In this document: one piece after another, positions 1 to 64,000 of the stretch
How positions within the stretch are numbered: the stretch's first letter is position 1
How the letters are laid out: the number at the start of each line of letters is the position of its first letter
Source: an uncultured Gammaproteobacteria bacterium
GTDB lineage: Bacteria; Patescibacteriota; Microgenomatia; UBA8517
NCBI GenBank assembly: GCA_964599625.1
Contig: CAZRGC010000003.1
Location: 97,759 to 161,758 of the forward strand
DNA length: 64,000 bases
Direction of reading: 5' to 3'
Translations under genes and position numbers: made by a program
Notes under the pieces: generated by a model
What the model saw: only the letters and a program-made list of their open reading frames with translations
Told to the model about the DNA's origin: nothing
The model's database searches: none

Positions 1-1
1 G

Positions 2-361
2 GCAGACGCCGAAAAGATAACACTTCTTAAGTTCAATATAATTTACGAGCTTCTCAAAGAGATTGAGGAAATTATGAAAAAAGGAAAAGTGGTAGAAGTC
101 GGAAAGGCGGAGATATTGGCCATATTCCCGTTTGATAATAAAAAAGTTGCAGGCTCCAAAGTCATTTCCGGAAGAATCACCAAGGGTGACCAGATAATAT
201 TAAGACGGGCTGACAAAGATCTTGGTAAGGCAAAAGCAGTTTCTGTAAGAAAGGGGAAGCAAGAGGTGGGGTCGGTAGGACAAAGTGAAGAATTTGGCGT
301 TATTCTTGAACCACAGCTTGATTTTGCTGTAGGTGACGTGTTAGTATCCGTGGCGAAGTAA
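2..361 (+). CDS. infB: Translation initiation factor IF-2, C-terminal fragment (5' partial; frame is open from the window start)
   Basis: Frame is open from nt 2. C-terminal IF-2 domain pattern (..KFNIIYELLKEIEEIM..VISGRITKGDQIILRR..GVILEPQLDFAVGDVLVSV). Confidence 0.75.
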   Translation, partial: ADAEKITLLKFNIIYELLKEIEEIMKKGKVVEVGKAEILAIFPFDNKKVAGSKVISGRITKGDQIILRRADKDLGKAKAVSVRKGKQEVGSVGQSEEFGVILEPQLDFAVGDVLVSVAK

Positions 362-379
362 ACCTGCCTCATTTAAGTA

Positions 380-1345
380 ATGGACAATACTCTATCTCAA
401 TTAATTGATTCGTCTTCATCTGTACTTATTATTTTGCCAACAAAACCGTACTTTGATCAGGTTGCTGCGGGGCTTTCGCTTTATTTATCTCTTAGGGATA
501 AGAAAGATGTGGCTATAACATGCCCAAGTCCAATGACAGTCGGATTTAATAGGCTCATAGGGGTTCAAAAGATTGTTTCTGAGGTTGGCAATAAGAATCT
601 AACAATTAGGTTTGCAGGATACGACGCCACAAACATTGAAAAGGTGAGTTATGATATCGAAAACGGTGAATTCAAACTAACTGTGGTTCCCAAGGTCGGT
701 TTCGATTCTCCTCAAAAGGAAAACTTGAACCTGAATTATTCAGGGATGTCTGCTGACCTTGTTATTTTGGTGGGTGGTGCCAACGAGACTCATTTTCCGG
801 TACTAACCTCACCTGATTTTAGTGTAGAAAAAATTGTTCATGTAGGCACAAGAGTTTTAACCACAACCCGTGAAGTCATGTCGCTTTCGAAACCGGGTTC
901 TTCTACCAGTGAAATTGTTGCCAACATAATTAAGACTAACGAGCTTGCAATGGACCCGGATATCGCAACCAATCTCATCATGGGTATAGAAGAGGGCAGC
1001 TCCCACTTTGAGAGTTCCGAAGTTCGTGCGGAAACCTTTGAGACTTTTGCTTTTCTTTTAAGAAATGGAGGAAGGAGAATGCCTAAAAACAAATTAAGTC
1101 CCATGAATTTTCCTCCAGGATCAATTCCCGGAGTACCCGTAGCCCAGCCAGGGATAAGGCTTCCAAAGATGCCACCGATGCCACCTTTGCAGACTCTACC
1201 TTCTTTTGATGAAGTTCTTGCTCCTGACATGGACTCAACCAAAGAGGAAGAATCTGAAATTGACCCCCCTGACGATTGGCTTCAGCCAAAAGTATTCAAA
1301 GGATCCGTTAACCAACCCGAGTCTTTTAGCGAGAACAAGGGTTAA
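380..1345 (+). CDS. DHH/DHHA1 (NrnA-like) fold protein with degenerate catalytic motifs and a Pro-rich C-terminal tail
   Basis: N-terminus (VLIILPTKPYFDQVAAGLSLYLSLRDKKDVAI) aligns to the NrnA N-terminus, but the HxxPDGDAxGS and DHH motifs are replaced (..DLVILVGGANETH..). The C-terminus is P-rich and low complexity. Confidence 0.4.
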   Translation: MDNTLSQLIDSSSSVLIILPTKPYFDQVAAGLSLYLSLRDKKDVAITCPSPMTVGFNRLIGVQKIVSEVGNKNLTIRFAGYDATNIEKVSYDIENGEFKLTVVPKVGFDSPQKENLNLNYSGMSADLVILVGGANETHFPVLTSPDFSVEKIVHVGTRVLTTTREVMSLSKPGSSTSEIVANIIKTNELAMDPDIATNLIMGIEEGSSHFESSEVRAETFETFAFLLRNGGRRMPKNKLSPMNFPPGSIPGVPVAQPGIRLPKMPPMPPLQTLPSFDEVLAPDMDSTKEEESEIDPPDDWLQPKVFKGSVNQPESFSENKG

Positions 1346-1395
1346 ATTTCCCCATATGGTTTAAAATGAGATTTTCCTGATCACTTATAGATATT

Positions 1396-2013
1396 ATGGA
1401 CAAAAAAAATGACCCCGTAGGACATGGTTACGGAACAGATACCCAGAGAGTTATAGATACTTATGTTTCTAGTAGAGACATTGAAGAGTATAGAAGGAAC
1501 TTGGGTTTCGAAAACAAAGAATCTTTTTTAGCCAATATTCCCCAAGGTGCAGTACTGCTTGATATAGGTTCCGGTAACAATGAATTTTCCAGAAACATGA
1601 TGGATGTAAGACCTGACGTTAAGATATTTAACCTCAACCCCGCTTTGGCGGACAAAACAAATAGACTATTCAGCAAACGTTACAACAATTCCTCGAACGA
1701 TATAGCAGCAATTAATCCAGGGCTTCCTTACAAAGACGCTTCTTTTGATGTTGTTTTGGACTGCATGGCCAGTATTTACCGAGCAGATCCGATTTTTGGT
1801 ATGACGAGAGAGGAATCAAATTTACAAAAATTAAAGGAGGTTGTTAGGGTTCTTAAACCCAATGGCTTTGCAGCAGTGGGCCCCCTCTTGAGAGAAGACG
1901 AGATTGCAGAGTTAGTTGAGAATTCGAGACGCATTGGTGGTATTTCGGTTCAAAAAGCTAAAATTATCGAGCCTAACTTCCAAAGTTTTCATATCCGAAA
2001 ACTACCTCTTTGA
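1396..2013 (+). CDS. Class I SAM-dependent methyltransferase
   Basis: Motif I VLLDIGSGNN. Downstream acidic residue and FDVVLD motif. ..VLKPNGF.. motif III-like. Confidence 0.6.
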   Translation: MDKKNDPVGHGYGTDTQRVIDTYVSSRDIEEYRRNLGFENKESFLANIPQGAVLLDIGSGNNEFSRNMMDVRPDVKIFNLNPALADKTNRLFSKRYNNSSNDIAAINPGLPYKDASFDVVLDCMASIYRADPIFGMTREESNLQKLKEVVRVLKPNGFAAVGPLLREDEIAELVENSRRIGGISVQKAKIIEPNFQSFHIRKLPL

Positions 2014-2114
2014 ACTCAGCCTTGAGTTGTGGTAAAATACCCAAGATGAAAACAAGGTTTTCTCTGAAATGAGGCTACTTTGTTTAACATGACGAATAGT
2101 CTTTCAAGACAACT

Positions 2115-2384
2115 ATGGCACTAGCCAAAGATCACAAACAAGACATTATCAAGAAGTTTTCCCGCGAAAAGGGTGATACAGGTTCTCCTGAAGTTCAGGT
2201 TGCGCTTCTTACCATCCAAATTGAAAAACTCGTAGGGCATCTTAAGGAACACAAAAAGGACGTTCATTCCAGACGTGGACTTTTGTCCATGGTTGCCAAA
2301 AGGCGCAGGCTTTTGAACTATCTTAGAAGAAGAGATGAAGAAAGATACAAAAAGCTTATTGAGGAATTGAAATTAGAGAAGTAA
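2115..2384 (+). CDS. rpsO: 30S ribosomal protein S15
   Basis: 89 aa. [36 protein letters not shown] signature of S15. Confidence 0.92.
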
Positions 2385-2405
2385 AATACAAACAGTAGGT
2401 TTGAG

Positions 2406-2455
2406 GTTGAAGATGGTGTCCCGCAACGGCGGGACTTCAGAATACAACCTTCAAC
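2406..2455 (+). promoter_or_regulatory. rpsO-pnp intergenic stem-loop (perfect inner hairpin GTCCCGC-AACG-GCGGGAC with flanking GTTGAAG/CTTCAAC arms); candidate pnp leader / RNase III-type processing structure
   Basis: Inverted repeats read directly from the sequence. Not followed by a U-tract, so a leader structure is more likely than an intrinsic terminator. By analogy to the E. coli rpsO-pnp hairpin. Confidence 0.4.
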
Positions 2456-2470
2456 TTACCCCAGAATTAC

Positions 2471-4825
2471 ATGAAGAAAATAACAAAATCTTTAGAGCTC
2501 GGAGGAAAAACTCTGACTCTTACCACAGGTGAACTTGCAGAACAGGCAGCGGGTGCAGTTCTCGCTAGAATGGGCGACACAGTCGTATTGGCAACAGTGG
2601 CCGCAGCTCCACTCAAGATGGAAATGGATTATTTTCCACTTACAGTTGAATACCTCGAAAGACTTTATGCCGGTGGACGTATCAAAGGCAGTAAATGGGT
2701 CAAAAAAGAAGGAAGGCCCACAGATGAGGAAATTCTTTCCGCGAGACTTATAGACAGATCCATAAGACCCCTTTTCCCCAAGACCTACAAAAAAGAAGTT
2801 CAGGTGATTGTCACTGTAATGGCTGTGGACATGGAAAATGACCCTGCCATTTTGGGTGCAATCGCGGCTTCGGCAGCTGTTCACGTTTCTACACTTCCCT
2901 GGAAAGGTCCAGTTGCTCCACTTACGGTTGGACTTATAAACGGAGAGTACAAGATTAACCCGTCAAATTCAGAGATGGAAAATTCACTTATGGATCTTAC
3001 AGTTTCTTCGACAAAAGAGGCTGTTCTCATGATCGAGGCAGGAGCCAAAGAAGTAACAGAAGAGCAAATTGTGGGAGGAGTTGAATTTGCACAGAAAGAA
3101 TCTAAAGCGGTTTTGGCTTTTATTGAAGAACTTGCAAAAGAGGCAGGTAGGGACAGAGAAACATATGTTCCCGAAAAACCTTCTGCTGAACTTGAAAAAC
3201 AAGTAGAAAAACTGGTTGGAGACAAAATTGCGGGTGTTGTTGAAAGCTTGGTTAGTGTAGAAAACGGAAGATCTACAGAGCTTCAGGATTTGATTGACGC
3301 AGTTGTTGCAAATGTTACGGAGGAAGATGCTAAATGGGTTCCTGAGATTGTTGACCATATGAAGAAAGATTATATTCGTAGTCAGATTCTCAAAAAAGGA
3401 AAAAGACCAGACGGCAGGAAACTCACGGAAGTCAGAAAACTTTCTGGTGAGGTTGGCTATTTACCCAGAGTTCACGGTTCGGCTTTGTTCAAAAGAGGGC
3501 AGACACATGTCTTGTCTGTAGCTACGCTTGGTGCTCAGTCAATGGGACTCCTTTTGGAATCTGCAGAAGGCGAAGTCGAAAAAAGATATATGCACCAATA
3601 TTCCATGCCTCCTTATGCCAGCGGTGAGGTTGGAAGATTTGGTAACGCAGGAAGACGCGAAATTGGACACGGTGCTCTCGCAGAACGTGCACTTACACCG
3701 GTAATTCCTTCTCAGGATGAGTTCCCTTACACAATAAGAGTGGTATCAGAAGTTATGAGTTCAAATGGTTCGACTTCAATGGCTTCTGTTGTTGGTTCTA
3801 CATTGTCACTCATGGATGCAGGTGTACCCATAAAAGCTCCTGTTGCAGGTATTGCAATGGGTCTCATTATCGAAAACGAAAAAGAATTTGCGGTTCTTTC
3901 GGATATCATGGGCATCGAGGACTTCAACGGTGATATGGATTTCAAAGTGGCAGGCACCGATAACGGAATTACAGCACTTCAGCTTGATGTTAAGACCCTA
4001 AACCTTACCAAAGAAATTCTGGAGAAAGCACTTGAACAGTCCAAGGATGCAAGGTCCCAAGTGATGAAAGCCATCAAGGACACTTTGGCTGAACCCAGAA
4101 CTACAGTCTCGGAATATGCACCCAAGATTAAAGTGGTTAAGATTCCAGTTGAGAAGATTGGGGAATTTATAGGCCCAAGCGGAAAGAATATCAAAAAGCT
4201 TATGGCTGACACAGGGTGTCAGGTGGACGTTGAAGACGATGGAAGTGTTGCTATATCTGGAGTTGACCCGGACAAGATGCAGCAGGCGGTTGCATTTGTA
4301 GAAGGTTTTGCAAAAGTCGTGCAACCTGGAGAAATTTATGAAGGTGAAGTCGTGAGACTTATGTCATTCGGGGCATTTGTAAATATTTTGCCCGGCAAAG
4401 ACGGCATGGTGCATGTTTCAGACATGGGCCAGGAGGGATTTGTTAAAGATGCAGGAGATGTTGTAAGCATTGGACAAAAAGTTCAAGTTAGAGTTAAAGA
4501 AGTTGACGATATGGGAAGAATCAATCTTTCTATGAATATGGATCCTGCAATGGATGAAAAGATCAAAGCTGAAAGACAAGCAAAGTTTGGTGACAGAGGC
4601 GGCAGAGGTGGCGGACGAGGTGGATTTGGCGGAGGTCGCGGCGGATTTGGAGGCGGCAGAGGTGGCGGACGAGGTGGATTTGGCGGAGGTCGCGGCGGAT
4701 TTGGAGGCGGCAGAGGAAGAAGTTTTGACAGAGCCGATAGGGGTGCAAGTGGGGGACCACATTTTCCTGCATCCAGATTAATGGGTGACAATAATTCTTC
4801 GGGTGGCAACGACTTCGGAAGATAA
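2471..4825 (+). CDS. pnp: Polyribonucleotide nucleotidyltransferase (PNPase) with an RGG/RG-rich C-terminal extension
   Basis: 784 aa. Two RNase PH-like domains, KH (..KIGEFIGPSGKNIKKL..) and S1 (..GEVVRLMSFGAFVNILPGKDGMVHVSD..). Tail GGRGGGRGGFGGGRGGFG repeated. Confidence 0.95.
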   Translation: MKKITKSLELGGKTLTLTTGELAEQAAGAVLARMGDTVVLATVAAAPLKMEMDYFPLTVEYLERLYAGGRIKGSKWVKKEGRPTDEEILSARLIDRSIRPLFPKTYKKEVQVIVTVMAVDMENDPAILGAIAASAAVHVSTLPWKGPVAPLTVGLINGEYKINPSNSEMENSLMDLTVSSTKEAVLMIEAGAKEVTEEQIVGGVEFAQKESKAVLAFIEELAKEAGRDRETYVPEKPSAELEKQVEKLVGDKIAGVVESLVSVENGRSTELQDLIDAVVANVTEEDAKWVPEIVDHMKKDYIRSQILKKGKRPDGRKLTEVRKLSGEVGYLPRVHGSALFKRGQTHVLSVATLGAQSMGLLLESAEGEVEKRYMHQYSMPPYASGEVGRFGNAGRREIGHGALAERALTPVIPSQDEFPYTIRVVSEVMSSNGSTSMASVVGSTLSLMDAGVPIKAPVAGIAMGLIIENEKEFAVLSDIMGIEDFNGDMDFKVAGTDNGITALQLDVKTLNLTKEILEKALEQSKDARSQVMKAIKDTLAEPRTTVSEYAPKIKVVKIPVEKIGEFIGPSGKNIKKLMADTGCQVDVEDDGSVAISGVDPDKMQQAVAFVEGFAKVVQPGEIYEGEVVRLMSFGAFVNILPGKDGMVHVSDMGQEGFVKDAGDVVSIGQKVQVRVKEVDDMGRINLSMNMDPAMDEKIKAERQAKFGDRGGRGGGRGGFGGGRGGFGGGRGGGRGGFGGGRGGFGGGRGRSFDRADRGASGGPHFPASRLMGDNNSSGGNDFGR
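4598..4716 (+). repeat. Tandem 54-bp direct repeat (2 full copies + 11-nt partial) inside pnp, encoding the 18-aa unit GGRGGGRGGFGGGRGGFG
   Basis: Identical 54-nt units beginning at 4598 and 4652 (ggcggcagaggtggcggacgaggtggatttggcggaggtcgcggcggatttgga). Confidence 0.85.
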
Positions 4826-4846
4826 TCTTCATTGCCTAAGATTTAG

Positions 4847-5929
4847 GTGATACACTGGAAAGGAATTTTTTTTAAATTTGTTATGGATACTGCCGCACAA
4901 GAAATAAACGTACTTATAGAAAAAGTTAAGGCCTCGGATATGCCCGACAAACTTCGTGAGAGAGTGATGGTAAGACTTAGTCAGTTGGCAAAACTTACAA
5001 ATTCCCCATCTTTTTTGCCAGAATTCGACAGCATGGTCAAATATATTGATTGGATAACAATTCTTCCTTGGAACAAAAGAACTAAAGATGTTTTGGATCT
5101 AGCTAACGCCGCAAAAATTTTGGAAGAACATCATTACGGATTGGCCGAGCTAAAAGAGAGAGTTTTGGAGTACATGAGTGTTATGAAACTTAAAACAGAG
5201 CGCGGAGAAAGTGCAGACATATATAGGGCCCCAATTCTTTGTTTTGTGGGACTTGTTGGTACAGGAAAGACAACGATCGCATATTCTATTGCCGAAGCTT
5301 TGGGACGCCCCATTGCCCGTATTCCTTTTGGAGGAATGGGAGACCCGCTTGATCTTCGTGGACAGTCTCGTATGCACCCCGAAGCAGAGCCGGGGAAGAT
5401 TATTAAAGCACTAAGAGACTGTCAGTCCAAAAATCCTGTCATACTTTTGGATGAAATCGACCGTGTCACAGAACAGGGTAGGGCTTCAATAATGGGTGTT
5501 TTGGTTGAGCTTTTGGACCCTAAACAGAATAAAGCTTTTACTGACCACTATTTAGATTTTCCAGTGGATTTATCCGAAGCATTGTTTATTGCGACAGCAA
5601 ACAACACAACCAATATAGCAACTGCTGTTATGGACAGAATCGAACCAATTTCCATGCCTTCATACTCAGATCAAGAAAAAATAGTAATTGCCAAAAAATA
5701 TATTCTGCCGCACGCGCTTAAAGCGTCAGGGCTTCCCGAGGGGTCTTTAACTATAGACGACGAAGTTTGGATTAATATTGTCCGTCCTTTGGGATTTGAT
5801 GCAGGTATCCGTACATTGGAAAGAAATATAGACGGCGTTGTGAGGAAAGTTGCAAGGTTAATGGTGGAAGGAAAAGCACAAACAGTAAGTGTTACCCCCC
5901 AGAACGTTAAACAATTCATGCCACAGTAA
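4847..5929 (+). CDS. Lon-family AAA+ ATPase module (no N-terminal LON domain, no S16 peptidase domain)
   Basis: ILPWNKRTKDVLDL..HYGLAELKERVLEYMSV, Walker A GLVGTGKTT, Walker B ILLDEIDRV. The ORF starts immediately after pnp and ends after the Lon alpha-helical lid (..GIRTLERNIDGVVRKVAR..). The downstream ORF has no Ser-Lys dyad peptidase motifs. Confidence 0.7.
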   Translation: MIHWKGIFFKFVMDTAAQEINVLIEKVKASDMPDKLRERVMVRLSQLAKLTNSPSFLPEFDSMVKYIDWITILPWNKRTKDVLDLANAAKILEEHHYGLAELKERVLEYMSVMKLKTERGESADIYRAPILCFVGLVGTGKTTIAYSIAEALGRPIARIPFGGMGDPLDLRGQSRMHPEAEPGKIIKALRDCQSKNPVILLDEIDRVTEQGRASIMGVLVELLDPKQNKAFTDHYLDFPVDLSEALFIATANNTTNIATAVMDRIEPISMPSYSDQEKIVIAKKYILPHALKASGLPEGSLTIDDEVWINIVRPLGFDAGIRTLERNIDGVVRKVARLMVEGKAQTVSVTPQNVKQFMPQ

Positions 5930-5979
5930 TGTCACAAGAAAGCTATGCCGCAGTAACTCACTAAGTCTGCGACATAAAA

Positions 5980-6006
5980 TTTACAAGCTATTTTGTTGTG
6001 TATAAT
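5980..6006 (+). promoter_or_regulatory. Putative sigma70-type promoter (TTTACA-15nt-TATAAT)
   Basis: TTTACA 5980-5985, TATAAT 6001-6006. Confidence 0.4.
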
Positions 6007-6559
6007 GTTTGAAATGGCAGAGGTTGGATACAATGTTTACGCACAAGAACGAAGATATATAGAAACCCGTGTTGCTGAGATTACATTGGTGGAGCATATA
6101 GCAACAATGTATAAATCCATTCAAGACAATGTTACTACGGGTTGGCATTCTGTAAACAATACTCAAAACCAAATTCTGGACATATTGGCAAACGATTACA
6201 ATTCATGGCAATCGTTTCCTGAGCACCAAAATAAAGCAGGTTTGGACAGGGGCGCTCACGGTGAATACTTTATGAGACTGATTGGAGCCGGAATATTGGA
6301 GGATTTACCTCACAGATTTTTGTCAGAAGATGGAAAAGACATTTCGGGCGTAGAAATTCTCGCCACTCCTTCAGGAGACGACGGTGTAGGTATATTTGAT
6401 GTGACTTTTAAAATAGAATCAGGCAAAAAGAATGAATTTGGAAGGGTTAGAGTAAACGCAAGTATGCAATCACTTAGAGCTAGGATGAAAGATTTGTCCG
6501 AAGAGATGCGAATTTATAACGAAAGAATAAATGAAGGTAGGGGCGATTGGCAAAAATGA
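5993..6559 (+). CDS. Hypothetical protein (likely true start at ATG 6014, just downstream of the -10 box)
   Basis: Long ORF with no recognisable motifs. The annotated start codons overlap the promoter hexamers. Confidence 0.4.
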   Translation: MLCIMFEMAEVGYNVYAQERRYIETRVAEITLVEHIATMYKSIQDNVTTGWHSVNNTQNQILDILANDYNSWQSFPEHQNKAGLDRGAHGEYFMRLIGAGILEDLPHRFLSEDGKDISGVEILATPSGDDGVGIFDVTFKIESGKKNEFGRVRVNASMQSLRARMKDLSEEMRIYNERINEGRGDWQK

Positions 6560-7032
6560 AAATATTAGTCATTTCTGACTCTCATGGACAAATTTCCAAC
6601 CTTGAACATATCTTGGGTTTTGCAAAAAAGATAGGCGCCGGGGCACTTATTCACTGTGGAGATTGGGATAATTTATCTTCCGTAGAAAAAGTTTTGGAGT
6701 CACAAATTCCGCTTTATTCAGTTTCTGGAAATGCCGATGTCGACCCCAGTATTAAAAAAAGACTAGAAGAAGGATCGGAAAAATATGGAGAAAACTTTCT
6801 GTATTTTGAGTTGGAAGGAAAAAAAATCGGAGTGACCCACAAACCTAAAGATGTTAAAAAATATTTTGAAAATAGTGGGGCAGATATAGTTTTTTGTGGA
6901 CATTTACACTCTGTAGACGACAATTTTGTTTCCGGAATCCGAGTTGTCAGACCCGGAGCGGTAAAATCAGGAATAAATATTGTTGTTTATGAAACAAAAA
7001 ATGGAGACCTAGAATTTATAAAAGATGAATGA
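6547..7032 (+). CDS. Metallophosphoesterase (YfcE/MJ0936 family phosphodiesterase)
   Basis: ILVISDSHG ... IHCGDW ... GHLH motifs typical of the calcineurin-like phosphoesterase family. Confidence 0.7.
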   Translation: MAKMKILVISDSHGQISNLEHILGFAKKIGAGALIHCGDWDNLSSVEKVLESQIPLYSVSGNADVDPSIKKRLEEGSEKYGENFLYFELEGKKIGVTHKPKDVKKYFENSGADIVFCGHLHSVDDNFVSGIRVVRPGAVKSGINIVVYETKNGDLEFIKDE

Positions 7033-7615
7033 AAGTATAATTCACGAAAAATACAAAAAACTCCACGAGTTAAAAGACAAAATGGAAAAGGACGAATCTT
7101 TACCTTTGAAAAAGGGTGCCACCCGCCTTGTTTTTGGAACCGGTAACACAGAAGCAAAGATTTTATGTATTGGGGAAGGGCCGGGCTTTAATGAGGACCG
7201 AGAAGGTCTGCCTTTTGTGGGACAAGCAGGGAGGTTGTTGGATAAACTTTTACATCTTGCAGGCATCGAGCGCAAGACGGTATTTATAACAAACGTTGTT
7301 CATCACAGACCCCCTGAGAACCGTGACCCGTTGCCAGAAGAAATATCCGCTTACGGAAAATACCTGGACGAAATAATAAAAATAATAAATCCTAAAATGA
7401 TTATTACACTTGGAAGGTTTTCAATGGCAAAGTTTTTACCTGATGTATTTATTTCTCAGGTGCATGGTAAAAATTACAAAGTTGATTTTGGAGGCAGAAC
7501 AGTAACTATTGTGCCAATGTATCATCCCGCAGCAAGTTTGAGGAACGGCAATATTTTAGAAGCAGAAAAAAAAGATTTTTTAGAACTCGGAAAAATATTG
7601 CGGGATTTTAATTAA
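7025..7615 (+). CDS. Uracil-DNA glycosylase, family 4
   Basis: GEGPGFNEDREGLPFVGQAGRLL and HHRPPENR.. motifs of family 4 UDG. Confidence 0.8.
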   Translation: MNESIIHEKYKKLHELKDKMEKDESLPLKKGATRLVFGTGNTEAKILCIGEGPGFNEDREGLPFVGQAGRLLDKLLHLAGIERKTVFITNVVHHRPPENRDPLPEEISAYGKYLDEIIKIINPKMIITLGRFSMAKFLPDVFISQVHGKNYKVDFGGRTVTIVPMYHPAASLRNGNILEAEKKDFLELGKILRDFN

Positions 7616-7649
7616 ACCGATTATTGGGTACAATATAGATACTTCGAAA

Positions 7650-9377
7650 ATGAAAACATCTTCGCAAAGCAAAAACATGAATGAAAAAAATATAAAAACC
7701 AATCCCTCGATAATGACAACAAAAGTTACAGGTGGAATGAAATTTATAGCACTTTCGGGAACAACAGGTGTTACAGAGAATCTTTATGTATATGAATACG
7801 GTAACGACATGGTTGTTGTTGACTGTGGTGTCGGGTTTCCCGAATCTGAAATGTTTGGGGTGGACCTGGTTATACCTGATTTTTCTTATATAAAACAAAA
7901 CGCCCACAAATTAAGAGGTGTTCTTATTTCTCATGGACACGAAGACCACATTGGAGGTTTACCTTTCCTGCTAAAGGAAGTAAAAACCACAGTGTATGCC
8001 AGTAAACTTGTTGCCGGTTTTATTCAGGAGAAACTTGATGATGCAGAGGTCCAGGGGAATATTAAAGTCTTTGACCCCGAACGTGATGTTTTGACACTTG
8101 GAGTTTTTAAAGTTACACCTTTCAGAGTTGCCCACTCGGTTCCCGATGGGGTTGGTTTTTGTATCGACACACCCGAAGGAAAAATGTTCCATGTGCCGGA
8201 TTACAAATTTGATTGGACACCTGTAGATGGTAGGCCGTTTGACGTCGCAAAACTTTCTGTTCTGGCATCTGGTGGTGCATTGGCCTTGGCATCGGATTCT
8301 CTGGGGTCTACTTCACCTGGATACACTGAAAGCGAGAGAGAGATAGAAGGCAGAATTGAACCTATTGTGCGGGACGCCAAAGGTAAGGTGTACCTGACCA
8401 CTATCTCGTCAAATATAAGTCGTATGCAGCAAACTCTTAATGTCGCAGCAAAAACAGGAAGAAAAGTATGTTTCATTGGCAGATCTATCGTCAGAAAGTC
8501 CGAAATAGCCAGAGATCTGGGTTTTATGTCGCAGGGGAACGGAATAATTGTTCAACCCAAACAAGCCGCCAAACTTCCACCCAATAAAGTTCTTTATATT
8601 ATTTCAGGTAGTTACGGTCAACCCGGAAGTGCACTATACAGGCTTTGTCTGGGCGACCACGACTTCTTGTCTATTGGCAGTAATGACGTGGTTATATTTT
8701 CGGCAGATCCTGCTCCTCCAGGCAGTAAGGCAAATGTTGATTTTTTGGTAGACAAATTAATCGAGTCTGATGTGGATGTGCATTATTACGACATGCAGGA
8801 AGATCTTCATGTTTCGGGACATGGATGTATCAAAGACATCGAAATGCTTTTTGCTTTAGTTAGACCAAAGTATTTTATACCAATTGGTGGAACAGTAAGA
8901 CACAATAGAGCATATGGACTTATTGCTCAAAGTATGGGTGCCGAAGAAAAAGAAATCCTTGCACTTTTGCCTGGCGACATTGTTGAGTTTAATTCTGGAA
9001 TAGCCAGAAGGTCCGGAAAAATTCAGGTTAAAGAGGTGCTGGTTGACGGATTAGGCATTGGAGATGTTGGCAATTCGGTATTAAGGGATAGACACATCCT
9101 TTCTAAAGAGGGAGTTGTTATTGCAATGTGCCAATTTGATCGCAACAACGGTGTTCTTTCCGCACTCCCCGAAATGATAAGCCGAGGTTTTGTTTTTGAA
9201 CAAAAATATGGCCGGCTTTTGGATGAAGCGTCACGGGACCTTGCAAAGGTCCTGGATAGAAAAAAGAATGTTAACGCGCTTTTTATACGAAACACTACGA
9301 TTGATTTTCTCGAAAAATATTTCTTCCAAAAAACAGGCAGGCGCCCAATGATACTTCCGTTGGTTGTGGAGACTTGA
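7650..9377 (+). CDS. rnj: Ribonuclease J (metallo-beta-lactamase / beta-CASP)
   Basis: VVVDCGVGFPE..ISHGHEDHIGGLPFLL, HVSGHG, beta-CASP region. 575 aa. The true start may be an internal Met (approx. 7737). Confidence 0.85.
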   Translation: MKTSSQSKNMNEKNIKTNPSIMTTKVTGGMKFIALSGTTGVTENLYVYEYGNDMVVVDCGVGFPESEMFGVDLVIPDFSYIKQNAHKLRGVLISHGHEDHIGGLPFLLKEVKTTVYASKLVAGFIQEKLDDAEVQGNIKVFDPERDVLTLGVFKVTPFRVAHSVPDGVGFCIDTPEGKMFHVPDYKFDWTPVDGRPFDVAKLSVLASGGALALASDSLGSTSPGYTESEREIEGRIEPIVRDAKGKVYLTTISSNISRMQQTLNVAAKTGRKVCFIGRSIVRKSEIARDLGFMSQGNGIIVQPKQAAKLPPNKVLYIISGSYGQPGSALYRLCLGDHDFLSIGSNDVVIFSADPAPPGSKANVDFLVDKLIESDVDVHYYDMQEDLHVSGHGCIKDIEMLFALVRPKYFIPIGGTVRHNRAYGLIAQSMGAEEKEILALLPGDIVEFNSGIARRSGKIQVKEVLVDGLGIGDVGNSVLRDRHILSKEGVVIAMCQFDRNNGVLSALPEMISRGFVFEQKYGRLLDEASRDLAKVLDRKKNVNALFIRNTTIDFLEKYFFQKTGRRPMILPLVVET

Positions 9378-9456
9378 CGTTAATGTTGCAGGCTTGAAGC
9401 TTCCAAGATCTTTTTGTAAAGTATACAATGCATTTGCGTAGTGAAATCAAAATAAA

Positions 9457-11592
9457 ATGAAGCAAAGAAAAAGAATAACAAAACGGGGTTTCAAATTAAA
9501 ACTTAAGAAGGAAACTACTTTTTCTATTGCTCAGATTTTTTTCTTTATTTTTTCTGCTCTTATTTTGGTCTCTTTTTCAAAACAGGGCGCAATTCTTCGG
9601 GGTTTTAATGACTTTTTAACAAATTATTTTGGATGGTCTGCTGTGTTTTTGCCATTTATAACCCTGTCGTTTGCGTTTCTGGTGTCCAAAATTAAATTTC
9701 CTTTGGGTCAACCCAATGTTGTTGTCGGCGGACTTCTTTTTTTTGTTTCTGTGATGGCTTTGGGTAAGGCGGGGGCTTTGGGAGTGGGCTCCTGGGAGAT
9801 GATTGCCAGTTTGATATCTGGGTTTGGGGCTGGATTGGTTTTTTTCTGCTCGGCCTTTATTGGGTTAATAGTTCTTTTTAACACTTCAGTAGATGTTGTT
9901 TTTAAATATTTACAGGGACTTTTCAAGACAGCAAAAGGATATGTAAAAAGCGATACACAATTTAAAGTTAGCGGTTCCGGCATTAGTAAACCCTTAAGCA
10001 CGGGTCCTTTGAAAGTTGTTGGTGGTGGCGCTTCCCCAGCCATTAATTCGAATACTACGGTTACTCCTACAAAAACTACTGTACCCGCAGCCGTTCCTCA
10101 TGCTGCGCTTGAACAAAAGTTGGTGAGCAATGTTCCAGGCGAAGAGATGATTTGGAAATATCCGTCGGTAAATCTTCTTAGTGAAACGGACAATGGTAAA
10201 GCAGAGCGAGGAGATATCAAAGGCAACGCTGATACTATCGAGAAAACCCTGGACTCTTTTGGAATATCTGCGCGTGTTGTGGAAGTAAACCTTGGCCCTG
10301 CTGTCACACAGTATGCCCTAGAGGTGGCACTTGGAACCAAGCTTTCCAAAATAACCTCACTCGAACGTGATTTGGCATTGGCACTTTCCGCACCAACAGG
10401 AACTATAAGAATAGAGGCTCCAATTCCTGGGCGTAATTTAGTGGGAATTGAGCTTCCAAACCGATCTGCCGAGTTTGTGAGTCTAAGAAAAATGATGTCT
10501 TCTGATGAAATGCTGGGTCATAAATCTAAGCTCGCGGTTGCATTGGGTTTTGATGTTTCGGGTAAGCCTATTGTTGCAGATGTTGCCAGAATGCCCCATG
10601 TGCTTATTGCAGGACAAACAGGATCCGGAAAGTCTGTTTGTATAAACACTTTCCTTGCATCAATTCTTTTCAGAGCAGCACCAACCGAAGTAAAAATGAT
10701 ATTGGTTGACCCTAAGCGAGTAGAAATGACTGGTTACAATGGAATTCCCCATTTGTTGACCCCTGTTATAGTTGAGCCGGATAAAGTCATAAACGCTCTT
10801 AATTGGGTAATGGGGGAAATGGATAGAAGATACAAACAATTTGCCGAAGCAGGCGCCAGAAACATTGAGGCTTATAACGAGATGTCCGGTTTTCAAGCCC
10901 TGCCTTATATAGTTGTAGTTATCGACGAACTTGCTGATATTATGCTTTTTTCACCTGTTCAAGTTGAGGACGCCATTACCAGGATTGCACAAATGAGCCG
11001 TGCAACCGGGATACACATGGTCCTGGCAACTCAAAGGCCGTCTGTGGATGTCATTACCGGACTCATTAAAGCAAATGTACCAAGCAGGATTGCATTTGCC
11101 GTGTCGTCCCAAATTGACTCTCGTGTTATTTTGGATACACAAGGAGCAGAAAAGCTTTTGGGTAAAGGTGATATGCTTTATCTACCTCCGGAACAAGCTA
11201 AGCCGTTGAGAATTCAAGGGGCTTTCGTGAATGACAAAGAAATAAACGCTTTGGTATCGTTTATTAAAAATCAGGGAATTGAGCCGCACTACACCGAAGG
11301 TGTCACAACAAGTGTTAAGCCGGGCACTGTTGTAGTTCCGGGAGTTGAAGGAGGGGTTGATGATATGTTCAAAGAAGCGGTAAGGGTGGTGTGTCAATTT
11401 GATCGAGCAAGCGCGTCACTTTTGCAAAGAAAACTTTCAATTGGTTATTCAAGGGCAGCAAGAGTTATAGATCAGTTGGAAGCTGCGGGGGTGGTGGGCC
11501 CCTCTGATGGAACAAGTAAACCCAGAGAAGTATTGGTGCAAAATGCGGAAGAATTCCTTGCCTCATTCGGTGCTCAGCCAGCCCAAGGTTAG
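9457..11592 (+). CDS. ftsK: DNA translocase FtsK/SpoIIIE
   Basis: N-terminal TM segments. Motor domain with Walker A AGQTGSGKSVCIN, Walker B VVVIDELADIM, and a gamma wHTH domain at the C-terminus. Confidence 0.9.
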   Translation: MKQRKRITKRGFKLKLKKETTFSIAQIFFFIFSALILVSFSKQGAILRGFNDFLTNYFGWSAVFLPFITLSFAFLVSKIKFPLGQPNVVVGGLLFFVSVMALGKAGALGVGSWEMIASLISGFGAGLVFFCSAFIGLIVLFNTSVDVVFKYLQGLFKTAKGYVKSDTQFKVSGSGISKPLSTGPLKVVGGGASPAINSNTTVTPTKTTVPAAVPHAALEQKLVSNVPGEEMIWKYPSVNLLSETDNGKAERGDIKGNADTIEKTLDSFGISARVVEVNLGPAVTQYALEVALGTKLSKITSLERDLALALSAPTGTIRIEAPIPGRNLVGIELPNRSAEFVSLRKMMSSDEMLGHKSKLAVALGFDVSGKPIVADVARMPHVLIAGQTGSGKSVCINTFLASILFRAAPTEVKMILVDPKRVEMTGYNGIPHLLTPVIVEPDKVINALNWVMGEMDRRYKQFAEAGARNIEAYNEMSGFQALPYIVVVIDELADIMLFSPVQVEDAITRIAQMSRATGIHMVLATQRPSVDVITGLIKANVPSRIAFAVSSQIDSRVILDTQGAEKLLGKGDMLYLPPEQAKPLRIQGAFVNDKEINALVSFIKNQGIEPHYTEGVTTSVKPGTVVVPGVEGGVDDMFKEAVRVVCQFDRASASLLQRKLSIGYSRAARVIDQLEAAGVVGPSDGTSKPREVLVQNAEEFLASFGAQPAQG

Positions 11593-11673
11593 TGTAATAA
11601 TATAAAATTCCGTTAGGAGATGTTAGGCGATTCGAAGAATCTCCAAAGATGAATTTTATATAAAACAAATTTT

Positions 11674-12303
11674 ATGAAAACAATTGGACAGATACTCAAA
11701 AATGCCCGTGTTGAAAAAAAACTTTCAATTGCTGATCTGGAAGACACCACAAAGATCAAGGAATCTTTTCTAAGATCGATCGAAAATGAAAACTGGTCGT
11801 CACTTCCCGCATTCCCAGTGGTACTGGGTTTTGTAAAGAGCATATCAGGTGTGTTGCATTTAAACGAAAACACAACGGTGGCAATTCTTAAAAGGGACTA
11901 CCCACCCAAGAAACTGACAATAAATCCAAGTCCGGATATTTCTGATAAAAAAATGGTGTGGGGTCCAAAGACGACTTTTTTTGCCGGTGTTTTTTTTGTG
12001 GTTCTTTTTGTTGTTGGGTATTTGGGTTACCAATACTACAAATTTGTTTCTCCACCAATGATAAGACTGGAAAGTCCCAAGGAGAATCAAATGATTTCAG
12101 GGAGTTCTGTTCTCGTGTTTGGTTCAACAGATACAGACGCCAAAATAACTGTAAACAACCAACCTGTTTTGGTTGATGACGGGGGTAAGTTCAAAGTAGA
12201 TCTTGGAGTGAGCAAAGCGACTCAGGAAGTTGTTGTGAAGGCCACGTCCCGTACTGGCAAAGAGAGTGTAGTTTCGCGTAAAATAAACGTAAGTCAAAAC
12301 TGA
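11674..12303 (+). CDS. HTH (XRE-type) domain membrane protein, RodZ-like
   Basis: N-terminal HTH (..LSIADLEDTTKIKESFLRSIEN..), a single TM (FFAGVFFVVLFVVGYL), and an extracytoplasmic C-terminal domain. Confidence 0.55.
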   Translation: MKTIGQILKNARVEKKLSIADLEDTTKIKESFLRSIENENWSSLPAFPVVLGFVKSISGVLHLNENTTVAILKRDYPPKKLTINPSPDISDKKMVWGPKTTFFAGVFFVVLFVVGYLGYQYYKFVSPPMIRLESPKENQMISGSSVLVFGSTDTDAKITVNNQPVLVDDGGKFKVDLGVSKATQEVVVKATSRTGKESVVSRKINVSQN

Positions 12304-12306
12304 TAT

Positions 12307-12540
12307 ATGGACTCTGTTCAAACACTTTTAGTGATCGTAGTGATAAGCCTGACGTTGCTTTTGATGGTTGTGGGTGTTCAAGTGATGCTTATAATTTTTG
12401 ATCTTAGAAAGGCAATCAAAAGACTCAATAGTATTTTGGAAGACTCAATTTTGGGTGGAGGACTTATACGACCCGAAAAGCTGACTTCAGTTATGGAGAT
12501 CCTCAGGAAAAACAAGAAAATTGAGACTCACGGAGGATAG
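12307..12540 (+). CDS. Small hypothetical membrane protein
   Basis: 77 aa with one hydrophobic helix. No motifs. Confidence 0.3.
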   Translation: MDSVQTLLVIVVISLTLLLMVVGVQVMLIIFDLRKAIKRLNSILEDSILGGGLIRPEKLTSVMEILRKNKKIETHGG

Positions 12541-12582
12541 GAGTATAATCTATAGGATAGTTTTCGTTTAGAGGAGTGAACC

Positions 12583-12936
12583 TTGAACATAAGATTACCC
12601 TACTGGATTACAGGGATTGCCTGGATCCTTATATTTATCTACCTGGGATACAACAACATCAACTACCTTTCCGGGCGCCCTAACACATATTTTGGCGGTG
12701 TCGAGGCCATGATTCTCGTCATGGGTGGTGTTGGTCTTGTTTTTTCGGTCTTTCAATTTAAGTATGGGCTTTTGGGAGTTGGCATCCTGATGCTGGTGTT
12801 CGCTGTATGTGGCGGGCTTGCGACAATTATCACATCGGTGAACCTGGAATACATGGTGCAGTATTTGAAAGGTTTGTCCTTTCTGGCTCACACCTCCCTT
12901 CCCAATTTTGTGGTTCTTTTTGACAAAGAAAGTTAA
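12583..12936 (+). CDS. Hypothetical integral membrane protein (TTG start)
   Basis: 117 aa with 3-4 predicted TM helices. Confidence 0.4.
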   Translation: MNIRLPYWITGIAWILIFIYLGYNNINYLSGRPNTYFGGVEAMILVMGGVGLVFSVFQFKYGLLGVGILMLVFAVCGGLATIITSVNLEYMVQYLKGLSFLAHTSLPNFVVLFDKES

Positions 12937-12941
12937 GGCCT

Positions 12942-12979
12942 AACCGCGACGACAAAAAACCGTCGCGGTTATTTTTTTT
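12942..12979 (+). terminator. Rho-independent terminator (AACCGCGACG-loop-CGTCGCGGTT + T8)
   Basis: Perfect 10-bp stem followed by ATTTTTTTT, directly upstream of alaS. Confidence 0.75.
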
Positions 12980-12985
12980 GACCAA

Positions 12986-14815
12986 ATGCGATATACTTTA
13001 CGCATGACGACGAAGGAAATAAGAGAAAAATATTTAGAATTTTATAAAAAACAAAACCATAAGATTATTGCTCCATCTCCGTTGGTTTTGGAAAACGACC
13101 CAACAACGCTGTTTACTTCGTCCGGAATGCAACAAATGATCCCCTACTTAAAAGGTGAGACGCATCCTCTGGGAAAAAGACTTGTTGATTCGCAGCCGTC
13201 ACTCAGGCTGCAAGATTTGGAAGAAGTTGGAGATAATCGTCATACGACTTTTTTTGAAATGCTTGGTAATTGGAGTTTGGGTGATTACTTTAAAGACGAA
13301 CAACTCAATTGGATCTGGCAGTTTTTTACAAAGGAGCTTGGGCTTAATCCCGACAGACTTTACGTGTCATGTTTTGCCGGAAACGAGAGTGTTGCAAAAG
13401 ATGAGGAATCATACGAAATTTGGAAAAAAATTGGTGTTCCCGAAAATCACATTCATTTTTATGATGCCAAAAAAAACTGGTGGAGCAGAGCAGGTGGGCC
13501 CGACCAAATGCCTGCTGGTGAAGTGGGTGGACCAGATAGTGAAGTCTTTTTTGAATTTGAGAATGTGTCCCACAACCCAGAATTTGGCAAATTTTGTCAT
13601 CCGAACTGCGACTGTGGAAAATTCATGGAGATTGCCAACTCAGTTTTTATGCAGTTTAAAAAAGAGAGTAGCGGGAGTTTGAGCGAGCTGCCTCAGAAGA
13701 ATGTCGACTTTGGGGGAGGTCTCGAAAGAATCTCGGCTGCTTTAAACAATGATCCTGATATTTTTAAAATAGACATTTTTGACTCAATTGTTAAGAAGAT
13801 TGAAAAAGAAGTTGGTGCAGAGTACGGAACTGACGAAAAGAAGACAAAGAGTTTCAGGGTTATAGCGGATCATCTTCGTGCTTCCTGCAATCTTCTTTCG
13901 GAGGGCGTCATTCCTTCCAACAAGCTCCAAGGTTATGTGCTTAGGCGTTTGGTTAGACGGGCGATGTTTCACTTTCACTTGTTGGGAAGCGGAATTTCTG
14001 GGAGTGCAGTCTCATCCATCGCTGAAAGCCTTAGAAATGAGTATCCAATTATCGATAAAAACTGGCAAGTTGTATCAGAAAACTTGACTATAGAGGCAAC
14101 AAAGTTTGAATCTGCTCTCAAACGGGGTCTTGCCAAATTGACTAAGGGGGTTTCCGGTGGCAAAAACATTGACGGTAAGTTTGCATTTGACTTGTATCAA
14201 ACAGAGGGTTTTCCTCTTGAGCTTACGCTTGAGATTTTGACTCAAAACGGAATGCAGTTTAGTGACAACGAGAAGAATAATTTTGCATCGGAATTTGAAA
14301 AACATAAAGAAAACTCAAGAACAACAAGTGCCGGAATGTTTAAAGGTGGTTTGGAAAGTAAGAGCGATGAGACAATCACCAAGTTGCATACTGCGACACA
14401 TCTTTTGCATGCATCGCTGAGAAAGGTATTGGGAGAACATGTTTCCCAAAAAGGAAGCCATATTACGAAAGAAAGATTGAGATTTGATTTTTCTCACCAA
14501 TCTAAACTTACTCAAGAACAGATAAAAGAAATTGAAAATCTTATAAACGAACAAATTAAAAAAGATTTACCTGTGTCTTTTGAGATGAAAACTCTTGATG
14601 AGGCGATTACAGAAGGCGCTTTGCATTTTTTTGCGGAGAGATATGGGAGTGAGGTTAAAGTCTATACGATTGGTGACCCTAAGGGTGATTATTTTTCTAA
14701 AGAAATATGTGGCGGTCCCCATGTTGCCCACACTGGCGAGGTTGGTAATATTAGTATAATAAAGCAAGAGAGCATTGGTTCAGGAACAATTAGGATTTAT
14801 GCGTCTATAACCTGA
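12986..14815 (+). CDS. alaS: Alanine--tRNA ligase (short form, lacks C-terminal C-Ala domain)
   Basis: N-terminal catalytic core (..TLFTSSGMQQ..HHTFFEMLGNWSLGDYFK..), editing domain with HTATHLLHASL and ..GGPHV.. motifs. 609 aa. Confidence 0.9.
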   Translation: MRYTLRMTTKEIREKYLEFYKKQNHKIIAPSPLVLENDPTTLFTSSGMQQMIPYLKGETHPLGKRLVDSQPSLRLQDLEEVGDNRHTTFFEMLGNWSLGDYFKDEQLNWIWQFFTKELGLNPDRLYVSCFAGNESVAKDEESYEIWKKIGVPENHIHFYDAKKNWWSRAGGPDQMPAGEVGGPDSEVFFEFENVSHNPEFGKFCHPNCDCGKFMEIANSVFMQFKKESSGSLSELPQKNVDFGGGLERISAALNNDPDIFKIDIFDSIVKKIEKEVGAEYGTDEKKTKSFRVIADHLRASCNLLSEGVIPSNKLQGYVLRRLVRRAMFHFHLLGSGISGSAVSSIAESLRNEYPIIDKNWQVVSENLTIEATKFESALKRGLAKLTKGVSGGKNIDGKFAFDLYQTEGFPLELTLEILTQNGMQFSDNEKNNFASEFEKHKENSRTTSAGMFKGGLESKSDETITKLHTATHLLHASLRKVLGEHVSQKGSHITKERLRFDFSHQSKLTQEQIKEIENLINEQIKKDLPVSFEMKTLDEAITEGALHFFAERYGSEVKVYTIGDPKGDYFSKEICGGPHVAHTGEVGNISIIKQESIGSGTIRIYASIT

Positions 14816-14878
14816 TATTATATAGTCATATTAAAACAAGATATCAGTTTTGTTTTGCTATAAATAGCTGCCCAAAAG

Positions 14879-17107
14879 ATGAATTTAAAAGATTTTTTGT
14901 CCAACAAAGGAAAACCACCCGAACTCTATTGGTCGTTGGTATTGGAAGACGGTTGGGTTCAAGCCGGTATTTGGTATATAGATCAGTCTGTTGCGCAGGT
15001 TGTTGGAACAAGTCCCGCAGCAGCATGGGAAGTCAAAGAAGAATTGGTTGGAGCAACTGATTCAGCTTTGTCTTCGGCGATTCAAAGACTTCCGGAGGAT
15101 TACCCCGAACCCAACAAGACAGTGTTTGGCGTTCCTTCTTCATGGGTCAAAAACGGCGAGATCGACGAAGATCATTTGAGGTTGATTAAAAAAATTTGTT
15201 CAGAACTATCATTGATACCTGTGGGTTTTGTTGTGCTTCCTGAAGCAATTGCACATCTTTACAAGTCTGAAGAAGGGGCGCCTGTTAATGCGATAGTAAT
15301 GGGAATAGGGAGAGAGAATTTGGAAATTGCAGTGTTTTCTTTGGGTAATCTGTTGGGTACAACTCAGGTTGCCAGAAGTGTGTCTTTAATCGATGATGTT
15401 ACCGAGGGGCTATCCAGATTTGAAAGCTCTTCACCGCTCCCGTCTAGGTTTATTCTTTTTGACGGAAAAGGGGGAGAGTTGGAGGATGCTAAAGACCAAA
15501 TCCTAAAAAATCGTTGGGAAGAGAGTGAAAGAGTCAAATTTTTACACACACCAAAAGCTGAAATATTGCTCCCCGAAAGGAAAGTTTTGGCAACGTCTTT
15601 GGCGGGTGCAAACGAAATTGCAGATGTCTCAAAAGTTGAAACTCAAGACCAAAAAGAAGTTATCGAAGGTCCCTATACGGAGAACATCCCACCCGAAACA
15701 GCAAATGTCCAGGAAACAAACGAAGTTACACCTGAAGACCTTGGTTTTTCTTTGGATTCCGACGTGAGTTTGAACAAACAGGTTGAACCTGATGTTGTAA
15801 AAGCTTTTGAAAAACCGCCGGCTACTGAGCACGTGCAGCCCACGATTCACCGTCAATCTCCTGTTTTTGAACATAAGCCAAAAATTAACCTTAAAGAAAT
15901 GTTCAATAAAGTGAAAACAAAAGCATCGGCTTTGCTGAAAAGACTTTCGTTTTCGGCAAAAATCTCTTCTGCCAGACATGGAGTGATGAAGCCGGTGTAT
16001 CTGGTTGTTCTTGTGCTTGTTTTGGCAGGACTAGGGGCGCTTTGGTGGTTTGTACCCAAAGCGGAAGTAGTTGTATATGTTAGGCCTCAAATAGTTCAGG
16101 AAGAAACAGAAGTTGTATTTACAACTAGTGGCCAGGGTGACATAAATTCGGGGTTGGTTGCTGCCAAATCCGTGACCTCTAATGTTAGCGGCGAAAAGAC
16201 GAAGTCGGCAACTGGAAGCAAACTTGTCGGTGACAAAGCCAAGGGTACAGTACAAATTCAAAACGGCACAGCATTTCCAATCAATCTGACTGCCGGAACT
16301 TTTTTGGTGTCGTCGGGTAATTTAAAATTCGAACTTGATCAGGCAGCCTCAGTCTCTGCTGCGCTGTCCCCGACTTCGCCGGGAACGGCTAGCTTGTCTG
16401 TGACGGCGGGTTCGATAGGCGCGGAATACAATTTGGCAAAAAGTGAAGTATTCAAGGTAGGCAATTATCCCAAAGCCGAGGTTGATGCCACATCAATAAC
16501 CGACTTTGCAGGAGGAAGCTCCAGACAGATTTCAGCCGTAAGCAAAGTGGATATTGAAACATTGCAAACTTCACTTAAAGAGGAGCTAGTACAAAAAGCA
16601 AAGGAAGATTTATCGTCTAAGGTTTTAGACGGCCAAGTGTTGGTTTCTGATTTTGTTTCAAGCGATGTTGCATCCGAAACATTTGATCACAAACAGGGTG
16701 AAGAAGCCAACAACGTTAAGTTAAATATGGAGATTGCTGCCAATGCGCTTGTGGCCGACAAGAACAATTTATATGATTTTGCATCAAAAGTTCTGACTGA
16801 CAAAAAACCGGAGGGTTTTGTTTTAAGAAACGAACAAATAAAGTTCGAGTTTAGTTTTGTGGAACAAAAAGACGAGGGTTATGTTTACAAGGTAAAAATC
16901 AATGCAAATTTCCTACCTTCATTTTCTGAGAAGGACATAGTAGATAAAATTATTGGAAAGAACCGGGCAACCGCAAAAAATTATCTGTCGAGTATTCCTG
17001 GCTTCGTAAGGGTGGAACTGAAAATCAATCCGCCTTATCCGTTTATATTTAACAGCCTTCCAAGAGTTAGAAAAAACATTGATATTACAGTTGAGGCAGA
17101 CAGGTAG
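14879..17107 (+). CDS. FtsA/PilM-like actin-fold domain fused to a TM segment and a large extracytoplasmic domain (function unknown)
   Basis: N-terminal ~230 aa show the actin-like ATPase pattern (..LIKKICSELSLIPVGFVVLPEAIAHLY...AIVMGIGRENLEIAVFSLGN..). TM at ~aa 370-392 (VYLVVLVLVLAGLGALWWFV). ~350-aa C-terminal domain with no motifs. Confidence 0.5.
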   Translation: MNLKDFLSNKGKPPELYWSLVLEDGWVQAGIWYIDQSVAQVVGTSPAAAWEVKEELVGATDSALSSAIQRLPEDYPEPNKTVFGVPSSWVKNGEIDEDHLRLIKKICSELSLIPVGFVVLPEAIAHLYKSEEGAPVNAIVMGIGRENLEIAVFSLGNLLGTTQVARSVSLIDDVTEGLSRFESSSPLPSRFILFDGKGGELEDAKDQILKNRWEESERVKFLHTPKAEILLPERKVLATSLAGANEIADVSKVETQDQKEVIEGPYTENIPPETANVQETNEVTPEDLGFSLDSDVSLNKQVEPDVVKAFEKPPATEHVQPTIHRQSPVFEHKPKINLKEMFNKVKTKASALLKRLSFSAKISSARHGVMKPVYLVVLVLVLAGLGALWWFVPKAEVVVYVRPQIVQEETEVVFTTSGQGDINSGLVAAKSVTSNVSGEKTKSATGSKLVGDKAKGTVQIQNGTAFPINLTAGTFLVSSGNLKFELDQAASVSAALSPTSPGTASLSVTAGSIGAEYNLAKSEVFKVGNYPKAEVDATSITDFAGGSSRQISAVSKVDIETLQTSLKEELVQKAKEDLSSKVLDGQVLVSDFVSSDVASETFDHKQGEEANNVKLNMEIAANALVADKNNLYDFASKVLTDKKPEGFVLRNEQIKFEFSFVEQKDEGYVYKVKINANFLPSFSEKDIVDKIIGKNRATAKNYLSSIPGFVRVELKINPPYPFIFNSLPRVRKNIDITVEADR

Positions 17108-17145
17108 CACTTAACTTCATCCAAATAATTGTTTATATTTGTGAG

Positions 17146-17826
17146 ATGGATCAACGTACAGTTCTTAGAATATCGGCAATAATCTCAGGTATATCAGGGG
17201 TAATAATACTGGTTGGAGTTTTTTATCCAATAATTTCATACAATTCATCAAAAACCATACCACTCGTTGCACCCGTAACCGAAGAAAATTCCGGTAACCC
17301 TGTTGTTGAAGGTTATCAAACCACACAAAGTTTGGACTACACCCAGGCCAGCAATTGGTTTCAGGGTGGTAATGTTACCAAGAGTGACTTTATTTCTTCG
17401 AAAATTGAATACTACACAATAACCATCCCCAAACTGAAAATTGACTCTGCAACTGTGGCAATTGGTGGAGAGGATTTAAGCAGCCACCTTATACAGTATC
17501 CCGGAACCGCCGTACCGGGAAAAAGGGGAAACTCAGCGATTTTTGGACATTCTATTTTGCCAATTTTTTACAACCCCAAAAATTATCTTGCAATATTTTC
17601 ACTTCTGCCAACCCTTAAGAAAGGTGACGAGATTTTCATCAACTACGACGGTATAGCCTACACTTATAAGGTTGAGTCCATGTTTGAAGTTCTTCCAACA
17701 GACATTCAAGTTCTTGACCAGGATTCCTCTGACTCATTTTTGACACTTGTCACATGCGTACCTCCGGGAGACCCAGGACAACCAAGGAGGCTTGTTGTTA
17801 GGGCAAGAGTTGTTCCGCCTACTTAA
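17146..17826 (+). CDS. Sortase family transpeptidase
   Basis: N-terminal TM anchor, conserved His (AIFGHS), TLVTC active-site Cys motif, conserved Arg near the C-terminus. Confidence 0.75.
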   Translation: MDQRTVLRISAIISGISGVIILVGVFYPIISYNSSKTIPLVAPVTEENSGNPVVEGYQTTQSLDYTQASNWFQGGNVTKSDFISSKIEYYTITIPKLKIDSATVAIGGEDLSSHLIQYPGTAVPGKRGNSAIFGHSILPIFYNPKNYLAIFSLLPTLKKGDEIFINYDGIAYTYKVESMFEVLPTDIQVLDQDSSDSFLTLVTCVPPGDPGQPRRLVVRARVVPPT

Positions 17827-18219
17827 ATGAAAATCATCGGAATAGATTACGGAAGAAAAAAAATAGGAGTGGCACTTTCTATAAACGGATTTGTGGAGCC
17901 AATCAAGGTGTTGCATCTTTCCAACTACCAAGATGGTTTGCAAAAAATAAGAAGCGTGGTTGAATCCGAGAGTCCAGAAAAGATTGTCGTGGGTGTTTCT
18001 GAGGGCGAAATGGGCCTTGAGATAGAAGATTTTGCTGATGACTTGGCAGAAATGCTCAGTCCAACTCAGATTGAACTTTTTGATGAGACCCTCTCTACAA
18101 AAGATGCTAACTTTATTGCCAGGGAATCTGGTGTCGGACGTAAAAAGCTAAAAGAGATGGAAGATGCCTATGCGGCTACGATAATGCTCCAAAACTATTT
18201 AGACTCAAGCGTCTCGTAG
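17827..18219 (+). CDS. ruvX: Putative pre-16S rRNA nuclease / Holliday junction resolvase-like YqgF (RuvX)
   Basis: IIGIDYGRKKIGVALS N-terminal motif of the YqgF family. 130 aa. Confidence 0.8.
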   Translation: MKIIGIDYGRKKIGVALSINGFVEPIKVLHLSNYQDGLQKIRSVVESESPEKIVVGVSEGEMGLEIEDFADDLAEMLSPTQIELFDETLSTKDANFIARESGVGRKKLKEMEDAYAATIMLQNYLDSSVS

Positions 18220-18273
18220 TTTGCCAATTCTTGGCTGGTCCTAAAAAAGATAGTTTGGATTTGTCGAAAAAGG

Positions 18274-18300
18274 TTGACACGCCAGCCTTCGTGTTATACT
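18274..18300 (+). promoter_or_regulatory. Putative sigma70-type promoter (TTGACA-15nt-TATACT)
   Basis: Consensus -35 at 18274-18279, -10 at 18295-18300. ATG at 18313. Confidence 0.5.
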
Positions 18301-18312
18301 TTTATTACACAA

Positions 18313-18507
18313 ATGTTTAAAACAGTTATAGCACCAATACAGGCTTGGTTGATGAGTCAAGGAAGATGTGTGGGTTGTGGAACTGAACTTTCGGAAGGAA
18401 CAACCAAAAGTACAAGATTTGGTGAACAGGTTACCTGCAAAAAATGCGGTAGGATTTTTATCAAGAAAGACGGAAAATACCGCAGGGCCCTTCTTGAAGA
18501 GGTTTGA
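18313..18507 (+). CDS. Small zinc-ribbon protein (CxxC...CxxC), hypothetical
   Basis: 65 aa with CVGCG..CKKCG. The start is placed at the ATG after the promoter rather than the ORF-track start at 18274. Confidence 0.4.
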   Translation: MFKTVIAPIQAWLMSQGRCVGCGTELSEGTTKSTRFGEQVTCKKCGRIFIKKDGKYRRALLEEV

Positions 18508-18515
18508 TTTTTTAA

Positions 18516-19487
18516 ATGAAAAAGCTACTTTACGTTCCTTTGTTTCTCTTGTTGCTTGCTTTGGGAATTTTTGCCTGGTTTTACTCAGTAATTAAACCCG
18601 TGGCATCAACCAAAGAGTTCACAACTTTTGTAATCAATAGGGGCCAGTCTGCAGGTCAAATTGCTCAAAATTTGGAAAGTTCTGGGATTATAAGAAGTGC
18701 TTTGGCTTTCAAAGTTTATCTTCAATTCACAAATCAGTCTGGAAAAATTCAAACGGGTGAATTTAGACTTTCGCCGGGACTTTCGCTGTTCGAAGTTGTT
18801 GATGCATTGCAAAAAGGACCATTGGAAATTTGGGTCACAATACCCGAAGGACTAAGAAGAGAAGAGGTGGCTTCAAGATTTGCAGATACTCTTGGAAAAG
18901 ATCAGCTGTTTGTCGACGAATTTTTGAGTCTGACTGAGGGCAAAGAAGGAATGCTTTTTCCTGACACATATCTGTTTCCTAAAGAAGCGTCTGCGTCATC
19001 AATTGTTAAAAAGTTGTTGAGCAATTTTGATGCCAAAACCCAAGGTTTGTCTTCCGCAACCAACCTTAACCCTAACCAAGTACTAACATTGGCATCCCTG
19101 ATCGAGAGAGAGACAAAAAAAGGCAGTGAAAGAGAAATTGTTGCGGGAATACTTTTGAAACGCATGGAAGCGGGTTGGCCCCTGCAGGTTGATGCTGCCG
19201 TTCAGTATGCAGTTGCAGATAAAAAGTCGGGAGGAAAGTCTTTGGATAATTGGTGGCCGATATTAACCAGAGATGACTTGGGAATAGATTCACCATACAA
19301 TACTTACAGGTTTCAGGGCCTACCACCGGCACCAATTGCAAACCCAGGGTTGACCGCAATTAAAGCTGCTTATAGTCCCCAAGACTCAGAATATTGGTAC
19401 TATATACATGACAACTCAGGTGTAATCCACTACGGCAGGACACTTGAAGAGCACAACCAAAACATTGCAAAGTACTTGGGGAAATGA
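18516..19487 (+). CDS. mltG: Endolytic murein transglycosylase MltG (YceG family)
   Basis: N-terminal TM, YceG-like domain with the GLPPAPIANPG catalytic-region motif. Confidence 0.85.
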   Translation: MKKLLYVPLFLLLLALGIFAWFYSVIKPVASTKEFTTFVINRGQSAGQIAQNLESSGIIRSALAFKVYLQFTNQSGKIQTGEFRLSPGLSLFEVVDALQKGPLEIWVTIPEGLRREEVASRFADTLGKDQLFVDEFLSLTEGKEGMLFPDTYLFPKEASASSIVKKLLSNFDAKTQGLSSATNLNPNQVLTLASLIERETKKGSEREIVAGILLKRMEAGWPLQVDAAVQYAVADKKSGGKSLDNWWPILTRDDLGIDSPYNTYRFQGLPPAPIANPGLTAIKAAYSPQDSEYWYYIHDNSGVIHYGRTLEEHNQNIAKYLGK

Positions 19488-19500
19488 TCTATATTACCTG

Positions 19501-19528
19501 TTGACATGGTGTATTTTTCTAATATAAT
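19501..19528 (+). promoter_or_regulatory. Putative sigma70-type promoter upstream of rpoB (TTGACA-16nt-TATAAT)
   Basis: Consensus hexamers at 19501-19506 and 19523-19528. Confidence 0.55.
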
Positions 19529-19533
19529 CCCCA

Positions 19534-19585
19534 TTAGGCGTACATAGATTGGTACGCCAGTCCCGCTTCTTTGTAGCGGGAATTT
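19534..19585 (+). promoter_or_regulatory. Two adjacent stem-loops in the rpoB 5' leader (GGCGTAC..GTACGCC and CCCGCT..AGCGGG)
   Basis: Inverted repeats read from the sequence. No T-tract after either. Confidence 0.35.
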
Positions 19586-19605
19586 AGTGTCTTTAAACTA
19601 CAAAA

Positions 19606-22600
19606 ATGAACTCAAAAACTAACCGCAGAAATTTTGGTAAAGATGACACAAACCTCCCAGTCATAAATTTATCAGAAGTCCAAACAGAAAGCTGGAAGTG
19701 GTTTTTGACAGAAGGAATCAAAGAAGAACTCATTCAAATTTCCCCAATTGATGATTTTACCGGGAAAAACTGGCAACTAATTCTCGGAGACCATTCCTTG
19801 GGAGTCCCCACAATTTCTCCAAGACAGGCACAGAAAAAAGGCATAACATACTCCTCACCTTTGAAGATAAGAGCAACTTTAGTAAACAAGAAAAATGGAC
19901 GTGAAGTAACCCAGGATGTTTTCTTGGGAGATATTCCACAAATGACTACCCGTGGCACCTTCATCGTTAACGGAATTGAAAGAGCAGTTATCAACCAGAT
20001 TGTCAGATCTCCGGGAGCATATTTCTCAGGTGAACTCGATCCTTCATCAGGAAGGGTTTTGTATAAGGCTGAAATCAGACCACTTCACGGAAGTTGGTTG
20101 GAATTTGAAGTTACAAGAGGTGATCTCATTTATGCAAGAATTGACAGGCGCAGAAAAGTGTTGGCGACCACTTTCCTGAGGGCAATGGGTCTTGAATCCG
20201 ATCAGGAAATAATGTCTGCCTTTGCAGATTCTGATAAACATGCAGAACATAAATATATTGCCACAACACTTGCTAAGGATTCCACAAAGACTAGGGAAGA
20301 AGCTCTTATAGAAATTTACAGAAAAATGAGGCCAGGAGAACCAGCTGTTTTGGACAATGCCGAAACACTTTTTGCTACTCTTTTTACAGACGGCAGAAGG
20401 TACGACCTTGGTAAAGTTGGAAGGTTCAAGATTAATAAAAGACTTGGTGTAACTCTTCCCAACGATAAGTCCACATGGGTTTTAACAAAACAAGACGCAG
20501 CCGCATCGATCAATTACCTTTTGGGACTCCAAAATGGAAACGGAAGAATTGACGACATTGACCATCTTAGCAATCGAAGACTCAGAAGAGTTGGTGAACT
20601 TGTTGCTGTCAACGCATTTAGAGTGGGACTTTTAAGACTTGAAAGGTCCGTTAAGGAAAAGATGAGTTTGATTTCCCCTGATGACAAACCTCTTCCTGCA
20701 AGCCTCATCAACGCAAGACCTTTAATAGCATCACTAAACGAATTTTTCCGAAGCAATCAGCTGTCAACCATATTGGATGACACAAACCCCTTGAGTGAGG
20801 TAGATAACCTTAGACGTGTTTCTGTTCTTGGTACGGGTGGTATAAACAGGGAACGTGCAAGTTTCTCAATTCGTGACGTTAACGCTTCTCAATATGGAAG
20901 AATTGATCCGGTCAGAAGCCCTGAAGGACCAAACATTGGATTGGTAACATATCTTACCCTTTACGCAAAAGTAGACGAATTTGGATTTATTCAGGCTCCA
21001 TACAAAAAAGTTGAAAAAGTTAACGGAAAAATGAAAATCTCAGATGAGGTGTCCTACCTTACAGCCGACGACGAAGAAGACAAATACATTACCCATTCGG
21101 GAGTTGGAGTCGATAAAGACGGTTTTATAACAGATACTCGTGTACCGCTTAGACAAAGAGGAAAGTTTATCGAAGGTGACGTCGAGCTTGTTGAGTATAT
21201 TGACATTACACCTAGAGAAGTTATTGGTGCATCTGCTTCTCTCATTCCGTTTTTGGCCAACGACGAAGGTAACAGAGCCCTCATGGGAAGTAACATGCAA
21301 TGTCAGTCTGTTCCTCTTGTAAATCCGGAATCTCCAGTGGTCGGAACTGGTATGGAAAAGGTAATTTCGGCAGGAATGCAGAGAGTTTTTACAGCCAGGC
21401 ACGCAGGAGTTGTTGAATGGGTTGACGGGGAAAAAGTAATAGTCAAACTGGACAAGAAGGAAGAGACAGAGCCGGGAACCGAGATGGAGGACGTTGAGAT
21501 TACTGACGGAGGAAAGAAAGAAGTCTATTATCTTACAAAGTTTAAGCGCACTGCTCACTCAACTGCTTACAACCAAATAGCACGGGCAATGCCAGGCCAG
21601 AAAGTTAATGTTGGAGATCTTTTGGTGGACGGTCCTGCAAGTCAGCACGGAGAGCTTGGACTTGGACGTAATTTGGTGGTTGCTTATGCAAACTATGGTG
21701 GATACGGTTTTGAGGACGCTATTCTCATATCCGACAGATTAGTCAGAGAAGATCTTTTGACCTCTATTCATATCGAAGAATACGACGCCGAGGTTGTTGA
21801 TACCAAACTTGGTCCTGAAGAAATTACCAACGACATTCCTAACGTTTCCGAAGCCGAACTTGCAAATTTGGCAAGTGATGGAATTGTAATGATTGGAGCC
21901 GAAGTTGGCCCCAATGACATTTTGGTGGGTAAAATCGCACCAAAAGGAGAAACAGAGCTGACATCTGAGGAGAGGCTTCTGAGAGCCATATTCGGTGAAA
22001 AGGCAAGAGAAGTTAGAGACACATCTCTAAGAGTTCCTCATGGAGAAAAAGGAATTGTAGTTGATGTTCAGGTTTTGGATCGCGACAAGGGTGATGAACT
22101 AGGGGCAGGTGTAATCAAAAAGGTTATAGTCAGAGTAGCCCAAATCAGAAAGATCACAGTAGGTGACAAAGTTGCGGGCCGTCACGGAAACAAGGGTGTT
22201 GTTGCTAAAGTAATGCCAGTTGCAGACATGCCTTATATGGAAGACGGAACACCTGTAGATATTATTATCTCCCCACTTTCTGTTATTTCCCGTATGAATT
22301 TGGGACAGCTCATGGAAGCACATCTCGGATGGGCACTTCTTAAAAAAGGTGACAAAGCTGCACTCCCTGTTTTTGACAAGATTGGTGCAGACACAATTAC
22401 AAATGAGCTTAAAGATGCCGGTCTTCCTGTAACAGGAAAAACACGACTTTATGACGGTAGAACCGGTGAGCCGTTCAAAGAGGATACTGTGGTCGGAGTT
22501 TCATACATCATGAAGCTTATCCACATGGTGGAGGACAAGACTCATGCACGCTCAACAGGTCCGTACTCACTGGTTACACAACAGCCGTTGGGAGGAAAAG

Positions 22601-22974
22601 CTCAAATGGGAGGTCAGAGACTTGGAGAAATGGAAGTCTGGGCACTCGAGGCACACCGTGCCAGCCATACATTGCAGGAAATGCTTACCATTAAATCCGA
22701 CGATGTGTTAGGGCGTGCCAAAGCATTCGAAGCAATTGTCAAAGGAATTGATATTCCAGAAGCAACAATACCAGAGTCGTTTAAGGTTTTGGTTAGGGAA
22801 CTTAACTCATTGGGTCTTGCAATTGACCCTAAAGGAGTTAGCCTTGCAAAGGTAGAGGAAACATCAACAGACGAAGGGGCGATTCTTGCAGAAGCAGCCG
22901 GAGCTGAATTGGTTGCAACAGAAGAACTTTTAGCCAAAGACAGTCCAATGGAAGTCGAGGAGGCGGCAGTCTAA
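19606..22974 (+). CDS. rpoB: DNA-directed RNA polymerase subunit beta
   Basis: 1122 aa with canonical beta-subunit blocks (..GRHGNKGVV.., ..NMQRQ..-like region NMQCQ). Confidence 0.97.
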   Translation: MNSKTNRRNFGKDDTNLPVINLSEVQTESWKWFLTEGIKEELIQISPIDDFTGKNWQLILGDHSLGVPTISPRQAQKKGITYSSPLKIRATLVNKKNGREVTQDVFLGDIPQMTTRGTFIVNGIERAVINQIVRSPGAYFSGELDPSSGRVLYKAEIRPLHGSWLEFEVTRGDLIYARIDRRRKVLATTFLRAMGLESDQEIMSAFADSDKHAEHKYIATTLAKDSTKTREEALIEIYRKMRPGEPAVLDNAETLFATLFTDGRRYDLGKVGRFKINKRLGVTLPNDKSTWVLTKQDAAASINYLLGLQNGNGRIDDIDHLSNRRLRRVGELVAVNAFRVGLLRLERSVKEKMSLISPDDKPLPASLINARPLIASLNEFFRSNQLSTILDDTNPLSEVDNLRRVSVLGTGGINRERASFSIRDVNASQYGRIDPVRSPEGPNIGLVTYLTLYAKVDEFGFIQAPYKKVEKVNGKMKISDEVSYLTADDEEDKYITHSGVGVDKDGFITDTRVPLRQRGKFIEGDVELVEYIDITPREVIGASASLIPFLANDEGNRALMGSNMQCQSVPLVNPESPVVGTGMEKVISAGMQRVFTARHAGVVEWVDGEKVIVKLDKKEETEPGTEMEDVEITDGGKKEVYYLTKFKRTAHSTAYNQIARAMPGQKVNVGDLLVDGPASQHGELGLGRNLVVAYANYGGYGFEDAILISDRLVREDLLTSIHIEEYDAEVVDTKLGPEEITNDIPNVSEAELANLASDGIVMIGAEVGPNDILVGKIAPKGETELTSEERLLRAIFGEKAREVRDTSLRVPHGEKGIVVDVQVLDRDKGDELGAGVIKKVIVRVAQIRKITVGDKVAGRHGNKGVVAKVMPVADMPYMEDGTPVDIIISPLSVISRMNLGQLMEAHLGWALLKKGDKAALPVFDKIGADTITNELKDAGLPVTGKTRLYDGRTGEPFKEDTVVGVSYIMKLIHMVEDKTHARSTGPYSLVTQQPLGGKAQMGGQRLGEMEVWALEAHRASHTLQEMLTIKSDDVLGRAKAFEAIVKGIDIPEATIPESFKVLVRELNSLGLAIDPKGVSLAKVEETSTDEGAILAEAAGAELVATEELLAKDSPMEVEEAAV

Positions 22975-23023
22975 AAAAATTGAAGCTTAACCAAGGCTAA
23001 AAATTTGGTAAAATACGAAAATT

Positions 23024-26000
23024 ATGGAACAAATGGCAGATCTAAAAAACTTAGCAGACTTTAAGAGTCTTTTGGTGCGTTTCGCGTCACCGGAAGAAAT
23101 CAGAGCTTGGAGCCGTGGAGAAATAACCAAACCCGAGACAATCAACTACAGAACCCTCAAGCCGGAGAAAGATGGACTTTTTGACGAAAGGATCTTTGGA
23201 CCTACAAAAGATTGGGAGTGTTATTGTGGTAAGTACAAGAGGATTAGATACAAAGGAGTTATTTGTGATAAATGTGGTGTCGAAGTCACCCAATCTCGTG
23301 TTAGACGCGAAAGAATGGGTCATATCACACTTGCTTCGCCGGTTGCACATGTCTGGTTCTTTAAAGGTGCACCTTCAAAGATCTCACTTCTTTTAGGGGT
23401 TGCTCCAAGAGGAATTGAACAAGTGGTCTATTTTGCAAGATATTTGGTCACTGAAGTAGACGAAGAGAAGAAGAAAGATGCCATGAAGAGCATTGAGAAT
23501 GCCAAGAATGAAAGACTCGACGAAATCGCAGAAGGTTTTAAATCCAGAAAAGATGCACTCAAGCAAGAAGAGAAAGAAGCTAAGGACAAAATATCTGCAA
23601 AAATCAAAGACAAAGAACAGGCGTCATTAGCCATAAGTGAAATCGAGCTTTCATTAAGAAAGAAAGAAGCTGCAGTAGGCGAAGAAGAAAAAGGTACTAT
23701 TTCCAAAACAGAACAGCTTTTTGAAAATCTTAACCTTGTAATTAAAAGCCTTAAACCTCTTAGTATTCTTTCTGAAGAAGAATACGATGAGCTTTATCAG
23801 CATGGTGCAGCAGATTTCTTTACAGCCAAAATGGGTGCTGACGCAGTATTGGAAGCCGTATCCAAACTTAATTTGGAAGAAATAGTCAAACCTTTGAGAG
23901 AAGAAATCACAACAATTAAGGGTGGAAGTAGCAAGTATGTGAAATTGGTTAAAAGACTCAAGCTTATAGAAGGACTCAAAAGAGCAAAGGTAAATCCTTC
24001 GTGGATGGTTCTTAAGGTTCTTCCGGTGCTTCCGCCAGACTTGAGACCAATGGTTCAACTTTCAGGCGGGAGATTTGCAACAAGCGATCTTAACGATCTT
24101 TATAGAAGAGTAATCAACAGAAACAACAGATTAAAACATCTTATTAGTCTTGGTGCCCCCGAAATTATCTTGAGAAACGAAAAGAGAATGTTGCAGGAAG
24201 CAGTCGACTCTTTGATTGATGCATCCCAAAGAAAGGCAACAAGAAAGTCCCGAGGTAGACAACCATTAAGGTCGCTTTCCGACATGCTTCGTGGTAAACA
24301 GGGAAGATTCAGACAAAACCTTTTGGGTAAACGTGTCGACTATTCCGGCAGGAGCGTCATCATCGTCGGACCCGAACTCAAACTCACTCAGTGCGGACTT
24401 CCCAAAGATATGGCTCTTGAAATGTTTAAGCCTTTTGTTCTTCGTGAAATGATTGCCAGAGGAATTGCACCCAACGTAAAAAGTGCCAAAAACATGCTCG
24501 AAAGACGACCTCCCGAGGTGTTTGATATTTTGGAAGAAATCACCAAAGATCATCCTGTGCTTTTGAATCGTGCGCCAACTTTGCACAAACTTTCAATTCA
24601 GGCTTTTTATCCTGTTCTTATTGAAGGGAGCGCAATAAGACTTCATCCTGCAGTTTGTAGCGGATTTAACGCAGACTTTGACGGAGACCAGATGGCTGTA
24701 CACGTTCCACTTTCAAAACAGGCTATCGAAGAGGCCAGAGCCTTGATGCTTCCATCCAACAACTTGCTTAGACCTGCTGACGGATCTCCTGTTGCCACCC
24801 CTTCGTCTAAAGAAATTGCTTTGGGCGCTTATTATCTCACCAGTGATGACGACAGAATTCCGATGGGTGAAACTGTTTTTTCAGACAAAGACGAAGCCAT
24901 ATATGCATATCAGTGTGGACGAATTGAGGTAAGGCAAAAAATAAACGTTTATATGAGTGGCAAAATAGTTACAACAACAGTTGGAAGAATTCTTTTCAAC
25001 GAAGTTTTGCCAGAGAACTTTGATTATGTGAACGAGGCGGCGACATCATCGCTCATCAAGGGACTATTCGTAAAAGCTTATGCCACAGTATCCAAAGATA
25101 GAGTTGTTCAAATGGTAGACGACATTAAAGACCTCGGATTTTTGGGAGGGACAATGTCTGGTATATCTTTTGGAGTGTTTGATGCCAAAGTCTATCCCGG
25201 AAAAGCAGATGTTCTTAAAGAAGCAGATGCAAAAGTTGCCGAAATCGAAGACAACTTTGATCAGGGGCTTATCACAGCAGAAGAGAAAAAGCGCCTTACT
25301 CAGGAAGTTTGGATCGACGTTTCTGAGGACTTGGCAGACAAGACTTGGAACGAAATGGAGCCCACAAACCCAATTAGGGTTGTTATTGATGCAAAAGTAG
25401 GTCGTGCAAGCAAAGATCAAGTTAAACAGCTTGCAGCCATCCGCGGACTTGTTGTTGACCCGCTTGGAAAAATCGTTGAACTTCCTATTAAGTCCAACTT
25501 CAGGGAAGGACTTTCGATATTTGAATATGTTACATCATCTCGTGGTTCCAGAAAGGGTCTTACCGATACAGCTATCAAAACCGCCGACGCAGGTTATCTT
25601 ACACGCCGTTTGGTAGACGTTGCTCATGACGTGATCATTAGACTCGAAGATTGTGAAGCCAAAGAAGGACTAATCATTAAAAGAGACATCAGGACACCGG
25701 CATTTTATGCCAGAATCCTTGGAAGGTTTGCAGCAAAAGATGTTGTAGGGAAAGATGGGAAGAAAGTTTTGGTTCCCGCCGGCGAGCTTATTGACGAAGA
25801 AAAAGCAAAAATGATCGACGAAAGTGGAATTTCAGAACTTACTTTGAGATCTCCTCTGGAGTGCAGGGCCAGATATGGAATGTGTGCCAAGTGTTACGGA
25901 TGGGATTTGGGTACCAAGAAAGTTGTTGATTTGGGAATGCCTGTGGGAGTTGTTGCTGCACAATCAATCGGAGAGCCTGGAACCCAGCTAACACTTCGTA

Positions 26001-26743
26001 CTAAACACGCAGCTGGTGTGGTTGGAGTAGACGTTACACAAGGTCTTCCTAGGGTTGAAGAACTTGTGGAATCAAGAATTCCCAAAGTTGTGTCTGCACT
26101 TTCAGAAATCGCAGGCAAAGTCAGAGTTGGTGAAGCAGAAGAAGGTTGGACTGTTACCGTTGTTAGCAAGGGTACTCCCAAAGAAGAGAAGTCATACATT
26201 ATTCCAAAGACCTTGGAACTGGCAGTGGGAGATGGAGATCTTATAGACTCGGGTACACCTTTGGCCAAAGGACCGCTTGATATCAAAGATGTTCTTTCTA
26301 TAAAAGGGCTGAGAGCTGCTCAGGAATATTTGGTAAACGAAATCCAAAGAGTCTATGAATCTCAGGGAATTCCCATTAATGACAAACACTTTGAGGTAAT
26401 TGTCCGAAAGATGAGTGATGAAGTAAGGATTGTTACAACAGGAGACACTCCTTTCCTTCCGGGAGAGCTTACAAGTCGTGCAGTATTTGAAGAAGAAAAC
26501 GAAAAAGTTTTGGCAGCGGGTGGGGAACCTGCAAGCGCACAACAAGTTGTCTTGGGAATTACCAGAAGGGCTTTGTACACAGACAGCTGGCTTTCGGCAG
26601 CATCTTTTGAACAGACAACAGATGTTCTTACGGAGGCTTCACTCTTGGGCCGAGAAGACAGGCTTATTGGACTCAAGGAAAACGTTATCATCGGAAGACT
26701 TATTCCGGTTTCCCCAGAACGGGCCGCCTTGCCTCAGAAGTAA
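23024..26743 (+). CDS. rpoC: DNA-directed RNA polymerase subunit beta'
   Basis: 1239 aa. Zn finger CxxC..CxxC near the N-terminus, NADFDGD catalytic motif. Confidence 0.97.
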   Translation: MEQMADLKNLADFKSLLVRFASPEEIRAWSRGEITKPETINYRTLKPEKDGLFDERIFGPTKDWECYCGKYKRIRYKGVICDKCGVEVTQSRVRRERMGHITLASPVAHVWFFKGAPSKISLLLGVAPRGIEQVVYFARYLVTEVDEEKKKDAMKSIENAKNERLDEIAEGFKSRKDALKQEEKEAKDKISAKIKDKEQASLAISEIELSLRKKEAAVGEEEKGTISKTEQLFENLNLVIKSLKPLSILSEEEYDELYQHGAADFFTAKMGADAVLEAVSKLNLEEIVKPLREEITTIKGGSSKYVKLVKRLKLIEGLKRAKVNPSWMVLKVLPVLPPDLRPMVQLSGGRFATSDLNDLYRRVINRNNRLKHLISLGAPEIILRNEKRMLQEAVDSLIDASQRKATRKSRGRQPLRSLSDMLRGKQGRFRQNLLGKRVDYSGRSVIIVGPELKLTQCGLPKDMALEMFKPFVLREMIARGIAPNVKSAKNMLERRPPEVFDILEEITKDHPVLLNRAPTLHKLSIQAFYPVLIEGSAIRLHPAVCSGFNADFDGDQMAVHVPLSKQAIEEARALMLPSNNLLRPADGSPVATPSSKEIALGAYYLTSDDDRIPMGETVFSDKDEAIYAYQCGRIEVRQKINVYMSGKIVTTTVGRILFNEVLPENFDYVNEAATSSLIKGLFVKAYATVSKDRVVQMVDDIKDLGFLGGTMSGISFGVFDAKVYPGKADVLKEADAKVAEIEDNFDQGLITAEEKKRLTQEVWIDVSEDLADKTWNEMEPTNPIRVVIDAKVGRASKDQVKQLAAIRGLVVDPLGKIVELPIKSNFREGLSIFEYVTSSRGSRKGLTDTAIKTADAGYLTRRLVDVAHDVIIRLEDCEAKEGLIIKRDIRTPAFYARILGRFAAKDVVGKDGKKVLVPAGELIDEEKAKMIDESGISELTLRSPLECRARYGMCAKCYGWDLGTKKVVDLGMPVGVVAAQSIGEPGTQLTLRTKHAAGVVGVDVTQGLPRVEELVESRIPKVVSALSEIAGKVRVGEAEEGWTVTVVSKGTPKEEKSYIIPKTLELAVGDGDLIDSGTPLAKGPLDIKDVLSIKGLRAAQEYLVNEIQRVYESQGIPINDKHFEVIVRKMSDEVRIVTTGDTPFLPGELTSRAVFEEENEKVLAAGGEPASAQQVVLGITRRALYTDSWLSAASFEQTTDVLTEASLLGREDRLIGLKENVIIGRLIPVSPERAALPQK

Positions 26744-26789
26744 GGTAGATGATACAATACAGCCTTGAATTAACCTAAACCGATTTATT

Positions 26790-27215
26790 ATGCCAACAAT
26801 TAACCAACTTACCAGGAAAGGTAGAAAAAGAGTTATTAAGAAAATGAAAACTACTTCTCTCAAGAAGTGGTTTAACGCTAAAGAAAGAAGTTTCAAAGAA
26901 AACCCTTCGGCTTTCAAAAGAGGGGTGGTTTTGGCTGTGCGTACTATGACTCCCAGAAAACCAAATTCGGCTCTTCGAAAAGTTGCCAGGGTTAGGCTTT
27001 CCAACAAGCAGGAAGTTACAGCTTATATTCCAGGTGAAGGGCACGAACTCGCCGAGCATTCTATCGTATTGGTCCGAGGAGGGCGTGTTAAGGATTTGGC
27101 CGGGGTTAAATATCATGTAGTTCGTGGAAAGTTTGACACAACCGGTGTTACTGGAAGAATTAACGGTCGAAGCAAATATGGAGCAAAGATGAATCAAAAA
27201 GCAGCAACTAAATAA
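26790..27215 (+). CDS. rpsL: 30S ribosomal protein S12
   Basis: [17 protein letters not shown] signature. Confidence 0.95.
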
Positions 27216-27217
27216 AT

Positions 27218-27697
27218 ATGTCACGAAAAGGACAGTTCAGAAGAATAAAAGCACAGCCCGACCCGGTTTACGGAAGTTTCCTTATTTCCAAGCTCATCAA
27301 CAGGGCAATGTTTGATGGCAAAAAGTCTGTTGCCAGAAAAGAAATATATAGCGCGCTCGAGATCATAAGAGAAAAGATGGGCGAAGATCCGGTTAAAGTC
27401 TTCGACAGAGCAATGGAAAATATTAAGCCTGTGATGGAAGTCAGACCCAGACGTGTAGGAGGAGCTGCCTATCAGGTTCCTCAACAGGTCAGAGGTGATA
27501 GGCGTGAATCTTTGGGAATAAGGTGGTTGGTTGCAGCAGCAAATTCAAAATCCAACTCCGAATTCAAGACATTTGGTCACAAAATGGCCCAAGAAATAAT
27601 GGACGCGGCAAAGGGCGAAGGGGCGTCTGTCAAAAAGAGACAGGATGTCGAACGTGTTGCCGAAGCCAACAAAGCCTTCAGCCATTTTAGATGGTAA
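27218..27697 (+). CDS. rpsG: 30S ribosomal protein S7
   Basis: Typical S7 sequence (..KFINRAMFDGKKS..AMENIKPVMEVR..). Confidence 0.95.
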   Translation: MSRKGQFRRIKAQPDPVYGSFLISKLINRAMFDGKKSVARKEIYSALEIIREKMGEDPVKVFDRAMENIKPVMEVRPRRVGGAAYQVPQQVRGDRRESLGIRWLVAAANSKSNSEFKTFGHKMAQEIMDAAKGEGASVKKRQDVERVAEANKAFSHFRW

Positions 27698-27731
27698 ATA
27701 TGGTTTGTCACTCAAGGTGATAATATAAAAC

Positions 27732-28511
27732 ATGTCTGGCCCCGATTCCCCTTTTCACTCAGACTCAAGTGTTTTCGAAACAAAAAACTCTCATATAGAC
27801 ACCCCTTTAGAGACAGTAATAAAAGCGGATTATTGGGCCAATTCACATTATCCTCAAATGTGGATAGCAAAACGCCTGGTTACAACGCACGCAGCTTTGG
27901 AACAGGTGCTTGCGGGAAAGTTGTTGTGGAGTGATTTTTCCACATCACAACTCCCCGACGTTTTTATTGAACCCCATATGAAAGAAAAGGCAAATAAAGC
28001 ACATGCTGCATATGGGCAACCTGCAATAATGGATCGTGATCTTAACAACCTGTGGAGGTCTGATGTAAGTGATGTATCAAATACACTTTGGAATTTGCTG
28101 CCCGACAAGGGAGACCCGTTGGAAATCCAAGACGTAACAATTGCCAAAGCCTTGAAAGACCCAAAAAATAAACAGTTTTTTGGGTCGTTGTTGGGTGTAT
28201 TGGCGGCAGAGAAGTCGGCCTTGGAAAGCCAGGAGTGCCTGGAGATATCAAAAGACCTGCGTGAGTCATTAAGAGACCTTCATCATAAAAAATTTGACCG
28301 CGGGTATAGTTTTTCTTTAAAGGAACAAGCTGACTTAAGGGTCAGATGGAACGCTATTTCAGACCGTCTCGAGTCTGTTTTGCAGCGGGAGCTTTCAAAG
28401 GCCAATCAAAAAGCAAAACTGATGCTTAACGATAGCCAATTGGAGTTTCTAACGCATCAAATCCATGTTGGTTCGAGAGTTGTGGCCAGTACGCCGATGG
28501 AGTCTTTTTGA
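27732..28511 (+). CDS. Hypothetical protein inserted between rpsG and fusA
   Basis: 259-aa ORF with no recognisable motifs. Occupies the position where fusA normally follows rpsG directly. Confidence 0.5.
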   Translation: MSGPDSPFHSDSSVFETKNSHIDTPLETVIKADYWANSHYPQMWIAKRLVTTHAALEQVLAGKLLWSDFSTSQLPDVFIEPHMKEKANKAHAAYGQPAIMDRDLNNLWRSDVSDVSNTLWNLLPDKGDPLEIQDVTIAKALKDPKNKQFFGSLLGVLAAEKSALESQECLEISKDLRESLRDLHHKKFDRGYSFSLKEQADLRVRWNAISDRLESVLQRELSKANQKAKLMLNDSQLEFLTHQIHVGSRVVASTPMESF

Positions 28512-28591
28512 TTCATATTGAGCTTTGGAGTTTTAACTGATAAAATCACTTTTGCTTCCGATAGGGAGTTTTTTGTTTGGATCTTACTTAA

Positions 28592-30763
28592 ATGGCAGAA
28601 GTTGCAAAGAAAAAGGCAAGTATTGTTATGACGGCCACCAAGGACCGTGTAGTTTCCTATGAAAAAATTAGAAACATAGGAATTATTGCCCACATCGACG
28701 CAGGAAAAACTACAACAACAGAGAGGCTTCTTTATGAAACAGGCAGGACCTACAAATTGGGGAGTGTCGATGATGGAACCACAGTTACAGATTGGATGGC
28801 CCAAGAAAGGGAGCGTGGGATCACAATTGTTTCTGCTGCAATCACCGCTTTTTGGGACCTTAAAACAGATTCGTCTGTAGAAGCTGGTCATTACAGAATT
28901 AACCTTATTGATACACCAGGCCACATCGACTTTACTGCAGAGGTAGAAAGAAGTTTGAGAGTTCTAGACGGTGCTGTAATGGTATTTGATGGAAGGACAG
29001 GTGTTGAGTCCCAATCCGAAACAGTTTGGAGACAGGCAGATAAATACAACGTCCCAAGAATTTGTGTTCTAAATAAACTCAACTTGATTGGAGCTGACTT
29101 TGAAAGCTCAATCCAATCAATCAGAGAAAGACTCAAGGCAAATGCATCCCCGGTAGTAGTTCCAATTGGTCAAGAACACGACCACAGAGGTGTTGTGAAC
29201 CTTATTACAATGAAAGCTTTGACATTCAAAGCTATCGAAGACCACGAACTTACAGAAGGAGAAATTCCTGCAGAAGTTGCCGACATGGCCCAAAAATACA
29301 GAGCCGAACTAATTGAAAAGGTTTCAGAATTTGACGACGAAGCTCTTAACATGTTTTTGGAAGGAAAAGAACCGGATGAAATAACTCTTAAGCGGGCAAT
29401 CAGAAAAGGAGTTATTGCCGGCAAGTTCTTCCCCGTATTTGGTGGAGACAACAGAACTGCAGAAAGCCAGTTGCTTTTGAACGGGGTTGTGGAATTTTTG
29501 CCGTCTCCAATCGACGTTCCACCTGTGGTCGGTTCAAATCCCAAGACCGGAGAAGAAGAAAAAAGAGAAAGAAAGAACGAAGCTCCGCTTTCCGCTTTGG
29601 CATTCAAGGTTATCACGGATCCTCATGTAGGACGATTGGTTTATATGAGAGTTTATTCCGGAACACTCAAAACAGGACAAGAAGTCTATAACTCATCCAA
29701 ACAAAAATACGAAAGAATTGGAAAACTGGTTCTTTTGCACGCTGACCAAAGAGAGCTTATTGAAGAAGCATTCGCAGGAGAAATTGTTGCGGTTGTCGGT
29801 GTAAAAGATACTTCTACAGGTGATACGGTTTGTGATTCGGATCATCCAATATTCTTGGAGTCAATTTCGTTCCCAGAACCTGTCATATCACTGGCAATCG
29901 AACCCGCAACCAAATCTGATCAAGAAAAAATGGGAATTGCCCTTTCCAAGCTTTCGGACGAAGATCCAACCTTTAGAATCAAAAGCAATCCCGAGACAGG
30001 GCAGACAATTATCTCCGGTATGGGTGAGTTGCAGCTAGAGGTTTTGGTAGACCGTATGAAACGGGAATTCAATGTTGTCGCTAATACCGGTGCTCCGCAG
30101 GTTGCGTACAAAGAAACAATCAAAAAATCAGGCGATGGAGAAGGAAAATACATCAGACAAACAGGAGGACGCGGACAGTATGGACACTGTCTCCTTAGAC
30201 TTGAACCTTTGGGCAGGGGTGAGGGTTTTGAATTCAAGAGTGAAATCAAAGGAGGGGCAATTCCACAAGAATACATTGGGCCAATCGAAAAAGGTGTCAA
30301 AGAAAAGATGGAGAATGGAGTTTTGGCGGGCTTTCCTATGGTTGACATGAGAGTTGTCGTTTATGACGGATCATTCCACGAAGTTGACTCTTCTGAAATG
30401 GCCTTCAAGATTGCAGGATCGATGGCTCTTGAGGATGGTTTCAAAAAATCAGATCCGGGACTTTTGGAGCCCATAATGAAGATAGAGGTTTTCACCCCAG
30501 GTGAATTCATGGGAGATGTCATAGGAGACCTTTCTAGTAAACGTGCACAAATTTCAGGGTCCGAAGAAAAAGCGGGAGAAACAGTTATCTACGGCAGTGT
30601 TCCTTTGGCCGAGCTTTCTGGTTATGCAACCAAACTTAGGTCGTTGACTCAGGGTCGTGCCAGGGCCTATGTGGAGCCGTCACACTATGACGACGTTCCT
30701 TCGCATATAGCCGCGCAGGTTATAGAAAAGGCAGGTAAAGTTACAATGGCCAGGGGCCAGTAA
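28592..30763 (+). CDS. fusA: Elongation factor G
   Basis: G domain AHIDAGKTT, DTPGHIDF, NKLN. Full five-domain length (723 aa). Confidence 0.95.
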   Translation: MAEVAKKKASIVMTATKDRVVSYEKIRNIGIIAHIDAGKTTTTERLLYETGRTYKLGSVDDGTTVTDWMAQERERGITIVSAAITAFWDLKTDSSVEAGHYRINLIDTPGHIDFTAEVERSLRVLDGAVMVFDGRTGVESQSETVWRQADKYNVPRICVLNKLNLIGADFESSIQSIRERLKANASPVVVPIGQEHDHRGVVNLITMKALTFKAIEDHELTEGEIPAEVADMAQKYRAELIEKVSEFDDEALNMFLEGKEPDEITLKRAIRKGVIAGKFFPVFGGDNRTAESQLLLNGVVEFLPSPIDVPPVVGSNPKTGEEEKRERKNEAPLSALAFKVITDPHVGRLVYMRVYSGTLKTGQEVYNSSKQKYERIGKLVLLHADQRELIEEAFAGEIVAVVGVKDTSTGDTVCDSDHPIFLESISFPEPVISLAIEPATKSDQEKMGIALSKLSDEDPTFRIKSNPETGQTIISGMGELQLEVLVDRMKREFNVVANTGAPQVAYKETIKKSGDGEGKYIRQTGGRGQYGHCLLRLEPLGRGEGFEFKSEIKGGAIPQEYIGPIEKGVKEKMENGVLAGFPMVDMRVVVYDGSFHEVDSSEMAFKIAGSMALEDGFKKSDPGLLEPIMKIEVFTPGEFMGDVIGDLSSKRAQISGSEEKAGETVIYGSVPLAELSGYATKLRSLTQGRARAYVEPSHYDDVPSHIAAQVIEKAGKVTMARGQ

Positions 30764-30805
30764 AGTATTTGACTTAAAAACCCCGCGGTGTAAACTGAAT
30801 TAAGT

Positions 30806-31600
30806 ATGAATTTCTTTAAGAAAGTTGCTTCTAGTGTTTATTCCCCGGAGTTCTATTCCCAAATACCCAAAATGACACTTGGTTCTGTGTTGGGTTATTT
30901 TTTCTTGCTGCTTCTAGTGGTCGAACTTGTCATGTTTGGCAAAAGCATGCCGGAGTTTATGTTTGGTTTCTCAGGAAAGATAAAATCTACAATAAGCGAG
31001 GTTATCGACACTTATCCCAGTAATTTGGTTTTGACAATCAAAGATGGAGCGCTTTCCACCAATGTTAAGGAGCCTTACTACCTTATGGATAAAACCAACA
31101 ACAAGTTCGCGGTTATAGACACAAAAACTGCATACTCTGCCGATCAATTTAAAAAGTACAACGTACCGGTCTGGGTTACCAAAGATACTGTTTTTTACCA
31201 AGACAGCGACCAAATCAAGAGCAATAGTTTTGTAGAGATGAAAGATATGGTGGTAAACAAAGAACTTGTAAACAGTTTTTCTGCCAAAATATCTCCCTGG
31301 ATTCCATATTTTGGCCCTGTTGTTATGATTTTTGCACTCGTAACTCTTTACGCCCTCCAATCTTTCAGACTGGTTTATGGGTTTTTCCTTGCACTTTTAA
31401 TTTTGCTGGTTGCCAAAATGACCAAGAAAAGTCTGACGTATAAAGAATCTTACAAAGTAGGGATATTTGCCATGACACTACCCTTTATTTTAGAAGCGCT
31501 TAATACCTATATCGGTTGGAAGGCTTTTCCGTTCACTTTTACTATAATTGCACTTATTGTTGTTGGCGTAAATTTTGCAGGATCCAACTCGAAGAAGTAG
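30806..31600 (+). CDS. Hypothetical integral membrane protein inserted between fusA and tuf
   Basis: 264 aa with hydrophobic helices at the N- and C-termini (..LGYFFLLLLVVELVMF.., ..VMIFALVTLYAL.., ..IIALIVVGVNF..). Confidence 0.5.
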   Translation: MNFFKKVASSVYSPEFYSQIPKMTLGSVLGYFFLLLLVVELVMFGKSMPEFMFGFSGKIKSTISEVIDTYPSNLVLTIKDGALSTNVKEPYYLMDKTNNKFAVIDTKTAYSADQFKKYNVPVWVTKDTVFYQDSDQIKSNSFVEMKDMVVNKELVNSFSAKISPWIPYFGPVVMIFALVTLYALQSFRLVYGFFLALLILLVAKMTKKSLTYKESYKVGIFAMTLPFILEALNTYIGWKAFPFTFTIIALIVVGVNFAGSNSKK

Positions 31601-31610
31601 AATATTCCTA

Positions 31611-31640
31611 TTGACAGCTTTATTTAGGCTCAATTATAAT
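31611..31640 (+). promoter_or_regulatory. Putative sigma70-type promoter upstream of tuf (TTGACA-18nt-TATAAT)
   Basis: Consensus hexamers at 31611-31616 and 31635-31640. Confidence 0.55.
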
Positions 31641-31754
31641 TGCTCTAGGTAATTAGATTTCTTAGAGAAATCATAATAACTTTGGAGGCTAAATATGCCT
31701 CTTGTTTTTTGAAAGACAGTTATTTATACTAGCATTTCGGTAAAATTAAAAAAA

Positions 31755-32945
31755 ATGGCAGACGCAAAACAAAAATTTGATCGCAGCAAACCACACGTAA
31801 ACATTGGTACTATTGGTCACGTTGATCACGGAAAGACAACCTTGACCTCTGCTATCACCATGGTTCTTGCCAAGCAAGGACTCGCCACAGCTAAGAAATA
31901 CGAAGACATCGATTCAGCCCCAGAAGAGAAAGAAAGAGGAGTTACAATCAACCTTTCTCACCAAGAATACCAAACAGCAAAAAGACACTATGCTCATATT
32001 GACGCTCCTGGCCATGCCGACTATATCAAGAACATGATTACCGGTGCAGCACAAATGGACGGAGCAATTCTGGTTGTTTCCGCAGCAGACGGACCCATGC
32101 CTCAGACAAGAGAACACGTTATTTTGGCCAGACAGGTTAACGTGCCAGCTTTGGTAGTTTTCCTCAACAAATGTGATACAGTTGATGATCCAGAAATTAT
32201 CGACTTGGTAGAAGCAGACGTAAGAGAACTTCTCAAAAAATACGAATACCCAGGAGATGAAGTTCCTGTAATTCGAGGTTCCGCTCTCAAAGCAGTCGAA
32301 GGCGACGCAGAAGCAGAAAAGAAGATCACAGAGCTCATGGATGCAGTAGACAGCTACATCCCTGATCCTGTAAGACAAACAGATAAACCTTTCTTAATGC
32401 CTGTTGAAGACGTATTTACAATTTCAGGACGCGGAACAGTTGTTACAGGTAGAGTAGAACGCGGAGTTATCAAAGTTAACGAAGAAATTGAAATAGTTGG
32501 TATCAAAGACACAGCAAAGTCAGTTGTCACAGGTCTTGAGATGTTCAGGAAGACTTTGGACGAGGCTATGGCAGGTGACAACGTTGGAGTTCTTCTAAGA
32601 GGTGTAGAAAAAGATCAAGTAGAAAGAGGACAAGTTCTCGCAAAGTCGGGAAGTGTTACTCCGCACACAGAATTTGAAGCAGAAGTTTATATTCTTTCAA
32701 AGGAAGAAGGAGGAAGACACACGCCTTTCTTTACAGGTTACAAACCTCAGTTTTATATTAGGACTGCAGATGTAACAGGAGAAGCAACACTCCCCGAAGG
32801 AATCGAAATGGTTATGCCTGGCGACAACGCTAAGATGAAAGTCAAACTTATTCAGCCAGTAGCTCTCGAGGAAGGTCTTAGGTTTGCAATCAGAGAAGGC
32901 GGACACACAGTAGGTGCAGGAGTTATCACCAAGGTACTTGTATAA
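31755..32945 (+). CDS. tuf: Elongation factor Tu
   Basis: [22 protein letters not shown]. 396 aa. Confidence 0.97.
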
Positions 32946-32985
32946 CCGCTAAAAGCTTTCACGCTTCTAGCTCTTTCATAAGGAT

Positions 32986-33291
32986 ATGGCAATTAGACTA
33001 AGAGTCAAACTTAAAAGTTATGACCACAGGGTCTTAGATGAAGCAGCCGGTAAAATTATAGATACCGCGCTATCATCTGGTGCAAAAATTGTCGGTCCTA
33101 TTCCTCTCCCCACAAACCGCAGCGTAATGGCAATCAAAGAATCACCATTTACGGACAAAGACGCTCAGGAACACTTTGAAGTTCTAACCCACAAAAGACT
33201 TATTGATATTTTGGACCCAACCCCCAGAACTGTTGATTCTTTGGGCAACCTCGACCTCCCTGCGGGAGTTTCTATCGAGATTAAGATGTAA
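32986..33291 (+). CDS. rpsJ: 30S ribosomal protein S10
   Basis: [34 protein letters not shown]-like signature. Confidence 0.95.
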
Positions 33292-33318
33292 GGCCTCTTG
33301 TTCGACCAAACCCCATAG

Positions 33319-33346
33319 TTGGAATAACTGAACTACCTGATATAAT
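33319..33346 (+). promoter_or_regulatory. Island promoter P1 (CCCATAGTTGGAA-16nt-TATAAT)
   Basis: TTGGAA 33319-33324, TATAAT 33341-33346. Shares the CCCATAGTT(T/G)G upstream motif with P2-P4. Confidence 0.5.
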
Positions 33347-33392
33347 GCCAATGTCTGAATTAAGTTAGATCTTTGTACAATCAAAAAGGAAT

Positions 33393-33701
33393 TTGACTAT
33401 GGATCCGATAAGAGTAGTTGTTGCAGTGGATGGCGACAAGGCAAAGTTCCACACCACTTTTCCGTTGGACGTGTATTTACCAGGACGACAAAAAAGGTCT
33501 GAAAAAGGCCAGGAGCTGGTAAACAAGTTGAAAGAGGTCAAGGGTATTAAAAACGAAGAGTTGGATATCTGGATCTACGAATATGAAATTTCGGCCAATA
33601 AGCTACACGCCTTTAAATGGAAGGATGAGGTCGCACCTGCTGTAGTTGAGGTTCTCAAGACCTTTTACAATCTCGGCACAGTCGAAATTGTATACGAATA
33701 A
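33393..33701 (+). CDS. Island ORF1, hypothetical protein (102 aa)
   Basis: ORF with its own promoter and downstream terminator. No recognisable motifs. Confidence 0.5.
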   Translation: MTMDPIRVVVAVDGDKAKFHTTFPLDVYLPGRQKRSEKGQELVNKLKEVKGIKNEELDIWIYEYEISANKLHAFKWKDEVAPAVVEVLKTFYNLGTVEIVYE

Positions 33702-33734
33702 TACCCTGTCCGAATATCTGTTGTGTTAGTTTTT

Positions 33735-33771
33735 GCTCCGCTTTGTGGAAATTTCCCGGGCGGAGTTTTTT
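33735..33771 (+). terminator. Rho-independent terminator, repeat-module copy 1 (GCTCCGC-loop-GCGGAG + TTTTTTGTGGC)
   Basis: 6-7-bp GC stem, 18-nt loop, T6 tract. Confidence 0.6.
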
Positions 33772-33793
33772 GTGGCCAACATTAGTCCCATAG

Positions 33794-33823
33794 TTGGATT
33801 TATGGTGGTTAATCTGCTAGAAT
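33794..33823 (+). promoter_or_regulatory. Island promoter P2 (CCCATAGTTGGAT-18nt-TAGAAT)
   Basis: Hexamers at 33794-33799 and 33818-33823. GGAGG RBS before the ATG at 33867. Confidence 0.45.
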
Positions 33824-33866
33824 CCGCTAGCACGTTGAATTATTACAGAACGTCCTTGGAGGAACA

Positions 33867-35015
33867 ATGATTCTTGGACTGAAATTAACTGTCGAAAACG
33901 ACGATATTGTCGACATTGGCGGAGATTTGTACGTCAAAAACTCCAAAGCCATGAAGCGTCTTCACAGGGAGCTTCGCTACCTGGGATACCAAATCGACAA
34001 CTTGCGGCACGATAAATACCGCTTGGACAAGGGAGCCACCCCGCGCGAAATGGAAAAAGGTGGTTGGTCGCTTTGGTTTGCCAAGTTACCCAATATCAGA
34101 CGTGGTGTCTGTGGAAGCTGTGGAGCAACCATTTCCACTCTCGGCATTCAGTCACACGGCCACAAATGCGAGAGGTGCGGCGAAGTGACCTACTGGGAAA
34201 TGGTGGAAGGATCAGTAATCCGGTTCGTCTTTTTGCAAAAAGAGGGCCGTGGAATGTGGGATCCCGAGCTTAAGATGAAAGTGCACCATTGGGATACGCG
34301 TGAAGGGCTTTTATATCTTTACCCGGAAGCCTTGGAAGGTGGCCTTTCGACTGTGACGGGAGATACAGCACGGCAGTACTTGGGCAATAACCACGAAAAG
34401 TGGAATGTAGTCACGATCGATGGCCAAAAAATTATCGTGATCAAGTACCCCAAGCAGTGGCGGCGCGATACGGCTGTTATCGAACCTTATGAGATTTACG
34501 GTCATCAGTGGAATCACAAGATCGTCAAAATCTACAAAGGTAAACATTACAGTGACTGGGACCGGCTCCCTGTTCCCGAGACATTTTCTATCTACGAAAC
34601 CTGGCACTGGGACAAGCTTGTGGCTTCGCCAACATTGCACAGGCGTGTATTGCAGGCTGTTCACAACACCGATGACAAGGGTTGGCACTACCAAGACGGT
34701 CGTCCCTGGTTTAGAGAAGGAAGCTGGAAGGGCATGGCAAAGTTTATTCGCCATTTTACAGCCCTTGATGCTGATGCCTTTGACCGAGCCTGGCCACGTT
34801 TCAGAAACGACGGTCCCGGCGGGATCGACGACTTGGCACACTTCTGTCACCCCAAAGCCATCACTCGTGATGAGCCAAACATAGGTAATGTTCTTGTTGC
34901 CATGGGGAAACGCATGGAAAATAAGTCTCTCACGCGCGATGAGATCGAAGCAGCCAAACGCGGCTTGAGCGATCCATTGACGGGTGATTTTTTACGTTCC
35001 CTGCGTAAGCGTTAG
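33867..35015 (+). CDS. Island ORF2, hypothetical Trp/His-rich protein with a Cys4 zinc ribbon (382 aa)
   Basis: CGSCG...HKCERCG cluster. Many W/H/Y residues. Higher local GC by eye. No family motif recognised. Confidence 0.55.
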   Translation: MILGLKLTVENDDIVDIGGDLYVKNSKAMKRLHRELRYLGYQIDNLRHDKYRLDKGATPREMEKGGWSLWFAKLPNIRRGVCGSCGATISTLGIQSHGHKCERCGEVTYWEMVEGSVIRFVFLQKEGRGMWDPELKMKVHHWDTREGLLYLYPEALEGGLSTVTGDTARQYLGNNHEKWNVVTIDGQKIIVIKYPKQWRRDTAVIEPYEIYGHQWNHKIVKIYKGKHYSDWDRLPVPETFSIYETWHWDKLVASPTLHRRVLQAVHNTDDKGWHYQDGRPWFREGSWKGMAKFIRHFTALDADAFDRAWPRFRNDGPGGIDDLAHFCHPKAITRDEPNIGNVLVAMGKRMENKSLTRDEIEAAKRGLSDPLTGDFLRSLRKR

Positions 35016-35028
35016 TTTTGGAGTCTCA

Positions 35029-35066
35029 CTCCGCCTTGTGGAAATTTCCCGGGCGGAGTTTTTTGT
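35029..35066 (+). terminator. Rho-independent terminator, repeat-module copy 2 (CTCCGCC-loop-GGCGGAG + TTTTTTGTGGC)
   Basis: 7-bp stem, 16-nt loop, T6 tract. Confidence 0.65.
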
Positions 35067-35087
35067 GGCTAAAATAAGCCCCATAGT

Positions 35088-35116
35088 TTGACATAACTTT
35101 GAACCTTTGATATATT
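35088..35116 (+). promoter_or_regulatory. Island promoter P3 (CCCATAGTTTGACA-17nt-TATATT)
   Basis: TTGACA 35088-35093, TATATT 35111-35116. Confidence 0.55.
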
Positions 35117-35156
35117 CACAAGGTTTATTTGCACATTATGGTTAAAAGGAGAGACT

Positions 35157-35660
35157 ATGGGAATTACCCATGCAGAGGGTGTTGACTTGCAAGAGTGGGC
35201 GAATGCTCACAAACCGGATGATGACTTGATTTACAGGGATGGTTATTGGCATCAAATCATCTTTGTCCGGGATCGCTTGCCACAGCCGCTTTTTGGCTCA
35301 TACGAAGAGTACAAAGCCAATCCGGTACGCGTGGTGGGTGATCATACAAGCAAATCAGTACTCCTTCCTGTTTACAGTATCAAATTTGCTCCTCTCGAAA
35401 TTCGGATGCGTTACAACTTTTACGACTGGAAAGTGAGTGTGGTATCTCAAGTTCCCATCAGGTCGAACTTTTACCCGTTCCTTTTTAGAGATGAAGCTGT
35501 GCACCCGGTTTATTTTGAGGGTTTTACCAATGACTGGGTTTTTGGCTCCTACTCTGCCGACAACACCAAATTTTCTGTTGAAATTAGCAACGAACACATG
35601 TTGTTCGCTTTCATGGCTATTTTAGCGGGTGATTTGGGCTTGGGAGGCAATAAGAAGTAG
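35157..35660 (+). CDS. Island ORF3, hypothetical protein (167 aa)
   Basis: GAGAG RBS. No recognisable motifs. Confidence 0.5.
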   Translation: MGITHAEGVDLQEWANAHKPDDDLIYRDGYWHQIIFVRDRLPQPLFGSYEEYKANPVRVVGDHTSKSVLLPVYSIKFAPLEIRMRYNFYDWKVSVVSQVPIRSNFYPFLFRDEAVHPVYFEGFTNDWVFGSYSADNTKFSVEISNEHMLFAFMAILAGDLGLGGNKK

Positions 35661-35672
35661 TTTGGAGCTCAA

Positions 35673-35710
35673 CTCCGCTTTGTGGAAATTTCCCGAGCGG
35701 AGTTTTTTGT
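35673..35710 (+). terminator. Rho-independent terminator, repeat-module copy 3 (CTCCGC-loop-GCGGAG + TTTTTTGTGGC)
   Basis: 6-bp stem, 18-nt loop, T6 tract. Confidence 0.6.
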
Positions 35711-35731
35711 GGCAAAAACAAGTCCCATAGT

Positions 35732-35761
35732 TTGACAAAGCCTCGAATATGGTTTTATAAT
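35732..35761 (+). promoter_or_regulatory. Island promoter P4 (CCCATAGTTTGACA-18nt-TATAAT)
   Basis: TTGACA 35732-35737, TATAAT 35756-35761. Confidence 0.55.
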
Positions 35762-35804
35762 CATCTGTTGTCAGAAATTTGTACTTTACAAAAAATAGCT
35801 TGGC

Positions 35805-35846
35805 AGGCAGCTTTTTACCCGTAAAATTTATGGTTGAAAAGCTGCC
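35805..35846 (+). promoter_or_regulatory. 10-bp stem-loop in the 5' UTR of island ORF4 (GGCAGCTTTT ... AAAAGCTGCC)
   Basis: Perfect inverted repeat with a 22-nt loop, about 75 nt upstream of the ORF4 ATG. Confidence 0.4.
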
Positions 35847-35922
35847 TACGGATGATAGTGAGGCGTATGGGAGCACTCCTAAAACAAAAACCAAATAAAA
35901 ATTAGAAAGTAACAGGAGCAAA

Positions 35923-36300
35923 ATGTCTCAATCTCAAAAGCGCGTTTCCGAACGCGAGGTACCCGAAGTCAATCCCAACAAGAGGTTTTTCCCAGACTTT
36001 CCTCTTTGCAACGACACGGCTACCCACACAAGCTATTCATACAGGAACAAGAAGGATGTCGGTGAAAAGGGTGTCGCCTTGGTAGAGGCTGTTTTGGCAA
36101 TCCACGGCGTGATCGATCTGACGATCTCAAAGAATGAACTTCGGGTCGTCAAACAACCTGCCCACACCTGGGAAGAGGTTACACCTTTGATCCACAATGC
36201 TTTCAGGCATGTTTACGGCGACGATATCAAATTTATCGGAGAAAACAAGGCTATTTTGGCCTACAGACGTCTCCGAGTTGCCATGAACGTGGCTAAGTAA
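35923..36300 (+). CDS. Island ORF4, hypothetical protein (125 aa)
   Basis: AGGAG RBS. No recognisable motifs. Confidence 0.5.
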   Translation: MSQSQKRVSEREVPEVNPNKRFFPDFPLCNDTATHTSYSYRNKKDVGEKGVALVEAVLAIHGVIDLTISKNELRVVKQPAHTWEEVTPLIHNAFRHVYGDDIKFIGENKAILAYRRLRVAMNVAK

Positions 36301-36315
36301 CATCAATGGCCTTCC

Positions 36316-36348
36316 GGCCCAAATCTCACAAGGTTTGGGCCTTTTTTG
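36316..36348 (+). terminator. Rho-independent terminator closing the island (GGCCCAAA-loop-TTTGGGCC + TTTTTTGTGGG)
   Basis: 8-bp stem followed by T6GTGG, the same tail as the three repeat-module terminators. Confidence 0.65.
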
Positions 36349-36353
36349 TGGGT

Positions 36354-36393
36354 TTGACCCGTGCTTGCGGCGTTTTGGTATATCTGATATAAT
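36354..36393 (+). promoter_or_regulatory. Putative promoter region re-initiating transcription into rplC (TTGACC ... TATATC / TATAAT)
   Basis: TTGACC 36354-36359. Candidate -10 hexamers at 36379-36384 and 36388-36393. A further small hairpin (GCGCCTTCCGAAGGCGC + T6) lies at ~36478-36500. Confidence 0.35.
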
Positions 36394-36539
36394 TCCGAAT
36401 AACAAATATGGTGGTTACAATGTTTGCTCAACCACGCTAAGTTAGTCTTTGGCAGATGCCTCACTGGCGCCTTCCGAAGGCGCTTTTTTGTTTAATGTCC
36501 TTCGACTCGCAAGAGCTCGCTCTAGGATCCAAAACAAAT

Positions 36540-37265
36540 ATGATCAACACAATTTTAGGTTCCAAGCTGAAAAACAGTCAAACCTTCTTGCAAGGGTTTA
36601 GGATTCCCGTGACCAAAATCATGGCAGGCCCCTGTACAGTCACTCAAATTAAGAAAATGGACAAAGATGGATATTGGGCAGTTCAGATCGGATTCGGTAC
36701 CAGACGCACCAAAGTTACTTCAAAAGCACTCCAAGGACACCTCAAACTAACAGCAAAAGAAAACCTTTTCCCCAGACATCTTAGAGAAATAAGATTAACA
36801 GAAGAACCCGAGTTTAAAGTAGGCGATACAATAAATGTCGCCGATATTTTTGCTGCAGGGGACGTTGTTGCTGTCACTGGGGTTTCCAAAGGCAAGGGAT
36901 TTGCCGGCGTTGTCAAAAGGCACGGTTTTCGTGGAGGACCCAGAACTCATGGACAATCTGACCGCGAACGCGCACCCGGATCAATCGGACAAACAACAAC
37001 ACCAGGCAGGGTCTACAGAGGCAAAAGAATGGCAGGAAGAATGGGTGGCGAACAAATAACCATCAAAAATTTGCATGTGGTATCAGTGAATGCAGACACC
37101 GGCGAGGTGGAAATTTCAGGACAGGTTCCGGGATCCGTTGGAACACTTCTTTCAATCAAAAAGATCAAAGCAGGCAGTCTTAAAGATTTGGAACACGAAA
37201 CAGTTGCTCAGGTAGTAGAAGGAGAAGGTGCTAAGGTTGCAGGTTCGGCACCAAAATCAGAATAA
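36540..37265 (+). CDS. rplC: 50S ribosomal protein L3
   Basis: L3 signature (..GVSKGKGFAGVVKRHGF.GGP..HG). Start placed at ATG 36540; the longer ORF-track start at 36456 would read through the leader hairpins. Confidence 0.9.
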   Translation: MINTILGSKLKNSQTFLQGFRIPVTKIMAGPCTVTQIKKMDKDGYWAVQIGFGTRRTKVTSKALQGHLKLTAKENLFPRHLREIRLTEEPEFKVGDTINVADIFAAGDVVAVTGVSKGKGFAGVVKRHGFRGGPRTHGQSDRERAPGSIGQTTTPGRVYRGKRMAGRMGGEQITIKNLHVVSVNADTGEVEISGQVPGSVGTLLSIKKIKAGSLKDLEHETVAQVVEGEGAKVAGSAPKSE

Positions 37266-37270
37266 TCAAA

Positions 37271-37933
37271 ATGCTGAAAATAAATTCATACACACTCAAA
37301 GGTGAGAAGAAAGGAGAAATAGTTCTTCCCAAGGAGTTTGATGTCAAACTAAATCTTCCTTTGTTGGCTCAGGCAATTAGAGTTTACGAAGAAAGATCTC
37401 ATGTCGGTCTTAGAAACACAAAAACAAGATCCGAGGTCAACAGAACCACCAAAAAAATTTACAAACAAAAAGGAACAGGTGGGGCCAGACATGGAAGCAG
37501 ACGCGCTAACGTGTTTGTGGGCGGAGGCATAACTTTTGGTCCCAGACCGGAACGAAGAATCTTAACTCTTACTTCGGCTCTTAAGTCTTTGGCAAAAATG
37601 ACAGCCTTTGTTTACAAAGCAAGTGAAAAGTCGCTGATTGCTGTCGAAGGCCTTTCTAAAATTGATAAGACAAAAGTAGCCGGAGAATTTCTCAAAAAGT
37701 TATCCACCGAGCTTAAGGCAAATAGGTTCACTTTTGTAATTGCAGACAAAAACGCCGCTTCAAGAAAGTTCCTTAGAAACTTGGGCAATGCTGTTCCGAT
37801 TTCGTTCAAAGAAGTTAGCGCCTTTGATGTGGCCCGCGGTGGTGTTGTAATAATGGACGCTGATATTTTTGAAAAAGCAGCCGACAAAGCCGTAAAGACT
37901 GTCAAAAAGATAGCTGTTAAGAAGCAAACATAA
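37271..37933 (+). CDS. rplD: 50S ribosomal protein L4
   Basis: L4/L1e family sequence and operon position. Confidence 0.9.
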   Translation: MLKINSYTLKGEKKGEIVLPKEFDVKLNLPLLAQAIRVYEERSHVGLRNTKTRSEVNRTTKKIYKQKGTGGARHGSRRANVFVGGGITFGPRPERRILTLTSALKSLAKMTAFVYKASEKSLIAVEGLSKIDKTKVAGEFLKKLSTELKANRFTFVIADKNAASRKFLRNLGNAVPISFKEVSAFDVARGGVVIMDADIFEKAADKAVKTVKKIAVKKQT

Positions 37934-37950
37934 GAAATAAATATATAACT

Positions 37951-38226
37951 ATGATTAAACCAGTATTTACAGAAAAAAGTTTAACGCTTGCCAGACAGGG
38001 TAAGTATTCATTTTGGGTGGACAAAAATGCAACCAAGCCCGCGCTTAAGGCTGCCATTGCAAAAATGTTTGGAGTTCATGTTTTGTCCATTAAAACAATC
38101 ACCATCCCGGGTGAATCCAAAAGAAATGTACGAGGCAAAAAGATAGTTGTTCTCCCAAGTAAGAAGGCGGTTGTAACTCTCAAAAAAGACGAAAAAATAG
38201 ACATTTTTGAAGAAACCAAGAAATAA
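37951..38226 (+). CDS. rplW: 50S ribosomal protein L23
   Basis: L23 family sequence and operon position. Confidence 0.9.
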   Translation: MIKPVFTEKSLTLARQGKYSFWVDKNATKPALKAAIAKMFGVHVLSIKTITIPGESKRNVRGKKIVVLPSKKAVVTLKKDEKIDIFEETKK

Positions 38227-38264
38227 AACATAGAATATAGAACATAAAACATAAAAAATAAAAT

Positions 38265-39017
38265 ATGAAAAGACTCAAATCAATATTATCCAAAAAATCA
38301 GGACGTGCAGGGGGAACAGTTGTTGTCAGACACCAAGGTGGACGACACAAAAGATTTTTGAGAGAAATCGATTTTAAGCGTGTTCACAAGGATGTTTGGG
38401 GAGTTGTTCAGGCAGTAGAATACGATCCCAACAGAAACTCAGAAATCGCCCTGGTACTTTACGAAAACGGCAAGAGAGGGTATATTTTGTCTCCTGTCGG
38501 TCTTACGGTTGGGATGAAGGTGATAAGCTCAGAGTCCGCGCCAATAGAGCCCGGGAACTCACTTCCTTTAAAATTGATTCCAGTGGGTGCTCAGGTTCAC
38601 AACATAGAATTAACAAAAGGCAAAGGTGGCCAAATAGTTAAAGGGGCAGGAAGCGCAGCCGTTATTTTTGGACGTGAAGAAGCTTGGATTTTGGTTAAGC
38701 TTCCGTCTGGAGAAATCAGAAGATTTGATCCGGAATGTTATGCCACAGTTGGTCAAGTCGGCAATGTTGATGCCAAAAACGAGATAATGGGGAAAGCGGG
38801 AAGAGTGAGGCATATGGGTGTAAGACCTTCAGTTCGTGGAGTTGCAATGCATCCTAATGCACATCCTCACGGAGGAGGAGAAGGAAGAAGTGGAATTGGT
38901 ATGAAGCACCCCAAGACTTTTTATGGTAGAAGTGCAGTCGGAAAAACAAGGGCTAAGAAAAAATATTCTGATAGACTAATAGTTCAAAGGAAGGGAGGCA
39001 AAGCCCTTCTGGGTTAA
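38265..39017 (+). CDS. rplB: 50S ribosomal protein L2
   Basis: ..GRNxxGxITxRHxGGGHKR-like motif (VVRHQGGRHKR), C-terminal HPHGGGEG. Confidence 0.95.
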   Translation: MKRLKSILSKKSGRAGGTVVVRHQGGRHKRFLREIDFKRVHKDVWGVVQAVEYDPNRNSEIALVLYENGKRGYILSPVGLTVGMKVISSESAPIEPGNSLPLKLIPVGAQVHNIELTKGKGGQIVKGAGSAAVIFGREEAWILVKLPSGEIRRFDPECYATVGQVGNVDAKNEIMGKAGRVRHMGVRPSVRGVAMHPNAHPHGGGEGRSGIGMKHPKTFYGRSAVGKTRAKKKYSDRLIVQRKGGKALLG

Positions 39018-39025
39018 TTTAAATT

Positions 39026-39307
39026 ATGGCAAGAAGTTCAAAAAAGGGTCCGTTTGTAGACCCGATACTAGTCAAAAAGTTGGAAAAAGGAATGGGCACA
39101 AAAGAAAGCCCTATCAAAACCTGGTCCAGAAGATGCCAAATTTCACCGGAATTTGTTGGTAAATATTTTCAGGTTCATAACGGTCGTGTATTTATCGATG
39201 TATTTGTAACAGAAGACATGGTCGGCCATAGGCTTGGTGAGTTTTCACCTACAAGAACATTCAGAGGACACGGAGAGATAGTCAAAAGAACGATGGACAA
39301 GACGTAA
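39026..39307 (+). CDS. rpsS: 30S ribosomal protein S19
   Basis: [23 protein letters not shown] signature. Confidence 0.95.
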
Positions 39308-39341
39308 ATGTCTTCGTCTGGCGACGTAAAAAAGTAAAACT

Positions 39342-39803
39342 ATGGAAAAAACATACACATCAACTCAAAAATATCTGATTATGAGTCCTAGAAAAATAAG
39401 ACTTGTAACTGAACTTGTAAAAAAGATGAAACCGCTTGATGCGATTGAGAAGTTGCCCTTTGTTCAAAAAAGAGCAGGAGAGGTTGTTGCAAAAGTAATA
39501 AAAAGCGCTTTAGCAAACGCTAGAGTTCAGGGTGCGACCGATACAGATTTGGTTTTTAAAGAGATTCAAGTTGGCGAAGGACCCAGACTCAAAAGAGGTA
39601 GGGCTGCAAGCCGCGGAAGATGGCATCCGTTTAAACACAGAATGTCACACATTAGAGTGGTTTTGGTATCAGGTAAACAAGTAAAGACAGTGGAAGCCGA
39701 AGTGACCAAGAAAGTAGAAGATAAAGAAGTCAAAGCAGAAGTAGTGAAGAAAGAGACGCCGGCAAAAAAAGCCGCAGCAAAGAAAAATGGGACAAAAGGT
39801 TAA
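39342..39803 (+). CDS. rplV: 50S ribosomal protein L22 (with Lys-rich C-terminal extension)
   Basis: L22 core plus a K/E-rich tail. Overlaps the rpsC start. Confidence 0.9.
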   Translation: MEKTYTSTQKYLIMSPRKIRLVTELVKKMKPLDAIEKLPFVQKRAGEVVAKVIKSALANARVQGATDTDLVFKEIQVGEGPRLKRGRAASRGRWHPFKHRMSHIRVVLVSGKQVKTVEAEVTKKVEDKEVKAEVVKKETPAKKAAAKKNGTKG

Positions 39804-40443
39804 TCCAATCGGTATAAGAATCGGAAGCTACCTTCCTTGGAAATCAAGATGGTTTGCCGACGGTGGTGTTCTGAAGGACTTTTTGGTGGAAGATATCAAA
39901 ATCAGAAAAGGACTCATGGAACGTCTCAAGCTTGCCGGAGTCACAACTGTTGAAATCGAAAGACTTCCCAAAAGCATGGTGATTTCGATAACAGTCAGTA
40001 GGCCAGGAGTTGTAATTGGGCGAGGCGGAACAGGAATCGAAGACGTCAAAAAATTCGTAATGAGCATAATTAACGAGGTTAGAAAGAAAAAAGTTAAAGA
40101 TCTTAAAATCGACATTAGAATCAATGAAGTCAAAAATGCAGAACTTTCGGCACATCTTGTTGCAGGAAGGATTGTGGGAGAGTTGGAACGTAGAATTCCC
40201 CACAGACGTGCAGTTACAAAAGCTCTCGAAAGAGTAATGGCCTCGGGGGCCTTGGGAGCCAAAGTTGTTTTGGCAGGGCGCATAAACGGAGCAGAAATCA
40301 GCAGAGTTGAAAAGTTCCATGTTGGATCTGTTCCCACTCAAACACTTAGAGAAACTGTCGATTATGCACAGACACCGGCATCGCTTAAAAGAGGTTATGT
40401 CGGGGTAAAAGTTTGGATACACAAAAAACAGGAAGGTAATTAA
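39787..40443 (+). CDS. rpsC: 30S ribosomal protein S3
   Basis: MGQKVNPIGIR start, KH domain. Confidence 0.95.
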   Translation: MGQKVNPIGIRIGSYLPWKSRWFADGGVLKDFLVEDIKIRKGLMERLKLAGVTTVEIERLPKSMVISITVSRPGVVIGRGGTGIEDVKKFVMSIINEVRKKKVKDLKIDIRINEVKNAELSAHLVAGRIVGELERRIPHRRAVTKALERVMASGALGAKVVLAGRINGAEISRVEKFHVGSVPTQTLRETVDYAQTPASLKRGYVGVKVWIHKKQEGN

Positions 40444-40448
40444 CGATT

Positions 40449-40859
40449 ATGATGCAACCAAAGCGAAGAAAGTTTGTAAAAGAGTTTAGGGGAAGACGAC
40501 GCGGTCTCGCTACCCGCGGTGCCAGTATGGCTTTTGGAGAATTTGCACTGAAGGCTCAGGAAGTTTCTTGGATAACATCTGCTCAGATTGAGGCAGCTAG
40601 AAGAAGCATAACCCACAATCTAAAAAAAGGTGGACGTGTTTGGATTAGAATTTTTCCGGACAAGCCCATTACCAGTAGGCCAGCAGGAAAAAGAATGGGT
40701 GGAGGAAAGGGAGATATTTCGACATATGTTGCAGTAGTTAAACCCGGAATGATACTTTTTGAAGTTGCAGGGGCAGCGGAAGATGTGGTTAGGACTGCAT
40801 TCAAAAGAGCATCCGCCAAGCTCCCGATAGATGTCAAGATAGTTACAAGAGAAGACTAA
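40449..40859 (+). CDS. rplP: 50S ribosomal protein L16
   Basis: L16/L10e signature (..RMGGGKG..). Confidence 0.95.
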   Translation: MMQPKRRKFVKEFRGRRRGLATRGASMAFGEFALKAQEVSWITSAQIEAARRSITHNLKKGGRVWIRIFPDKPITSRPAGKRMGGGKGDISTYVAVVKPGMILFEVAGAAEDVVRTAFKRASAKLPIDVKIVTRED

Positions 40860-40863
40860 GACT

Positions 40864-41091
40864 ATGAAAAGAAAAGAATTTACAGATTTAAAAACAAAAC
40901 AGATAAAAGACCTTTTAAAAATGGTTTCTGCCAAAAGTCTTGAGGCGGGCAAGAAACAAATGGAAGTGTCCGGAGGAAAAGAAAAGAATCTAAGATCGGT
41001 CAAAAATATCCGAAAAGATATTGCCAGAATTTTGACGTTAATCAAAGAAAAGCAGATAATCGAGACTTTGGAGAAAGGAGTGAATAAATAA
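40864..41091 (+). CDS. rpmC: 50S ribosomal protein L29
   Basis: Small helical protein at the operon position of L29. Confidence 0.8.
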   Translation: MKRKEFTDLKTKQIKDLLKMVSAKSLEAGKKQMEVSGGKEKNLRSVKNIRKDIARILTLIKEKQIIETLEKGVNK

Positions 41092-41094
41092 TTT

Positions 41095-41340
41095 ATGAAA
41101 ATTTTTAGAGGAAAAGTAATCGGTAAAAAGATGACCAATACTGCGACTGTGGCTGTAGAGCGTGTTATTGTTCACCCTCTTTATCAAAAAAGATTCAGAC
41201 GCGATACAAAATATCAAGTCCACGACGAGATGGATACAAAAGTTGGTGATACTGTCAAATTTGCAGCCAGTAAACCCTATTCAAAGACAAAGAAATGGAA
41301 AATTTTGGAGATAGTTAAGGAGAAAGGGGGAGCCAAATAA
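41095..41340 (+). CDS. rpsQ: 30S ribosomal protein S17
   Basis: ..GKVIGKKMTNTATVAVER..HPLYQK signature. Confidence 0.92.
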   Translation: MKIFRGKVIGKKMTNTATVAVERVIVHPLYQKRFRRDTKYQVHDEMDTKVGDTVKFAASKPYSKTKKWKILEIVKEKGGAK

Positions 41341-41705
41341 TGGTGCAGTTAAGAACAATGTTGGTTCCTGCAGACAACAGCGGAGCCAAAAGACTCCAGA
41401 TAATTGGAGTTCCTGGAAGAGTTGGTAAAATTGCCACTTTGGGAGATGTTGTTCTTTGTGTAGTCAAAGGCGCGGACCCAACAGGTGTGGTGGCTGATCA
41501 CGAAAAAGTGAAAGTGCTTATCGTACGCACCAAAAAAGAAGTAGGCAGACCAGATGGAAGCTATATCAGATTTGACGATAACGCAGGGGTGGTAATTGAT
41601 AAACAAGGGTTGCCAAGGGGTACCAGAATATTGGGACCGGTTGCCCGCGAGGTTAAAGAGGCAGGGTACAACAAAATTGCATCACTCGCCCGTGAGGTTA
41701 TATAA
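41340..41705 (+). CDS. rplN: 50S ribosomal protein L14
   Basis: MVQLRTMLVPADNSGAK start. Confidence 0.95.
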   Translation: MVQLRTMLVPADNSGAKRLQIIGVPGRVGKIATLGDVVLCVVKGADPTGVVADHEKVKVLIVRTKKEVGRPDGSYIRFDDNAGVVIDKQGLPRGTRILGPVAREVKEAGYNKIASLAREVI

Positions 41706-41720
41706 GCAAACAAAACAAAT

Positions 41721-42035
41721 ATGCTCAAAATTAAACTTGGAGACACAGTCAAAATAACAGCAGGCAAAGACAAAGGCCGCGAAGGGAAGGTTGAAAAAAT
41801 CTACCCAGAGGACTCAAAGGTTGTTGTGCCAGGCGTAAACCTGTACAAAAAACACGTTAAAGGTTTTGGTGACGTTAAGGGTGGAATCTACGAAATTCCC
41901 AGAGCTTTGGGATTTGGAAAAATTGCACTTATATGTCCAAAATGCAAAAAAATAACCAGAGTTGGTTTCAAATTTGCGGGTAAGGAAAAAGTGAGAGTTT
42001 GCCGCAAGTGCGGAAAAGAAATCGACGGTAAATAA
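41721..42035 (+). CDS. rplX: 50S ribosomal protein L24 (with C-terminal Cys4 zinc-ribbon extension)
   Basis: KOW motif (GDTVKITAGKDKGREGKV) plus CPKC...CRKCG at the C-terminus. Confidence 0.9.
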   Translation: MLKIKLGDTVKITAGKDKGREGKVEKIYPEDSKVVVPGVNLYKKHVKGFGDVKGGIYEIPRALGFGKIALICPKCKKITRVGFKFAGKEKVRVCRKCGKEIDGK

Positions 42036-42040
42036 ACAAT

Positions 42041-42619
42041 ATGGAAAATAATAAACAAAGATTACAGGTTAAATACGAAAAAGAGGTTAAGCCGGTTTTG
42101 ATGAAAGAGTTTGGCATCAAACACGAACTGGCCACTCCCAAGATTGCCAAAGTGGTTGTTAATATGGGAGTCGGAAAACTCTCCAAGAACCAAGCCCAGA
42201 TGGACGCACTTAAAAAAGATATTGCTACCATGACAGGTCAGGCGCCGTCGGTCAGAAACGCGAAGGTTTCTATTGCGAGCTTCTCGCTCAGGGAAGGACA
42301 GCCTGTAGGTTTGTCAGTGACTCTTAGAGGTGCCTCTATGTACGGTTTTCTGGATAGACTAGTTTCTATAACCTTACCGCGTCTTAGGGACTTTAGAGGA
42401 GTTTCTGGTAAGTCTTTTGACCAGGCAGGCAACTACACCCTTGGTTTTCAGGAACATACGGTTTTTCCGGAAATTGACCCGACCCGGTCTGCTCAGCCTC
42501 ACGGAATGGAAGTAACAGTAGTTGTAACAGGCACCGATCCGTCAGATAAATCAGGCACAAACGTGGTAAAATCCAAAAGACTTTTAGAGCTTATGGGTAT
42601 GCCTTTTGAAAAACCCTAA
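42041..42619 (+). CDS. rplE: 50S ribosomal protein L5
   Basis: L5 signature and operon position. Confidence 0.93.
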   Translation: MENNKQRLQVKYEKEVKPVLMKEFGIKHELATPKIAKVVVNMGVGKLSKNQAQMDALKKDIATMTGQAPSVRNAKVSIASFSLREGQPVGLSVTLRGASMYGFLDRLVSITLPRLRDFRGVSGKSFDQAGNYTLGFQEHTVFPEIDPTRSAQPHGMEVTVVVTGTDPSDKSGTNVVKSKRLLELMGMPFEKP

Positions 42620-42655
42620 GGTTTTTGGTTCTAAAGTACAAATAAATATAAACAT

Positions 42656-42841
42656 ATGGCAACAACAGCAAAAGAAGTAAGAGAAACAAAAAAATTAAAG
42701 TACGCAATTAGGTACCGCAATAGGTGCCGCCTTTGCGGAAGAAGCAGAGGTTACCTTAGAAAATATGGTATTTGCAGACTGTGTTTTAGAGAGCATGCCT
42801 TAAGAGGTGAAATTCCAGGTGTCAGAAAGGCAAGTTGGTAA
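42656..42841 (+). CDS. rpsZ: 30S ribosomal protein S14 type Z (zinc-binding)
   Basis: 61 aa, CRLCGRS...CRLC zinc motif. Confidence 0.92.
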
Positions 42842-42853
42842 TTAATAATAACT

Positions 42854-43261
42854 ATGAAAAAAGCAGAAACAATCAAACACGGAACAGTTAACTACGGAGT
42901 AGGAGATTTTCTTATAAAAATCAAAAACTGTTCTATGGCCAAAAACAAAAGCCTGGTAACCAGATATACAAAACACAATATGGCTATCGCAGAAACTCTC
43001 AAGAAACTTGGCTATTTGGACGAAGTCAAAAAAGACGGACTCAACCTCCATCTTTCTCTGACATTCAAAAACAAAAGACCTGTAGTTATGGACCTCAAAC
43101 TTGTTTCCAAACCAGGACTTAGGGTTTACAAGGGAGTAGATGAAATTGAAAGCAAAAAAGGACCTTCCCTTCTTTTGATTTCTACACCTTTGGGAGTAAT
43201 TTCTTCCAAAGAAGCCATCAAAAAGAGAGTTGGCGGAGAAGTAATAGCAGAAATTTGGTAA
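42854..43261 (+). CDS. rpsH: 30S ribosomal protein S8
   Basis: S8 family sequence and operon position. Confidence 0.92.
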   Translation: MKKAETIKHGTVNYGVGDFLIKIKNCSMAKNKSLVTRYTKHNMAIAETLKKLGYLDEVKKDGLNLHLSLTFKNKRPVVMDLKLVSKPGLRVYKGVDEIESKKGPSLLLISTPLGVISSKEAIKKRVGGEVIAEIW

Positions 43262-43265
43262 AAAT

Positions 43266-43814
43266 ATGTCAAAGATAGGAAGACAACCAATTAAAATTGC
43301 CCAAGGAGTAACGGTTGCGGCCGACAAATCAAATGTCAAAGTCACCGGTCCCAAAGGAACGCTTGATCTTGCATTGCCTGCAGGTGTAAGTGTGGAAGTT
43401 AAAGATGGTGAAGCGCTTGTGAATGTCAAAGGCACAGGTAAGTTTTACTCTAGCCTTCACGGAACAATCCGTTCGCGCATCAACAACAATGTAAAAGGTG
43501 TGAGTACGGGTTGGAATAGACAGCTTGAACTTGTGGGTACAGGTTTTAGGGCCGAAGTTTCGGGAAAAACATTGACACTTACTGTAGGATATTCTCACCC
43601 TGTAAAAATCGAGGCACCCGAAGGGATTACGTTCAAGGTGGAAAAATTAATAGTAACCGTTGAGGGTTACGATAGAGTAGTTGTCGGACAAGTGGCTGCA
43701 AATATCAGAGCAGTAAGACCGCCCGAACCATACAAAGGAAAAGGAATTAAATATGTCGACGAGGTTATAAGAAGAAAGCCTGGTAAAGCTGCAGCAAAAA
43801 CAACAGGAGCATAA
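43266..43814 (+). CDS. rplF: 50S ribosomal protein L6
   Basis: MSKIGRQPIKI start, two L6 repeats. Confidence 0.93.
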   Translation: MSKIGRQPIKIAQGVTVAADKSNVKVTGPKGTLDLALPAGVSVEVKDGEALVNVKGTGKFYSSLHGTIRSRINNNVKGVSTGWNRQLELVGTGFRAEVSGKTLTLTVGYSHPVKIEAPEGITFKVEKLIVTVEGYDRVVVGQVAANIRAVRPPEPYKGKGIKYVDEVIRRKPGKAAAKTTGA

Positions 43815-43832
43815 TCCCAGCAGTAAAATATT

Positions 43833-44192
43833 ATGAAAACAATACAACTTAAAGCTAAAAGACAAGCAAGAAGAAAAACAAGTGTTAAGTCCAAGATTTT
43901 TGGGACAACCGATAGGCCAAGACTTTCCGTTTTCAGGTCCAACCTGCACATTTACGGACAGTTGGTGGACGATGTTAAAGCTATTACAGTCGCAGCTTTT
44001 TCCGACCTTAAACTCAAAAAATCAGATAAAATGACAAAATCGCAAATTGCAGAAGCGGTTGGCGAGGAACTTGCCAAGCTCGCAGTTGCTAAAAAAGTCA
44101 AAAAAGTAATTTTTGACAGAAACGGATTTATTTATCACGGACGAGTAAAATCACTGGCAGAGGGAGCAAGAAAGGGAGGATTGGAGTTTTAA
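43833..44192 (+). CDS. rplR: 50S ribosomal protein L18
   Basis: L18/L5e signature (..[18 protein letters not shown]..). Confidence 0.92.
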
Positions 44193-44201
44193 GATATAAA
44201 T

Positions 44202-44708
44202 ATGGCAAATTTTAACCGAACATATGCCGACCAGGCACCAAAAGAATATGAGGAGACAGTTGTTCAAATAAACAGGATCTCCAAAAAGACAAAAGGTGGA
44301 AACACAATGAGATTTTCTGCACTTATTGTGGTGGGCAACAGAAAAGGAAGAGTTGGGGTTGGTATGGCCAAGGCACACGACGTTAGAAACGCAATCCGAA
44401 AATCAATCGAGGCAGCCAAAAGAAATTTGGTGGACGTTCCTCTTACTGGAACAACCATCCCTTACTCAGTAAGCGAAAAGTATTCTGCAGCTAAAATTCT
44501 TTTGAAACCAGCACCCCCCGGATCCGGAATTATTGCAGGCGGACCAATGAGAGTTGTTTTGGAAGCGGCAGGAATCAGAGATGCAGTCGGAAAAATTTTG
44601 GGAACAAAGAATAAAATTTCTAATGTTTATGCGACACTCAAGGCGCTGGAGCAAGTATCACGCCTTGTTGTTATGAAGAAAAATGAGCCAAAAGCAGAAA
44701 CTAAATAA
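44202..44708 (+). CDS. rpsE: 30S ribosomal protein S5
   Basis: S5 dsRBD and C-terminal domain (..VVGNRKGRVGVGMAKA..). Confidence 0.95.
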   Translation: MANFNRTYADQAPKEYEETVVQINRISKKTKGGNTMRFSALIVVGNRKGRVGVGMAKAHDVRNAIRKSIEAAKRNLVDVPLTGTTIPYSVSEKYSAAKILLKPAPPGSGIIAGGPMRVVLEAAGIRDAVGKILGTKNKISNVYATLKALEQVSRLVVMKKNEPKAETK

Positions 44709-44710
44709 CT

Positions 44711-45118
44711 ATGAGCAAATTACCAAAAGTTGTAACAAAGTCAAAAAAGAGAATCGGTAGAGGTTTTGGAACCGGTAAAGGTGGACACACCACAAACCGC
44801 GGACAGAAGGGGCAAAAATCCCGTGGTTCCATTGGAGTTCTTTTCGAAGGAATGAAAGTCAAGAAGTCACTTCTTAAAAGACTTCCATTGCAGCGCGGAA
44901 AAGGAAAGTTCAAAGCCAACGGAAAACCGGTTATTGTTACCCTTACCGACCTGGATATTCTCCCAACCGGTAGTGAAATTACTTTAGATCTTTTGATCAA
45001 AGAGAACTTGGTCGACCCTATTTTAGGCCGAAAATTCGGAGTAAAAGTCTTGGGAGGAGGAAAATCTACCAAGAAATTTACTTTCAAAGTCCCAACTTCC
45101 AAATCTGTAGCCAAATAA
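44711..45118 (+). CDS. rplO: 50S ribosomal protein L15 (no rpmD/L30 between rpsE and rplO)
   Basis: ..GRGFGTGKGGHTTNRGQKGQKSR signature. rpsE is followed directly by rplO. Confidence 0.93.
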   Translation: MSKLPKVVTKSKKRIGRGFGTGKGGHTTNRGQKGQKSRGSIGVLFEGMKVKKSLLKRLPLQRGKGKFKANGKPVIVTLTDLDILPTGSEITLDLLIKENLVDPILGRKFGVKVLGGGKSTKKFTFKVPTSKSVAK

Positions 45119-45122
45119 ATAT

Positions 45123-45599
45123 ATGACAGAAAGTCCAACACCTGTTGGAGAAGAAGCAGAAAAACTACAAAAAACATCACTTTTAGTGATGTATTCACGC
45201 CAAGATATGGCAGATACAGCCCTTGAGGTAATAAAAGAACTTAGGGAAGCAGGTCTTAATGTCATCGATATAAACGATAAGATTGCAGATGGCTCGTGGG
45301 TGGGTGAGTCGGATAAAATATTGGAAAATACCCCAGCAGTTCTTGTTATTCCATCAAAATCCATAAAAGAAGATGGTTTGGTTAAGGACGCAGTTTACCG
45401 TGCCGACATGCTAAGGGTAGAAAAAAGAAAGAGAATCGTTCCAATATTTTTTCAGGCTAATGCAAATGTTTCGATAGGAGGCCTTGGCAGCCTTGCCGGA
45501 ATAAATTGGGACGGTGAGACAGAAGGGATTCAAAATTTTGATAAGACTGCAGCTTTCGGCCACCTCAAAACTTTTGTCGCCCAAAATACTAATTCATAA
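45123..45599 (+). CDS. TIR-like (TIR_2 / DUF1863-type) domain protein
   Basis: LLVMYSRQDMADTALEVIKELREAGLNVIDINDKIADGSWVGESDKILENTPAVLVIPSKSIKEDGLVKDAVYRADMLRVEKRKRIVPIFF follows the bacterial TIR pattern (xISYSxxD..AxxLxxxLxxAGxxVxxDxDIxxGxxW...AIxxSxxxLxxxSxxSxxSxW..E...A...KRIIPV). Confidence 0.55.
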   Translation: MTESPTPVGEEAEKLQKTSLLVMYSRQDMADTALEVIKELREAGLNVIDINDKIADGSWVGESDKILENTPAVLVIPSKSIKEDGLVKDAVYRADMLRVEKRKRIVPIFFQANANVSIGGLGSLAGINWDGETEGIQNFDKTAAFGHLKTFVAQNTNS

Positions 45600-45601
45600 A
45601 C

Positions 45602-46030
45602 ATGGAAACAATTAAACCTAACGGGTTTTTGACAAGCTTCGAGTTTGAGGGATTAAAACTTCCTGTGGAATACGTGAGAACAGATCAAGTTTGTGAGGGT
45701 GTAACTTGCGACGTTTACAAATTTTGGGGAGACAAAAAGAAGGACTTGGCGATAATAACAATACAACCTGACGCCAAAACACCACCCCAAAAAGTTTTGT
45801 CGGGAGAAAAAACAATCGAAGGATATATTTCGGGATCGGGTGTATTTACAGTGAAAAAGGACGACGGGGGTGAAGAAAGAATATTGGTAGAAGATAAGCC
45901 CACAGAGTACTTTTCAATTCAAGTAAACGTAGGGGACACAATGCAATGGAAAGCTTCGGAAGATTCTATTCTTACTGTTTTTGAAGTTTGCTACCCCCCA
46001 TACGAAGACGGCAGGTTTCAAAATCTTTAG
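45602..46030 (+). CDS. Cupin-like small beta-barrel protein (hypothetical)
   Basis: 142 aa. Alternating beta-strand pattern with a Gly-rich turn typical of cupin_2 folds. No metal-binding His motif identified. Confidence 0.35.
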   Translation: METIKPNGFLTSFEFEGLKLPVEYVRTDQVCEGVTCDVYKFWGDKKKDLAIITIQPDAKTPPQKVLSGEKTIEGYISGSGVFTVKKDDGGEERILVEDKPTEYFSIQVNVGDTMQWKASEDSILTVFEVCYPPYEDGRFQNL

Positions 46031-46045
46031 TGTTATACTTCCAAT

Positions 46046-46489
46046 ATGTCCCGCGATAGATTCAGACTTCTTGCAGCGTGTTACTTATTGCCAATAAAGG
46101 GGAAGAAAGTTCTTTTGTCCCGCCGTTTTAACACTGGCTGGAAGGATGGTTGGTATTCCTTGATTGCAGGGCATTTGGATGGCAACGAATCTGTAAGCGA
46201 CTCAATGATTCGTGAAGCGAAAGAGGAGTCTGGTATTGAAATTGCCAAAAAAGACTTGGTTCCTTTAACCTCCGTTCACCACAAAACAGAAGACTCAGAA
46301 TATGTGGACTTTTTCTTCGCAGTAAAAAAGTGGAAAGGTGAACCGCAAATCAAGGAGCCCAACAAGTGTGACGATATGTCCTGGTTTCCAATAGACAAAC
46401 TTCCGGAAAAATTACTTCCACACGTTAAGCAAATAATTCAAAACCTGGACTCCAATGTTCCTTTTTTTGAACACGGATGGAACAAATAA
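46046..46489 (+). CDS. NUDIX hydrolase
   Basis: Nudix box GHLDGNESVSDSMIREAKEESGIEI (Gx5Ex7REUxEExGU). Confidence 0.8.
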   Translation: MSRDRFRLLAACYLLPIKGKKVLLSRRFNTGWKDGWYSLIAGHLDGNESVSDSMIREAKEESGIEIAKKDLVPLTSVHHKTEDSEYVDFFFAVKKWKGEPQIKEPNKCDDMSWFPIDKLPEKLLPHVKQIIQNLDSNVPFFEHGWNK

Positions 46490-46504
46490 CTGCTAAACTA
46501 TTTT

Positions 46505-47476
46505 GTGGCTCAAAAAGAAGACGACTCCTACCAAAAATATCTTGAAGACAAACACTTGGCATTTGCAACGCCCGAAAGTCTGGTATCGTCTATGGTAAAA
46601 AAGGCAACGGGATCAGAACCCTTTTCTGTCGAAAAGTTGATTCAGGGTGAAGTGAACGAGGTTTATGATGTGGAGGCTGGTGGTCAAAATGTAATAGTAA
46701 GAATTTCCCGACAAGGACCGGAAAATTTTGAAACCGAAGAAACTGTAATACGCCTCGCTTTGCAAGCAGGTGTACCCGCTCCCAAAGTTCTTCTTTTGGA
46801 ATCTGCCTCAACCGAAACCGAAGAATTGACCTTTTGTATAGAAGAAAAGATTGAAGGAAAGCCATTGAAAGAATTACTAAAAACTCTGGACGCAGAAACT
46901 CTCAAGGCAATTCTGATTCAGTCGGGCGAGATATTATCCCGTATCCATTCATTGGAAACGGACAGATTTGGGCCCTTGGATAGGCAGGTCTTTTATCCTT
47001 CATGGACAGAATATTTATTCAGGAAGGAAGAAAATAAACGTGAGATAATTGAGTATGGCTCTAAAGTGGGACTCCTGCCCGGTGTTATAGATAAAGCCTT
47101 TTCTATACAAAGGAAAAACTCAGGAATTTTGGAAATACAAATCCCCTATATTCTGCACGGCGATTTTAGTCCCAAACACATTCTCACGAATGGAAAAACA
47201 GTCACTGGAATAATAGATTTTGAAGACGCCAAAGGAGGCGATCCGGTGAGAGATATTGCTTGGATGAACTTTTTTTATGGCGATTCGGTAAATCTTGAGT
47301 GGTTTTTAGAAGGATACGGAAGGGAAAAAACAGGAATGGACTTTGATATAAAAATGAGACTTTTGAAAGTTAACTTGGGACTGGACCTGTTGGATTATTA
47401 CGGATCAGAAGGTAATATTTCAGGACTTAAATACTCGAAACGTAAATTGGAGGAAGAGATGGAATTTTTCAAATGA
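46505..47476 (+). CDS. Phosphotransferase enzyme family (APH/choline-kinase-like) protein
   Basis: Brenner motif LHGDFSPKHIL (HGDxxxxN) and IIDFEDA (D-F/x-E metal-binding loop). N-terminal nucleotide-binding lobe. Confidence 0.7.
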   Translation: MAQKEDDSYQKYLEDKHLAFATPESLVSSMVKKATGSEPFSVEKLIQGEVNEVYDVEAGGQNVIVRISRQGPENFETEETVIRLALQAGVPAPKVLLLESASTETEELTFCIEEKIEGKPLKELLKTLDAETLKAILIQSGEILSRIHSLETDRFGPLDRQVFYPSWTEYLFRKEENKREIIEYGSKVGLLPGVIDKAFSIQRKNSGILEIQIPYILHGDFSPKHILTNGKTVTGIIDFEDAKGGDPVRDIAWMNFFYGDSVNLEWFLEGYGREKTGMDFDIKMRLLKVNLGLDLLDYYGSEGNISGLKYSKRKLEEEMEFFK

Positions 47477-47483
47477 CCCGACA

Positions 47484-48065
47484 ATGAATTCAAACACAAT
47501 AGTAATTTTGGGAACCCTGATTGGTGCAATTGGCTCGATCTTTTATCTTGTCGACGTTGTTAAGGGAAAAATAAAACCCAATCGGGTTTCTTTTATTCTT
47601 TGGTCACTCCCACCATTGATATCTGCATACGCAAATATTAAAAGTGGCGGTGGAATTGAATCTTTAATGACTTTTAGTGTTGGTTTTTTTCCACTGCTTA
47701 TATTTTTGGCAACTTTTCTCAACAAAAAATCCGTTTGGAAACTTACCAAATTTGATTTTGTTTGCGGCGCACTTTCACTTTTGGGATTCCTGCTTTGGCA
47801 GGTAACAAAAGAAGGATATTTGGCAATAACTTTTAGTATAGTTTCCGATTTTTTGGCTGGAATTCCCACCATAACAAAAACTTACAAACACCCAGAAACG
47901 GAACTGGCTTGGCCCTGGTTGATGCCGGTCTTGGGAGAAATTCTTACACTTTCCACACTTGGGGATATTACTTATCTCAACTCAGGTTTCATGATTTACG
48001 TAACTTTGTATAACACAGTCATTTTTCTTTTGGCGCAGTATAAAATCGGAAAGATATGGAAATAA
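47484..48065 (+). CDS. Hypothetical integral membrane protein (about 6 TM)
   Basis: 193 aa with alternating hydrophobic helices. No family motif recognised (PnuC-like was considered, not supported). Confidence 0.45.
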   Translation: MNSNTIVILGTLIGAIGSIFYLVDVVKGKIKPNRVSFILWSLPPLISAYANIKSGGGIESLMTFSVGFFPLLIFLATFLNKKSVWKLTKFDFVCGALSLLGFLLWQVTKEGYLAITFSIVSDFLAGIPTITKTYKHPETELAWPWLMPVLGEILTLSTLGDITYLNSGFMIYVTLYNTVIFLLAQYKIGKIWK

Positions 48066-48562
48066 TTAAACTACCTGTTTCAGAGTGGAAAAGTTATAAA
48101 GCAATAAGGCTTCGAGCTCTCAAGGAAGACCCTCAGGCATTTGGAGCCTCATACGACGATGCGGTCAAATTTGACGAGTCCGAATGGAGACGCAGGCTTG
48201 AAAATGCCGAAAATTCGGACAGAAGTTGGTTATGGTTTGCACAAGAAAACCAGAAAATTGTAGGCCTTATTGGGGCATATATGGAAAAAGGTGCAACAAA
48301 TGAGGCAACTATAGTTTCTGTTTTTGTTCCCAAGGAAGAAAGAGGGAAAGGAATATCGAGCCTTTTGATGGATAAGATGATATCCGAACTTTCAGCTAAA
48401 CCATATCTCAAAAAAATTAATTTGACTGTGAACAAAGACCAAGTAGCGGCCGTAAATCTTTATACAAAGTTTGGTTTCGTAAAAGTCGGTGAGCAAAATT
48501 TTAAAATGGGAAACGGTCAGAAGGCTGTGGAATTTGTTATGGAAAGACAAATTAGCACTTAA
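48056..48562 (+). CDS. GNAT family N-acetyltransferase
   Basis: Motif A region (..RGKGISSLLMDKMISEL..) and C-terminal ..NLYTKFGF.. typical of GNAT. Confidence 0.75.
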   Translation: MEIIKLPVSEWKSYKAIRLRALKEDPQAFGASYDDAVKFDESEWRRRLENAENSDRSWLWFAQENQKIVGLIGAYMEKGATNEATIVSVFVPKEERGKGISSLLMDKMISELSAKPYLKKINLTVNKDQVAAVNLYTKFGFVKVGEQNFKMGNGQKAVEFVMERQIST

Positions 48563-48606
48563 GGTCTGTCATTGATAACTTAGTTGCGATATAATTCAAC
48601 TTCGGT

Positions 48607-49890
48607 ATGTTTGAACAAATTTTGAATTTCTTCAAGAAAGCTGTAACCACACCTTCTATTAGGAAGAAGCTTCTGGTTACCGCGGTTATCCTTGTTGTAT
48701 TTCGTTTGGCAGGACATATCCCGGCCGCAGGAATAGATCGCAATACACTCACCGCACTCTTTTTGGGAAGCCCTCTTCTTTCGCTTTTGGATGTGTTTTC
48801 CGGAGGAACTCTTGCAAACTTTTCTATTTTGGCCTTAGGGCTTAACCCTTACATCAATGCATCCATTATTTTGCAGCTTTTGGGTTATGTAGTTCCATCG
48901 TTGGAAGCCTTGCAAAAAGAGGGTGAGTACGGCCAGGAGAAAATAAATCAGTACACAAGGCTTTTGACAGTGCCTCTTGCGGCTCTCCAGGCGTTTGGTA
49001 TGTACGCACTCCTTAAGGGGCAAAATGTAATTTCCAATCTTGCTCCTTTGGAACTTTTGGCTTTGGTGATTACGATGACAGCCGGAACTGTTTTCTCGGT
49101 TTGGTTGGGAGAGCTGATTAGCGAGTATGGATTTAAAAATGGAGTTTCCCTGCTAATTTTTACAGGAATAGTAGCAAGACTTCCTGTTGTTTTGGGACAG
49201 TCGGCCAGTGTTGTACAGTCGCAGGATATTCTGAAAGTAATTCTCTTCCTGGTTGTAGCAGCTTTGGTTGTGGGAATGATTATTTTCATAAGTGAAGCTT
49301 CCCGCAAAATCCCAATACACTATGCAAAAAGACGCACCGACACAGGTTTGGGGGCAACTTCCTATTTACCACTAAGACTCAATCAAGCAGGTGTGATTCC
49401 TATCATATTCGCGGTTTCATTGGTTTTGATACCTTCGCTTATGGGTCAGTTTTTGGCCAACATTCCAAATGCTGCTGTTGCGAATGCTGCCAGATTCATA
49501 AGTACTGCATTTAATCCCCAGTCTGTTGTCTATAACCTTACATATTTTGTTTTAGTGTTTGGTTTCACTTATTTTTATACAGCGGTTATTTTCAATCCGG
49601 ATAAAATTTCCGAAGATTTACAAAAAGGTGGAGGTTTTATTCCGGGAATCAGACCCGGAAAAGAAACATCCAAATATTTGTCTTTCGTTTTGTCTCGTTT
49701 GACAGTGGTTGGAGGAGTGTTTTTGGGTTTGGTTGCTGTCATGCCTTCTTTCTTTCAAAATTCGATTGGTGCCAGTAATTTAGCAATTGGAGGAACTGGG
49801 GTGTTGATTGTTGTTTCTGTGGCTTTGGAAATTGTCAGAGAAATGGAAGGTGAGTTGGTAATGGGTAAGTATGAAGGTTTTCTAAGATGA
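48607..49890 (+). CDS. secY: Preprotein translocase subunit SecY
   Basis: 10-TM SecY topology, ..[15 protein letters not shown].., ..[13 protein letters not shown].. motifs. Confidence 0.95.
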
Positions 49891-50519
49891 ACATCATTTT
49901 AATTGGGCCTCAAGGGTCCGGAAAAGGAACTCAAGCAAGACTTATTTATGAGAAGTTTAACTTTTTTTATTTTGAGTCTGGGGCCTTCTTGCGAAAAATT
50001 GCCGAAAACAATCAGGAGCTGAAAGAAGCATTGGCCTCTGGTATGTTAGTACCAGACAGGGAAATGACATCATACCTTTCTGCTTTTTTGGATCAGGAGG
50101 GTCTTTATGACGATGTGATTTTTGACGGGTTTCCAAGAACTGTTGACCAATTTAAGTTTTGGAGAAAATGGCTTGAAGACAAAGAGGTGAAATTGGACCT
50201 AACACTCCTTCTGGTTATTAGCGAGGACGAAACAGTCAGAAGACTGTCGGCAAGAAGGCTCGATCCCGCCAGCGGGGCCATATACAATTTGGTGACAGAT
50301 CCCCCACCCAAAGAAGTAGACATTAGCAAATTGGTTCACAGGGACGACGACAAACCCGAGGCAATTAAAAAAAGGCTTGCTTTATACAAGGAACGCACAG
50401 AACCCCTGATAGAGGAACTCAGGAGTGTGTCAGAGGTTGTGGAAGTCAGCGGAGAACGACCAATTGACGAGATTGCCAAGGAGATTAGAAAGATTATAGA
50501 ATACCGCCTCAGGTCATGA
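49887..50519 (+). CDS. adk: Adenylate kinase
   Basis: P-loop [20 protein letters not shown] motif. Confidence 0.9.
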
Positions 50520-51265
50520 TTACAATTAAAACTGACGAAGAGATCAAAATAATGGCGGAGGGTGGCGCCAAACTTGGACGGGTTAAAAACTCCCTCAAAG
50601 AAGCGGTGGCTTCGGGTGTCAGGGCCTCTGAGATAGACAAGTTGGCCGTTGAGCTCATCAAAAAGGAGGGAGCGGAAGTGGCATTTAGCAAAGTGAAAGA
50701 CTACAAATGGGCTACCTGCATAAATGTAAATGAGAGTCTGGTGCATGGAATTCCCCATGACTCAATAGTTTTCAAAGATGGCGATGTTGTTTCAATAGAT
50801 GTTGGGGTTTATTACAAGGGCTTTTTTACCGACACTTCTATATCTACAGTCATCAACCCTTCTCCCGAAGTAAAAAAATTTGTGAATATAGGAAAGATGG
50901 CTCTTGAGAAGGCAATATCCAAAGTAAGGATTGGAAACTATATATACGACATCTCAAAGGTGATCGAAGACGCCGTCGAAGGTGCAGGCTACGCAACAGT
51001 CAAAGCCCTTGTGGGGCATGGTGTGGGGCGTGAGCTTCACGAGGATCCGCAGATACCATGTTTCGTTCCCGGCAAACGTGAGGAAAGCCCGGAAATCAAA
51101 AAGGGTATGGTTTTGGCCGTGGAGGTAATGTATGCTATGGGAAGCGATAAAGTGGCCATCGCCGAAGACGGGTGGACAATTGTTATGCGTGATGGTAAAA
51201 TATCAGCACTTTTCGAGGAGACAGTGGCAGTAACCGAAAAAGGCCCTAAGATACTGACTCTTTAA
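50516..51265 (+). CDS. map: Methionine aminopeptidase type I
   Basis: ..VHGIPHD.., ..DVGV.., ..GHGVGRELHEDP.. metal-ligand motifs. Confidence 0.92.
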   Translation: MITIKTDEEIKIMAEGGAKLGRVKNSLKEAVASGVRASEIDKLAVELIKKEGAEVAFSKVKDYKWATCINVNESLVHGIPHDSIVFKDGDVVSIDVGVYYKGFFTDTSISTVINPSPEVKKFVNIGKMALEKAISKVRIGNYIYDISKVIEDAVEGAGYATVKALVGHGVGRELHEDPQIPCFVPGKREESPEIKKGMVLAVEVMYAMGSDKVAIAEDGWTIVMRDGKISALFEETVAVTEKGPKILTL

Positions 51266-51316
51266 GTTAGTTATATCCACGTAAAGTAGGTAGTCTAAGG
51301 CTATCTGTGTCAAAAA

Positions 51317-51532
51317 ATGAAAACGACAAGCGTACTGGAAGTTGACGGAACAGTTAGTCAGGCCTTGCCCAATACAATGTTTAGGGTTGATTTGGCTGAC
51401 GGCCGAGAGGTCTTGGCAACTTTGAAAGGCAAAATGAGACGAGCCTATGTCAGGATTTTTCCGGGCGACAGGGTTAAAGTTGAAATGACACCTTTTGACG
51501 AAAAGAGAGGGAGAATAGTTTTTAAGTATTAA
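51317..51532 (+). CDS. infA: Translation initiation factor IF-1
   Basis: 71 aa, S1-like fold, ..LPNTMFRVDLADGREVLA..GKMRR.YVRIFPGDRV.. signature. Confidence 0.95.
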   Translation: MKTTSVLEVDGTVSQALPNTMFRVDLADGREVLATLKGKMRRAYVRIFPGDRVKVEMTPFDEKRGRIVFKY

Positions 51533-51565
51533 AAAGAGAAAGGAATTTATATCAATAAGATAGCT

Positions 51566-51679
51566 ATGAAAGTTATAAGCTCAATCAAGCCAAGATGTAA
51601 GGACTGCAAAATTGTCAAAAGACGAGGGGTGCTTTATATTATTTGCAAAAATCCTAGGCACAAACAGCGTCAAGGTTAA
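51566..51679 (+). CDS. rpmJ: 50S ribosomal protein L36 (37 aa; not in the supplied ORF track)
   Basis: Translated by hand: [38 protein letters not shown]-x2-C-x12-C-x4-H zinc-ribbon pattern of L36 (CKDC...CKNPRH). Confidence 0.85.
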
Positions 51680-51689
51680 TTTTAAATAA

Positions 51690-52100
51690 ATGAGAATTGT
51701 AGGTATTGATTTACAAGACGGTTGGAAGGTAGACTACGCTCTGACAAAAATCAAGGGGCTTGGATGGACATTGTCCAGAAAAGTCATGAAAAGCGTAGGA
51801 GTTGATTTGGCAAAAAGAGTTTCAGAACTTACAACCGACGAGGTTAGCAAGATCTCTGCAGAGCTCGAAAAATATACAGTAGAAGGAGATTTGGCCAGGG
51901 TTGTCAGAGGTAACATTCAAAGACTGCAAGTAATCGGATCTTATAGGGGTTTGAGACATTCCAGAAATCTTCCGGTTAGGGGTCAAAGAACCAAAACTAA
52001 CGGTCGTACAAAACGAGGTAAAAGAAAGACAGTTGGTGCATTCAAGAAAGAAGTTCTTTCCAAGATGGCAACTGCCAAAGCTGAAGACGCAAAGAAATAA
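51690..52100 (+). CDS. rpsM: 30S ribosomal protein S13
   Basis: MRIVGIDL start, ..GLRHSRNLPVRGQRTKTN signature. Confidence 0.95.
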   Translation: MRIVGIDLQDGWKVDYALTKIKGLGWTLSRKVMKSVGVDLAKRVSELTTDEVSKISAELEKYTVEGDLARVVRGNIQRLQVIGSYRGLRHSRNLPVRGQRTKTNGRTKRGKRKTVGAFKKEVLSKMATAKAEDAKK

Positions 52101-52109
52101 TTTATTTAA

Positions 52110-52490
52110 ATGGCTACAACAACTAAAAATATTAAAAAAGAATCCAAACTCGGAAAGATTTACGTTTCTGCTTCGTTCAATAATACATTGGTTACCATTA
52201 CAAACGATCGTGGGGAAACACTCGCTTGGGGTAGCTCAGGTGCGTCAGGTTTCAAAGGAACAAGGCGCGCAACTCCTTATGCTGCAACAACTGCAGTTGA
52301 GAAAGTCTTAGGAAAAGCTAAATCTGAATTTGGTGTTGAAGAAGTTGAGATTTACGTAAAAGGTCCCGGACCGGGCAGAGATGCCGCACTGCGTGCTGTA
52401 AGAAGCACTGGGGTTAAAATCAATTTGATTGCGGACATCACACCGGTTCCACACAACGGACCAAGACCCAAGAAAAAGAGGAGAGTGTAA
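52110..52490 (+). CDS. rpsK: 30S ribosomal protein S11
   Basis: ..ASFNNTLVTITN..GE.LAWGSSGASGFKG.RRATPYAA signature. Confidence 0.95.
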   Translation: MATTTKNIKKESKLGKIYVSASFNNTLVTITNDRGETLAWGSSGASGFKGTRRATPYAATTAVEKVLGKAKSEFGVEEVEIYVKGPGPGRDAALRAVRSTGVKINLIADITPVPHNGPRPKKKRRV

Positions 52491-52520
52491 GCAAATAAAT
52501 AAAACAAAAATAAAAAAGAC

Positions 52521-53120
52521 ATGGCAAAATACGTAGGACCAAAAGATAGACTTTCAAGACGCGAAGCGTTTGATATTTTTAGTGCTGGAACAAAACTCAC
52601 AAGACTCAATGTTCCGCCCGGGGTTCATGGGCCAAAAGGTTCCAGATCTTCTTCCCAATACGGAAAGCAGCTCAGGGAAAAACAAAAGGTCAAAAGAATG
52701 TATGGCATTATGGAAGCACAGTTCGAGAGGTATGCAACCGAAGCTTTCAAATCCAAAGGAAACACAGGTGAAGCACTTCTATCTGCTCTTGAGAGACGTT
52801 TGGATAGTGTTGTCTACAGACTTGGCCTTGCTCCCAAAAGGACATCTGCAAGACAGCTTGTTTCTCACAGACACGTGCTCGTGAACGGAAAAAAGCTTAA
52901 TATTCCTTCGTACAAAGTCATGGTGGGGGATACAATTTCCCTGGATGGTAAGGGTATGAATATTCCCGAAATCAAAAAAAGCATCGACAATGACGAGTAC
53001 AAAGCCCCTGAGTGGTTGGAAAGAAAAGCTGCAGCAGGAAAAATGGTTAGAGAGCCAAAAAGAGGAGATATAACAGAACCTATCAGCGAACAGGACATAG
53101 TAGAGTTTTATAGTAGATAA
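52521..53120 (+). CDS. rpsD: 30S ribosomal protein S4
   Basis: MAKYVGPK start, S4 RNA-binding domain (..LDSVVYRLGLA..). Confidence 0.95.
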   Translation: MAKYVGPKDRLSRREAFDIFSAGTKLTRLNVPPGVHGPKGSRSSSQYGKQLREKQKVKRMYGIMEAQFERYATEAFKSKGNTGEALLSALERRLDSVVYRLGLAPKRTSARQLVSHRHVLVNGKKLNIPSYKVMVGDTISLDGKGMNIPEIKKSIDNDEYKAPEWLERKAAAGKMVREPKRGDITEPISEQDIVEFYSR

Positions 53121-53251
53121 AGACAAATTGAGGCTATTTTGTGCCTAAATAGGCAATTTCAGAATTGGTGTTGAAAAACACTTAAATTAGGTTTAAAATA
53201 GCTCAATTCCCAAGAAATCTTGGGACTTTTATTTGTAAGCGAGTTAATAAT

Positions 53252-54169
53252 ATGAACGAACCAATGTTTGAGATCAAAGAAGAAGGAAAGTCGGCAAACT
53301 ATTCAAAGTTTGTGATTTCTCCTTTGGAGAGGGGTTACGGACTTACAGTCGGAAACTCTCTCAGGAGAGTTTTATTGACCAGCCTTTCCGGAATTGCAGT
53401 TACTTCTGTTAAGATTGCAGGTGTTAAGCACCAATTCTCAAGCCTTAGCGGCATGAGAGAGGATGTAGTAGAGTTTGTTTTAAACCTCAAAAAAGTCAGA
53501 TTCTCCGGAGACATAGATAAAGTAACCAAAGCCACAATCGAAGTAAGTAAAGAGGGTGAATTCACAGCAGAAAACATTAAAGTTTCAGGAGGGGTAAAGG
53601 TTGTTAATCCGGAACTGGTACTAGGAACACTCAACAAGGGGACAAAACTTTCTGCGGAGCTCACAATCGAAAAAGGAGTAGGTTTTTCTCCCGCGGAAGA
53701 TAGATCAGTGGAAACAATTGGACTTATCCCCATGGACGCATCTTTCTCTCCTGTCAAAAGAGTAAGCTACAAAATCGAAGAGACACGTGTTGGACGCCTT
53801 ACAAACTACGACAAACTTATTTTGGAAGTCTGGACAGATGGCACAATGGACGCCGCAGATGCAGTTACCGAATCTGGTAAAATTTTGGTTTCTTACTTTG
53901 GACAGGTGGTAAACCCCAAAAAAGTAGAGGAAGCCGAAGTCGAAATTAAAAACGACCTTGGTTTGGTGGGTAAACTCTCTGTAGAAGAAATTGGACTCCC
54001 AACAAGAGTCGCAAATGCTTTAATCAAGGCTGGTTTTGAAACAGTCGAGCAATTGGCATATGCCAAGAAAGAAGATTTGGTCAAAGTCAGAAACTTGGGA
54101 GAAAAGTCCCTCAAAATTATAGCGGCTGCACTCGGAACAAAAGGAGTCGAGTTCCAGGCTATAAAATAA
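53252..54169 (+). CDS. rpoA: DNA-directed RNA polymerase subunit alpha
   Basis: NTD (..GYGLTVGNSLRRVLL..) and CTD (..LPTRVANAL..VEQLA..) present. 305 aa. Confidence 0.95.
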   Translation: MNEPMFEIKEEGKSANYSKFVISPLERGYGLTVGNSLRRVLLTSLSGIAVTSVKIAGVKHQFSSLSGMREDVVEFVLNLKKVRFSGDIDKVTKATIEVSKEGEFTAENIKVSGGVKVVNPELVLGTLNKGTKLSAELTIEKGVGFSPAEDRSVETIGLIPMDASFSPVKRVSYKIEETRVGRLTNYDKLILEVWTDGTMDAADAVTESGKILVSYFGQVVNPKKVEEAEVEIKNDLGLVGKLSVEEIGLPTRVANALIKAGFETVEQLAYAKKEDLVKVRNLGEKSLKIIAAALGTKGVEFQAIK

Positions 54170-54215
54170 TAGTCCCGAACTTCGATTTTCTACATTCTGT
54201 CTTAAATTTCATCAC

Positions 54216-54695
54216 ATGAACAAGAAAGTCTTTGGAAGAAAATTGTCCAGAAGCAGGCCTGCAAGAGAAGCTTTATTTGCCTCAATTGCTCGCGCAATGC
54301 TTCTTAATGGAAAAGTTGAAACAACCAGGGCCAAAGCCAAGGCTACTCTTGGCATGCTTGAAAAAATGGTAACAGTTTCCAAAAAGGGAACAGTTGCAGG
54401 TATGAGGCGTGTTTTGGCAGATCTGGATAATCAAAGAGATGCTCTAAACGCTTTGTATCAGGAGGTTGCACCATCGTTTACAAGGACGTCCGGTTTTATC
54501 AGACTTATCCAACTTCCAAACAGGAAGGGTGACAATGCCCAGATGGTAAGGATGGAATGGACTGATAAAATTGTCAAAAAAGCCGTGCCCGCCGGCAGGC
54601 AGGAAAAAGTTGTTAAAGAACCTAAGAAAAAAGAAGTTAAAAAAGTAGAAAAATCGGCTAAAAAAGTAGCAACAAAGAAAGAAACAAAGAAATAA
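54216..54695 (+). CDS. rplQ: 50S ribosomal protein L17 (with Lys-rich C-terminal extension)
   Basis: L17 core (..LGR..SHR.AML.N...L..HE.I.TT..KAK...) plus a K/E-rich tail. Confidence 0.9.
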   Translation: MNKKVFGRKLSRSRPAREALFASIARAMLLNGKVETTRAKAKATLGMLEKMVTVSKKGTVAGMRRVLADLDNQRDALNALYQEVAPSFTRTSGFIRLIQLPNRKGDNAQMVRMEWTDKIVKKAVPAGRQEKVVKEPKKKEVKKVEKSAKKVATKKETKK

Positions 54696-54696
54696 A

Positions 54697-55116
54697 ATGA
54701 AAACATACCAGCCATCATCCAAAGAAATCACAAGAACCTGGCGTGTAATGGACGCCAAGGATAAGATTTTGGGTAGATTCGCCACAGAAGTTGCAATAGC
54801 ACTTACAGGCAAAGACAAAGTTACCTACAGCACACATATGGATTCTGGTGATTTTGTGGTTGTTTTGAACTCCGAAAAAGTAAAGGTAACAGGCCGAAAG
54901 GCCTCTCAGAAAGTTTACAGAAGCCATTCTGGATACCCAGGTGGTTTTCGAGAAAGAAAGTTCTCCAAGGTTATGAACGAACATCCTGAGAGAATCTTGG
55001 AAAATGCAATTTCCGGAATGCTTCCTGACAACAAACTCAAAGCCAAAAGAATGGCAAGGCTCAGAGTTGTGGTAGGTGACAAAAATCCGTATTCGGATAA
55101 AATTGAGAAACAATAA
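54697..55116 (+). CDS. rplM: 50S ribosomal protein L13
   Basis: MKTYQPS..WRVMDAKDKILGRFATEVA signature. Confidence 0.95.
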   Translation: MKTYQPSSKEITRTWRVMDAKDKILGRFATEVAIALTGKDKVTYSTHMDSGDFVVVLNSEKVKVTGRKASQKVYRSHSGYPGGFRERKFSKVMNEHPERILENAISGMLPDNKLKAKRMARLRVVVGDKNPYSDKIEKQ

Positions 55117-55118
55117 CT

Positions 55119-55523
55119 ATGGCAAAGAAACTTGATTACACATACGCAATTGGTCGCAGAAAAGAATCCCAGGCAAGGGTGAGGGTATACCGTGGCAAAG
55201 GAGAAAACACTGTTAACGGAATGCCGGCATCAAAATATTTCGAGGGTGAACTTTTCCAAAAAATGCTTGCAAAGCCGATGGGTGCAACCGAAACATCCGA
55301 CAAGCATTATTATTCCGGACGCGTTGTGGGCGGCGGGAAAATGGGACAGCTTTCCTCGTTGATCCTGGCACTTTCCAGGGCTTTGGTAAAGATTTCTCCC
55401 GAAAAAAACAGAATAGTTCTTAGAAAATTAAATCTTCTCACCCGTGATTCCAGAATCAGACAACGAAGGATGGTTGGAATGGGTGGAAAAGCCCGCAGAA
55501 AGAAACAATCTCCAAAACGTTAA
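55119..55523 (+). CDS. rpsI: 30S ribosomal protein S9
   Basis: ..GRRKESQARV.., C-terminal ..ARR.KQSPKR. Confidence 0.95.
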   Translation: MAKKLDYTYAIGRRKESQARVRVYRGKGENTVNGMPASKYFEGELFQKMLAKPMGATETSDKHYYSGRVVGGGKMGQLSSLILALSRALVKISPEKNRIVLRKLNLLTRDSRIRQRRMVGMGGKARRKKQSPKR

Positions 55524-55567
55524 CGGTTTTCTTTTTCCATAGCTTCACTTTGTAGTACAATCTTTCT

Positions 55568-55939
55568 ATGGTAAGTGATCGTATTTTGGCAGAGGCTAAA
55601 AAATATATACCTGAGTGTGACTACATCGTAGATCTTTTTGACCTAATGTTTATTTGGGTTAGCGACAAAGCACTAAAGGAGACAGGTTTTACCAAGGATG
55701 AGATTTTGAGGATGCGAAACCTTGATCTTATAGCCGAAGGAATGTATTCCGAAGTTGACTTGCGCAAGCAACTTATTGAAAGAATTACCAAAAAACAGGG
55801 CGAAAACACTTACATTCTCAAAACCGCCAAGGGTCTTTTGAATGTGCGTTATCAATATCAGGCATTTCAATTTGATGGCGGCTGGTACATAACGGGAAAG
55901 ATTTTGGAAACCTCCCCCGCCCCAAATCCTCAGTCTTAA
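55568..55939 (+). CDS. Hypothetical protein (123 aa)
   Basis: ORF directly after rpsI. No recognisable motifs. Confidence 0.4.
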   Translation: MVSDRILAEAKKYIPECDYIVDLFDLMFIWVSDKALKETGFTKDEILRMRNLDLIAEGMYSEVDLRKQLIERITKKQGENTYILKTAKGLLNVRYQYQAFQFDGGWYITGKILETSPAPNPQS

Positions 55940-55954
55940 GTTATAATTTTTACA

Positions 55955-56998
55955 ATGTCAGAACCACTTTATGATCCGACGGTTTTGGAAAAATATGAAG
56001 TGCCGGAAGCTTTCCGTTATTCGTTGGACGAAGAAGAGGTGACCAACGAAGAAATTTCGGCTGTCAGGCGTTTGGTAAGGGAAAATAAAATAGAGCAAAA
56101 AGGAGCATTTGCAGCAGGTATTAAATACGCGAGGCAAGAGATAATAGCGCTGGAGAATGATCTGGGTCTGGTTCAGAAAGATGAAAGGTCGATGCAAGTA
56201 GCTGTCTTACCCGACGCAGTATTTGAAAAGGCATACTTTGATCTTACCCGTCAAGAAGCCGGAGACAGTGGTGGCGGTTATGCAAACGCACTGGGAAGTG
56301 TTGTATTAAGAGCAAGTACCGACCCTGCATATATAAAATCTTCAATGGTTTACCACGAGTTTGTACATAAGTTTATAGATAAGCATATACAGGTTTTTTC
56401 CAAGGTAAGACGCCCAAGTGGCAGAATTGCCCATGATTATGTAGATAGAAGATCGGGTCTATCGGTGGAAAATGTAACCAAAGAAAGCTCGGCAAAAGGG
56501 ACAAAACCCCGCGGCGAACTTTTGAATGAGCTGGGAAACTACATGGAACAGCATAGGTTTATTTTAAATATATTGGATAAGCCCGAATTTGCTGAAGAAA
56601 AACAGAGGCGCGAGAAACTTCTCAGATCGATGGGTTTTGGAGAATCGGGAGGGTTTTGGATAGCAAATGTCAAAAAGCAGGATGGGAGTACATTGCAGAT
56701 AAACCTTGATAGAGACAGTATTCATATTGACGAAAACGGGGATTTTAATCCCGCAACCCTGTTTTTTTATATGCAACTTGCAACGGATTTGGGAAAGGCA
56801 TGTGACCCACAAAACGATGGGGCGGCTTTCAGGAAGCTTCTTTTGGATTGTAAAGTTGATCCCTCAAAACAAAACGAACTCAGAAAGATGGTGGATATGG
56901 GAATGGGAGAGGGTTTTTACACCAGATTAAAGTCGGCGGGTTACCAATCGGACGATGAACTTTTAGACCTCATTGTAGAGGTGCAATCCAAACTATAG
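55955..56998 (+). CDS. Hypothetical protein with an HExxH motif (possible zinc metallopeptidase-like)
   Basis: ..SSMVYHEFVHKFID.. contains HEFVH. No other protease motifs verified. Confidence 0.4.
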   Translation: MSEPLYDPTVLEKYEVPEAFRYSLDEEEVTNEEISAVRRLVRENKIEQKGAFAAGIKYARQEIIALENDLGLVQKDERSMQVAVLPDAVFEKAYFDLTRQEAGDSGGGYANALGSVVLRASTDPAYIKSSMVYHEFVHKFIDKHIQVFSKVRRPSGRIAHDYVDRRSGLSVENVTKESSAKGTKPRGELLNELGNYMEQHRFILNILDKPEFAEEKQRREKLLRSMGFGESGGFWIANVKKQDGSTLQINLDRDSIHIDENGDFNPATLFFYMQLATDLGKACDPQNDGAAFRKLLLDCKVDPSKQNELRKMVDMGMGEGFYTRLKSAGYQSDDELLDLIVEVQSKL

Positions 56999-57030
56999 TG
57001 AAACCTATTGTGTGGTAAAATAGGCTCCTA

Positions 57031-57045
57031 CGGGGTGTAGTTTTA
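57031..57045 (+). repeat. Partial copy 1 of the tRNA-Pro 5' end (CGGGGTGTAGTTTTA)
   Basis: Matches tRNA positions 1-13/14 at 57181. Confidence 0.6.
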
Positions 57046-57084
57046 GCCAGCAGGCGAAATACACACTTTAGTCTTAGTTACAAA

Positions 57085-57107
57085 CGGGGTGTAGTTTACC
57101 CGGTAAG
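57085..57107 (+). repeat. Partial copy 2 of the tRNA-Pro 5' end (CGGGGTGTAGTTTACCCGGTAAG)
   Basis: The first 16 nt are identical to the tRNA 5' end, then it diverges. Confidence 0.6.
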
Positions 57108-57180
57108 CTTCGATGGGTCCCTTCCCATCTCAGGTGCTTTGCACCAAGCTTGGCCAGTAATCTCCACCCCTCGCATAGCT

Positions 57181-57251
57181 CGGGGTGTAGTTTACCGGTA
57201 GAATGGGCGCATGGGGTGCGTCCGGACTGAGTTCAATTCTCAGCACCCCGA
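57181..57251 (+). tRNA. tRNA-Pro (anticodon GGG), CCA not encoded
   Basis: Manual cloverleaf. Acceptor CGGGGTG/CACCCCG; U8; D-stem GTTT/GAAT with GG in the loop; anticodon stem GGCGC/GCGTC; loop A-U-GGG-G-U; T-stem CTGAG/CTCAG with a TTCAATT loop; discriminator A. Confidence 0.65.
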
Positions 57252-57754
57252 CCGAATGGTGGGTTTAGTTTATAAAGGTCGGCAAGGGTTTTTTTGACGC
57301 TTTCAAAACCGATATTTTTAAGATTTGGAATATCTTTGATATCCACCCAAACCAGTTCTGATACGTCGTCACTTGCTTCTATCTCTCCACCCGTAATCTC
57401 CACAATAAACTGAAATACTAATATTGGTTTGTCCGCATCACCATATGTGTCGGGATAATTCCCGAGAAGTCTGATTACTTTAACATCAAGCCCTGTTTCT
57501 TCTTTTGTTTCCCGAATAGCAGCCTCTTCAGCTGACTCTCCCGGGTTTATAAATCCTCCAATCACATCATATGTTCCTTTGAATGGTTCGTTTTTTCTTA
57601 TTGCCAGAAGTACTTTATTGTTTTTTATGGGAATTGCTGAGGCGCCGGGTACAGGGTCTTGGTAAATACTAAACCCGCAGTCCAAACAAATGATTTTGGT
57701 TTCTTTGAGGTCCAGTTTCCGACTTCCGCAAACAGGGCAAAATATATATTTCAT
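57233..57754 (-). CDS. NUDIX hydrolase with N-terminal zinc ribbon (NudC / NADH pyrophosphatase-like architecture)
   Basis: CPVCGS...CLDCG zinc ribbon followed by the Nudix box GGFINPGESAEEAAIRETKEETGL. Start placed at MKYIF (ATGA overlap with the upstream gene) rather than the ORF-track start at 57874. The 3' end overlaps the opposite-strand tRNA by ~19 nt. Confidence 0.7.
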   Translation of the reverse strand: MKYIFCPVCGSRKLDLKETKIICLDCGFSIYQDPVPGASAIPIKNNKVLLAIRKNEPFKGTYDVIGGFINPGESAEEAAIRETKEETGLDVKVIRLLGNYPDTYGDADKPILVFQFIVEITGGEIEASDDVSELVWVDIKDIPNLKNIGFESVKKTLADLYKLNPPFGRGAEN

Positions 57755-58311
57755 TTTTCTACCTTCGAATTTTCGAACATTGTCTTTAGTGTCTTCCAAT
57801 TCTCTGGTAACGGTGTGCCATTTTGTGATAATTCCAAAGCAAAAAGAATTATTTTTTCGTCTCCATCTTGCCAATCCTCAATTCTTCTGTCGGGATAATA
57901 ATAACCATTCGGTGGTATTTGGATGTCTTTGTTTACCTTGTAATCAGTAAAATACTGAGGTATTTTGTCGGGAAACATGTGTGCAATTCCCGAAAAGGCG
58001 TCCATAACAGAAGCGGCATATTTTGAACCGTTTTCGGAAACATCAGGGCCGTCTTCCACATGTCTTTGTAAATTTTTTATATGCATGTGCAACACTTTTG
58101 TTTCAAATACTTTCTTTTTTCCATCCTTGGTTACCGGCAGATAAACCTGACTTCCACCTTGGTCCAAGATGTAATCATGTGACACTTTGTCCAATACACT
58201 TCTGGCTTTTTCCCTGAAGTCGTTGCCAAGACGTTCTGTTAAGTGCAAATTATTTTCGGCAAGTTTTCCTGTGTGTTGTCTCAATTCTATTTTGTCGTTT
58301 GTTGAGTCCAT
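57751..58311 (-). CDS. Hypothetical protein (186 aa), translationally coupled to the downstream NUDIX gene
   Basis: The stop overlaps the NUDIX start (ATGA). No recognisable motifs. Confidence 0.45.
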   Translation of the reverse strand: MDSTNDKIELRQHTGKLAENNLHLTERLGNDFREKARSVLDKVSHDYILDQGGSQVYLPVTKDGKKKVFETKVLHMHIKNLQRHVEDGPDVSENGSKYAASVMDAFSGIAHMFPDKIPQYFTDYKVNKDIQIPPNGYYYPDRRIEDWQDGDEKIILFALELSQNGTPLPENWKTLKTMFENSKVEK

Positions 58312-58366
58312 GGAGATAGTCTAACATTTTAATTGCTTTTTTATCTGCTAAGGAGTAAAAAAAGCT

Positions 58367-58981
58367 ATGCCCAAGAAAGAAACACATTCTTTGATTGAGT
58401 ACTTGGCAATACGCGAAGAAGAACGAATGAAAGCTGTTCGCGAGGGAACACCCGGAGTGCAAAAACGGCTTAAAGAAATGATTCTTCACAGATGGGGGGA
58501 GATTTTGGCAATAAAACAAACAGAAATCCCGCCCGAAATCCATGAAATGGTTGGGTACAAAATGCCGAAAACCGCGGCAACAGTTCTTTGGATGTCGCCT
58601 TCCCCAAACGATTTTGATGTTTTTGGTAAAACCGACATTGATTCAGTGAGTCTTTTTACACAACTTGCCCAAAACACACTTTGGGAAGCCAATAAAAAAA
58701 GTGACGTTTTGAATTATTTCCAAAAACTTGCCGATAATTTGTCGGATTTGAAACACAAATTTAAAATTCCCACCGAGATCAGATATTTTTCACCGCGTCT
58801 AAATGAAAGTGTTTTGCAAACATTATGGAGGCTTCCTTCACCTTGGCTTTGGGGATTTGATGACCGCGATGAGGTTGTTGACTTGCGAAGGTCGCCAATG
58901 GGTATGTGGAAAGACAACGACAGACAACAAGTTATAAATTATATGAGAGTTGTTGCTGACAACATTGAGTATATTCATTAA
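58367..58981 (+). CDS. Hypothetical protein (204 aa)
   Basis: ORF with no motifs. Divergent from the minus-strand pair. Confidence 0.4.
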   Translation: MPKKETHSLIEYLAIREEERMKAVREGTPGVQKRLKEMILHRWGEILAIKQTEIPPEIHEMVGYKMPKTAATVLWMSPSPNDFDVFGKTDIDSVSLFTQLAQNTLWEANKKSDVLNYFQKLADNLSDLKHKFKIPTEIRYFSPRLNESVLQTLWRLPSPWLWGFDDRDEVVDLRRSPMGMWKDNDRQQVINYMRVVADNIEYIH

Positions 58982-59042
58982 TTCTACCTTCATCCTGTAA
59001 TTGCTTCTTGTAATTTGTTTTTACAAATAGTAAAAAGTACCA

Positions 59043-60131
59043 ATGGCAAACAAGAAAAAACCCGAAACAGACGCACCGGTCAAACAAGAAGGTGCATCCG
59101 CAAAGCTTCAGGCAATCAAACTTGCCATGGATCAGATTGAGAAACAATACGGAAGGGGTTCCATTATGCGACTTGGAGAAAGAACTCCGGAGCAAATGAA
59201 AATAGAAGTAATCTCAACAGGGGCAGTTGCCTTGGACTTGGCACTTGGAGTGGGTGGATTTCCCAGGGGAAGGATAATTGAAATCTATGGACCAGAAGCT
59301 TCCGGAAAAACTACACTGGCATTATCAGTAATTGCAGAAGCTCAGAAAAAAGGCGGGCAGTGTGCTTTTGTAGATGCAGAACATGCTCTAGACCCAGTAC
59401 GGGCCGAAACAATAGGAGTTGATTTGGACAATCTTCTTATGAGCCAGCCTGATACAGGCGAGCAGGCTTTAGAAATTACAGAAACTTTAATCAGGTCGGG
59501 TGCGCTGGACGTTGTCGTTGTTGACTCGGTCGCCGCTCTTGTGCCGCGGGCAGAGTTGGAGGGTGAAATGGGTGACTCTGTCATGGGTATGCAGGCACGC
59601 CTTATGTCCCAAGCATTAAGAAAGCTCACAGGCGCAATTTCCAAGTCTAAAACTGTTCTTATATTTACAAACCAACTCAGACAAAAAATCGGTGTCATGT
59701 TTGGAAATCCGGAGACAACACCCGGCGGACTTGCGCTTAAGTTTTATGCATCCGTAAGAATTGACACCAGAAGGATAGAAGTCCTGAAAGATGGTGAACG
59801 TGTAATTGGTTCACGCCACAGGGCCAGAATAGTCAAAAACAAAGTTGCGCCCCCTCTTCGAGTAGCTGAATTCGACATAATGGAGTCAGAAGGAATATCC
59901 AAGTCCGGCGGACTTTTGGATGTGGGACTTGAGCTTGGTATAGTTGGAAAAAACGGTTCATTCTTTAATTACGACGGTAAACCCATAGCCCAAGGAAAAG
60001 AGGCTGCCAAAATGTATCTTTCCGACAATCCCAAAGTTGCAGACGAGATAGAAAAGAAAATCCGCGATATGGCAACCTCCGGAAAAAAGCTTCCCAAGGA
60101 AATAGGCGAAGAAGATTCAGAGGAAGAGTAG
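59043..60131 (+). CDS. recA: Recombinase RecA
   Basis: Walker [14 protein letters not shown]1/L2 loops, ..[22 protein letters not shown]... Confidence 0.97.
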
Positions 60132-60140
60132 AATAAGATT

Positions 60141-60746
60141 GTGCCGACAGTCACTTCATTAAAAAGCCAGAAAAAAGACGGAAGAGTTAATGTTTTTATA
60201 GATGGCAAATTTGGATTCGGAATAGACCTGGACAATTTAGTTCTCCAAAAAATAAAAATCGGAAAAGAGTTTACCGACGAAGAATTGGCAGAGGTGGTTA
60301 AAAAAGCAGAGTTTCAAAAGACTTTGGACAAACTCTTGGCATATGCAACACTCAGACCCAGGTCAGAAAAGGAAGTGTCCAACTACTTCAAAAGAAAAAA
60401 GATTCATGATAGTTTATGGAACACCCTTACCGACAAACTTCGGCATTTTGAACTTTTGGACGATCTTAAATTTGCCCGTTGGTGGGTGGACCAAAGGCAA
60501 TCTTTCAAGCCCAAGCCAAAAAGAATATTGGTTGCGGAACTAAAGACAAAGGGTATAAAAGATGTTTTTATTGAAGAGGTTTTGGGTGAAACAAAATTGG
60601 ATGAGGTGGTTATGGCCAAAAACATTTTGGAAAAAAGATCCTATAAATGGGCCAAATTTGAACCAAGGATAGCACGACAAAAAATGGCGCAATACCTGGG
60701 TGGAAAAGGTTTTTCTTGGGAAACTATTGAGAAAGTTCTTCCTTGA
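60141..60746 (+). CDS. recX: Regulatory protein RecX
   Basis: Three-helix-repeat RecX pattern (..LAYATLRPRSEKEV...ARWWVDQR..). Immediately downstream of recA. Confidence 0.75.
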   Translation: MPTVTSLKSQKKDGRVNVFIDGKFGFGIDLDNLVLQKIKIGKEFTDEELAEVVKKAEFQKTLDKLLAYATLRPRSEKEVSNYFKRKKIHDSLWNTLTDKLRHFELLDDLKFARWWVDQRQSFKPKPKRILVAELKTKGIKDVFIEEVLGETKLDEVVMAKNILEKRSYKWAKFEPRIARQKMAQYLGGKGFSWETIEKVLP

Positions 60747-60862
60747 TTAGAGGTGGTCTAAGATGGTAAAATAGCACAGTCAAAGATTATGGTTAAAAGA
60801 GCACAAAATTCAGCCCCTTTTGCCACAAGGCTTTCTTAAGCCCCTCTTTGCGTTATTAGAAT

Positions 60863-62026
60863 ATGTCTAAACAGGACGAATATATCGAAAAATTGGCCAA
60901 AGTGGCTAAAATGACCTCTGAAGAGGCTAAGCGAGCTCTTCTTGACGAGGTACAAAAGGATCTGGTGGGCGAAATTGCCAAGAAGATTAGAGCCGCGGAA
61001 GAAAAGATTAAAGAAGAGGCCAAATTAAAGGCTCAGGAAATTCTTTTGGACGCCATGAAACAGGGAGCCACCCAATACACCGCTGAGTACACAGTTTCTG
61101 CGGTTACAGTCCCCAACGAAGACGTCAAAGGAAGAATAATAGGTGCGGGTGGAAGGAACATCAGAACTTTTGAAAAAGAAGCAGGTGTGGAAATTGAAAT
61201 TGACGAAACAAACGAAATCAGACTTTCCTCGTTCGACGCAATAAGACGTGAAATTGCCAGGAGATCTTTGGAAATACTTATCAATGATTCAAGAATTCAG
61301 CCTTCCAGAATTGAGGAAGTGATTAGACAAGTGAAAGCAAGTATGGAGGATGTTCTTTTGGAAGAAGGAAAGAAAATCACTCACGAGTGTGGTGTTTACA
61401 ATCTTCCGCTTGAGCTTATGAAGATGATAGGCAGATACAGGTTTAGAACTTCTTACGGGCAGAATTTGGGCATCCACACAATCGAGGAAACCAAAATGGG
61501 AGTTGCTATCGCCGAAGAGATCGGCGCCAATACAGACATTGTAAGACTTGGATGTTTACTCCATGACGTTGGTAAAATTGTCACCGACGAAGAAGGTAAT
61601 CATGTGGAGTTGGGAGTGAATCTTCTTAAAAAGTACGGCATTCCCAAAGAGGTGGTTGCTTGTGTTGCAGAGCATCATGAGGATAGACCTTTTTCTTCAA
61701 ACGAGTCAGTTTGTGTGTGGATAGCAGATGCAGTTTCGGGTTCCCGCCCTGGTGCCAGATATGAACCACACGAAGGTTATGTTAAAAGAATGAGCAAGAT
61801 TGAGGAAATCAGCAAAGGTTTCCCGGGTGTTGACGCAGTATTTGCTTTCCAGGCAGGCCGTGATGTTCGTGTTATTGTTAACCCTGATGAAGTAGATGAT
61901 GACAAACTTACAGTTTTGGCACACGATATTGCCAGAAAATTAGAAAAAGAAGCAGAATATGCAGGTCAGGTTAAAGTATCTGTGATTAGAGAAGTTAGGG
62001 CCACCGAAATTACTTCAGCAAAATAA
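60863..62026 (+). CDS. rny: Ribonuclease Y (KH + HD domains; no N-terminal TM anchor in this ORF)
   Basis: KH motif VKGRIIGAGGRNIRTFE. HD domain LLHDVGK. 387 aa. Confidence 0.85.
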   Translation: MSKQDEYIEKLAKVAKMTSEEAKRALLDEVQKDLVGEIAKKIRAAEEKIKEEAKLKAQEILLDAMKQGATQYTAEYTVSAVTVPNEDVKGRIIGAGGRNIRTFEKEAGVEIEIDETNEIRLSSFDAIRREIARRSLEILINDSRIQPSRIEEVIRQVKASMEDVLLEEGKKITHECGVYNLPLELMKMIGRYRFRTSYGQNLGIHTIEETKMGVAIAEEIGANTDIVRLGCLLHDVGKIVTDEEGNHVELGVNLLKKYGIPKEVVACVAEHHEDRPFSSNESVCVWIADAVSGSRPGARYEPHEGYVKRMSKIEEISKGFPGVDAVFAFQAGRDVRVIVNPDEVDDDKLTVLAHDIARKLEKEAEYAGQVKVSVIREVRATEITSAK

Positions 62027-62105
62027 TTTTTTAAATTATAAATTTAGTTTCTATCTTTGCCCGAAATCTTGACTTTTTATTCAATGTGTCATATCCTTTT
62101 CGGTA

Positions 62106-62381
62106 ATGACAAAAGGTGAACTTATGGATCAGGTCGCAAGAAAAGCGCACCTCACAAAAAAAGCCGCAGAAGAGGCAGTAGAAGTTTTTTTGGACGAAAT
62201 TGGAAGAGTTTTGGGTAAGGGAGAAAAAGTAGTTTTGTCAGGCTTCGGAACTTTCAGAGTTATCTCCATGAAAGGTAAAACCGTAAAAATTCCCAAAACC
62301 GATAAACTGGTTACAATAAAATCACATAGATCTCCAAGGTTTACTCCTGGTAAAAAACTCAAAAGACAAGTAAGCAGATAA
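62106..62381 (+). CDS. hup: DNA-binding protein HU
   Basis: MTKGELMDQVA..., ..GFGTF.V....R.G.NP-like beta-arm (SGFGTFRVISMKGKTVKIPKT). Confidence 0.9.
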   Translation: MTKGELMDQVARKAHLTKKAAEEAVEVFLDEIGRVLGKGEKVVLSGFGTFRVISMKGKTVKIPKTDKLVTIKSHRSPRFTPGKKLKRQVSR

Positions 62382-62444
62382 TTTCCTCGTTATATTTCAA
62401 AGTAGTATACTGGGCCCAGGGGCTAGTTAGCTGTAATAACTATT

Positions 62445-63431
62445 ATGGATAGAGCTGTCATTGTAGATCATCTTGTTAAAAACTTCGAAGTACCCGTAAG
62501 GGGTAAGGGTCTGTCTGGTGCTATTTCTTCATTTTTGTCTCCCAAGGTGAAAACCGTAAACGCTGTCCGCGATATAACCTTTACAATTCAACCGGGTGAG
62601 TTGGTGGGTTTTATCGGCCCAAATGGCGCAGGTAAAACAACCACACTCAAAACACTTTCCGGCCTTTTGTACCCAACTAACGGATTTGTACAAGTCCTTG
62701 AGTTCGACCCTTGGGATAGACGGCCGGAGTTTTTGAAACAAATAGCACTTGTTATGGGTCAGAAAAATCAGATGTGGTGGGATTTGCCTGCAATTGAAAC
62801 TTTTGAACTAAATAGAGCAATTTACGAAATTCCTAAAAAGGAGTACGAAGACTCACTTAAAGAACTTGTCGGTATGTTAGAGGTTGGCAAACTTTTGGAT
62901 ACACCAGTTAGAAAATTATCTTTGGGGCAGAGGATGAGGATGGAGTTGATCGCGGCGTTGATTCATAAACCAAAAATTCTTTTTTTGGATGAACCCACCA
63001 TTGGCTTAGATCTTGTTGCTCAACAAAAAGTTCGTGATTTTATATACGAATACAACCGAAAATACAAAGCAACAATATTGCTCACATCTCACAACATGGA
63101 CGACCTTACAGACTTGGCCAGACGGGTGATTGTAATAGATGAAGGGAAAATGTTATTTGATGGGGTTATCGATGAACTTGTATCAAAATTCGCAAAAGAC
63201 AAAATAATCAAAGTTACCTTTAAAGGCGGCGAAGACATTAAAGAATTGGAAAATATTGGCAAAGTCAAAAAGTTAAATTATCCAACAGCGGTTATTAGTG
63301 TTCCCAGGGATACTGTGCCGGTTGCTGCTTCAGAGCTTTTGCAAAACTATCCTGTGGAAGATCTGACAATTGAGGAGGTTCCCATTGAAGACATAATTAG
63401 AAAAGTCTTTAAAGGAGAACTCAAAAAATGA
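62445..63431 (+). CDS. ABC transporter ATP-binding protein
   Basis: Walker A GPNGAGKTT, signature LSLGQRMR, Walker B ILFLDEPT, H-loop. Confidence 0.9.
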   Translation: MDRAVIVDHLVKNFEVPVRGKGLSGAISSFLSPKVKTVNAVRDITFTIQPGELVGFIGPNGAGKTTTLKTLSGLLYPTNGFVQVLEFDPWDRRPEFLKQIALVMGQKNQMWWDLPAIETFELNRAIYEIPKKEYEDSLKELVGMLEVGKLLDTPVRKLSLGQRMRMELIAALIHKPKILFLDEPTIGLDLVAQQKVRDFIYEYNRKYKATILLTSHNMDDLTDLARRVIVIDEGKMLFDGVIDELVSKFAKDKIIKVTFKGGEDIKELENIGKVKKLNYPTAVISVPRDTVPVAASELLQNYPVEDLTIEEVPIEDIIRKVFKGELKK

Positions 63432-64000
63432 ACACTCTGATTTCTGTCTTCAAGATATCGTTTCAACAAGAATTTATTTACAAAGCAAACTTCATTATGT
63501 GGAGAGTCAGAAATATATTTCAGATAATTGTTAATTTCTTTTTATGGACAACTATTTTTGCCGCAAAAGACAGTCAATTTTTTGGTTATGACAAAACAAT
63601 GATACTAACATATGTTTTTATGCTCATGGTGGTAAGGTCAATAGTTTTGTCCGGTCGTGCAAGCGATGTTTCAACAGATGTATCCGAAGGTAACATTTCG
63701 AACTACCTTCTCAAGCCAATAAGCTATTTTAAATATTGGTTTGTAAGAGACATTGCCGGAAAATCGTTGAATCTTTTTTTTGCTTTTTTGGAATTTGGTG
63801 CTTTGTATATTATTTTGCAGCCGGAAATTTTTATCCAAAGTAATCCCTTGTACTTACTCCTTTTTGCTCTGTCATTGGCTATCGCAATACTTATTTATTT
63901 CAATGTTGTTTTCTTAATTTCTGCAGTTCCTTTTTGGGCTCCTGAACTCGGATGGGCATCACAATTTTTGGTGGCTGTGGTTGTTGTTGAGTTTTTGTCC
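63428..64000 (+). CDS. ABC-2 type transporter permease (3' partial, runs off the window)
   Basis: ATGA overlap with the ATPase gene. Open frame to the window end with multiple hydrophobic helices. Confidence 0.7.
   Translation, partial: MNTLISVFKISFQQEFIYKANFIMWRVRNIFQIIVNFFLWTTIFAAKDSQFFGYDKTMILTYVFMLMVVRSIVLSGRASDVSTDVSEGNISNYLLKPISYFKYWFVRDIAGKSLNLFFAFLEFGALYIILQPEIFIQSNPLYLLLFALSLAIAILIYFNVVFLISAVPFWAPELGWASQFLVAVVVVEFLS

What the first reader, a model, noticed from the sequence alone, without database searches (positions are those of the whole stretch)
4590..4825. PNPase carries an RGG/RG-box C-terminal tail generated by a perfect tandem DNA duplication
After the S1 domain, pnp continues with ~75 aa dominated by GGRGGGRGGFGGGRGGFG. 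At the DNA level two identical 54-bp units make this, so the duplication is recent. RGG boxes are eukaryotic-style disordered RNA-binding motifs. A PNPase with this tail could have altered RNA recruitment or phase-separation behaviour, standing in for the missing RNase E scaffold.
Basis: seen in the sequence. Interest (0 to 1): 0.55.

Follow-up and report, generated by a model that had tools for sequence, protein, structure and literature searches.

The report
PNPase RGG tail with conserved end-motif
The RNA-degrading enzyme PNPase of this uncultivated Woesebacteria-type bacterium really does carry a eukaryote-like arginine-glycine tail recently lengthened by a perfect 54-bp duplication, but the tail is old and clade-wide, and its most conserved part is a short terminal peptide (GPHFPxSR[L/Y/F]) that probably docks an unknown partner.

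Summary
The pnp gene (2471-4825, +, 784 aa) continues 96 aa past its S1 domain. Positions 4596-4716 are a 54-bp tandem repeat, 2.2 copies, 100% identical, in frame, encoding (GGRGGGRGGFGGGRGGFG)x2.

The duplication did not create the tail. All 120 closest homologues and 47 of 47 complete pnp genes from one monophyletic Woesebacteria-type clade have a basic, disordered tail. Its length is 32-98 aa, net charge +3 to +9, with 0-9 RGG triplets.

The nearest relative (92% aa identity) already has the same two units, but they are only 83% identical to each other. The perfect identity here is therefore a recent re-duplication or homogenisation.

Its P-H-F-P and R positions are invariant in all 47 genomes, and it was found only on PNPase among 1.84 billion representative proteins.

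My best reading is an RNA-binding flexible linker plus a docking peptide. The partner is unknown; AlphaFold docked the motif neither on PNPase nor on RNase Y.

The "missing RNase E" claim cannot be tested from 64 kb. The window does encode RNase J and an N-terminally truncated RNase Y. This is a new variant of a known enzyme, of moderate interest.

The parts
2471..4825 (+). pnp coding sequence (784 aa plus stop): polyribonucleotide nucleotidyltransferase
   Evidence: ORF. Pfam RNase_PH x2, RNase_PH_C, PNPase, KH_1, S1. NCBIfam equivalogs NF008805 at 879.9 bits and TIGR03591 at 868.5 bits, aligned to aa 6-689.
4322..4534 (+). S1 RNA-binding domain (aa 618-688), the last folded domain
   Evidence: Pfam PF00575, aa 618-688. 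AlphaFold2 strands 622-687 with pLDDT about 80.
4544..4588 (+). Short predicted helix after S1 (aa 692-706, DPAMDEKIKAERQAK); sequence variable among relatives
   Evidence: DSSP helix 692-706 in the full-length model and 391-405 in the chimera. Relatives have DPSKDKPREERPR and similar sequences here.
4589..4726 (+). RGG/GAR-like disordered segment (aa 707-752): 30 G, 9 R, 5 F of 46; Tri-RGG array at aa 709-749
   Evidence: Regex and composition. pLDDT about 30. Against L001: 18 synonymous versus 1 amino-acid codon differences.
4596..4649 (+). 54-bp tandem repeat, unit 1
4650..4703 (+). 54-bp tandem repeat, unit 2, 100% identical to unit 1
4704..4716 (+). Partial third copy (13 bp, GAGGCGGCAGAGG) that closes the array
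   Evidence: TRF array end at 4716, 2.2 copies; sequence.
4751..4780 (+). Conserved C-terminal short linear motif G-G-P-H-F-P-A-S-R-L (aa 761-770). Clade consensus: G-P-H-F-P-[TAV]-[ST]-R-[LYF]-hydrophobic.
   Evidence: G762, P763, H764, F765, P766, R769 and L770 are invariant in 89 aligned homologues. P-H-F-P and R are invariant in 47/47 genomes, with all synonymous codons in use. Present only in one monophyletic clade. Only PNPase fragments were hit among 1.84e9 representative proteins.
4781..4825 (+). Terminal 14 aa (MGDNNSSGGNDFGR) plus stop. Relatives usually have xxDSKKDFxR. The motif always lies 9-18 aa from the C-terminus.
2115..2384 (+). rpsO (ribosomal protein S15), conserved upstream neighbour
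   Evidence: Pfam PF00312; synteny in nearly all loci.
4883..5929 (+). Lon-like AAA+ ATPase without N-domain or protease domain; conserved downstream neighbour and a candidate partner (context only)
   Evidence: Pfam AAA + Lon_lid. Matches Lon model positions 253-573 of 795. Found downstream of pnp in most loci, both with and without the motif.
7650..9377 (+). RNase J, in the same conserved cluster; candidate partner (context only)
   Evidence: Pfam RNase_J_b_CASP, RNase_J_C. NCBIfam TIGR00649 at 442.9 bits, cut-off 400. Synteny.
60863..62026 (+). RNase Y lacking the N-terminal ~130 residues (membrane anchor and coiled-coil) of the family model; candidate partner (context only)
   Evidence: TIGR03319 positions 131-512 of 514, 452.4 bits. 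All 120 closest homologues are 384-401 aa.

Best explanation
The PNPase of this Woesebacteria-type (Microgenomates, CPR/Patescibacteria) lineage carries a functional three-part C-terminal extension.

(1) A short helix follows S1.

(2) Next comes a positively charged, glycine/arginine/aromatic-rich disordered linker. It evolves by repeated slippage or unequal recombination of short coding repeats. The perfect 54-bp duplication in this window is simply the latest such event.

(3) Last is an invariant peptide, G-P-H-F-P-x-[ST]-R-[L/Y/F], close to the C-terminus.

Proposed mechanism, inferred rather than shown: the basic linker adds non-specific RNA affinity to the KH/S1 crown. Canonical PNPase is a homotrimer (established knowledge, not tested here), so there would be three tails per enzyme. 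The linker also acts as a flexible tether for the terminal peptide. That peptide docks onto a conserved partner protein or onto another PNPase subunit. Selection maintains the linker's charge and the end-motif, while its length and RGG content drift.
For: Shown:
- Perfect in-frame 54-bp x2.2 repeat.
- The tail lies beyond the end of the PNPase family models and has no Pfam family of its own.
- Disorder is predicted for aa 707-784 in two independent models.
- All 120 closest homologues (71-92% identity) have RG-rich tails ending in GPHFP[TA]SRL.
- 47/47 complete pnp genes of one monophyletic clade have the motif; 27/27 outside it lack it.
- Linker length is 32-98 aa and G fraction 0.03-0.43, but net charge stays at +3 to +9.
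- Independent coding tandem repeats occur in other lineages: 51 bp x2.3, 51 bp x2.1, 21 bp x3, 18 bp x2.6, 30 bp x2.1.
- Purifying selection: against L001 the RGG segment has 18 synonymous versus 1 amino-acid codon differences, compared with 310 versus 56 in the core.
- The motif positions use all 4 Pro, 2 His, 2 Phe and 6 Arg codons while the residues stay invariant.
- The motif profile hits only PNPase C-terminal fragments among 1.84 billion representative proteins.
- L001 has the same two units at 83% mutual identity. The window unit is 89% identical to L001 unit 1 and 72% to unit 2. This indicates recent homogenisation or re-duplication of an older arrangement.

From the literature: basic C-terminal disordered regions of bacterial RhlE helicases enhance RNA binding and phase separation, and one of them binds RNase E (PMC11260450).
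Against: - No partner is identified. AlphaFold2 left the motif undocked (pLDDT about 30) in full-length monomeric PNPase.
- It also stayed undocked in a chimera of the window's RNase Y fused to the tail.
- Neither the neighbouring AAA+ ATPase nor RNase J shows an informative clade-specific surface change. The AAA+ has only 3 clade-specific invariant columns, and too few complete RNase J sequences were available.
- RNA binding by the linker is inferred from composition only.
- Synonymous-site counts are inflated by the high degeneracy of Gly and Arg codons.
- The conserved gene cluster around pnp is the same in lineages with and without the motif, so synteny does not point to the partner.
Confidence: 0.58

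Rival explanations
1. One reading: the RGG tail drives condensate formation or RNA recruitment, so that PNPase itself organises RNA decay in place of a missing RNase E scaffold.
For: - The Tri-RGG array has regularly spaced Phe 'stickers' and is predicted disordered.
- Canonical PNPase is a trimer (established knowledge), which would give multivalency.
- A survey states that CPR genomes preserve rnj, rnc and pnp (PMC12641178).
- RNase Y in this clade lacks the N-terminal region. In B. subtilis that region is thought to bind degradosome partners (PMC9775385).
- Bacterial RhlE disordered regions phase-separate (PMC11260450).
Against: - RGG richness is confined to part of the clade. Only 13 of 47 motif-bearing genomes meet Tri-RGG. 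Many have no RGG at all and as little as 3% Gly, yet they keep the charge and the end-motif.
- Absence of RNase E was not and cannot be shown from 64 kb.
- RNase J and RNase Y are both present in the window.
- No condensation test was possible.
Confidence: 0.2
2. The terminal motif folds back on PNPase itself, within or between subunits. It would act as an autoregulatory element, for example gating the KH/S1 crown or the RNA channel, with the basic linker competing with or guiding RNA.
For: - The motif is found only on PNPase, as expected for a self-interaction.
- It arose once and was never lost in the sampled clade.
- No external partner was identified.
Against: The AlphaFold2 monomer model does not dock it (pLDDT about 30). 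The trimer could not be modelled.
Confidence: 0.12
3. The RGG stretch is neutral low-complexity expansion produced by replication slippage, with no function of its own.
For: - Length and composition vary widely between species.
- Independent tandem repeats occur in several lineages.
- The newest duplication is too young to have been tested by selection.
Against: - 18:1 synonymous to amino-acid differences in the RGG segment against L001.
- A tail is retained in all 167 sequences examined in the clade.
- Net charge stays within a narrow range despite a three-fold length range.
- Not seen in any other ORF of the window.
Confidence: 0.07
4. The two identical units are an assembly artefact, and the true genome has one unit or a different number.
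For: The exact protein is on record from a single contig. No read data were available, and the look-up of the encoding contig found nothing.
Against: - The independently assembled closest relative, L001, has the same two-unit structure with diverged units. These cannot be an artefact.
- The whole array is only 121 bp, which I judge short enough for ordinary sequencing reads to span.
- The reading frame and the downstream conserved motif are intact.
Confidence: 0.03

Closest known systems
Canonical bacterial PNPase (E. coli / B. subtilis Pnp; NCBIfam TIGR03591, NF008805)
   Same: Complete RNase PH-like x2 / alpha / KH / S1 architecture. Scores far above the equivalog cut-off. The rpsO-pnp gene order is kept.
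   Different: A 96-aa extension lies beyond the end of the family model (aa 689). It consists of an RGG-rich disordered linker and a clade-specific terminal motif. No Pfam family matches it.
Eukaryotic RGG/RG boxes and GAR domains (nucleolin, fibrillarin, FUS, hnRNP family). The pattern definition is from my own recollection of Thandapani et al. 2013.
   Same: Seven RGG triplets with 0-4 residue spacers and interspersed Phe. Predicted disorder. Attached to an RNA-binding enzyme.
   Different: Bacterial, and fused to a phosphorolytic exoribonuclease. No evidence of arginine methylation machinery. The RGG state is lineage-specific within the clade. It is followed by an invariant non-RGG peptide. 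This is resemblance by composition, not homology.
Basic C-terminal disordered regions of bacterial DEAD-box helicases RhlE1/RhlE2 (P. aeruginosa; PMC11260450)
   Same: An RNA-metabolism enzyme core plus a basic C-terminal disordered region. In RhlE that region enhances RNA binding and phase separation, and in RhlE2 it carries a protein-interaction function with RNase E.
   Different: A different enzyme family and composition. Here nothing has been shown experimentally, and the partner is unknown.
Bacterial SSB: glycine-rich disordered linker plus conserved C-terminal tip (DDDIPF) that recruits partner proteins (own knowledge)
   Same: The same architecture: a nucleic-acid-binding fold, then a variable-length Gly-rich linker, then an invariant terminal peptide. 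The linker varies freely between species while the tip is fixed.
   Different: The SSB tip is acidic and its linker is not Arg-rich. Here the linker is cationic and the tip is His/Phe/Pro/Arg-based. Partner recruitment is only inferred.
Degradosome scaffolds: RNase E C-terminal half with short linear motifs (PMC4435900) and the RNase Y N-terminal domain (PMC9775385)
   Same: A disordered, Arg-rich RNA-binding segment combined with a short conserved interaction-type motif on an RNA-decay enzyme.
   Different: The polarity is inverted: the disordered region and motif sit on the exonuclease, not on the endonuclease. There is only one motif rather than several. No membrane anchor is present. The clade's RNase Y lacks its N-terminal region.

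Membership tests
PNPase (polyribonucleotide nucleotidyltransferase) | Domain order: RNase PH-like 1, alpha-helical PNPase domain, RNase PH-like 2, KH, S1 | tested here: met
   Pfam hits for all five domains in the expected order. The AlphaFold2 core is confident, mean pLDDT 77.9 including the disordered tail.
PNPase (polyribonucleotide nucleotidyltransferase) | Full-length match to the curated equivalog model above its cut-off | tested here: met
   NF008805 879.9 bits (cut-off 471); TIGR03591 868.5 bits (cut-off 525).
RGG/RG motif class (Tri-RGG: RGG-X0-4-RGG-X0-4-RGG; definition recalled from Thandapani et al. 2013) | Sequence pattern of at least three closely spaced RGG triplets | tested here: met
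   aa 709-749 contain seven RGG triplets with spacers of 0-4 residues. The pattern is also met by 69/120 close homologues, by 13/47 motif-bearing genomes, and by 0/27 genomes outside the clade.
RGG/RG motif class | Intrinsic disorder of the region | tested here: met
   pLDDT 29-34 for aa 707-784 in the full-length model and 28-33 in the chimera. This is a proxy only.
RGG/RG motif class | Direct RNA binding by the RGG region | not testable with these tools
   Requires EMSA or filter binding with and without aa 707-752.
RGG/RG motif class | Arginine methylation by PRMT-type enzymes | not tested
   No search for a methyltransferase partner was made. One small methyltransferase-domain ORF (1396-2013) lies upstream, but nothing links it to the tail.
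Degradosome-type scaffold (disordered region bearing short linear motifs that recruit partners) | Conserved short linear motif embedded in a disordered region | tested here: met
   GPHFPx[ST]R[LYF]: the P-H-F-P and R positions are invariant in 47/47 genomes with free synonymous variation, inside a region of pLDDT about 30.
Degradosome-type scaffold (disordered region bearing short linear motifs that recruit partners) | Motif binds a defined partner enzyme | tested here: inconclusive
   An AlphaFold2 chimera of RNase Y plus the tail did not dock the motif. The PNPase monomer did not dock it either. RNase J, the AAA+ ATPase and the PNPase trimer could not be modelled.
Phase-separating RNA-decay hub (BR-body-like) | RNA-dependent condensate formation by the disordered region | not testable with these tools
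   Composition is compatible, but RGG/aromatic content is not conserved across the clade.
Hypervariable coding tandem repeat | Repeat number differs between close relatives | tested here: inconclusive
   Between species, length and repeat structure differ widely, and independent repeats occur. The only close relative (92% aa identity) has the same unit number. No strain-level genomes were available, since the 90% cluster has one member.

The most novel reading that the evidence does not exclude
In Woesebacteria the polarity of the RNA degradosome is inverted. RNase Y has lost its N-terminal membrane-anchor and scaffold region, and the exonuclease PNPase has acquired the scaffold. That scaffold is a cationic RGG linker, which gathers RNA and possibly forms condensates through three tails per trimer, plus a private docking peptide (GPHFPxSR[LYF]). 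The peptide would recruit RNase J, RNase Y or the Lon-like AAA+ ATPase encoded in the conserved rpsO-pnp-AAA-rnj cluster.
Probability: 0.15. Interest if true: 0.7.

Novelty: new variant of a known kind. Interest (0 to 1): 0.42.

Why it matters
PNPase is one of the few ribonucleases kept by the genome-reduced CPR bacteria, and how these organisms organise RNA decay is unknown.

A clade-wide, selected extension on PNPase, with its invariant terminal peptide, gives a concrete handle for recombinant biochemistry and interaction screens. Tail deletion, peptide pull-down and droplet assays can all be done without cultivating the organism.

It is also a clean natural example of a disordered linker evolving by coding tandem duplications while its charge and a terminal short linear motif stay fixed.

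In six literature searches I found no paper that describes an RGG tail or this motif on a bacterial PNPase.

Tried and rejected
1. Motif on other proteins. A 30-position profile of the terminal motif was searched against 1.84 billion representative proteins. It gave 8 hits, all PNPase C-terminal fragments. The Protein Data Bank gave none, and Pfam gave none for the tail. The idea of a docking motif shared by several decay enzymes is rejected.

2. Other RG-rich or PHFP-bearing ORFs. None was found in the window. In 80 related loci the only extra PHFP matches were the pnp end of L003, missed by the first ORF pick, and stop-interrupted chance matches on the opposite strand.

3. Intramolecular docking. 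The full-length AlphaFold2 model leaves aa 707-784 at pLDDT about 30.

4. RNase Y as partner. A chimera of the window's RNase Y plus tail aa 689-784 left the tail at pLDDT 28-33. A first alignment that included the tail rows was discarded, because MAFFT misplaced them onto RNase Y.

5. Partner by co-variation. The AAA+ ATPase shows only 3 clade-specific invariant columns. Too few complete RNase J sequences were available. Uninformative.

6. Partner by synteny. The cluster rpsO-pnp-AAA+-(phosphoesterase)-(UDG)-rnj is the same in lineages with and without the motif. It does not discriminate.

7. Nucleotide-level element. No Rfam match was found in 1900-6100, and no + strand terminator-like site was found in that region. 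Synonymous variation at the motif rules out selection at the nucleotide level.

8. Source record. The look-up by exact protein found nothing, so read-level or strain-level checks were impossible.

9. Literature. Six searches found no description of an RGG-tailed bacterial PNPase.

10. The minus-strand ORFs across the repeat (4418-4762, 4483-4809, 4563-4832) are by-products of the repetitive sequence. They were not pursued.
Full report
**What is in the sequence**

The region lies in the 3' part of a 784-aa ORF at 2471-4825 on the + strand. Pfam finds the complete PNPase architecture, with the S1 domain ending at aa 688. The NCBIfam PNPase equivalog models score 880 and 869 bits and end at aa 689. 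The gene follows rpsO, as in most bacteria.

Tandem Repeats Finder reports a 54-bp period, 2.2 copies, 100% matches, at 4596-4716, with an older 27-bp sub-period inside at 67%. The two full units (4596-4649 and 4650-4703) are identical base for base. They encode GGRGGGRGGFGGGRGGFG twice.

The RGG array spans aa 709-749 and meets the eukaryotic Tri-RGG pattern. The rest of the finding's interval (aa 753-784) is not RGG-like. No other ORF in any frame of the 64-kb window has an RG-rich stretch.

**Which organism, and how common the tail is**

The 120 best protein matches (71-92% identity) are labelled Woesebacteria, Microgenomates or Patescibacteria where they are named at all. All are 763-814 aa apart from one record labelled partial. 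Every complete one has an RG-rich tail after S1, ending in ...GGPHFP[TA]SRLxxDxxKKDFxR.

Eighty loci were fetched from a species-level genome collection, at 49-92% identity. Of these, 73 carry a complete pnp gene. Together with the window's own gene that makes 74 sequences: 47 have the PHFP motif and 27 lack it. In a neighbour-joining tree of the catalytic core, the 47 form one clade with no motif-less sequence inside.

Outside that clade (Shapirobacteria, Roizmanbacteria and other Microgenomates) the tails are 3-89 aa. Many are basic and Pro/Arg-rich, none has the motif, and none meets even a Di-RGG pattern.

**What is conserved and what varies**

Within the motif-bearing clade the linker between S1 and the motif varies widely:
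- length: 32-98 aa
- glycine fraction: 0.03-0.43
- RGG triplets: 0-9

Net charge, by contrast, stays between +3 and +9.

Several lineages have their own coding tandem repeats in this linker: 51 bp x2.3 at 86%, 51 bp x2.1 at 89%, 21 bp x3, 30 bp x2.1 and 18 bp x2.6. Repeat gain and loss is therefore the normal mode of evolution here.

The end-motif behaves differently. P, H, F, P and R are invariant in 47/47 genomes. The following position is L, Y or F, and the next is hydrophobic. All four Pro codons, both His, both Phe and all six Arg codons are in use, so selection acts on the protein. The motif always lies 9-18 residues from the C-terminus.

**Age of the duplication**

The closest relative is L001, an independent assembly with 92% aa identity and 79% nucleotide identity over the core. 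It has the same two-unit protein organisation, but its two 54-bp units are only 83% identical to each other. The window's unit is 89% identical to L001 unit 1 and 72% to unit 2.

The simplest reading is that the two-unit arrangement predates the split. In the window's lineage, unit 2 was then recently overwritten by unit 1, through gene conversion or unequal crossing-over, or was lost and re-duplicated. Independent duplications in the same register are a less parsimonious alternative.

Either way the duplication did not create the tail. The L001 comparison also argues against a simple assembly artefact, although reads could not be checked.

**Is the RGG part under selection?**

Codon by codon against L001, the RGG segment (aa 707-749) has 22 identical codons, 18 synonymous differences, 1 amino-acid difference and 2 gap positions. 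The catalytic core has 322, 310 and 56. The tail is thus at least as constrained as the core over this distance. One caveat is that Gly and Arg codons offer many synonymous sites.

**Structure and partner tests**

AlphaFold2 with an 89-sequence alignment gives a confident core, a short helix at 692-706 and pLDDT about 30 for aa 707-784. The tail is disordered, and the motif does not dock on the monomer.

A profile of the motif searched against 1.84 billion representative proteins found only eight hits, all PNPase C-terminal fragments. The Protein Data Bank and Pfam gave nothing. The motif is private to PNPase.

The neighbourhood rpsO-pnp-(Lon-like AAA+ without protease or N-domain)-(phosphoesterase)-(UDG)-RNase J is conserved in Microgenomates both with and without the motif. 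It therefore suggests candidate partners but does not discriminate among them.

The window also encodes an RNase Y (60863-62026) that matches only positions 131-512 of the 514-position family model. It lacks the membrane anchor and coiled-coil region. All 120 closest homologues are equally short, at 384-401 aa. In B. subtilis that N-terminal region is thought to bind degradosome partners (PMC9775385).

A chimera of this RNase Y fused to the PNPase tail was accepted for prediction. The tail stayed at pLDDT 28-33, so there is no support for RNase Y as a monomeric partner. RNase J, the AAA+ ATPase and the PNPase trimer could not be modelled.

**Interpretation**

The best-supported account is a functional extension of three parts:
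- a cationic disordered linker, RGG-rich in this sub-clade, which most likely adds non-specific RNA affinity and acts as a flexible tether;
- an invariant terminal peptide, which most likely docks a conserved surface, either on a partner or on a neighbouring PNPase subunit;
- the 54-bp duplication, which is the latest step in ongoing repeat turnover.

Conservation, selection, disorder and distribution are shown here. RNA binding and docking are inferred.

It cannot be the conserved function, because many clade members keep the charge and the motif with almost no Gly or RGG.

'Missing RNase E' was not testable. A survey states that CPR genomes preserve rnj, rnc and pnp (PMC12641178), and the window contains RNase J and the truncated RNase Y.

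**Comparison with what is known**

The protein is a bona fide PNPase. The tail resembles eukaryotic GAR/RGG domains by composition, not by descent.

In architecture it resembles two bacterial systems. One is the SSB disordered linker plus C-terminal tip (own knowledge). The other is the basic C-terminal disordered region of RhlE helicases, which enhances RNA binding and condensation and in one case binds RNase E (PMC11260450).

Relative to RNase E or RNase Y scaffolds, the polarity is inverted: the disordered region and motif sit on the exonuclease.

Six literature searches found no description of such a PNPase.

**Verdict**

This is a real feature and a new variant of a known enzyme, of moderate interest (0.42). 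The most novel reading not excluded is that PNPase is the degradosome hub in these bacteria, compensating for a scaffold-less RNase Y. I give that a probability of about 0.15, and an interest of 0.7 if true.

Noticed in passing
window 4883-5929 (+), and downstream of pnp in most of L001-L080: A 348-aa Lon-like AAA+ ATPase (AAA + Lon lid) matches only positions 253-573 of the 795-position Lon model. It has no N-domain and no protease domain. It sits immediately downstream of pnp in most Microgenomates loci examined, usually followed by a phosphoesterase, a UDG-family gene and RNase J.
   Followed up: partly
window 60863-62026 (+): RNase Y of only 387 aa, downstream of recA. It matches TIGR03319 positions 131-512 of 514, so the membrane anchor and coiled-coil N-terminal region are absent. 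It scores 452.4 bits, just under the 454.35 cut-off. All 120 closest homologues are 384-401 aa and 86-100% identical, more conserved than PNPase.
   Followed up: partly
window 5930-6546 (ORF 5993-6559, +): About 600 bp holding a 188-aa TTG-start ORF lies between the AAA+ gene and the phosphoesterase gene. The ORF has no Pfam or PHROG match, and tblastn found no counterpart in any of the 80 related loci. In L001 the two flanking genes are only 43 bp apart. It is a lineage-specific insertion or a spurious ORF.
   Followed up: partly
record titles of L001, L009, L012, L016, L025, L057 and many others: Many genome records that carry a clearly Woesebacteria/Microgenomates-type pnp cluster are titled 'uncultured Gammaproteobacteria bacterium', 'Alphaproteobacteria bacterium', 'Nevskiaceae bacterium' or 'Candidatus Nanoarchaeia archaeon'. 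The deposited taxonomy labels look wrong.
   Followed up: no
protein P0126 (216 aa, partial): A PNPase fragment in which the sequence runs from the start of the S1 domain (..AGEVYEGTV) straight into a basic tail ending in GGPHFPTSRFLDKNKKRF. This may be a variant that has lost most of S1 but kept the terminal motif.
   Followed up: no
L010, L017, L003, L006, L040, L022, L042 (pnp 3' ends): Independent in-frame tandem repeats occur in the same linker in other species: 51 bp x2.3 at 86%, 51 bp x2.1 at 89%, 21 bp x3-3.4, 30 bp x2.1 and 18 bp x2.6 at 92%. Repeat turnover in this segment is recurrent.
   Followed up: yes
window 14879-17107 (+), 33867-35015 (+) and 380-1345 (+): ORFs of 742, 382 and 321 aa with no Pfam or PHROG match. 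The 321-aa ORF is conserved upstream of rpsO-pnp across most related loci, at 27-82% identity.
   Followed up: no
window 4418-4832 (-) and 4554-4781 (+, other frame): Four ORFs of 75-114 aa overlap the repeat in other frames, for example a PPPNPPRPPP-rich one. They are by-products of the repetitive GC-rich coding sequence, not genes.
   Followed up: no

Follow-up and report, generated by a model that had tools for sequence, protein, structure and literature searches.

A conserved Lon-derived AAA+ ATPase without a protease domain and with remodelled pore loops in a clade of Patescibacteria

An AAA+ motor fused to a protease in one polypeptide is the usual hallmark of Lon. ClpXP and HslUV are two-component AAA+ proteases, and the motors of AAA+ proteases have also been reused without proteolysis, as illustrated by ClpB when compared with ClpA and by the plastid FtsHi proteins. 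In the LonA of M. taiwanensis (MtaLonA), Tyr397 of pore loop 1 touches the substrate and Trp431 is the aromatic residue of pore loop 2, while Arg484 touches the ATP of the neighbouring protomer, Glu446 helps to sense this trans-ATP and Arg541 is the sensor II residue (PMC8503904). LonC, for example that of M. taiwanensis, is reported to have a dual chaperone-protease function without ATPase activity (PMC3391209, PMC13069640). No description of a protease-less Lon in the ultra-small bacteria of the candidate phyla radiation (CPR) was found in the literature searched. In this study, a 64-kb stretch of DNA (the window) was analysed, and we observed that it carries a gene, here called lonAAA, whose product consists of the three-helix bundle, the AAA+ core and the lid of a LonA-type protein, is conserved in a clade of Patescibacteria, and has lost the aromatic residues of both pore loops.

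Domain architecture and fold of the lonAAA product

The coordinates of lonAAA, of its motifs and of its neighbours are collected in Table 1. The enclosing open reading frame (ORF) on the plus strand comprises 360 aa, and the initial annotation had taken its whole span, 4847-5929, as the gene. The end at 5929 stood, but ATG 4883 is the most probable start, giving 348 aa, because the gene calls on the 13 contigs that carry an identical protein and in more than 100 homologous clusters are of 348 aa; the alternative upstream start, GTG 4847, has no homologue support.

Table 1. Features of the lonAAA locus in the window
Feature	Position	Strand	Remark
pnp (polynucleotide phosphorylase)	2471-4825	+	Arg/Gly-rich C-terminal tail; conserved upstream neighbour in the clade
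lonAAA, Lon-derived AAA+ ATPase gene, 348 aa	4883-5929	+	Three-helix bundle, AAA alpha/beta domain and Lon lid
N-terminal helical region, aa 1-106	4883-5200	+	Corresponds to the LonA three-helix bundle preceding the AAA+ core; bears the conserved YIDW..LPW motif
Walker A GLVGTGKT, aa 123-130	5249-5272	+	G123, G126, G128, K129 and T130 invariant in the family
Pore loop 1 LRGQSRMHPEAEPG, aa 158-171	5354-5395	+	His165 at the LonA Tyr position; acidic E-A-E in place of G-A-M
Walker B LLDEID, aa 188-193	5444-5461	+	D190 and E191 invariant
Pore loop 2 RVTEQGRASIMG, aa 194-205	5462-5497	+	Gly199 at the LonA aromatic position; LonA 'RGDP' missing
[quoted passage not shown]
Sensor-1 Asn240 (ATANN)	5600-5602	+	Invariant
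Trans-acting Arg finger Arg252 (MDRIE)	5636-5638	+	Invariant; equivalent of MtaLonA Arg484
Lon-type lid (AAA alpha sub-domain), aa 259-345	5657-5917	+	Pfam Lon_lid
Sensor-2 Arg310 in GIRTLER	5810-5812	+	Invariant
ORF184, lineage-specific, 184 aa, start ATG 6005	6005-6559	+	No family match; not a conserved partner
Family-4-type UDG	7025-7615	+	Conserved downstream neighbour
RNase J (rnj)	7650-9377	+	Conserved downstream neighbour

Pfam recognised the AAA domain (PF00004, aa 131-267, E 5.4e-18) and the Lon-specific lid Lon_lid (PF22667, aa 292-345, E 2.2e-10) in the 360-aa ORF and no others, and neither a Lon_C match for the S16 peptidase nor a PF02190 match for the LON N-domain was obtained in it. 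The NCBIfam profile TIGR00763, 'endopeptidase La', was aligned over positions 253-573 of its 795 with a score of 327.3 bits against a cutoff of 608, and NF008053 scored 251 against 891; no curated family specific for the 348-aa protein was present among the NCBIfam and Pfam profiles. The N-terminal region aligns with LonA residues about 245-340, and the family alignment places the stop codon (TAA, 5927-5929) a few residues past the conserved aromatic of the linker between lid and protease. Since pnp ends at 4825, 57 nt upstream of the lonAAA start, no room is left for an upstream N-domain. These results, together with the structural alignments given below, bear out what had been read from the DNA at the outset, namely a Lon match that runs from the helical segment before the AAA+ core through the lid and stops where the S16 domain should begin, and a missing N-terminal LON domain in a gene that abuts pnp.

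The missing domains were also sought by tblastn with six S16 and five LON N-domain queries, and none was found at E<0.1 in the 64-kb window and 21 related loci (about 330 kb), while the positive controls at canonical loci gave 1e-57 to 1e-76 for S16 and 1e-12 to 1e-56 for the N-domains. The motif G[PDG]S[AG][GSA] in a Lon-like context was absent from every ORF of at least 120 aa, and no LonB-like insertion between Walker A and Walker B was present in the alignment.

By sequence, the best solved structure was B. subtilis LonA (3m6a, residues 8-338, E 4.6e-78), and the protein could be aligned end to end with the three-helix bundle and AAA+ module of the B. subtilis, human, E. coli, Yersinia and Meiothermus Lons; the lid-only structures 4git and 1x37 matched as well. 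An AlphaFold2 monomer model built from the family alignment (pLDDT 89.2, pTM 0.83) gave TMq values of 0.79-0.88 when superposed on the AAA+ modules of LONP1 and of bacterial Lons, and TMq 0.86 and TMt 0.89 with 6n2i, an engineered AAA+ fragment of E. coli Lon. The helices of the N-terminal region in this model comprise residues 2-17, 22-37, 44-60, 73-83 and 88-106.

Distribution, rate of evolution and genomic neighbourhood

In a large protein collection we observed at least 120 protein clusters at 81-100% identity, nearly all of exactly 348 aa and more than 100 of this length at 81-86% identity in Microgenomates genomes, which, where names were given, were called 'AAA family ATPase' or 'ATP-dependent Lon protease' and assigned to Microgenomates or Woesebacteria; the identical protein was present on 13 contigs from independent samples. 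An exhaustive search of representatives at 50% identity disclosed about 23 protease-less proteins at 40-58% identity and with lengths of 348-669 aa, some of them carrying Gln/Pro-rich N-terminal or C-terminal extensions. The distant protease-less relatives came from Levy-, Shapiro-, Woese- and Dojkabacteria, one of them named Candidatus Dojkabacteria. A scan of genome contigs, in which the best 80 loci from at least 600 stretches were considered, returned mostly canonical Lons from other phyla, and the labels Levybacteria, Shapirobacteria and Patescibacteria were found among the loci listed. In the alignment, the protease-less relatives down to 40% identity share a common end at one linker position. 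When 181 Lon AAA+ modules were arranged in a neighbour-joining tree, the 23 short forms made up an exclusive clade (bootstrap 71/100 in a subsample of 83 taxa), a pattern that fits one loss early in the radiation of these CPR lineages.

The gene is intact and evolves slowly, its dN being about as low as for ribosomal protein S15 (rpsO). Its product shares 84% identity with the counterpart in the complete Woesebacteria genome CP066686.1, and against this genome dN was 0.129 for lonAAA, 0.123 for rpsO, 0.141 for pnp, 0.176 for rnj, 0.197 for ftsK and 0.218 for udg, where the synonymous sites are saturated (pS about 0.75) and only the rankings by dN and by identity are meaningful.

With reference to the genomic setting, the gene order in the window is rpsO, pnp, lonAAA, ORF184, metallophosphoesterase, UDG, RNase J, FtsK and RodZ-like, and the usual setting of the short form is a housekeeping block of rpsO-pnp-[lonAAA]-(udg)-rnj-ftsK. 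The gene adjoins or lies near pnp, udg or rnj in 16 of 22 independent loci, often directly between pnp and rnj, and several loci display start/stop overlaps with, or gaps of less than 15 nt to, udg or rnj; the other six loci show different contexts, two of them near groES/groEL. A terminator scan from pnp to rnj gave predictions only inside coding sequence and none obvious flanking lonAAA, and the scan for promoters and terminators, which found fewer sites than in shuffled sequence, is informative only on this lack of an obvious flanking terminator. The gene and the rpsO-pnp ... rnj housekeeping block around it probably share a transcript. This synteny is weak functional evidence, since the order rpsO-pnp ... 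rnj ... ftsK also exists in Firmicutes (B. subtilis) without lonAAA, and the arrangement may have been inherited without any functional coupling.

The ORF that follows lonAAA had been given as 5993-6559 and as free of protease motifs; the latter agrees with the lack of any Pfam, NCBIfam, PADLOC or PHROG match, while its start is best read as ATG 6005. Its product, ORF184, is 30% identical to the ORF at the same position in the relative with the 84% identical Lon-AAA protein, and a single-sequence AlphaFold2 model of it reached a pLDDT of 41. Both ORF184 and the phosphoesterase are confined to close relatives, ORF184 being absent from relatives at 50-60% identity. A role of ORF184 as a protease or as a general partner was rejected on account of the missing family match, its fast divergence and its absence from the more distant loci. 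A defence (BREX-like) reading of the locus was rejected as well, given that PADLOC returned weak generic AAA/P-loop matches (best DolB, E 7e-6, no BrxL) and that the context is a housekeeping one.

Retained ATPase motifs and remodelled pore loops

Invariance of the residues in Table 1 was judged on 16 aligned short forms, either alone or together with six canonical Lons, and D251, directly before R252, and G308 were found to be invariant too. The Walker A motif differs from the canonical LonA motif GPPGVGKT in that the 348-aa family has GL(V/A/Q)G instead of GPPG. R252 lies 40 residues past the LDP motif, the same spacing as that from Asp444 to Arg484 in MtaLonA, and because an invariant trans-acting Arg finger makes sense only in an oligomer, the protein probably assembles into one; the finger may be taken as the best sequence-level indication of ATP hydrolysis in such an assembly. 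In this sub-clade, Lys214 stands where MtaLonA has the trans-ATP-sensing Glu446, a substitution that counts against the explanation preferred below.

The replacement of the pore loops was not a point of the initial annotation. In an ungapped phmmer alignment with B. subtilis and human Lon, M164-H165-P166-E167-A168-E169 faces T-Y-V-G-A-M, and the counterpart of Gly199 is Phe in B. subtilis Lon and Trp431 in MtaLonA. Among 150 representatives, proteins with a recognised S16 motif and a single AAA+ module always harbored a pore loop 1 of the R[RK]TY type (RGHRRTY[IV]GA[ML]PG) or a close variant, and all single-module members of the protease-less clade displayed the form x-x-x-[DE]-A-E-P-G (xSRxxx[DE]AEPG), in which the Tyr position is occupied by H, R, F, S, E, N, Q or T. 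Pore remodelling thus went together with the absence of the protease domain. The sub-clades P0139, P0140 and P0144 have Phe or Tyr within the remodelled loop, and threading of substrates is therefore possible in them. In the 120 close clusters, LRGQSRMHPEAEPGK and RxSIMGVLV are about 100% conserved, compared with a column mean of 0.90 for the whole protein. As the remodelled loops rank among the most conserved segments, the channel is probably in use; the new loops are not decaying, and the channel is still under selection.

Interpretation and comparison with known systems

We consider it somewhat better than even, with a probability of roughly 0.55, that lonAAA encodes a functional housekeeping ATPase, derived from Lon and non-proteolytic, of a single clade of CPR/Patescibacteria (Microgenomates-type bacteria and Dojkabacteria), and that it works as a ring with an acidic pore as a remodeller, chaperone or switch. 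The clade has given up the LON N-domain, the S16 domain and the aromatics of both pore loops and has kept the full machinery for binding and hydrolysing ATP, the trans-acting Arg finger included. The protein is predicted to form a Lon-like ring and to hydrolyse ATP, and its central channel would be lined by the conserved acidic loop ([DE]-A-E-P-G) that stands in place of the Tyr-hydrophobic paddle. Because of this replacement, substrates would not be threaded into a degradation chamber, and the protein may instead use ATP to remodel, chaperone or switch specific clients, possibly basic ones, without degrading them. Without the protease domain, AAA+ fragments of E. coli Lon are poor at oligomerising, and a ring made of the motor alone is therefore not guaranteed.

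Two fates had been offered for the gene in the initial annotation, that of a degraded Lon pseudogene and that of a repurposed ATPase, with the proviso that a frameshift might fuse it to a downstream peptidase or that an assembly error might have displaced its start. The repurposed ATPase, for which a chaperone or an adaptor for another protease had been named as examples, is supported by the retained ATPase residues and by the exchange of the pore-loop aromatics for a conserved acidic loop. The pseudogene, or an artefact of frameshift or assembly that cut off the protease domain, draws its sole support from the truncated architecture relative to LonA and can be ruled out. The 348-aa product recurs across assemblies and lineages, with more than 100 clusters and 13 independent contigs carrying it, the protein ends at one and the same linker position in relatives as distant as 40% identity, dN is about equal to that of rpsO and the catalytic residues are invariant. 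A frameshift or readthrough into a protease was ruled out, as tblastn found no S16 similarity downstream in any frame and independent assemblies have the same architecture. It is also unlikely, though less so, that Lon has been split in these bacteria and remains proteolytic, its ATPase ring docking on a separately encoded S16 domain or on another self-compartmentalising peptidase. [quoted passage not shown] This loss, together with the new conserved acidic loop, disfavours an ordinary unfoldase that feeds a protease.

An accessory role in RNA turnover, in which the protein acts on PNPase or RNase J, for example by remodelling the Arg/Gly-rich disordered tail of PNPase through the acidic pore, is a rather improbable alternative. 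The position between pnp and rnj at most loci, often at very short intergenic distances or with overlaps, the long basic RGG-like tails on the PNPases of short-form loci, the acidic pore loop and the mostly acidic character of the family members (pI about 5.2-6.0) point in this direction. On the contrary, the gene order may be ancestral, as argued above for Firmicutes, six of the 22 loci have other contexts, and one locus (L089) harbors a family member beside a PNPase without a basic tail, which weakens a strict link of the gene to RGG-tailed PNPases. A bolder version is a long shot: the Lon motor would have replaced the Lon protease in the whole CPR branch, with an acidic pore that binds disordered, Arg-rich stretches like the RGG-like tail of the adjacent PNPase, and would be an ATP-driven, non-degradative regulator of the RNA-degradation machinery. 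A protein that binds DNA or acts as a switch in response to nucleotide, through the Lon lid and without any activity of the pore, or a regulatory subunit that co-assembles with full-length Lon, is about as doubtful as the role in RNA turnover; the lid, a DNA-binding sub-domain in some Lons, is kept and matched by the lid-only structures, and udg and ftsK are DNA-related neighbours, but the high conservation of the remodelled pore loops and the mostly acidic proteins speak against it, no full-length Lon was seen at any related locus, and the canonical Lons surveyed are only 36-46% identical.

Returning to the preferred explanation of a non-proteolytic housekeeping ATPase, the gene probably serves a core function in these minimal-genome organisms, since it evolves as slowly as a ribosomal protein gene. 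A natural and conserved Lon motor without the protease, the N-domain and the translocating aromatics raises the question of what a Lon ring does without proteolysis, and whether an AAA+ ring of the HCLR clade can work with a non-aromatic, acidic pore. Were the reading that involves the PNPase tail to hold, the family would be a new functional class of HCLR-clade AAA+ proteins that works without aromatic pore loops. The JGI name 'ATP-dependent Lon protease' is misleading for these proteins, and reconstructions of metabolism and proteostasis from Microgenomates-type CPR genomes may wrongly credit these bacteria with a Lon protease.

The comparison with LonA, LonB, LonC and the Lon-like ATPases of BREX that had been proposed at the outset placed the protein among the LonA-type AAA+ modules of the HCLR clade and apart from LonB, LonC and BrxL; as a whole it is not a LonA, LonB or LonC. 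Compared with LonA (B. subtilis 3M6A, E. coli 6U5Z, M. taiwanensis 7FD4, human LONP1), it is 36-46% identical over the bundle and AAA+ module and keeps Walker A and B, sensor 1, the Arg finger, sensor 2, the pre-sensor-1 hairpin and the Lon-type lid, but unlike these members of MEROPS S16 it lacks the LON N-domain and the S16 Ser-Lys domain (PKDGPSAG motif), has His165 for the pore-loop-1 Tyr and Gly199 for the pore-loop-2 aromatic, and scores half of the TIGR00763 cutoff. The engineered AAA+ fragment of E. coli Lon in PDB 6N2I has much the same extent, residues 1-344 of the query corresponding to chain residues 4-337; that fragment, however, is a laboratory truncation with canonical pore loops, whereas the CPR protein is the product of a natural, conserved gene with remodelled ones. 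LonB has a membrane anchor inserted in its AAA+ module, an S16 domain and no N-domain, whereas the lonAAA product has neither the insertion nor S16 and finds its best matches in the LonA type. The likeness to BrxL of BREX and to other Lon-like ATPases of defence systems is limited to the generic P-loop, and lonAAA sits outside a defence island. ClpB and FtsHi belong to other AAA+ families and have kept aromatic pore loops, so that they resemble the present case in concept only. LonC resembles it as a member of the Lon family that has given up one of two activities, but LonC keeps the protease beside a degenerate, non-hydrolysing AAA-like module, and the lonAAA product is its mirror image, with intact ATPase motifs and the protease gone.

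Genes around the short Lon ATPase gene

The gene for the Lon-derived AAA+ ATPase (lonAAA, 348 aa) is preceded by the polynucleotide phosphorylase (PNPase) gene pnp and followed by the lineage-specific ORF184. The C-terminal tail of the PNPase carries RGG-type repeats (GGRGGFGGGRGG...), and similar long basic tails were observed in the PNPases of related CPR loci (L009-L014, L020, L021 and L092); the PNPase of locus L089 lacks a long basic tail of this kind. An Arg/Gly-rich disordered tail is unusual for a bacterial PNPase, and it may play a role in RNA binding or condensate formation.

ORF184 had no match in Pfam, NCBIfam, PADLOC or PHROGs, and its stop codon overlaps the start of the next gene. 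It shares 30% identity with the ORF at the same position in one relative, whereas the Lon-AAA proteins of the same pair share 84%. Its single-sequence AF2 model reached a pLDDT of 41.

A PilM/FtsA-like actin-fold gene comes immediately after the short Lon ATPase gene, or after one intervening gene, in two divergent lineages (loci L089 and L091), and groES or groEL lies near the short Lon ATPase gene in L091 and in a further locus, L006. These genes may represent alternative functional neighbours of the short Lon ATPase gene.

Coordinates of the features considered
Feature	Location	Strand	Description
Arg/Gly-rich PNPase tail	window 4540-4825	+	C-terminus of pnp (2471-4825); disordered, ~90 aa
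ORF184	window 6005-6559	+	184 aa; flanked by lonAAA and a metallophosphoesterase gene
742-aa ORF	window 14879-17107	+	Pfam: sub-threshold Baseplate_J match only
382-aa ORF	window 33867-35015	+	Pfam: no significant match
204-aa ORF	window 58367-58981	+	Pfam: no significant match
Short Lon ATPase gene with PilM/FtsA-like neighbour	L089 11147-12373		
Short Lon ATPase gene with PilM/FtsA-like neighbour	L091 3107-4156		

Lon-related proteins and their database names

The 348-aa short Lon ATPases are named 'ATP-dependent Lon protease' in JGI/IMG, and one NCBI record is called 'ATP-dependent protease La', with no protease domain in any of them; such names are a systematic over-annotation in CPR genomes. 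The protein library, outside the window, also yielded Lon proteins of 900-3800 aa in which the Lon AAA+ module is present in two or three tandem copies (P0121-P0138, P0145, P0152, P0156 and others); the multiple matches to the domain place them above Lons with a single module in score. Most harbor one S16 domain, the S16 motif being sought but not recognised in P0145 and P0156; the pore loops of the extra AAA+ modules are often degenerate, and several of these proteins have signal-peptide-like N-termini.

ORFs without a significant Pfam match and strand asymmetry of the window

The three large ORFs of 742, 382 and 204 aa that lack a significant Pfam match are surrounded by core genes (AlaRS-like, sortase, YceG, rpoB/C, the ribosomal operon, recA-recX and RNase Y). 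Nearly all genes in the window (1-64000) lie on the plus strand; of the 72 long ORFs, no more than a handful are on the minus strand. Each of the 32 two-kb bins shows a positive GC skew, with values from 0.05 to 0.23. This strong strand asymmetry resembles that named in the title of a report on a complete Microgenomates genome (PMC7143001).

What the first reader, a model, noticed from the sequence alone, without database searches (positions are those of the whole stretch)
14879..17826. Actin-like (FtsA/PilM-type) domain fused to a TM helix and a large extracytoplasmic domain, next to a sortase
The N-terminal ~230 aa have the FtsA/PilM sugar-kinase/actin fold signatures. A hydrophobic stretch at aa ~370-392 and a ~350-aa extracytoplasmic domain follow, so the architecture looks like a PilM-PilN/PilO-type fusion or an FtsA-FtsQ-like chimera. 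The next gene is a membrane-anchored sortase. Together they could form a cell-surface assembly or division module specific to this lineage.
Basis: inference. Interest (0 to 1): 0.5.

Follow-up and report, generated by a model that had tools for sequence, protein, structure and literature searches.

The report
Actin-fold/baseplate-J membrane protein beside sortase
A conserved, uncharacterised membrane protein of Microgenomates (CPR) bacteria joins a stripped-down FtsA/PilM-like actin fold inside the cell to a phage-baseplate-J-like domain outside it. It almost always sits next to a sortase gene, which suggests an undescribed cell-surface assembly scaffold whose function is still only inferred.

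Summary
The interval contains two genes: a 742-aa ORF (14879-17107) and a 226-aa membrane-anchored sortase (17146-17826).

**Distribution and context.** The family is large (1286 clusters at 50% identity) and was found only in Microgenomates-type CPR genomes.
- It always lies between alaS and ruvX-mltG.
- A sortase lies directly downstream in all 55 distinct loci that have downstream DNA.
- The exception is a small lineage where the protein is split into a standalone actin-like gene plus a bitopic J-like gene, with no sortase there.

**Best reading (inferred).** It is a GspL / PilM-PilN-style transmembrane coupling scaffold for cell-surface assembly. It is a new variant of a known kind; function untested.

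The parts
14879..17107 (+). Gene X: 742-aa bitopic membrane protein (cytoplasmic mini-actin fold, linker, TM helix, baseplate-J-like ectodomain)
   Evidence: ORF; translation. More than 982 full-length homologues of about 710-760 aa. The N-terminus MNLKDFL is nearly invariant, which supports this start codon.
14879..15643 (+). aa 1-255: cytoplasmic actin/ASKHA core (subdomains 1A + 2A only), closest to FtsA and PilM; probably not catalytic
15206..15247 (+). aa 110-123, LSLIPVGFVVLPEA: the most conserved segment. It resembles the 'connect-1' strand-helix of actin-fold proteins.
   Evidence: Conserved in all members, including those at 25-30% identity. The assignment to connect-1 is inference from the secondary-structure order.
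15644..15898 (+). aa 256-340: variable, acidic, Pro-rich linker predicted to be disordered
   Evidence: Low column identity and many gaps in 120 homologues. Composition.
15734..15766 (+). aa 286-296, EDLGFSLDSDV: conserved short linear motif (family consensus EDLGFxVGxDV) inside the linker. Candidate docking peptide.
   Evidence: G289, F290 and D295 are invariant in alignment A3. 51 of 52 full-length members carry [FLVIM]G[FVI] in the linker. The motif stays in the cytoplasmic tail of the J-like protein when the gene is split (DEAGFVVGGDV, DDTGFIVGADV).
15899..15991 (+). aa 341-371: basic juxtamembrane stretch on the cytoplasmic side
   Evidence: 8 K/R and 0 D/E. K346 is nearly invariant.
15992..16054 (+). 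aa 372-392: single transmembrane helix, N-in/C-out
   Evidence: Hydropathy 2.44 plus the positive-inside charge distribution. One strong TM segment lies at the same relative position in all 52 full-length members.
16055..17104 (+). aa 393-742: extracytoplasmic baseplate J/gp47/gp6-like module (beta-barrel plus long-stranded alpha/beta subdomains)
16229..16516 (+). aa 451-546: stretch matched by Pfam Baseplate_J (PF04865), the beta-barrel subdomain
   Evidence: E 5.5e-4, 19.7 bits against a cut-off of 21.1. All 44 family members scanned match, best E 4.5e-7.
17146..17826 (+). Sortase: 226 aa, with an N-terminal membrane anchor (aa 12-30) and a catalytic domain (aa 92-222) carrying His135, Cys204 and Arg215
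   Evidence: PF04203 8.4e-25 and TIGR01076 48.8 bits (cut-off 39.35). All class A-F models score far below their cut-offs. The FGHS, LvTC and RlxVrA motifs are at least 95% conserved in 52 orthologues. It starts 38 nt after X ends; its stop codon directly abuts the ruvX start.
12986..14815 (+). Context: alaS (alanyl-tRNA synthetase), always immediately upstream of X
   Evidence: Pfam and NCBIfam. Synteny in 55+ loci.
17827..19487 (+). Context: ruvX (17827-18219) and mltG/yceG (18516-19487), always downstream of the sortase
9457..12303 (+). Context: ftsK (9457-11592) and a RodZ-like HTH_25 + TM + Ig-like protein (11674-12303), upstream in the same conserved block

Best explanation
**What it is (shown).** X is a lineage-specific, vertically inherited envelope protein of Microgenomates-type CPR bacteria. 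It is built as a transmembrane coupling scaffold.
- A minimal FtsA/PilM-like actin-fold domain lies in the cytoplasm. It has no 1C or 2B subdomain and no conserved ATP-binding motifs, so it probably acts as a binding or oligomerisation module rather than an ATPase.
- A long flexible linker tethers this domain to one TM helix.
- A complete baseplate-J/gp47-like module sits on the outer face of the membrane.

**How it most likely works (inferred).** It works like GspL or the PilM-PilN pair.
- The actin-fold domain docks a short conserved cytoplasmic peptide (the EDLGFxVGxDV motif, in cis or between neighbouring subunits) and/or another cytoplasmic partner.
- The molecule oligomerises.
- In this way it positions an extracytoplasmic platform that organises assembly of cell-surface material.
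- In almost all lineages this involves the co-transcribed, catalytically intact sortase.
For: **Fold and topology**
- N-in/C-out with a single TM helix.
- Ectodomain is baseplate-J-like.

**Non-catalytic character**
- Phosphate-1, phosphate-2 and adenosine motifs vary freely between members, while other surface segments are invariant.

**Fixed architecture**
- 1286 representatives at 50% clustering carry the N-domain. In the 150 listed it lies at about residues 1-255; the shorter listed entries look like fragments.

**Rosetta-stone evidence that the two halves work together**
- In three loci (L066, L068, L069) the same chromosomal slot holds a standalone ~303-aa homologue of the N-domain, directly followed by a ~540-aa bitopic J-like protein.
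- hhalign of the X N-domain profile against the standalone family gives probability 97.5% and E 8e-12.
- The conserved linker motif stays on the cytoplasmic tail of the membrane-spanning half. This mirrors PilN's N-terminal peptide, which PilM binds (established knowledge of PDB 2ych and 5eou).

**Sortase link**
- A sortase is directly downstream, on the same strand, often overlapping or within 50 nt, in 50 of 50 GTDB-representative loci with downstream DNA and in L004-L006, L065 and L067. This includes L055, where rpoB lies elsewhere.
- The sortase catalytic His, Cys and Arg are conserved.
- No convincing terminator lies between alaS, X, the sortase and ruvX.

**Envelope context**
- The surrounding conserved block contains the envelope and division genes ftsK, a rodZ-like gene and mltG.
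Against: - No experiment or interaction prediction supports any partner. Oligomerisation, peptide docking and the X-sortase interaction are all inference.
- The whole region (RNase J, ftsK, rodZ-like, alaS, X, sortase, ruvX, mltG, rpoBC) is frozen synteny. Adjacency alone is therefore weaker evidence of functional coupling than it would be in a shuffled genome.
- The split lineage keeps both halves of X but has no sortase in that interval.
- No sorting-signal substrate was found in the window or in 61 related loci.
- Sequence and profile methods give no link to GspL, PilM or FtsA.
- The ectodomain is unlike the ferredoxin-like periplasmic domains of GspL, PilN and PilO.
Confidence: 0.45

Rival explanations
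1. **Divisome or elongasome component.** X is an FtsA-like membrane tether that links a cytoplasmic cytoskeletal element (FtsZ, or MreB via RodZ) to extracytoplasmic wall synthesis or remodelling. The sortase is only a syntenic neighbour.
For: - A flexible linker plus membrane anchor mimics FtsA's linker plus amphipathic helix.
- The conserved neighbours are ftsK, a rodZ-like gene and mltG.
- The split lineage keeps X without a sortase in that interval.
Against: - X lacks subdomain 2B, which binds the FtsZ tail in FtsA, and lacks 1C (established FtsA structural knowledge).
- ATP-binding motifs are not conserved.
- X is not next to ftsZ, ftsQ or ftsW in the window.
- The ectodomain is not POTRA/FtsQ-like.
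- ftsA transcripts are reported among ultra-small groundwater prokaryotes, CPR included (PMC9938205). A canonical FtsA may therefore exist separately. This was not checked for this genome.
Confidence: 0.2
2. **Type IV pilus or T2SS-type assembly-platform protein.** X is a fused PilM-PilN / GspL orthologue serving the CPR type IV pilus.
For: - The architecture (actin fold, TM helix, outer domain) equals that of GspL.
- CPR bacteria depend heavily on type IV pili (PMC6744442).
Against: - No pilB, pilC, pilN, pilO or pilin gene lies nearby in any of about 60 loci.
- CPR and Microgenomates genomes already encode a separate PilM, co-localised with the other pilus genes (PMC7143001; PMC6744442).
- No HMM or hhalign signal to PilM or GspL.
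- The ectodomain fold is different.
Confidence: 0.1
3. **Frozen synteny with an unrelated envelope role.** X acts independently of the sortase, for example as a glycan- or S-layer-binding anchor that uses the J-like/GlxA-like barrel. The gene pair simply persists in a rarely rearranged housekeeping block.
For: - The whole 15-kb block is collinear across the class.
- The barrel subdomain also occurs in Streptomyces GlxA, an extracellular partner of a glucan synthase.
- The split lineage has no sortase in the same interval.
Against: - The X-sortase pair persists where other parts of the block have moved (L055, L067).
- The pair is tightly spaced or overlapping.
- alaS-ruvX-mltG is a widespread bacterial cluster (my knowledge of Firmicutes genomes) into which exactly these two genes appear to have been inserted together.
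Confidence: 0.2
4. **Prophage or contractile-injection-system remnant.** X is a baseplate J/gp47 structural protein, as the public annotation name implies.
For: - PGAP names homologues 'baseplate J/gp47 family protein'.
- A weak Pfam Baseplate_J hit and clear fold similarity.
Against: - No PHROG family matches.
- No tail, sheath, tube or other phage gene lies in the window or in related loci.
- The gene has a fixed position between alaS and ruvX in every genome.
- X has a TM helix and a cytoplasmic actin-fold domain.
- X shows vertical divergence parallel to RpoB and AlaRS.
Confidence: 0.03

Closest known systems
GspL (type II secretion) and the PilM-PilN pair (type IVa pilus)
   Same: - A cytoplasmic actin-fold domain is coupled through one bitopic TM segment to an extracytoplasmic domain.
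- Fused forms (GspL, X) and split forms (PilM + PilN; the L066-type lineage) both exist.
- A short conserved cytoplasmic peptide sits on the membrane-spanning half, as in PilN.
   Different: - No sequence or profile similarity.
- X lacks the extra subdomain of PilM and GspL.
- Its outer domain is baseplate-J-like, not ferredoxin-like.
- No secretion or pilus genes are adjacent.
- Its partner gene is a sortase.
FtsA (bacterial cell-division actin homologue)
   Same: - The core is attached to the membrane through a long flexible linker.
   Different: - X lacks 1C and 2B.
- Nucleotide-binding motifs are not conserved.
- It has a true TM helix plus a 350-aa ectodomain instead of an amphipathic helix.
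- It is not in a dcw cluster.
- No FtsA HMM hit.
Baseplate J / Mu gp47 / T4 gp6 / diffocin TRI-2 wedge proteins (Pfam PF04865)
   Same: - There is a weak but family-wide Pfam signal.
   Different: - X is cellular, membrane-anchored and fused to a cytoplasmic domain.
- There is no contractile-tail context and no PHROG hit.
- TM-scores are low (~0.22), so the subdomain arrangement differs.
GlxA of Streptomyces lividans (domain 2, Pfam PF21110 'GlxA beta barrel')
   Same: - Both are extracellular parts of N-terminally membrane-anchored envelope proteins.
   Different: - GlxA is a copper-radical oxidase built on a beta-propeller.
- Only the ~120-aa inserted barrel is shared.
Sortases, classes A-F
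   Same: The neighbouring gene has the sortase fold signature, a conserved His-Cys-Arg triad and an N-terminal anchor.
   Different: - It fits none of the curated class models (best is class C at 50 bits against a cut-off of 160).
- No pilin or LPXTG gene is adjacent.
- Its constant neighbour is X.

Membership tests
FtsA | Match to FtsA sequence models (Pfam FtsA/SHS2_FTSA, NCBIfam FtsA) | tested here: not met
   No actin-family hit for X or for any of 44 homologues at E <= 0.1. A family profile against PDB sequences gave 0 hits. hhalign against E. coli FtsA gave E 0.4.
FtsA | Actin-like 1A + 2A core fold | tested here: met
   [not shown]
FtsA | Subdomains 1C (SHS2 insert) and 2B (FtsZ-tail binding) | tested here: not met
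   The 255-aa domain has only the two beta-beta-beta-alpha-beta-alpha-beta-alpha units, with short connections where 1C and 2B would be inserted. Only 213 of FtsA's 370 residues align.
FtsA | Conserved ATP-binding motifs (phosphate 1, phosphate 2, adenosine) | tested here: not met
   The corresponding positions vary freely among members. Examples: LVLEDGW against LTLTDEL, and MGIGRENLE against IQITKDLVH.
FtsA | C-terminal amphipathic membrane-targeting helix; gene in the dcw cluster beside ftsZ | tested here: not met
   X has a true TM helix plus an ectodomain. Its neighbours are alaS and a sortase. No ftsZ or ftsQ is present in the 64-kb window.
PilM / PilM-PilN | PilM sequence-model match and adjacent pilN/O/B/C genes | tested here: not met
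   No HMM hit. hhalign against E. coli HofM gave E 0.1. No pilus genes occur in about 60 loci.
PilM / PilM-PilN | Actin-fold domain that binds a short conserved cytoplasmic peptide of its bitopic partner | not testable with these tools
   A conserved motif (EDLGFxVGxDV) exists and segregates with the membrane-spanning half when the gene is split. Binding itself was not modelled because the structure-prediction jobs were exhausted.
GspL | Architecture: cytoplasmic actin-like domain, one TM helix, periplasmic domain | tested here: met
GspL | GspL sequence models, ferredoxin-like periplasmic domain, T2SS operon context | tested here: not met
   No HMM hit. hhalign against E. coli GspL gave E 0.39. 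The ectodomain is baseplate-J-like. No gsp genes are nearby.
Baseplate J / gp47 (PF04865) | Pfam model above the gathering threshold | tested here: inconclusive
   The window protein scores 19.7 bits against a cut-off of 21.1 (E 5.5e-4), covering only model positions 20-109 of 255. All 44 members match at E <= 0.1, best 4.5e-7. About a fifth of listed homologues carry a precomputed PF04865 hit.
Baseplate J / gp47 (PF04865) | Wedge-protein fold | tested here: met
   [not shown]
Baseplate J / gp47 (PF04865) | Part of a contractile tail or injection-system gene set | tested here: not met
   No phage or CIS genes occur in the window or loci. No PHROG match.
Sortase (neighbouring gene) | Sortase domain model and catalytic His-Cys-Arg | tested here: met
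   PF04203 at 87.4 bits and TIGR01076 at 48.8 bits (cut-off 39.35). His135, Cys204 and Arg215 are at least 95% conserved in 52 orthologues.
Sortase (neighbouring gene) | Assignment to a known class (A-F, GN) | tested here: not met
   Best class scores are 50 bits (class C) and 48 bits (class E), against cut-offs of 160.
Sortase (neighbouring gene) | Cognate substrate with a C-terminal sorting signal (LPXTG-like motif, hydrophobic stretch, basic tail) | tested here: inconclusive
   None was found in the 64-kb window or in 61 related loci. Whole genomes could not be searched with these tools.

The most novel reading that the evidence does not exclude
X subunits assemble into a previously unseen trans-envelope machine of Microgenomates.
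- Inside the cell, a PilM/FtsA-like ring forms.
- Outside the cell, a baseplate-like ring of J-type wedge modules forms. This would be a cellular, non-contractile use of a phage baseplate building block.
- The machine serves as the membrane platform on which the dedicated, unclassified sortase builds or anchors a surface fibre or adhesin used for attachment to host cells.
Probability: 0.1. Interest if true: 0.85.

Novelty: new variant of a known kind. Interest (0 to 1): 0.55.

Why it matters
- **Scale of the gap.** Microgenomates are a large, uncultivated part of the CPR. Their cell envelope and the way they attach to hosts are essentially unknown.
- **A missed domain.** This protein sits at a fixed position in every Microgenomates-type locus sampled and has more than 1200 sequence clusters. 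Databases label it 'hypothetical' or, misleadingly, 'baseplate J/gp47 family'. Its cytoplasmic actin-fold domain is invisible to current sequence models.
- **A concrete handle.** Recognising it as a bitopic actin-fold scaffold with a baseplate-type ectodomain, locked to the near-universal Microgenomates sortase, gives a testable entry point into CPR surface biogenesis.
- **Wider points.** It shows a phage baseplate module used in a cellular membrane protein. It also adds a minimal, probably nucleotide-independent member to the FtsA/PilM/GspL group of actin-fold membrane adaptors.

Tried and rejected
1. **Sequence and profile detection of an actin fold.** Pfam, NCBIfam, phmmer and a family HMM against PDB sequences, and hhalign against single E. 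coli FtsA, HofM and GspL all gave nothing significant.
3. **X as a sortase substrate.** Rejected.
   - It has no C-terminal sorting signal.
   - Its topology is N-in/C-out, so its TM helix has the wrong orientation.
   - The 'VPKAE' segment after the TM helix and the 'LPGxLG' near the C-terminus are not conserved.
4. **Sorting-signal substrates nearby.** None in the window or in 61 loci.
5. **Prophage or defence origin.** No PHROG or PADLOC hits.
6. **AlphaFold-database fold search.** The library was unavailable.
7. **Literature.** No paper in the searchable library describes this family or links baseplate J, an actin-like domain and a sortase in CPR.
8. **Presence of a separate ftsA in the same genome.** This could not be tested.
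9. **Promoter and terminator scan.** It gave no more sites than expected from shuffles and no clear terminator inside alaS-X-sortase-ruvX. I used it only as weak support for co-transcription.
Full report
**1. What is at the coordinates**

The interval 14879-17826 holds two + strand ORFs:
- X, 14879..17107 (742 aa)
- a 226-aa ORF, 17146..17826

The window is about 41% G+C and almost entirely coded on the + strand. The local gene order is:
- RNase J (7650-9377)
- FtsK (9457-11592)
- a RodZ-like HTH_25 / TM / Ig-like protein (11674-12303)
- small membrane ORFs
- AlaRS (12986-14815)
- X, then the sortase
- RuvX (17827-18219)
- MltG/YceG (18516-19487)
- RpoB and RpoC

The closest relatives of X come from Woesebacteria and other Microgenomates (CPR/Patescibacteria) MAGs.

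**2. The sortase**

- The 226-aa ORF matches Pfam Sortase at 8.4e-25 and the general NCBIfam sortase model above its cut-off.
- No class A-F model comes near its threshold.
- It has one N-terminal hydrophobic anchor (aa 12-30).
- His135 (FGHS), Cys204 (LvTC) and Arg215 are at least 95% conserved in 52 orthologues.
- It therefore looks like an active, membrane-anchored sortase of an unclassified CPR clade.

**3. The N-terminal domain of X**

Sequence methods see nothing:
- Pfam and NCBIfam give no actin-family hit for X or for 44 homologues.
- phmmer and a family HMM against all PDB sequences return zero hits.
- hhalign of a 133-sequence N-domain profile against E. coli FtsA, HofM (PilM) and GspL is not significant.

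Structure prediction is clear:
- With a 67-sequence alignment, AlphaFold2 models aa 1-255 at pLDDT 91.7 and pTM 0.90.
- The model consists of two consecutive beta-beta-beta-alpha-beta-alpha-beta-alpha units, which is the ASKHA/actin core.
- P. aeruginosa PilM (15.8), E. coli FtsA (15.4) and T. thermophilus PilM (15.3) follow.

Features of the domain:
- It contains only subdomains 1A and 2A. The loops where 1B/1C and 2B are inserted in other family members are short.
- In an alignment that includes members only 25-30% identical, the positions equivalent to the phosphate-1, phosphate-2 and adenosine motifs are not conserved.
- Other elements are conserved: W32, D61, F83-G84, W89, LSLxPVGFVxxEA (110-123), DVxEGLxRF (173-181), LPxR (187-190), W213 and FLHxPxxE (221-228).

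I infer a non-catalytic binding or oligomerisation module.

**4. Linker, membrane span and topology**

- Residues about 256-340 are variable, acidic and Pro-rich.
- They contain one conserved short motif: EDLGFSLDSDV at 286-296, family consensus EDLGFxVGxDV. G289, F290 and D295 are invariant in 44 sequences.
- 51 of 52 full-length members carry the [FLVIM]G[FVI] core of the motif in the linker.
- A basic stretch follows (8 K/R, 0 D/E), then a single strong hydrophobic helix (372-392) and a net-acidic flank.
- This gives N-in/C-out topology. All 52 full-length members have one TM helix at this position.

**5. The ectodomain**

- AlphaFold2 models aa 388-742 at pLDDT 87.9 and pTM 0.62, consistent with an elongated multi-subdomain shape.
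- Foldseek aligns essentially the entire 355 residues to these ~350-aa wedge proteins (334-374 columns, E 1.2e-6 to 6.5e-5, probability 1.0). TM-scores are about 0.22, so the fold content is the same but the subdomains are packed differently.
- Pfam Baseplate_J hits aa 451-546 just under threshold in the window protein, and hits all 44 homologues scanned (best 4.5e-7).
- There is no PHROG or PADLOC match.

**6. Distribution and context**

- A word-indexed search found more than 982 homologues, all about 710-760 aa.
- An exhaustive search with the N-domain alone found 1286 representatives of 50% clusters (988 at E <= 1e-10).
- In the 150 listed, the match is always at residues about 1-255. Most listed proteins are about 670-820 aa, and the shorter entries look like fragments.
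- A scan of GTDB species representatives returned 55 loci labelled Woesebacteria, Microgenomates, Beckwithbacteria, Pacebacteria or generic Patescibacteria. Some carry evidently wrong 'Gammaproteobacteria' labels.
- tblastn of the window's neighbours shows alaS immediately upstream.
- A sortase lies immediately downstream in all 50 loci that extend past X. ruvX and mltG follow in nearly all of them.
- This holds for members only 25-30% identical (L053-L059) and for L055, where rpoB has moved.
- Independent contigs agree.
- The spacing is tight: 38 nt in the window, often overlapping elsewhere. No convincing terminator lies inside alaS-X-sortase-ruvX.

**7. A split-gene lineage**

- In L066, L068 and L069 the same slot (alaS ... 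ruvX-mltG) contains two genes: a standalone ~303-aa protein followed by a ~540-aa protein.
- The ~540-aa protein has a TM helix and a J-like ectodomain 31% identical to X residues 392-738.
- The ~303-aa protein starts MNLPNQFF..., like X.
- Its 23-member family aligns to the X N-domain profile with hhalign probability 97.5% and E 8e-12 (X 96-232 against 150-284).
- The linker motif is retained on the cytoplasmic tail of the membrane-spanning protein (DEAGFVVGGDV, DDTGFIVGADV, DEAGFMVGGDV).
- No sortase is detectable in these three loci.

Two conclusions follow:
- The actin-fold and J-like halves form one functional unit. Fused and split forms both exist, as with GspL against PilM + PilN.
- That unit can persist with no sortase gene in that interval.

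**8. Mechanism**

Shown: the fold assignments, the topology, the conserved motif, the fixed architecture, the gene-pair conservation and the split form.

Inferred: X works as a transmembrane coupling scaffold in the manner of GspL or PilM-PilN.
- The cytoplasmic mini-actin domain binds the conserved tail motif and/or another cytoplasmic factor, and may self-associate.
- The J-type ectodomain belongs to a family whose members build oligomeric wedges and rings. It would form a platform on the outer face of the membrane.
- The co-transcribed sortase would carry out surface-protein attachment there.

I put about 0.45 on this general reading. The rivals are:

| Rival reading | Confidence | Main point |
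|---|---|---|
| Divisome or elongasome tether | 0.2 | FtsA is the top hit and ftsK, rodZ-like and mltG are neighbours, but there is no 2B/1C and no dcw context |
| Envelope role unrelated to the sortase, with adjacency being frozen synteny | 0.2 | Whole block is collinear; split lineage has no sortase in that interval |
| Type IV pilus platform protein | 0.1 | No pil genes nearby; a separate PilM is reported in Microgenomates (PMC7143001) |
| Phage or CIS remnant | 0.03 | Contradicted by context, topology and vertical inheritance |

**9. Comparison with known families and novelty**

- X works like, but is not a member of, GspL, PilM-PilN or FtsA. Defining sequence models, subdomains, nucleotide motifs and operon context were tested and not met.
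- Its ectodomain has the baseplate-J fold but not that family's biological context.
- I found no paper describing this family.
- Public names are 'hypothetical protein', 'predicted nucleic acid-binding protein' or 'baseplate J/gp47 family protein'.
- I rate it a new variant of a known kind (bitopic actin-fold membrane adaptors), with an unprecedented ectodomain and partner.
- Interest is 0.55: a large, class-wide, mis-annotated family with a surprising domain combination and a clear experimental path, but no functional evidence yet.

**10. Limits**

- The AlphaFold-database library was unavailable.
- Whole genomes could not be searched for ftsA, sortase substrates, or a relocated sortase in the split lineage.

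Noticed in passing
L066:5059-7623, L068:4461-7038, L069:6001-8555: A small CPR lineage carries X as two genes in the same alaS...ruvX slot, with no sortase there. One gene is a standalone ~303-aa actin-like protein (family of 24) and the other is a ~540-aa bitopic J-like protein. The J-like protein also has an extra conserved ~65-aa N-terminal domain (MRLLEF...) of unknown fold.
   Followed up: partly
window 15734-15766 (X aa 286-296): A conserved short linear motif, EDLGFxVGxDV, lies in an otherwise variable linker. It segregates with the membrane-spanning half in the split lineage. Its binding partner is unknown.
   Followed up: partly
window 1-64000: Nearly every long ORF is on the + strand, and GC skew is positive in all 32 two-kb bins (0.05-0.23). 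This resembles the strand-composition disparity reported for another Microgenomates genome (PMC7143001).
   Followed up: no
window 46505-47476: An APH-family phosphotransferase gene (PF01636, 8.8e-23) lies among ORFs that, from their sizes and order, look like a ribosomal-protein/secY cluster (not checked). Two unassigned ORFs follow it (47484-48065, 48056-48562).
   Followed up: no
window 30806-31600: A DUF1189 protein (5.6e-34) is encoded between two large ORFs (28592-30763 and 31755-32945). By size and position these look like fusA and tuf; I did not check this.
   Followed up: no
window 380-1345, 5993-6559, 27732-28511, 33867-35015, 55955-56998, 58367-58981: Six sizeable + strand ORFs (188-382 aa) have no Pfam match at E <= 0.001. 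They sit inside an otherwise housekeeping region.
   Followed up: no
window 11674-12936: The RodZ-like protein has HTH_25, one TM helix and an Ig-like (Glucodextran_B/Big_6) C-terminal domain instead of RodZ_C. A 77-aa ORF follows it and is conserved across Microgenomates loci. The 117-aa three-TM ORF at 12583-12936 was detected only in the closest relatives (L001-L003, L007).
   Followed up: no
L007, L010, L018, L021, L024 and others: Many MAG records with clear CPR/Microgenomates synteny (RpoB up to 95% identical to the window's) are titled 'uncultured Gammaproteobacteria', 'Alphaproteobacteria' or 'Pseudomonadales'. These look like wrong or placeholder taxonomy labels.
   Followed up: no
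L056-L059, L067 (sortase ORFs): In the most divergent clade of X, the adjacent sortase ORF is much longer (316-345 aa, against 226 aa in the window) because of an N-terminal extension of unknown nature.
   Followed up: no
[not shown]
   Followed up: no

Follow-up and report, generated by a model that had tools for sequence, protein, structure and literature searches.

In Bacillus subtilis, an accessory gene for the protein YbxF occupies the interval between rpoC and rpsL. Like the gene described here, an open reading frame between rpsG and fusA that we call X259, it is a lineage-restricted and, by all appearances in our case, non-essential accessory gene within the rpoC-rpsL-rpsG-fusA-tuf neighbourhood, the difference in position being that X259 follows rpsG and the ybxF gene precedes rpsL. 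YbxF is co-expressed with translation genes, a property that the sequence predicts for X259. In structure the two proteins diverge: YbxF (RulS, an alternative L7Ae-like protein) is a K-turn binding factor (PMC10221552), a small α/β RNA-binding protein of the L7Ae fold with a Pfam family of its own, whereas X259 is an acidic protein of 259 amino acids, predicted to be all-α, that matches no family.

A second precedent comes from Gammaproteobacteria, where small multigene insertions occur between conserved translation operons, such as bfd-bfr-hopD in Salmonella, which separates str from S10 (Brandis et al. 2019, PMC6735719). Brandis et al. argue that insertions are tolerated at unit boundaries, and that an insert placed ahead of other genes must supply a promoter for those downstream (PMC6735719). 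As with X259, these are unrelated, non-mobile genes at boundaries of the rpoBC-str-S10 supercluster; their place is between operons, that of X259 between rpsG and fusA, within the classical str operon of a patescibacterium. Closest in setting is the cargo found at other Patescibacteria loci (L040, L033 and L013), which shares junction, phylum and orientation with X259 and indicates that the site tolerates foreign open reading frames. That cargo belongs to recognisable mobile or toxin-antitoxin-type families, whereas X259 belongs to none of these and is not homologous to it.

The window, meaning the whole 64-kb stretch of DNA that was analysed, is densely packed, with almost every gene on a single strand. 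X259 lies on the rpsG strand, 34 nt after that gene and 80 nt before fusA, from which a promoter-like element and a weak hairpin with a T-run separate it. The first-pass annotation had described a 259-aa gene at 27732–28511 between rpsG and fusA and a membrane gene at 30806–31600 between fusA and tuf. The open reading frame list and the Pfam matches of the neighbours agree with the first in coordinates and description, and the second encodes a DUF1189 protein with obvious hydrophobic segments. The features of this part of the window are the following.

23024–26743, + strand: rpoC, from the open reading frame list
26790–27215, + strand: rpsL (ribosomal protein S12), first gene of the unit; the L001 and L005 orthologues carry PF00164
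27218–27697, + strand: rpsG (ribosomal protein S7), Pfam Ribosomal_S7, E 2.7e-54
27714–27720, + strand: putative Shine–Dalgarno-like AAGGTGA, 11 nt 5′ of the X259 ATG
27732–28511, + strand: X259, open reading frame with an ATG start, 259 aa
28518–28546, + strand: extended −10 promoter-like element upstream of fusA, TTGAGC-N17 with TG-TAAAAT, found by scan
28554–28579, + strand: short hairpin GCTTCC-GATA-GGGAGT followed by TTTTTGTTTG, candidate weak terminator or leader hairpin
28592–30763, + strand: fusA (elongation factor G, EF-G), Pfam GTP_EFTU, EF-G_D2, EFG_III, EFG_IV and EFG_C
30806–31600, + strand: DUF1189 membrane protein, Pfam DUF1189, E 5.6e-34
31611–31640, + strand: promoter TTGACA-N18-TATAAT upstream of tuf, matching the consensus at 12/12 positions
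31755–32945, + strand: tuf (elongation factor Tu), open reading frame; the identical L005 protein carries PF00009, PF03144 and PF03143
32986–33291, + strand: rpsJ, from the open reading frame list

The GGTG core of the Shine–Dalgarno-like sequence is kept in the spacers between rpsG and the corresponding gene (X) of L004, L005 and L001. This spacer measures 34 nt in the window (27698–27731) and 11 nt in L001 (9990–10000); the extra part in the window (CACTCAAGGTGATAATATAA) resembles the rpsG 3′ end plus the L001 spacer (CATTTTAGGTGGTAATATAG), which suggests a small tandem duplication that copied the Shine–Dalgarno-like end of rpsG. On the far side of X259, EF-G in the clade of the window and L095 carries a conserved N-terminal extension (MAEVAKKKASIVM...) before the usual start (window 28592–28660; L095 8815–8850), and by comparison the EF-G gene call of L095 starts 12 codons too late.

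The promoter-like element upstream of fusA, in which TG stands one base before the −10 hexamer TAAAAT, is conserved in L001, L004, L005, L093, L095 and L013. It takes the form TTGAnn-N17(TG)-TAnAAT-CAC upstream of fusA in L093 and L095, and also in L013, which has no X and holds other inserted genes. The 80-nt spacer between X and fusA is ~86% identical among lineages with saturated synonymous sites, and the loose promoter pattern occurs only three times in the 64-kb window. The empty junctions of L009–L011 lack the element and are too short for it. The presence of a fusA promoter-like element in every occupied junction matches the promoter expectation for inserts (PMC6735719). The promoter upstream of tuf is likewise kept in L001, L095, L009, L010, L011 and L013, irrespective of DUF1189. 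Since fusA and tuf each have a conserved promoter-like element of their own, the inserted genes sit at likely transcription-unit boundaries and not within a single undivided operon; and with such an element ahead of fusA in every occupied junction, an rpsL-rpsG-X unit seems likely, X being its last cistron. In the simplest reading, the classical str operon of the window's wider clade consists of several units: rpsL-rpsG(-X), fusA(-DUF1189) and tuf. We infer from sequence both the co-transcription of X259 and the activity of the fusA promoter.

Secondary-structure candidates accompany these elements. The hairpin and T-run on the fusA side are present in the window, L004, L001 and L093, and absent in L095. 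No compensatory changes were found in this hairpin, whose consensus energy is only −3.8 kcal/mol, and because it is weak and lacks such changes we make no firm claim for it. Rfam gave no match on 26700–33400. A 16-nt inverted repeat, 94% complementary, pairs the 5′ coding part of X259 (27775–27790) with the T-run upstream of fusA (28566–28581); it is probably a chance occurrence because the L001 protein does not preserve its coding arm. The tuf leader (31611–31702) contains a GAGGC...GCCTC hairpin and a T-run after the promoter, also present in L001 and L009–L011 with differing stem sequences, which could act as an attenuator or as a stabilising 5′ hairpin.

X259 matches no family at E ≤ 1 in Pfam-A, NCBIfam, PHROGs or PADLOC, and the 15 family members described below share no consistent Pfam match. 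Sequence searches of the PDB with 4- and 15-sequence profiles gave no match either, so that the earlier description of a protein with no detectable motif is borne out across all five collections. An exhaustive HMMER scan of 1.84 billion representatives with a four-sequence profile retrieved 13 clusters at E ≤ 1e-3, 6 of them at E ≤ 1e-10, mostly of 237–287 aa. Beyond the close orthologues, 12 further clusters (E 3e-24 to 6e-4) are 19–31% identical to X259; these remote relatives are all singletons from metagenome assemblies. Members have in common the motifs AD.WAN..YPQM, N.AH.AYG and YRESLR (alignment A5), and the only invariant residues in that alignment are N37, P41, Q42 and H91, with R177 nearly invariant. 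A HEPN-like Rx4-6H motif around H91 was considered and rejected since the arginine position is not conserved in alignment A5. A word-indexed search with a broader alignment returned only 4 proteins and missed known members, and is unfit for family counting. By the sequence evidence, the X259 family is genuine, though rare. It is a small group, not described before, of ~250-aa, predicted all-α proteins, so far found only in Woesebacteria-like Patescibacteria.

Two of the remote relatives share the rpsG-fusA junction. P0006 (31% identical) lies in the order rpoC-rpsL-rpsG-X-EF-G, and P0008 (25% identical) in the order rpoB-rpoC-rpsL-rpsG-X-fusA-tuf, without DUF1189. Their hosts are closely related to the window organism: they encode EF-G 84–91%, rpoC 77–86% and S7 60–72% identical to those of the window and, in the host tree, belong to a long-branched clade with the GTDB species L009, L010, L011 and L013. 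At least seven remote relatives lie outside the junction. Specifically, P0004 follows a tRNA-Gln gene and adjoins a Bro-N gene, P0005 has a sortase gene on one side and a possible rho gene (a weak, partial Pfam match) on the other, P0009 lies between TGT-like and TruB genes on the opposite strand, P0011 precedes a HicB-like open reading frame, and P0007, P0010 and P0013 are also outside the operon. At the P0004 locus (L089), a tRNA-Gln(CTG) gene at 425–496 lies 83 nt upstream of P0004 and the Bro-N-domain gene is on the opposite strand, surroundings that may represent a mobile-element neighbourhood.

The protein tree places the X259 clade with P0006 (bootstrap 74) and pairs P0008, located in str, with P0005, located elsewhere (bootstrap 100). 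This last pairing requires at least one relocation. A synteny comparison of the rpsG-fusA junction found X kept in the window clade, L093 and L095, and absent from L009–L011 and L013. L009–L011, the nearest other species (EF-G 79–82% identical), have rpsG-fusA gaps of 33–56 nt, and L013 has 4.2 kb of unrelated genes at the junction. A broader profile found no X copy within 5 kb of fusA in 80 species-level loci. X would thus be old at the site and dispensable, because sister species have empty junctions of 33–56 nt; on this comparative evidence, X259 is a dispensable accessory gene and not a core part of the str operon. We picture X as having been at the rpsG-fusA junction since before the family-level clade radiated. 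It would then have been kept in the window clade, L093 and L095, cleanly deleted in L009–L011 and swapped for other cargo in L013, and it would be located elsewhere in more distant family members. Because the occupied junctions all have this promoter in common, an ancestral junction that already held a gene, followed by clean deletions, is favoured over several separate gains. Within the clade the host tree, with bootstraps of 11–59, is too poorly resolved to prove ancestral presence.

X259 is soluble and mildly acidic (pI 6.06), with a single cysteine and no hydrophobic or transmembrane segment. AlphaFold models of the protein reach a pLDDT of 74 with four sequences and a pLDDT of 85.7 (pTM 0.83) with a 15-sequence alignment. 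The model is all-α and comprises ten helices: a disordered tail of ~20 residues leads into a conserved N-terminal helical domain (helices 25–142), followed by a long three-helix bundle (res. 144–227) and a final helix. Structure prediction thus yields a confident model whose PDB matches are generic helical bundles only, and comparison with PDB chains revealed no further similarity, in sequence or fold, to a solved structure. We considered two known kinds of protein that act on the translation apparatus. Ribosome recycling factor combines a three-helix-bundle domain I with an inserted α/β domain II and has its own family match, a combination that X259 does not show. FusB-type proteins pair a helical N-domain with a zinc-binding α/β C-terminal domain. 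FusB and FusC resemble X259 in concept only, as small accessory proteins acting on EF-G; X259, with one cysteine and an all-α model, has no Pfam or PDB match and neither sequence nor fold in common with them.

Taken together, we give somewhat better than an even chance to an account in which X259 is a dispensable accessory protein encoded by the last cistron after rpsL and rpsG, binds a partner through its invariant polar patch, and owes its location mainly to insertion into a permissive boundary. X259 would be made from the third and last cistron of an rpsL-rpsG-X transcript and translated from its own Shine–Dalgarno-like site, and as the last cistron its dosage would follow ribosomal protein synthesis. 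Transcription of fusA would rely on a separate extended −10 promoter, located between X and fusA. The protein would act without a recognisable catalytic fold, binding a protein or small ligand through a small polar patch formed by N37, P41, Q42 and H91 and the near-invariant R177. The binding role is a default assignment for a helical, non-enzyme-like model, and any partner is hypothetical. Its residence in the cluster would mainly reflect insertion into a permissive, strongly transcribed boundary.

The strongest competitor, which we regard as tentative and on the whole unlikely, is that X259 is a lineage-specific translation accessory factor that binds the ribosome, S7/S12 or EF-G and is kept in str for stoichiometric co-expression. 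The ribosomes and biogenesis pathways of the group that contains Woesebacteria are reduced, and such a factor might offset the smaller complement of ribosome biogenesis factors in Microgenomatia. X has been retained for long at the rpsG-fusA junction, and this retention despite divergence to 25–31% identity could reflect a functional tie to translation; tRNA- or translation-related genes also neighbour other family members. Counted as independent insertions, these observations come to perhaps a single event, and in genomes this small such neighbours would turn up by chance. The most specific version, a new Woesebacteria-specific family with a fold not in the PDB, made together with S12 and S7, acting on the ribosome or EF-G and possibly making up for ribosome biogenesis and translation factors lost in Microgenomatia, is a little less probable still. 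The model would also accommodate an unrecognised all-α enzyme. We return to X259 as an accessory gene placed mainly by insertion, and to how open the junction is.

Both rpsG and fusA were located in 69 of the 80 loci compared. The gap between them reaches at least 200 nt in 14 of these 69 (~20%), where it is filled with unrelated open reading frames, and 11 of these long gaps come from loci whose titles name Patescibacteria groups; where the title names another phylum, the gap stays below 200 nt. The first-pass annotation had started from an almost invariant rpsL-rpsG-fusA-tuf order, a premise that these counts weaken for Patescibacteria, as the rpsG-fusA order is much less fixed in this phylum than assumed. 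The position of X259 is unusual, but among Patescibacteria it is no exception. The open reading frames at other Patescibacteria junctions include a DUF433/DUF5615 pair (L040), a 23S rRNA-IVS protein (L033) and a DUF559/ORF6N island (L013). We considered these as distant relatives of X259 and rejected them by HMM and hhalign comparison. The L013 island (764–5000, 4.2 kb) encodes a multi-CxxC protein bearing a DUF559/Vsr-like endonuclease domain, an ORF6N-domain protein, a 172-aa open reading frame and a 256-aa open reading frame without a Pfam match, and is followed by the fusA promoter-like element.

Downstream in the window, four open reading frames (33393–36300) lie between rpsJ and the next ribosomal gene (36456–37265, presumably rplC). 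They encode 102, 382, 167 and 125 aa, the second with zinc-ribbon-like CxxC hints. Their GC3 is 0.50–0.57 compared with 0.34–0.40 for their neighbours, and the synonymous-codon score is negative in three of the four and 0.017 in the 167-aa frame. The gap after rpsJ in L001 holds different open reading frames. By its appearance, region 33393–36300 is foreign DNA that entered the S10 operon recently. Among the records compared, several 'binchicken'/SMAG metagenome-assembled genomes (L010, L017, L019 and others) carry the titles Gammaproteobacteria, Pseudomonadales or Vitreimonas. With EF-G and EF-Tu 58–86% identical to those of the window and a Patescibacteria-like gene order, their taxonomic labels look unreliable.

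Given such cargo, X259 itself might be a mobile-element passenger or a defence or anti-defence gene in a junction where Patescibacteria cargo often lands, a proposal that we consider doubtful. Consistent with it, the junction elsewhere in the phylum holds a PIN-like/DUF433 toxin-antitoxin-type pair, a 23S-IVS (bAvd-like) protein and the 4.2-kb island with DUF559 endonuclease-like and ORF6N genes. Moreover, P0004 has a tRNA gene and a Bro-N protein for neighbours, a HicB-like frame comes after P0011, and the codon usage of X259 is slightly atypical (GC3 0.43, low synonymous-codon score). Yet X259 has no match in PADLOC or PHROGs, in IMG/VR searched with alignment A1, or in GenBank phages searched by tblastn. 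It is accompanied by neither an integrase nor a transposase, nor by convincing flanking repeats, the search for terminal repeats or a target-site duplication around the gene having returned only short, chance-level matches. X has also been stable at one site through synonymous saturation, without indels.

A recent origin of X259, as a young clade-specific orphan that was inserted into, or arose de novo within, the small group sharing the DUF1189 acquisition, is very unlikely. A word-indexed search covering 5.8 billion protein clusters did find only three close relatives, 97, 81 and 73% identical, the nearest GTDB species have empty sites, and JGI metagenome contigs yielded no relatives with alignment-derived patterns or a back-translated WNLLPDKGDP pattern. 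The 12 remote relatives of similar length with common motifs largely refute this origin, however; two relatives occupy the same junction in other lineages, L095 lacks DUF1189, and the AlphaFold model is confident and well packed, unlike typical de novo frames. Outside the narrow X259 clade, no DUF1189 gene was seen between fusA and tuf: the gap there measures 95–111 nt in L009–L011, and across L095 and L009–L013 it ranges from 51 to 111 nt without DUF1189. Because it is confined to the X259 clade and absent at the site in L095 and L009–L013, its insertion between fusA and the ancestral tuf promoter is, on this comparison, a separate event younger than that of X. The earlier suggestion that the operon has accepted several lineage-specific insertions fits these data, as X259 and DUF1189 are both missing from the L009–L011 junctions. 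For X259 alone, the lineage-specific part of that suggestion stands, but the gene is neither an orphan nor recent, given relatives of 19–31% identity, two of them at the same junction.

The three close orthologues come from independent assemblies, are each exactly 259 aa long and show zero indels. Every contig that carries one has the order rpsL-rpsG-X-fusA, followed by DUF1189, tuf and rpsJ where the contig is long enough. Between X259 and its closest relative, dN/dS is 0.12 at an unsaturated dS of 0.11; for the two more distant orthologues, pN is 0.12–0.18 and pS 0.74–0.81, with synonymous sites saturated. In non-synonymous rate, X259 exceeds rpsG and fusA 4–6-fold and is close to DUF1189. 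By these measures, X259 is a real protein-coding gene under purifying selection that evolves at the rate of an ordinary non-core protein, unlike a decaying open reading frame. We looked for similarity to EF-G and found none, rejecting X259 as an EF-G fragment, and since rpsG and fusA are complete as well, X259 is not a displaced piece of a neighbour, in line with the first-pass annotation, which had treated it as a separate gene. That X259 is a spurious frame, a pseudogene or a split or mis-framed piece of rpsG or fusA, for which the sole point is its absence from annotation and family libraries, is already refuted and vanishingly improbable in view of its conserved frame and length, the purifying selection, and the full-length rpsG and fusA with complete domain sets.

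For the biology of these bacteria, our analysis suggests that 'orphans' in Patescibacteria genomes can belong to small families whose members diverge rapidly and come to light only through exhaustive profile searches, and alignment A5 defines one such family missing from curated libraries. Should X259 turn out to work on the translation machinery, it would add a factor confined to one lineage and of a fold not described before. Even as a passenger only, it would show that Patescibacteria admit insertions into the most conserved gene order of bacteria, and that in the str cluster these appear to sit at unit boundaries, with a promoter for the downstream gene.
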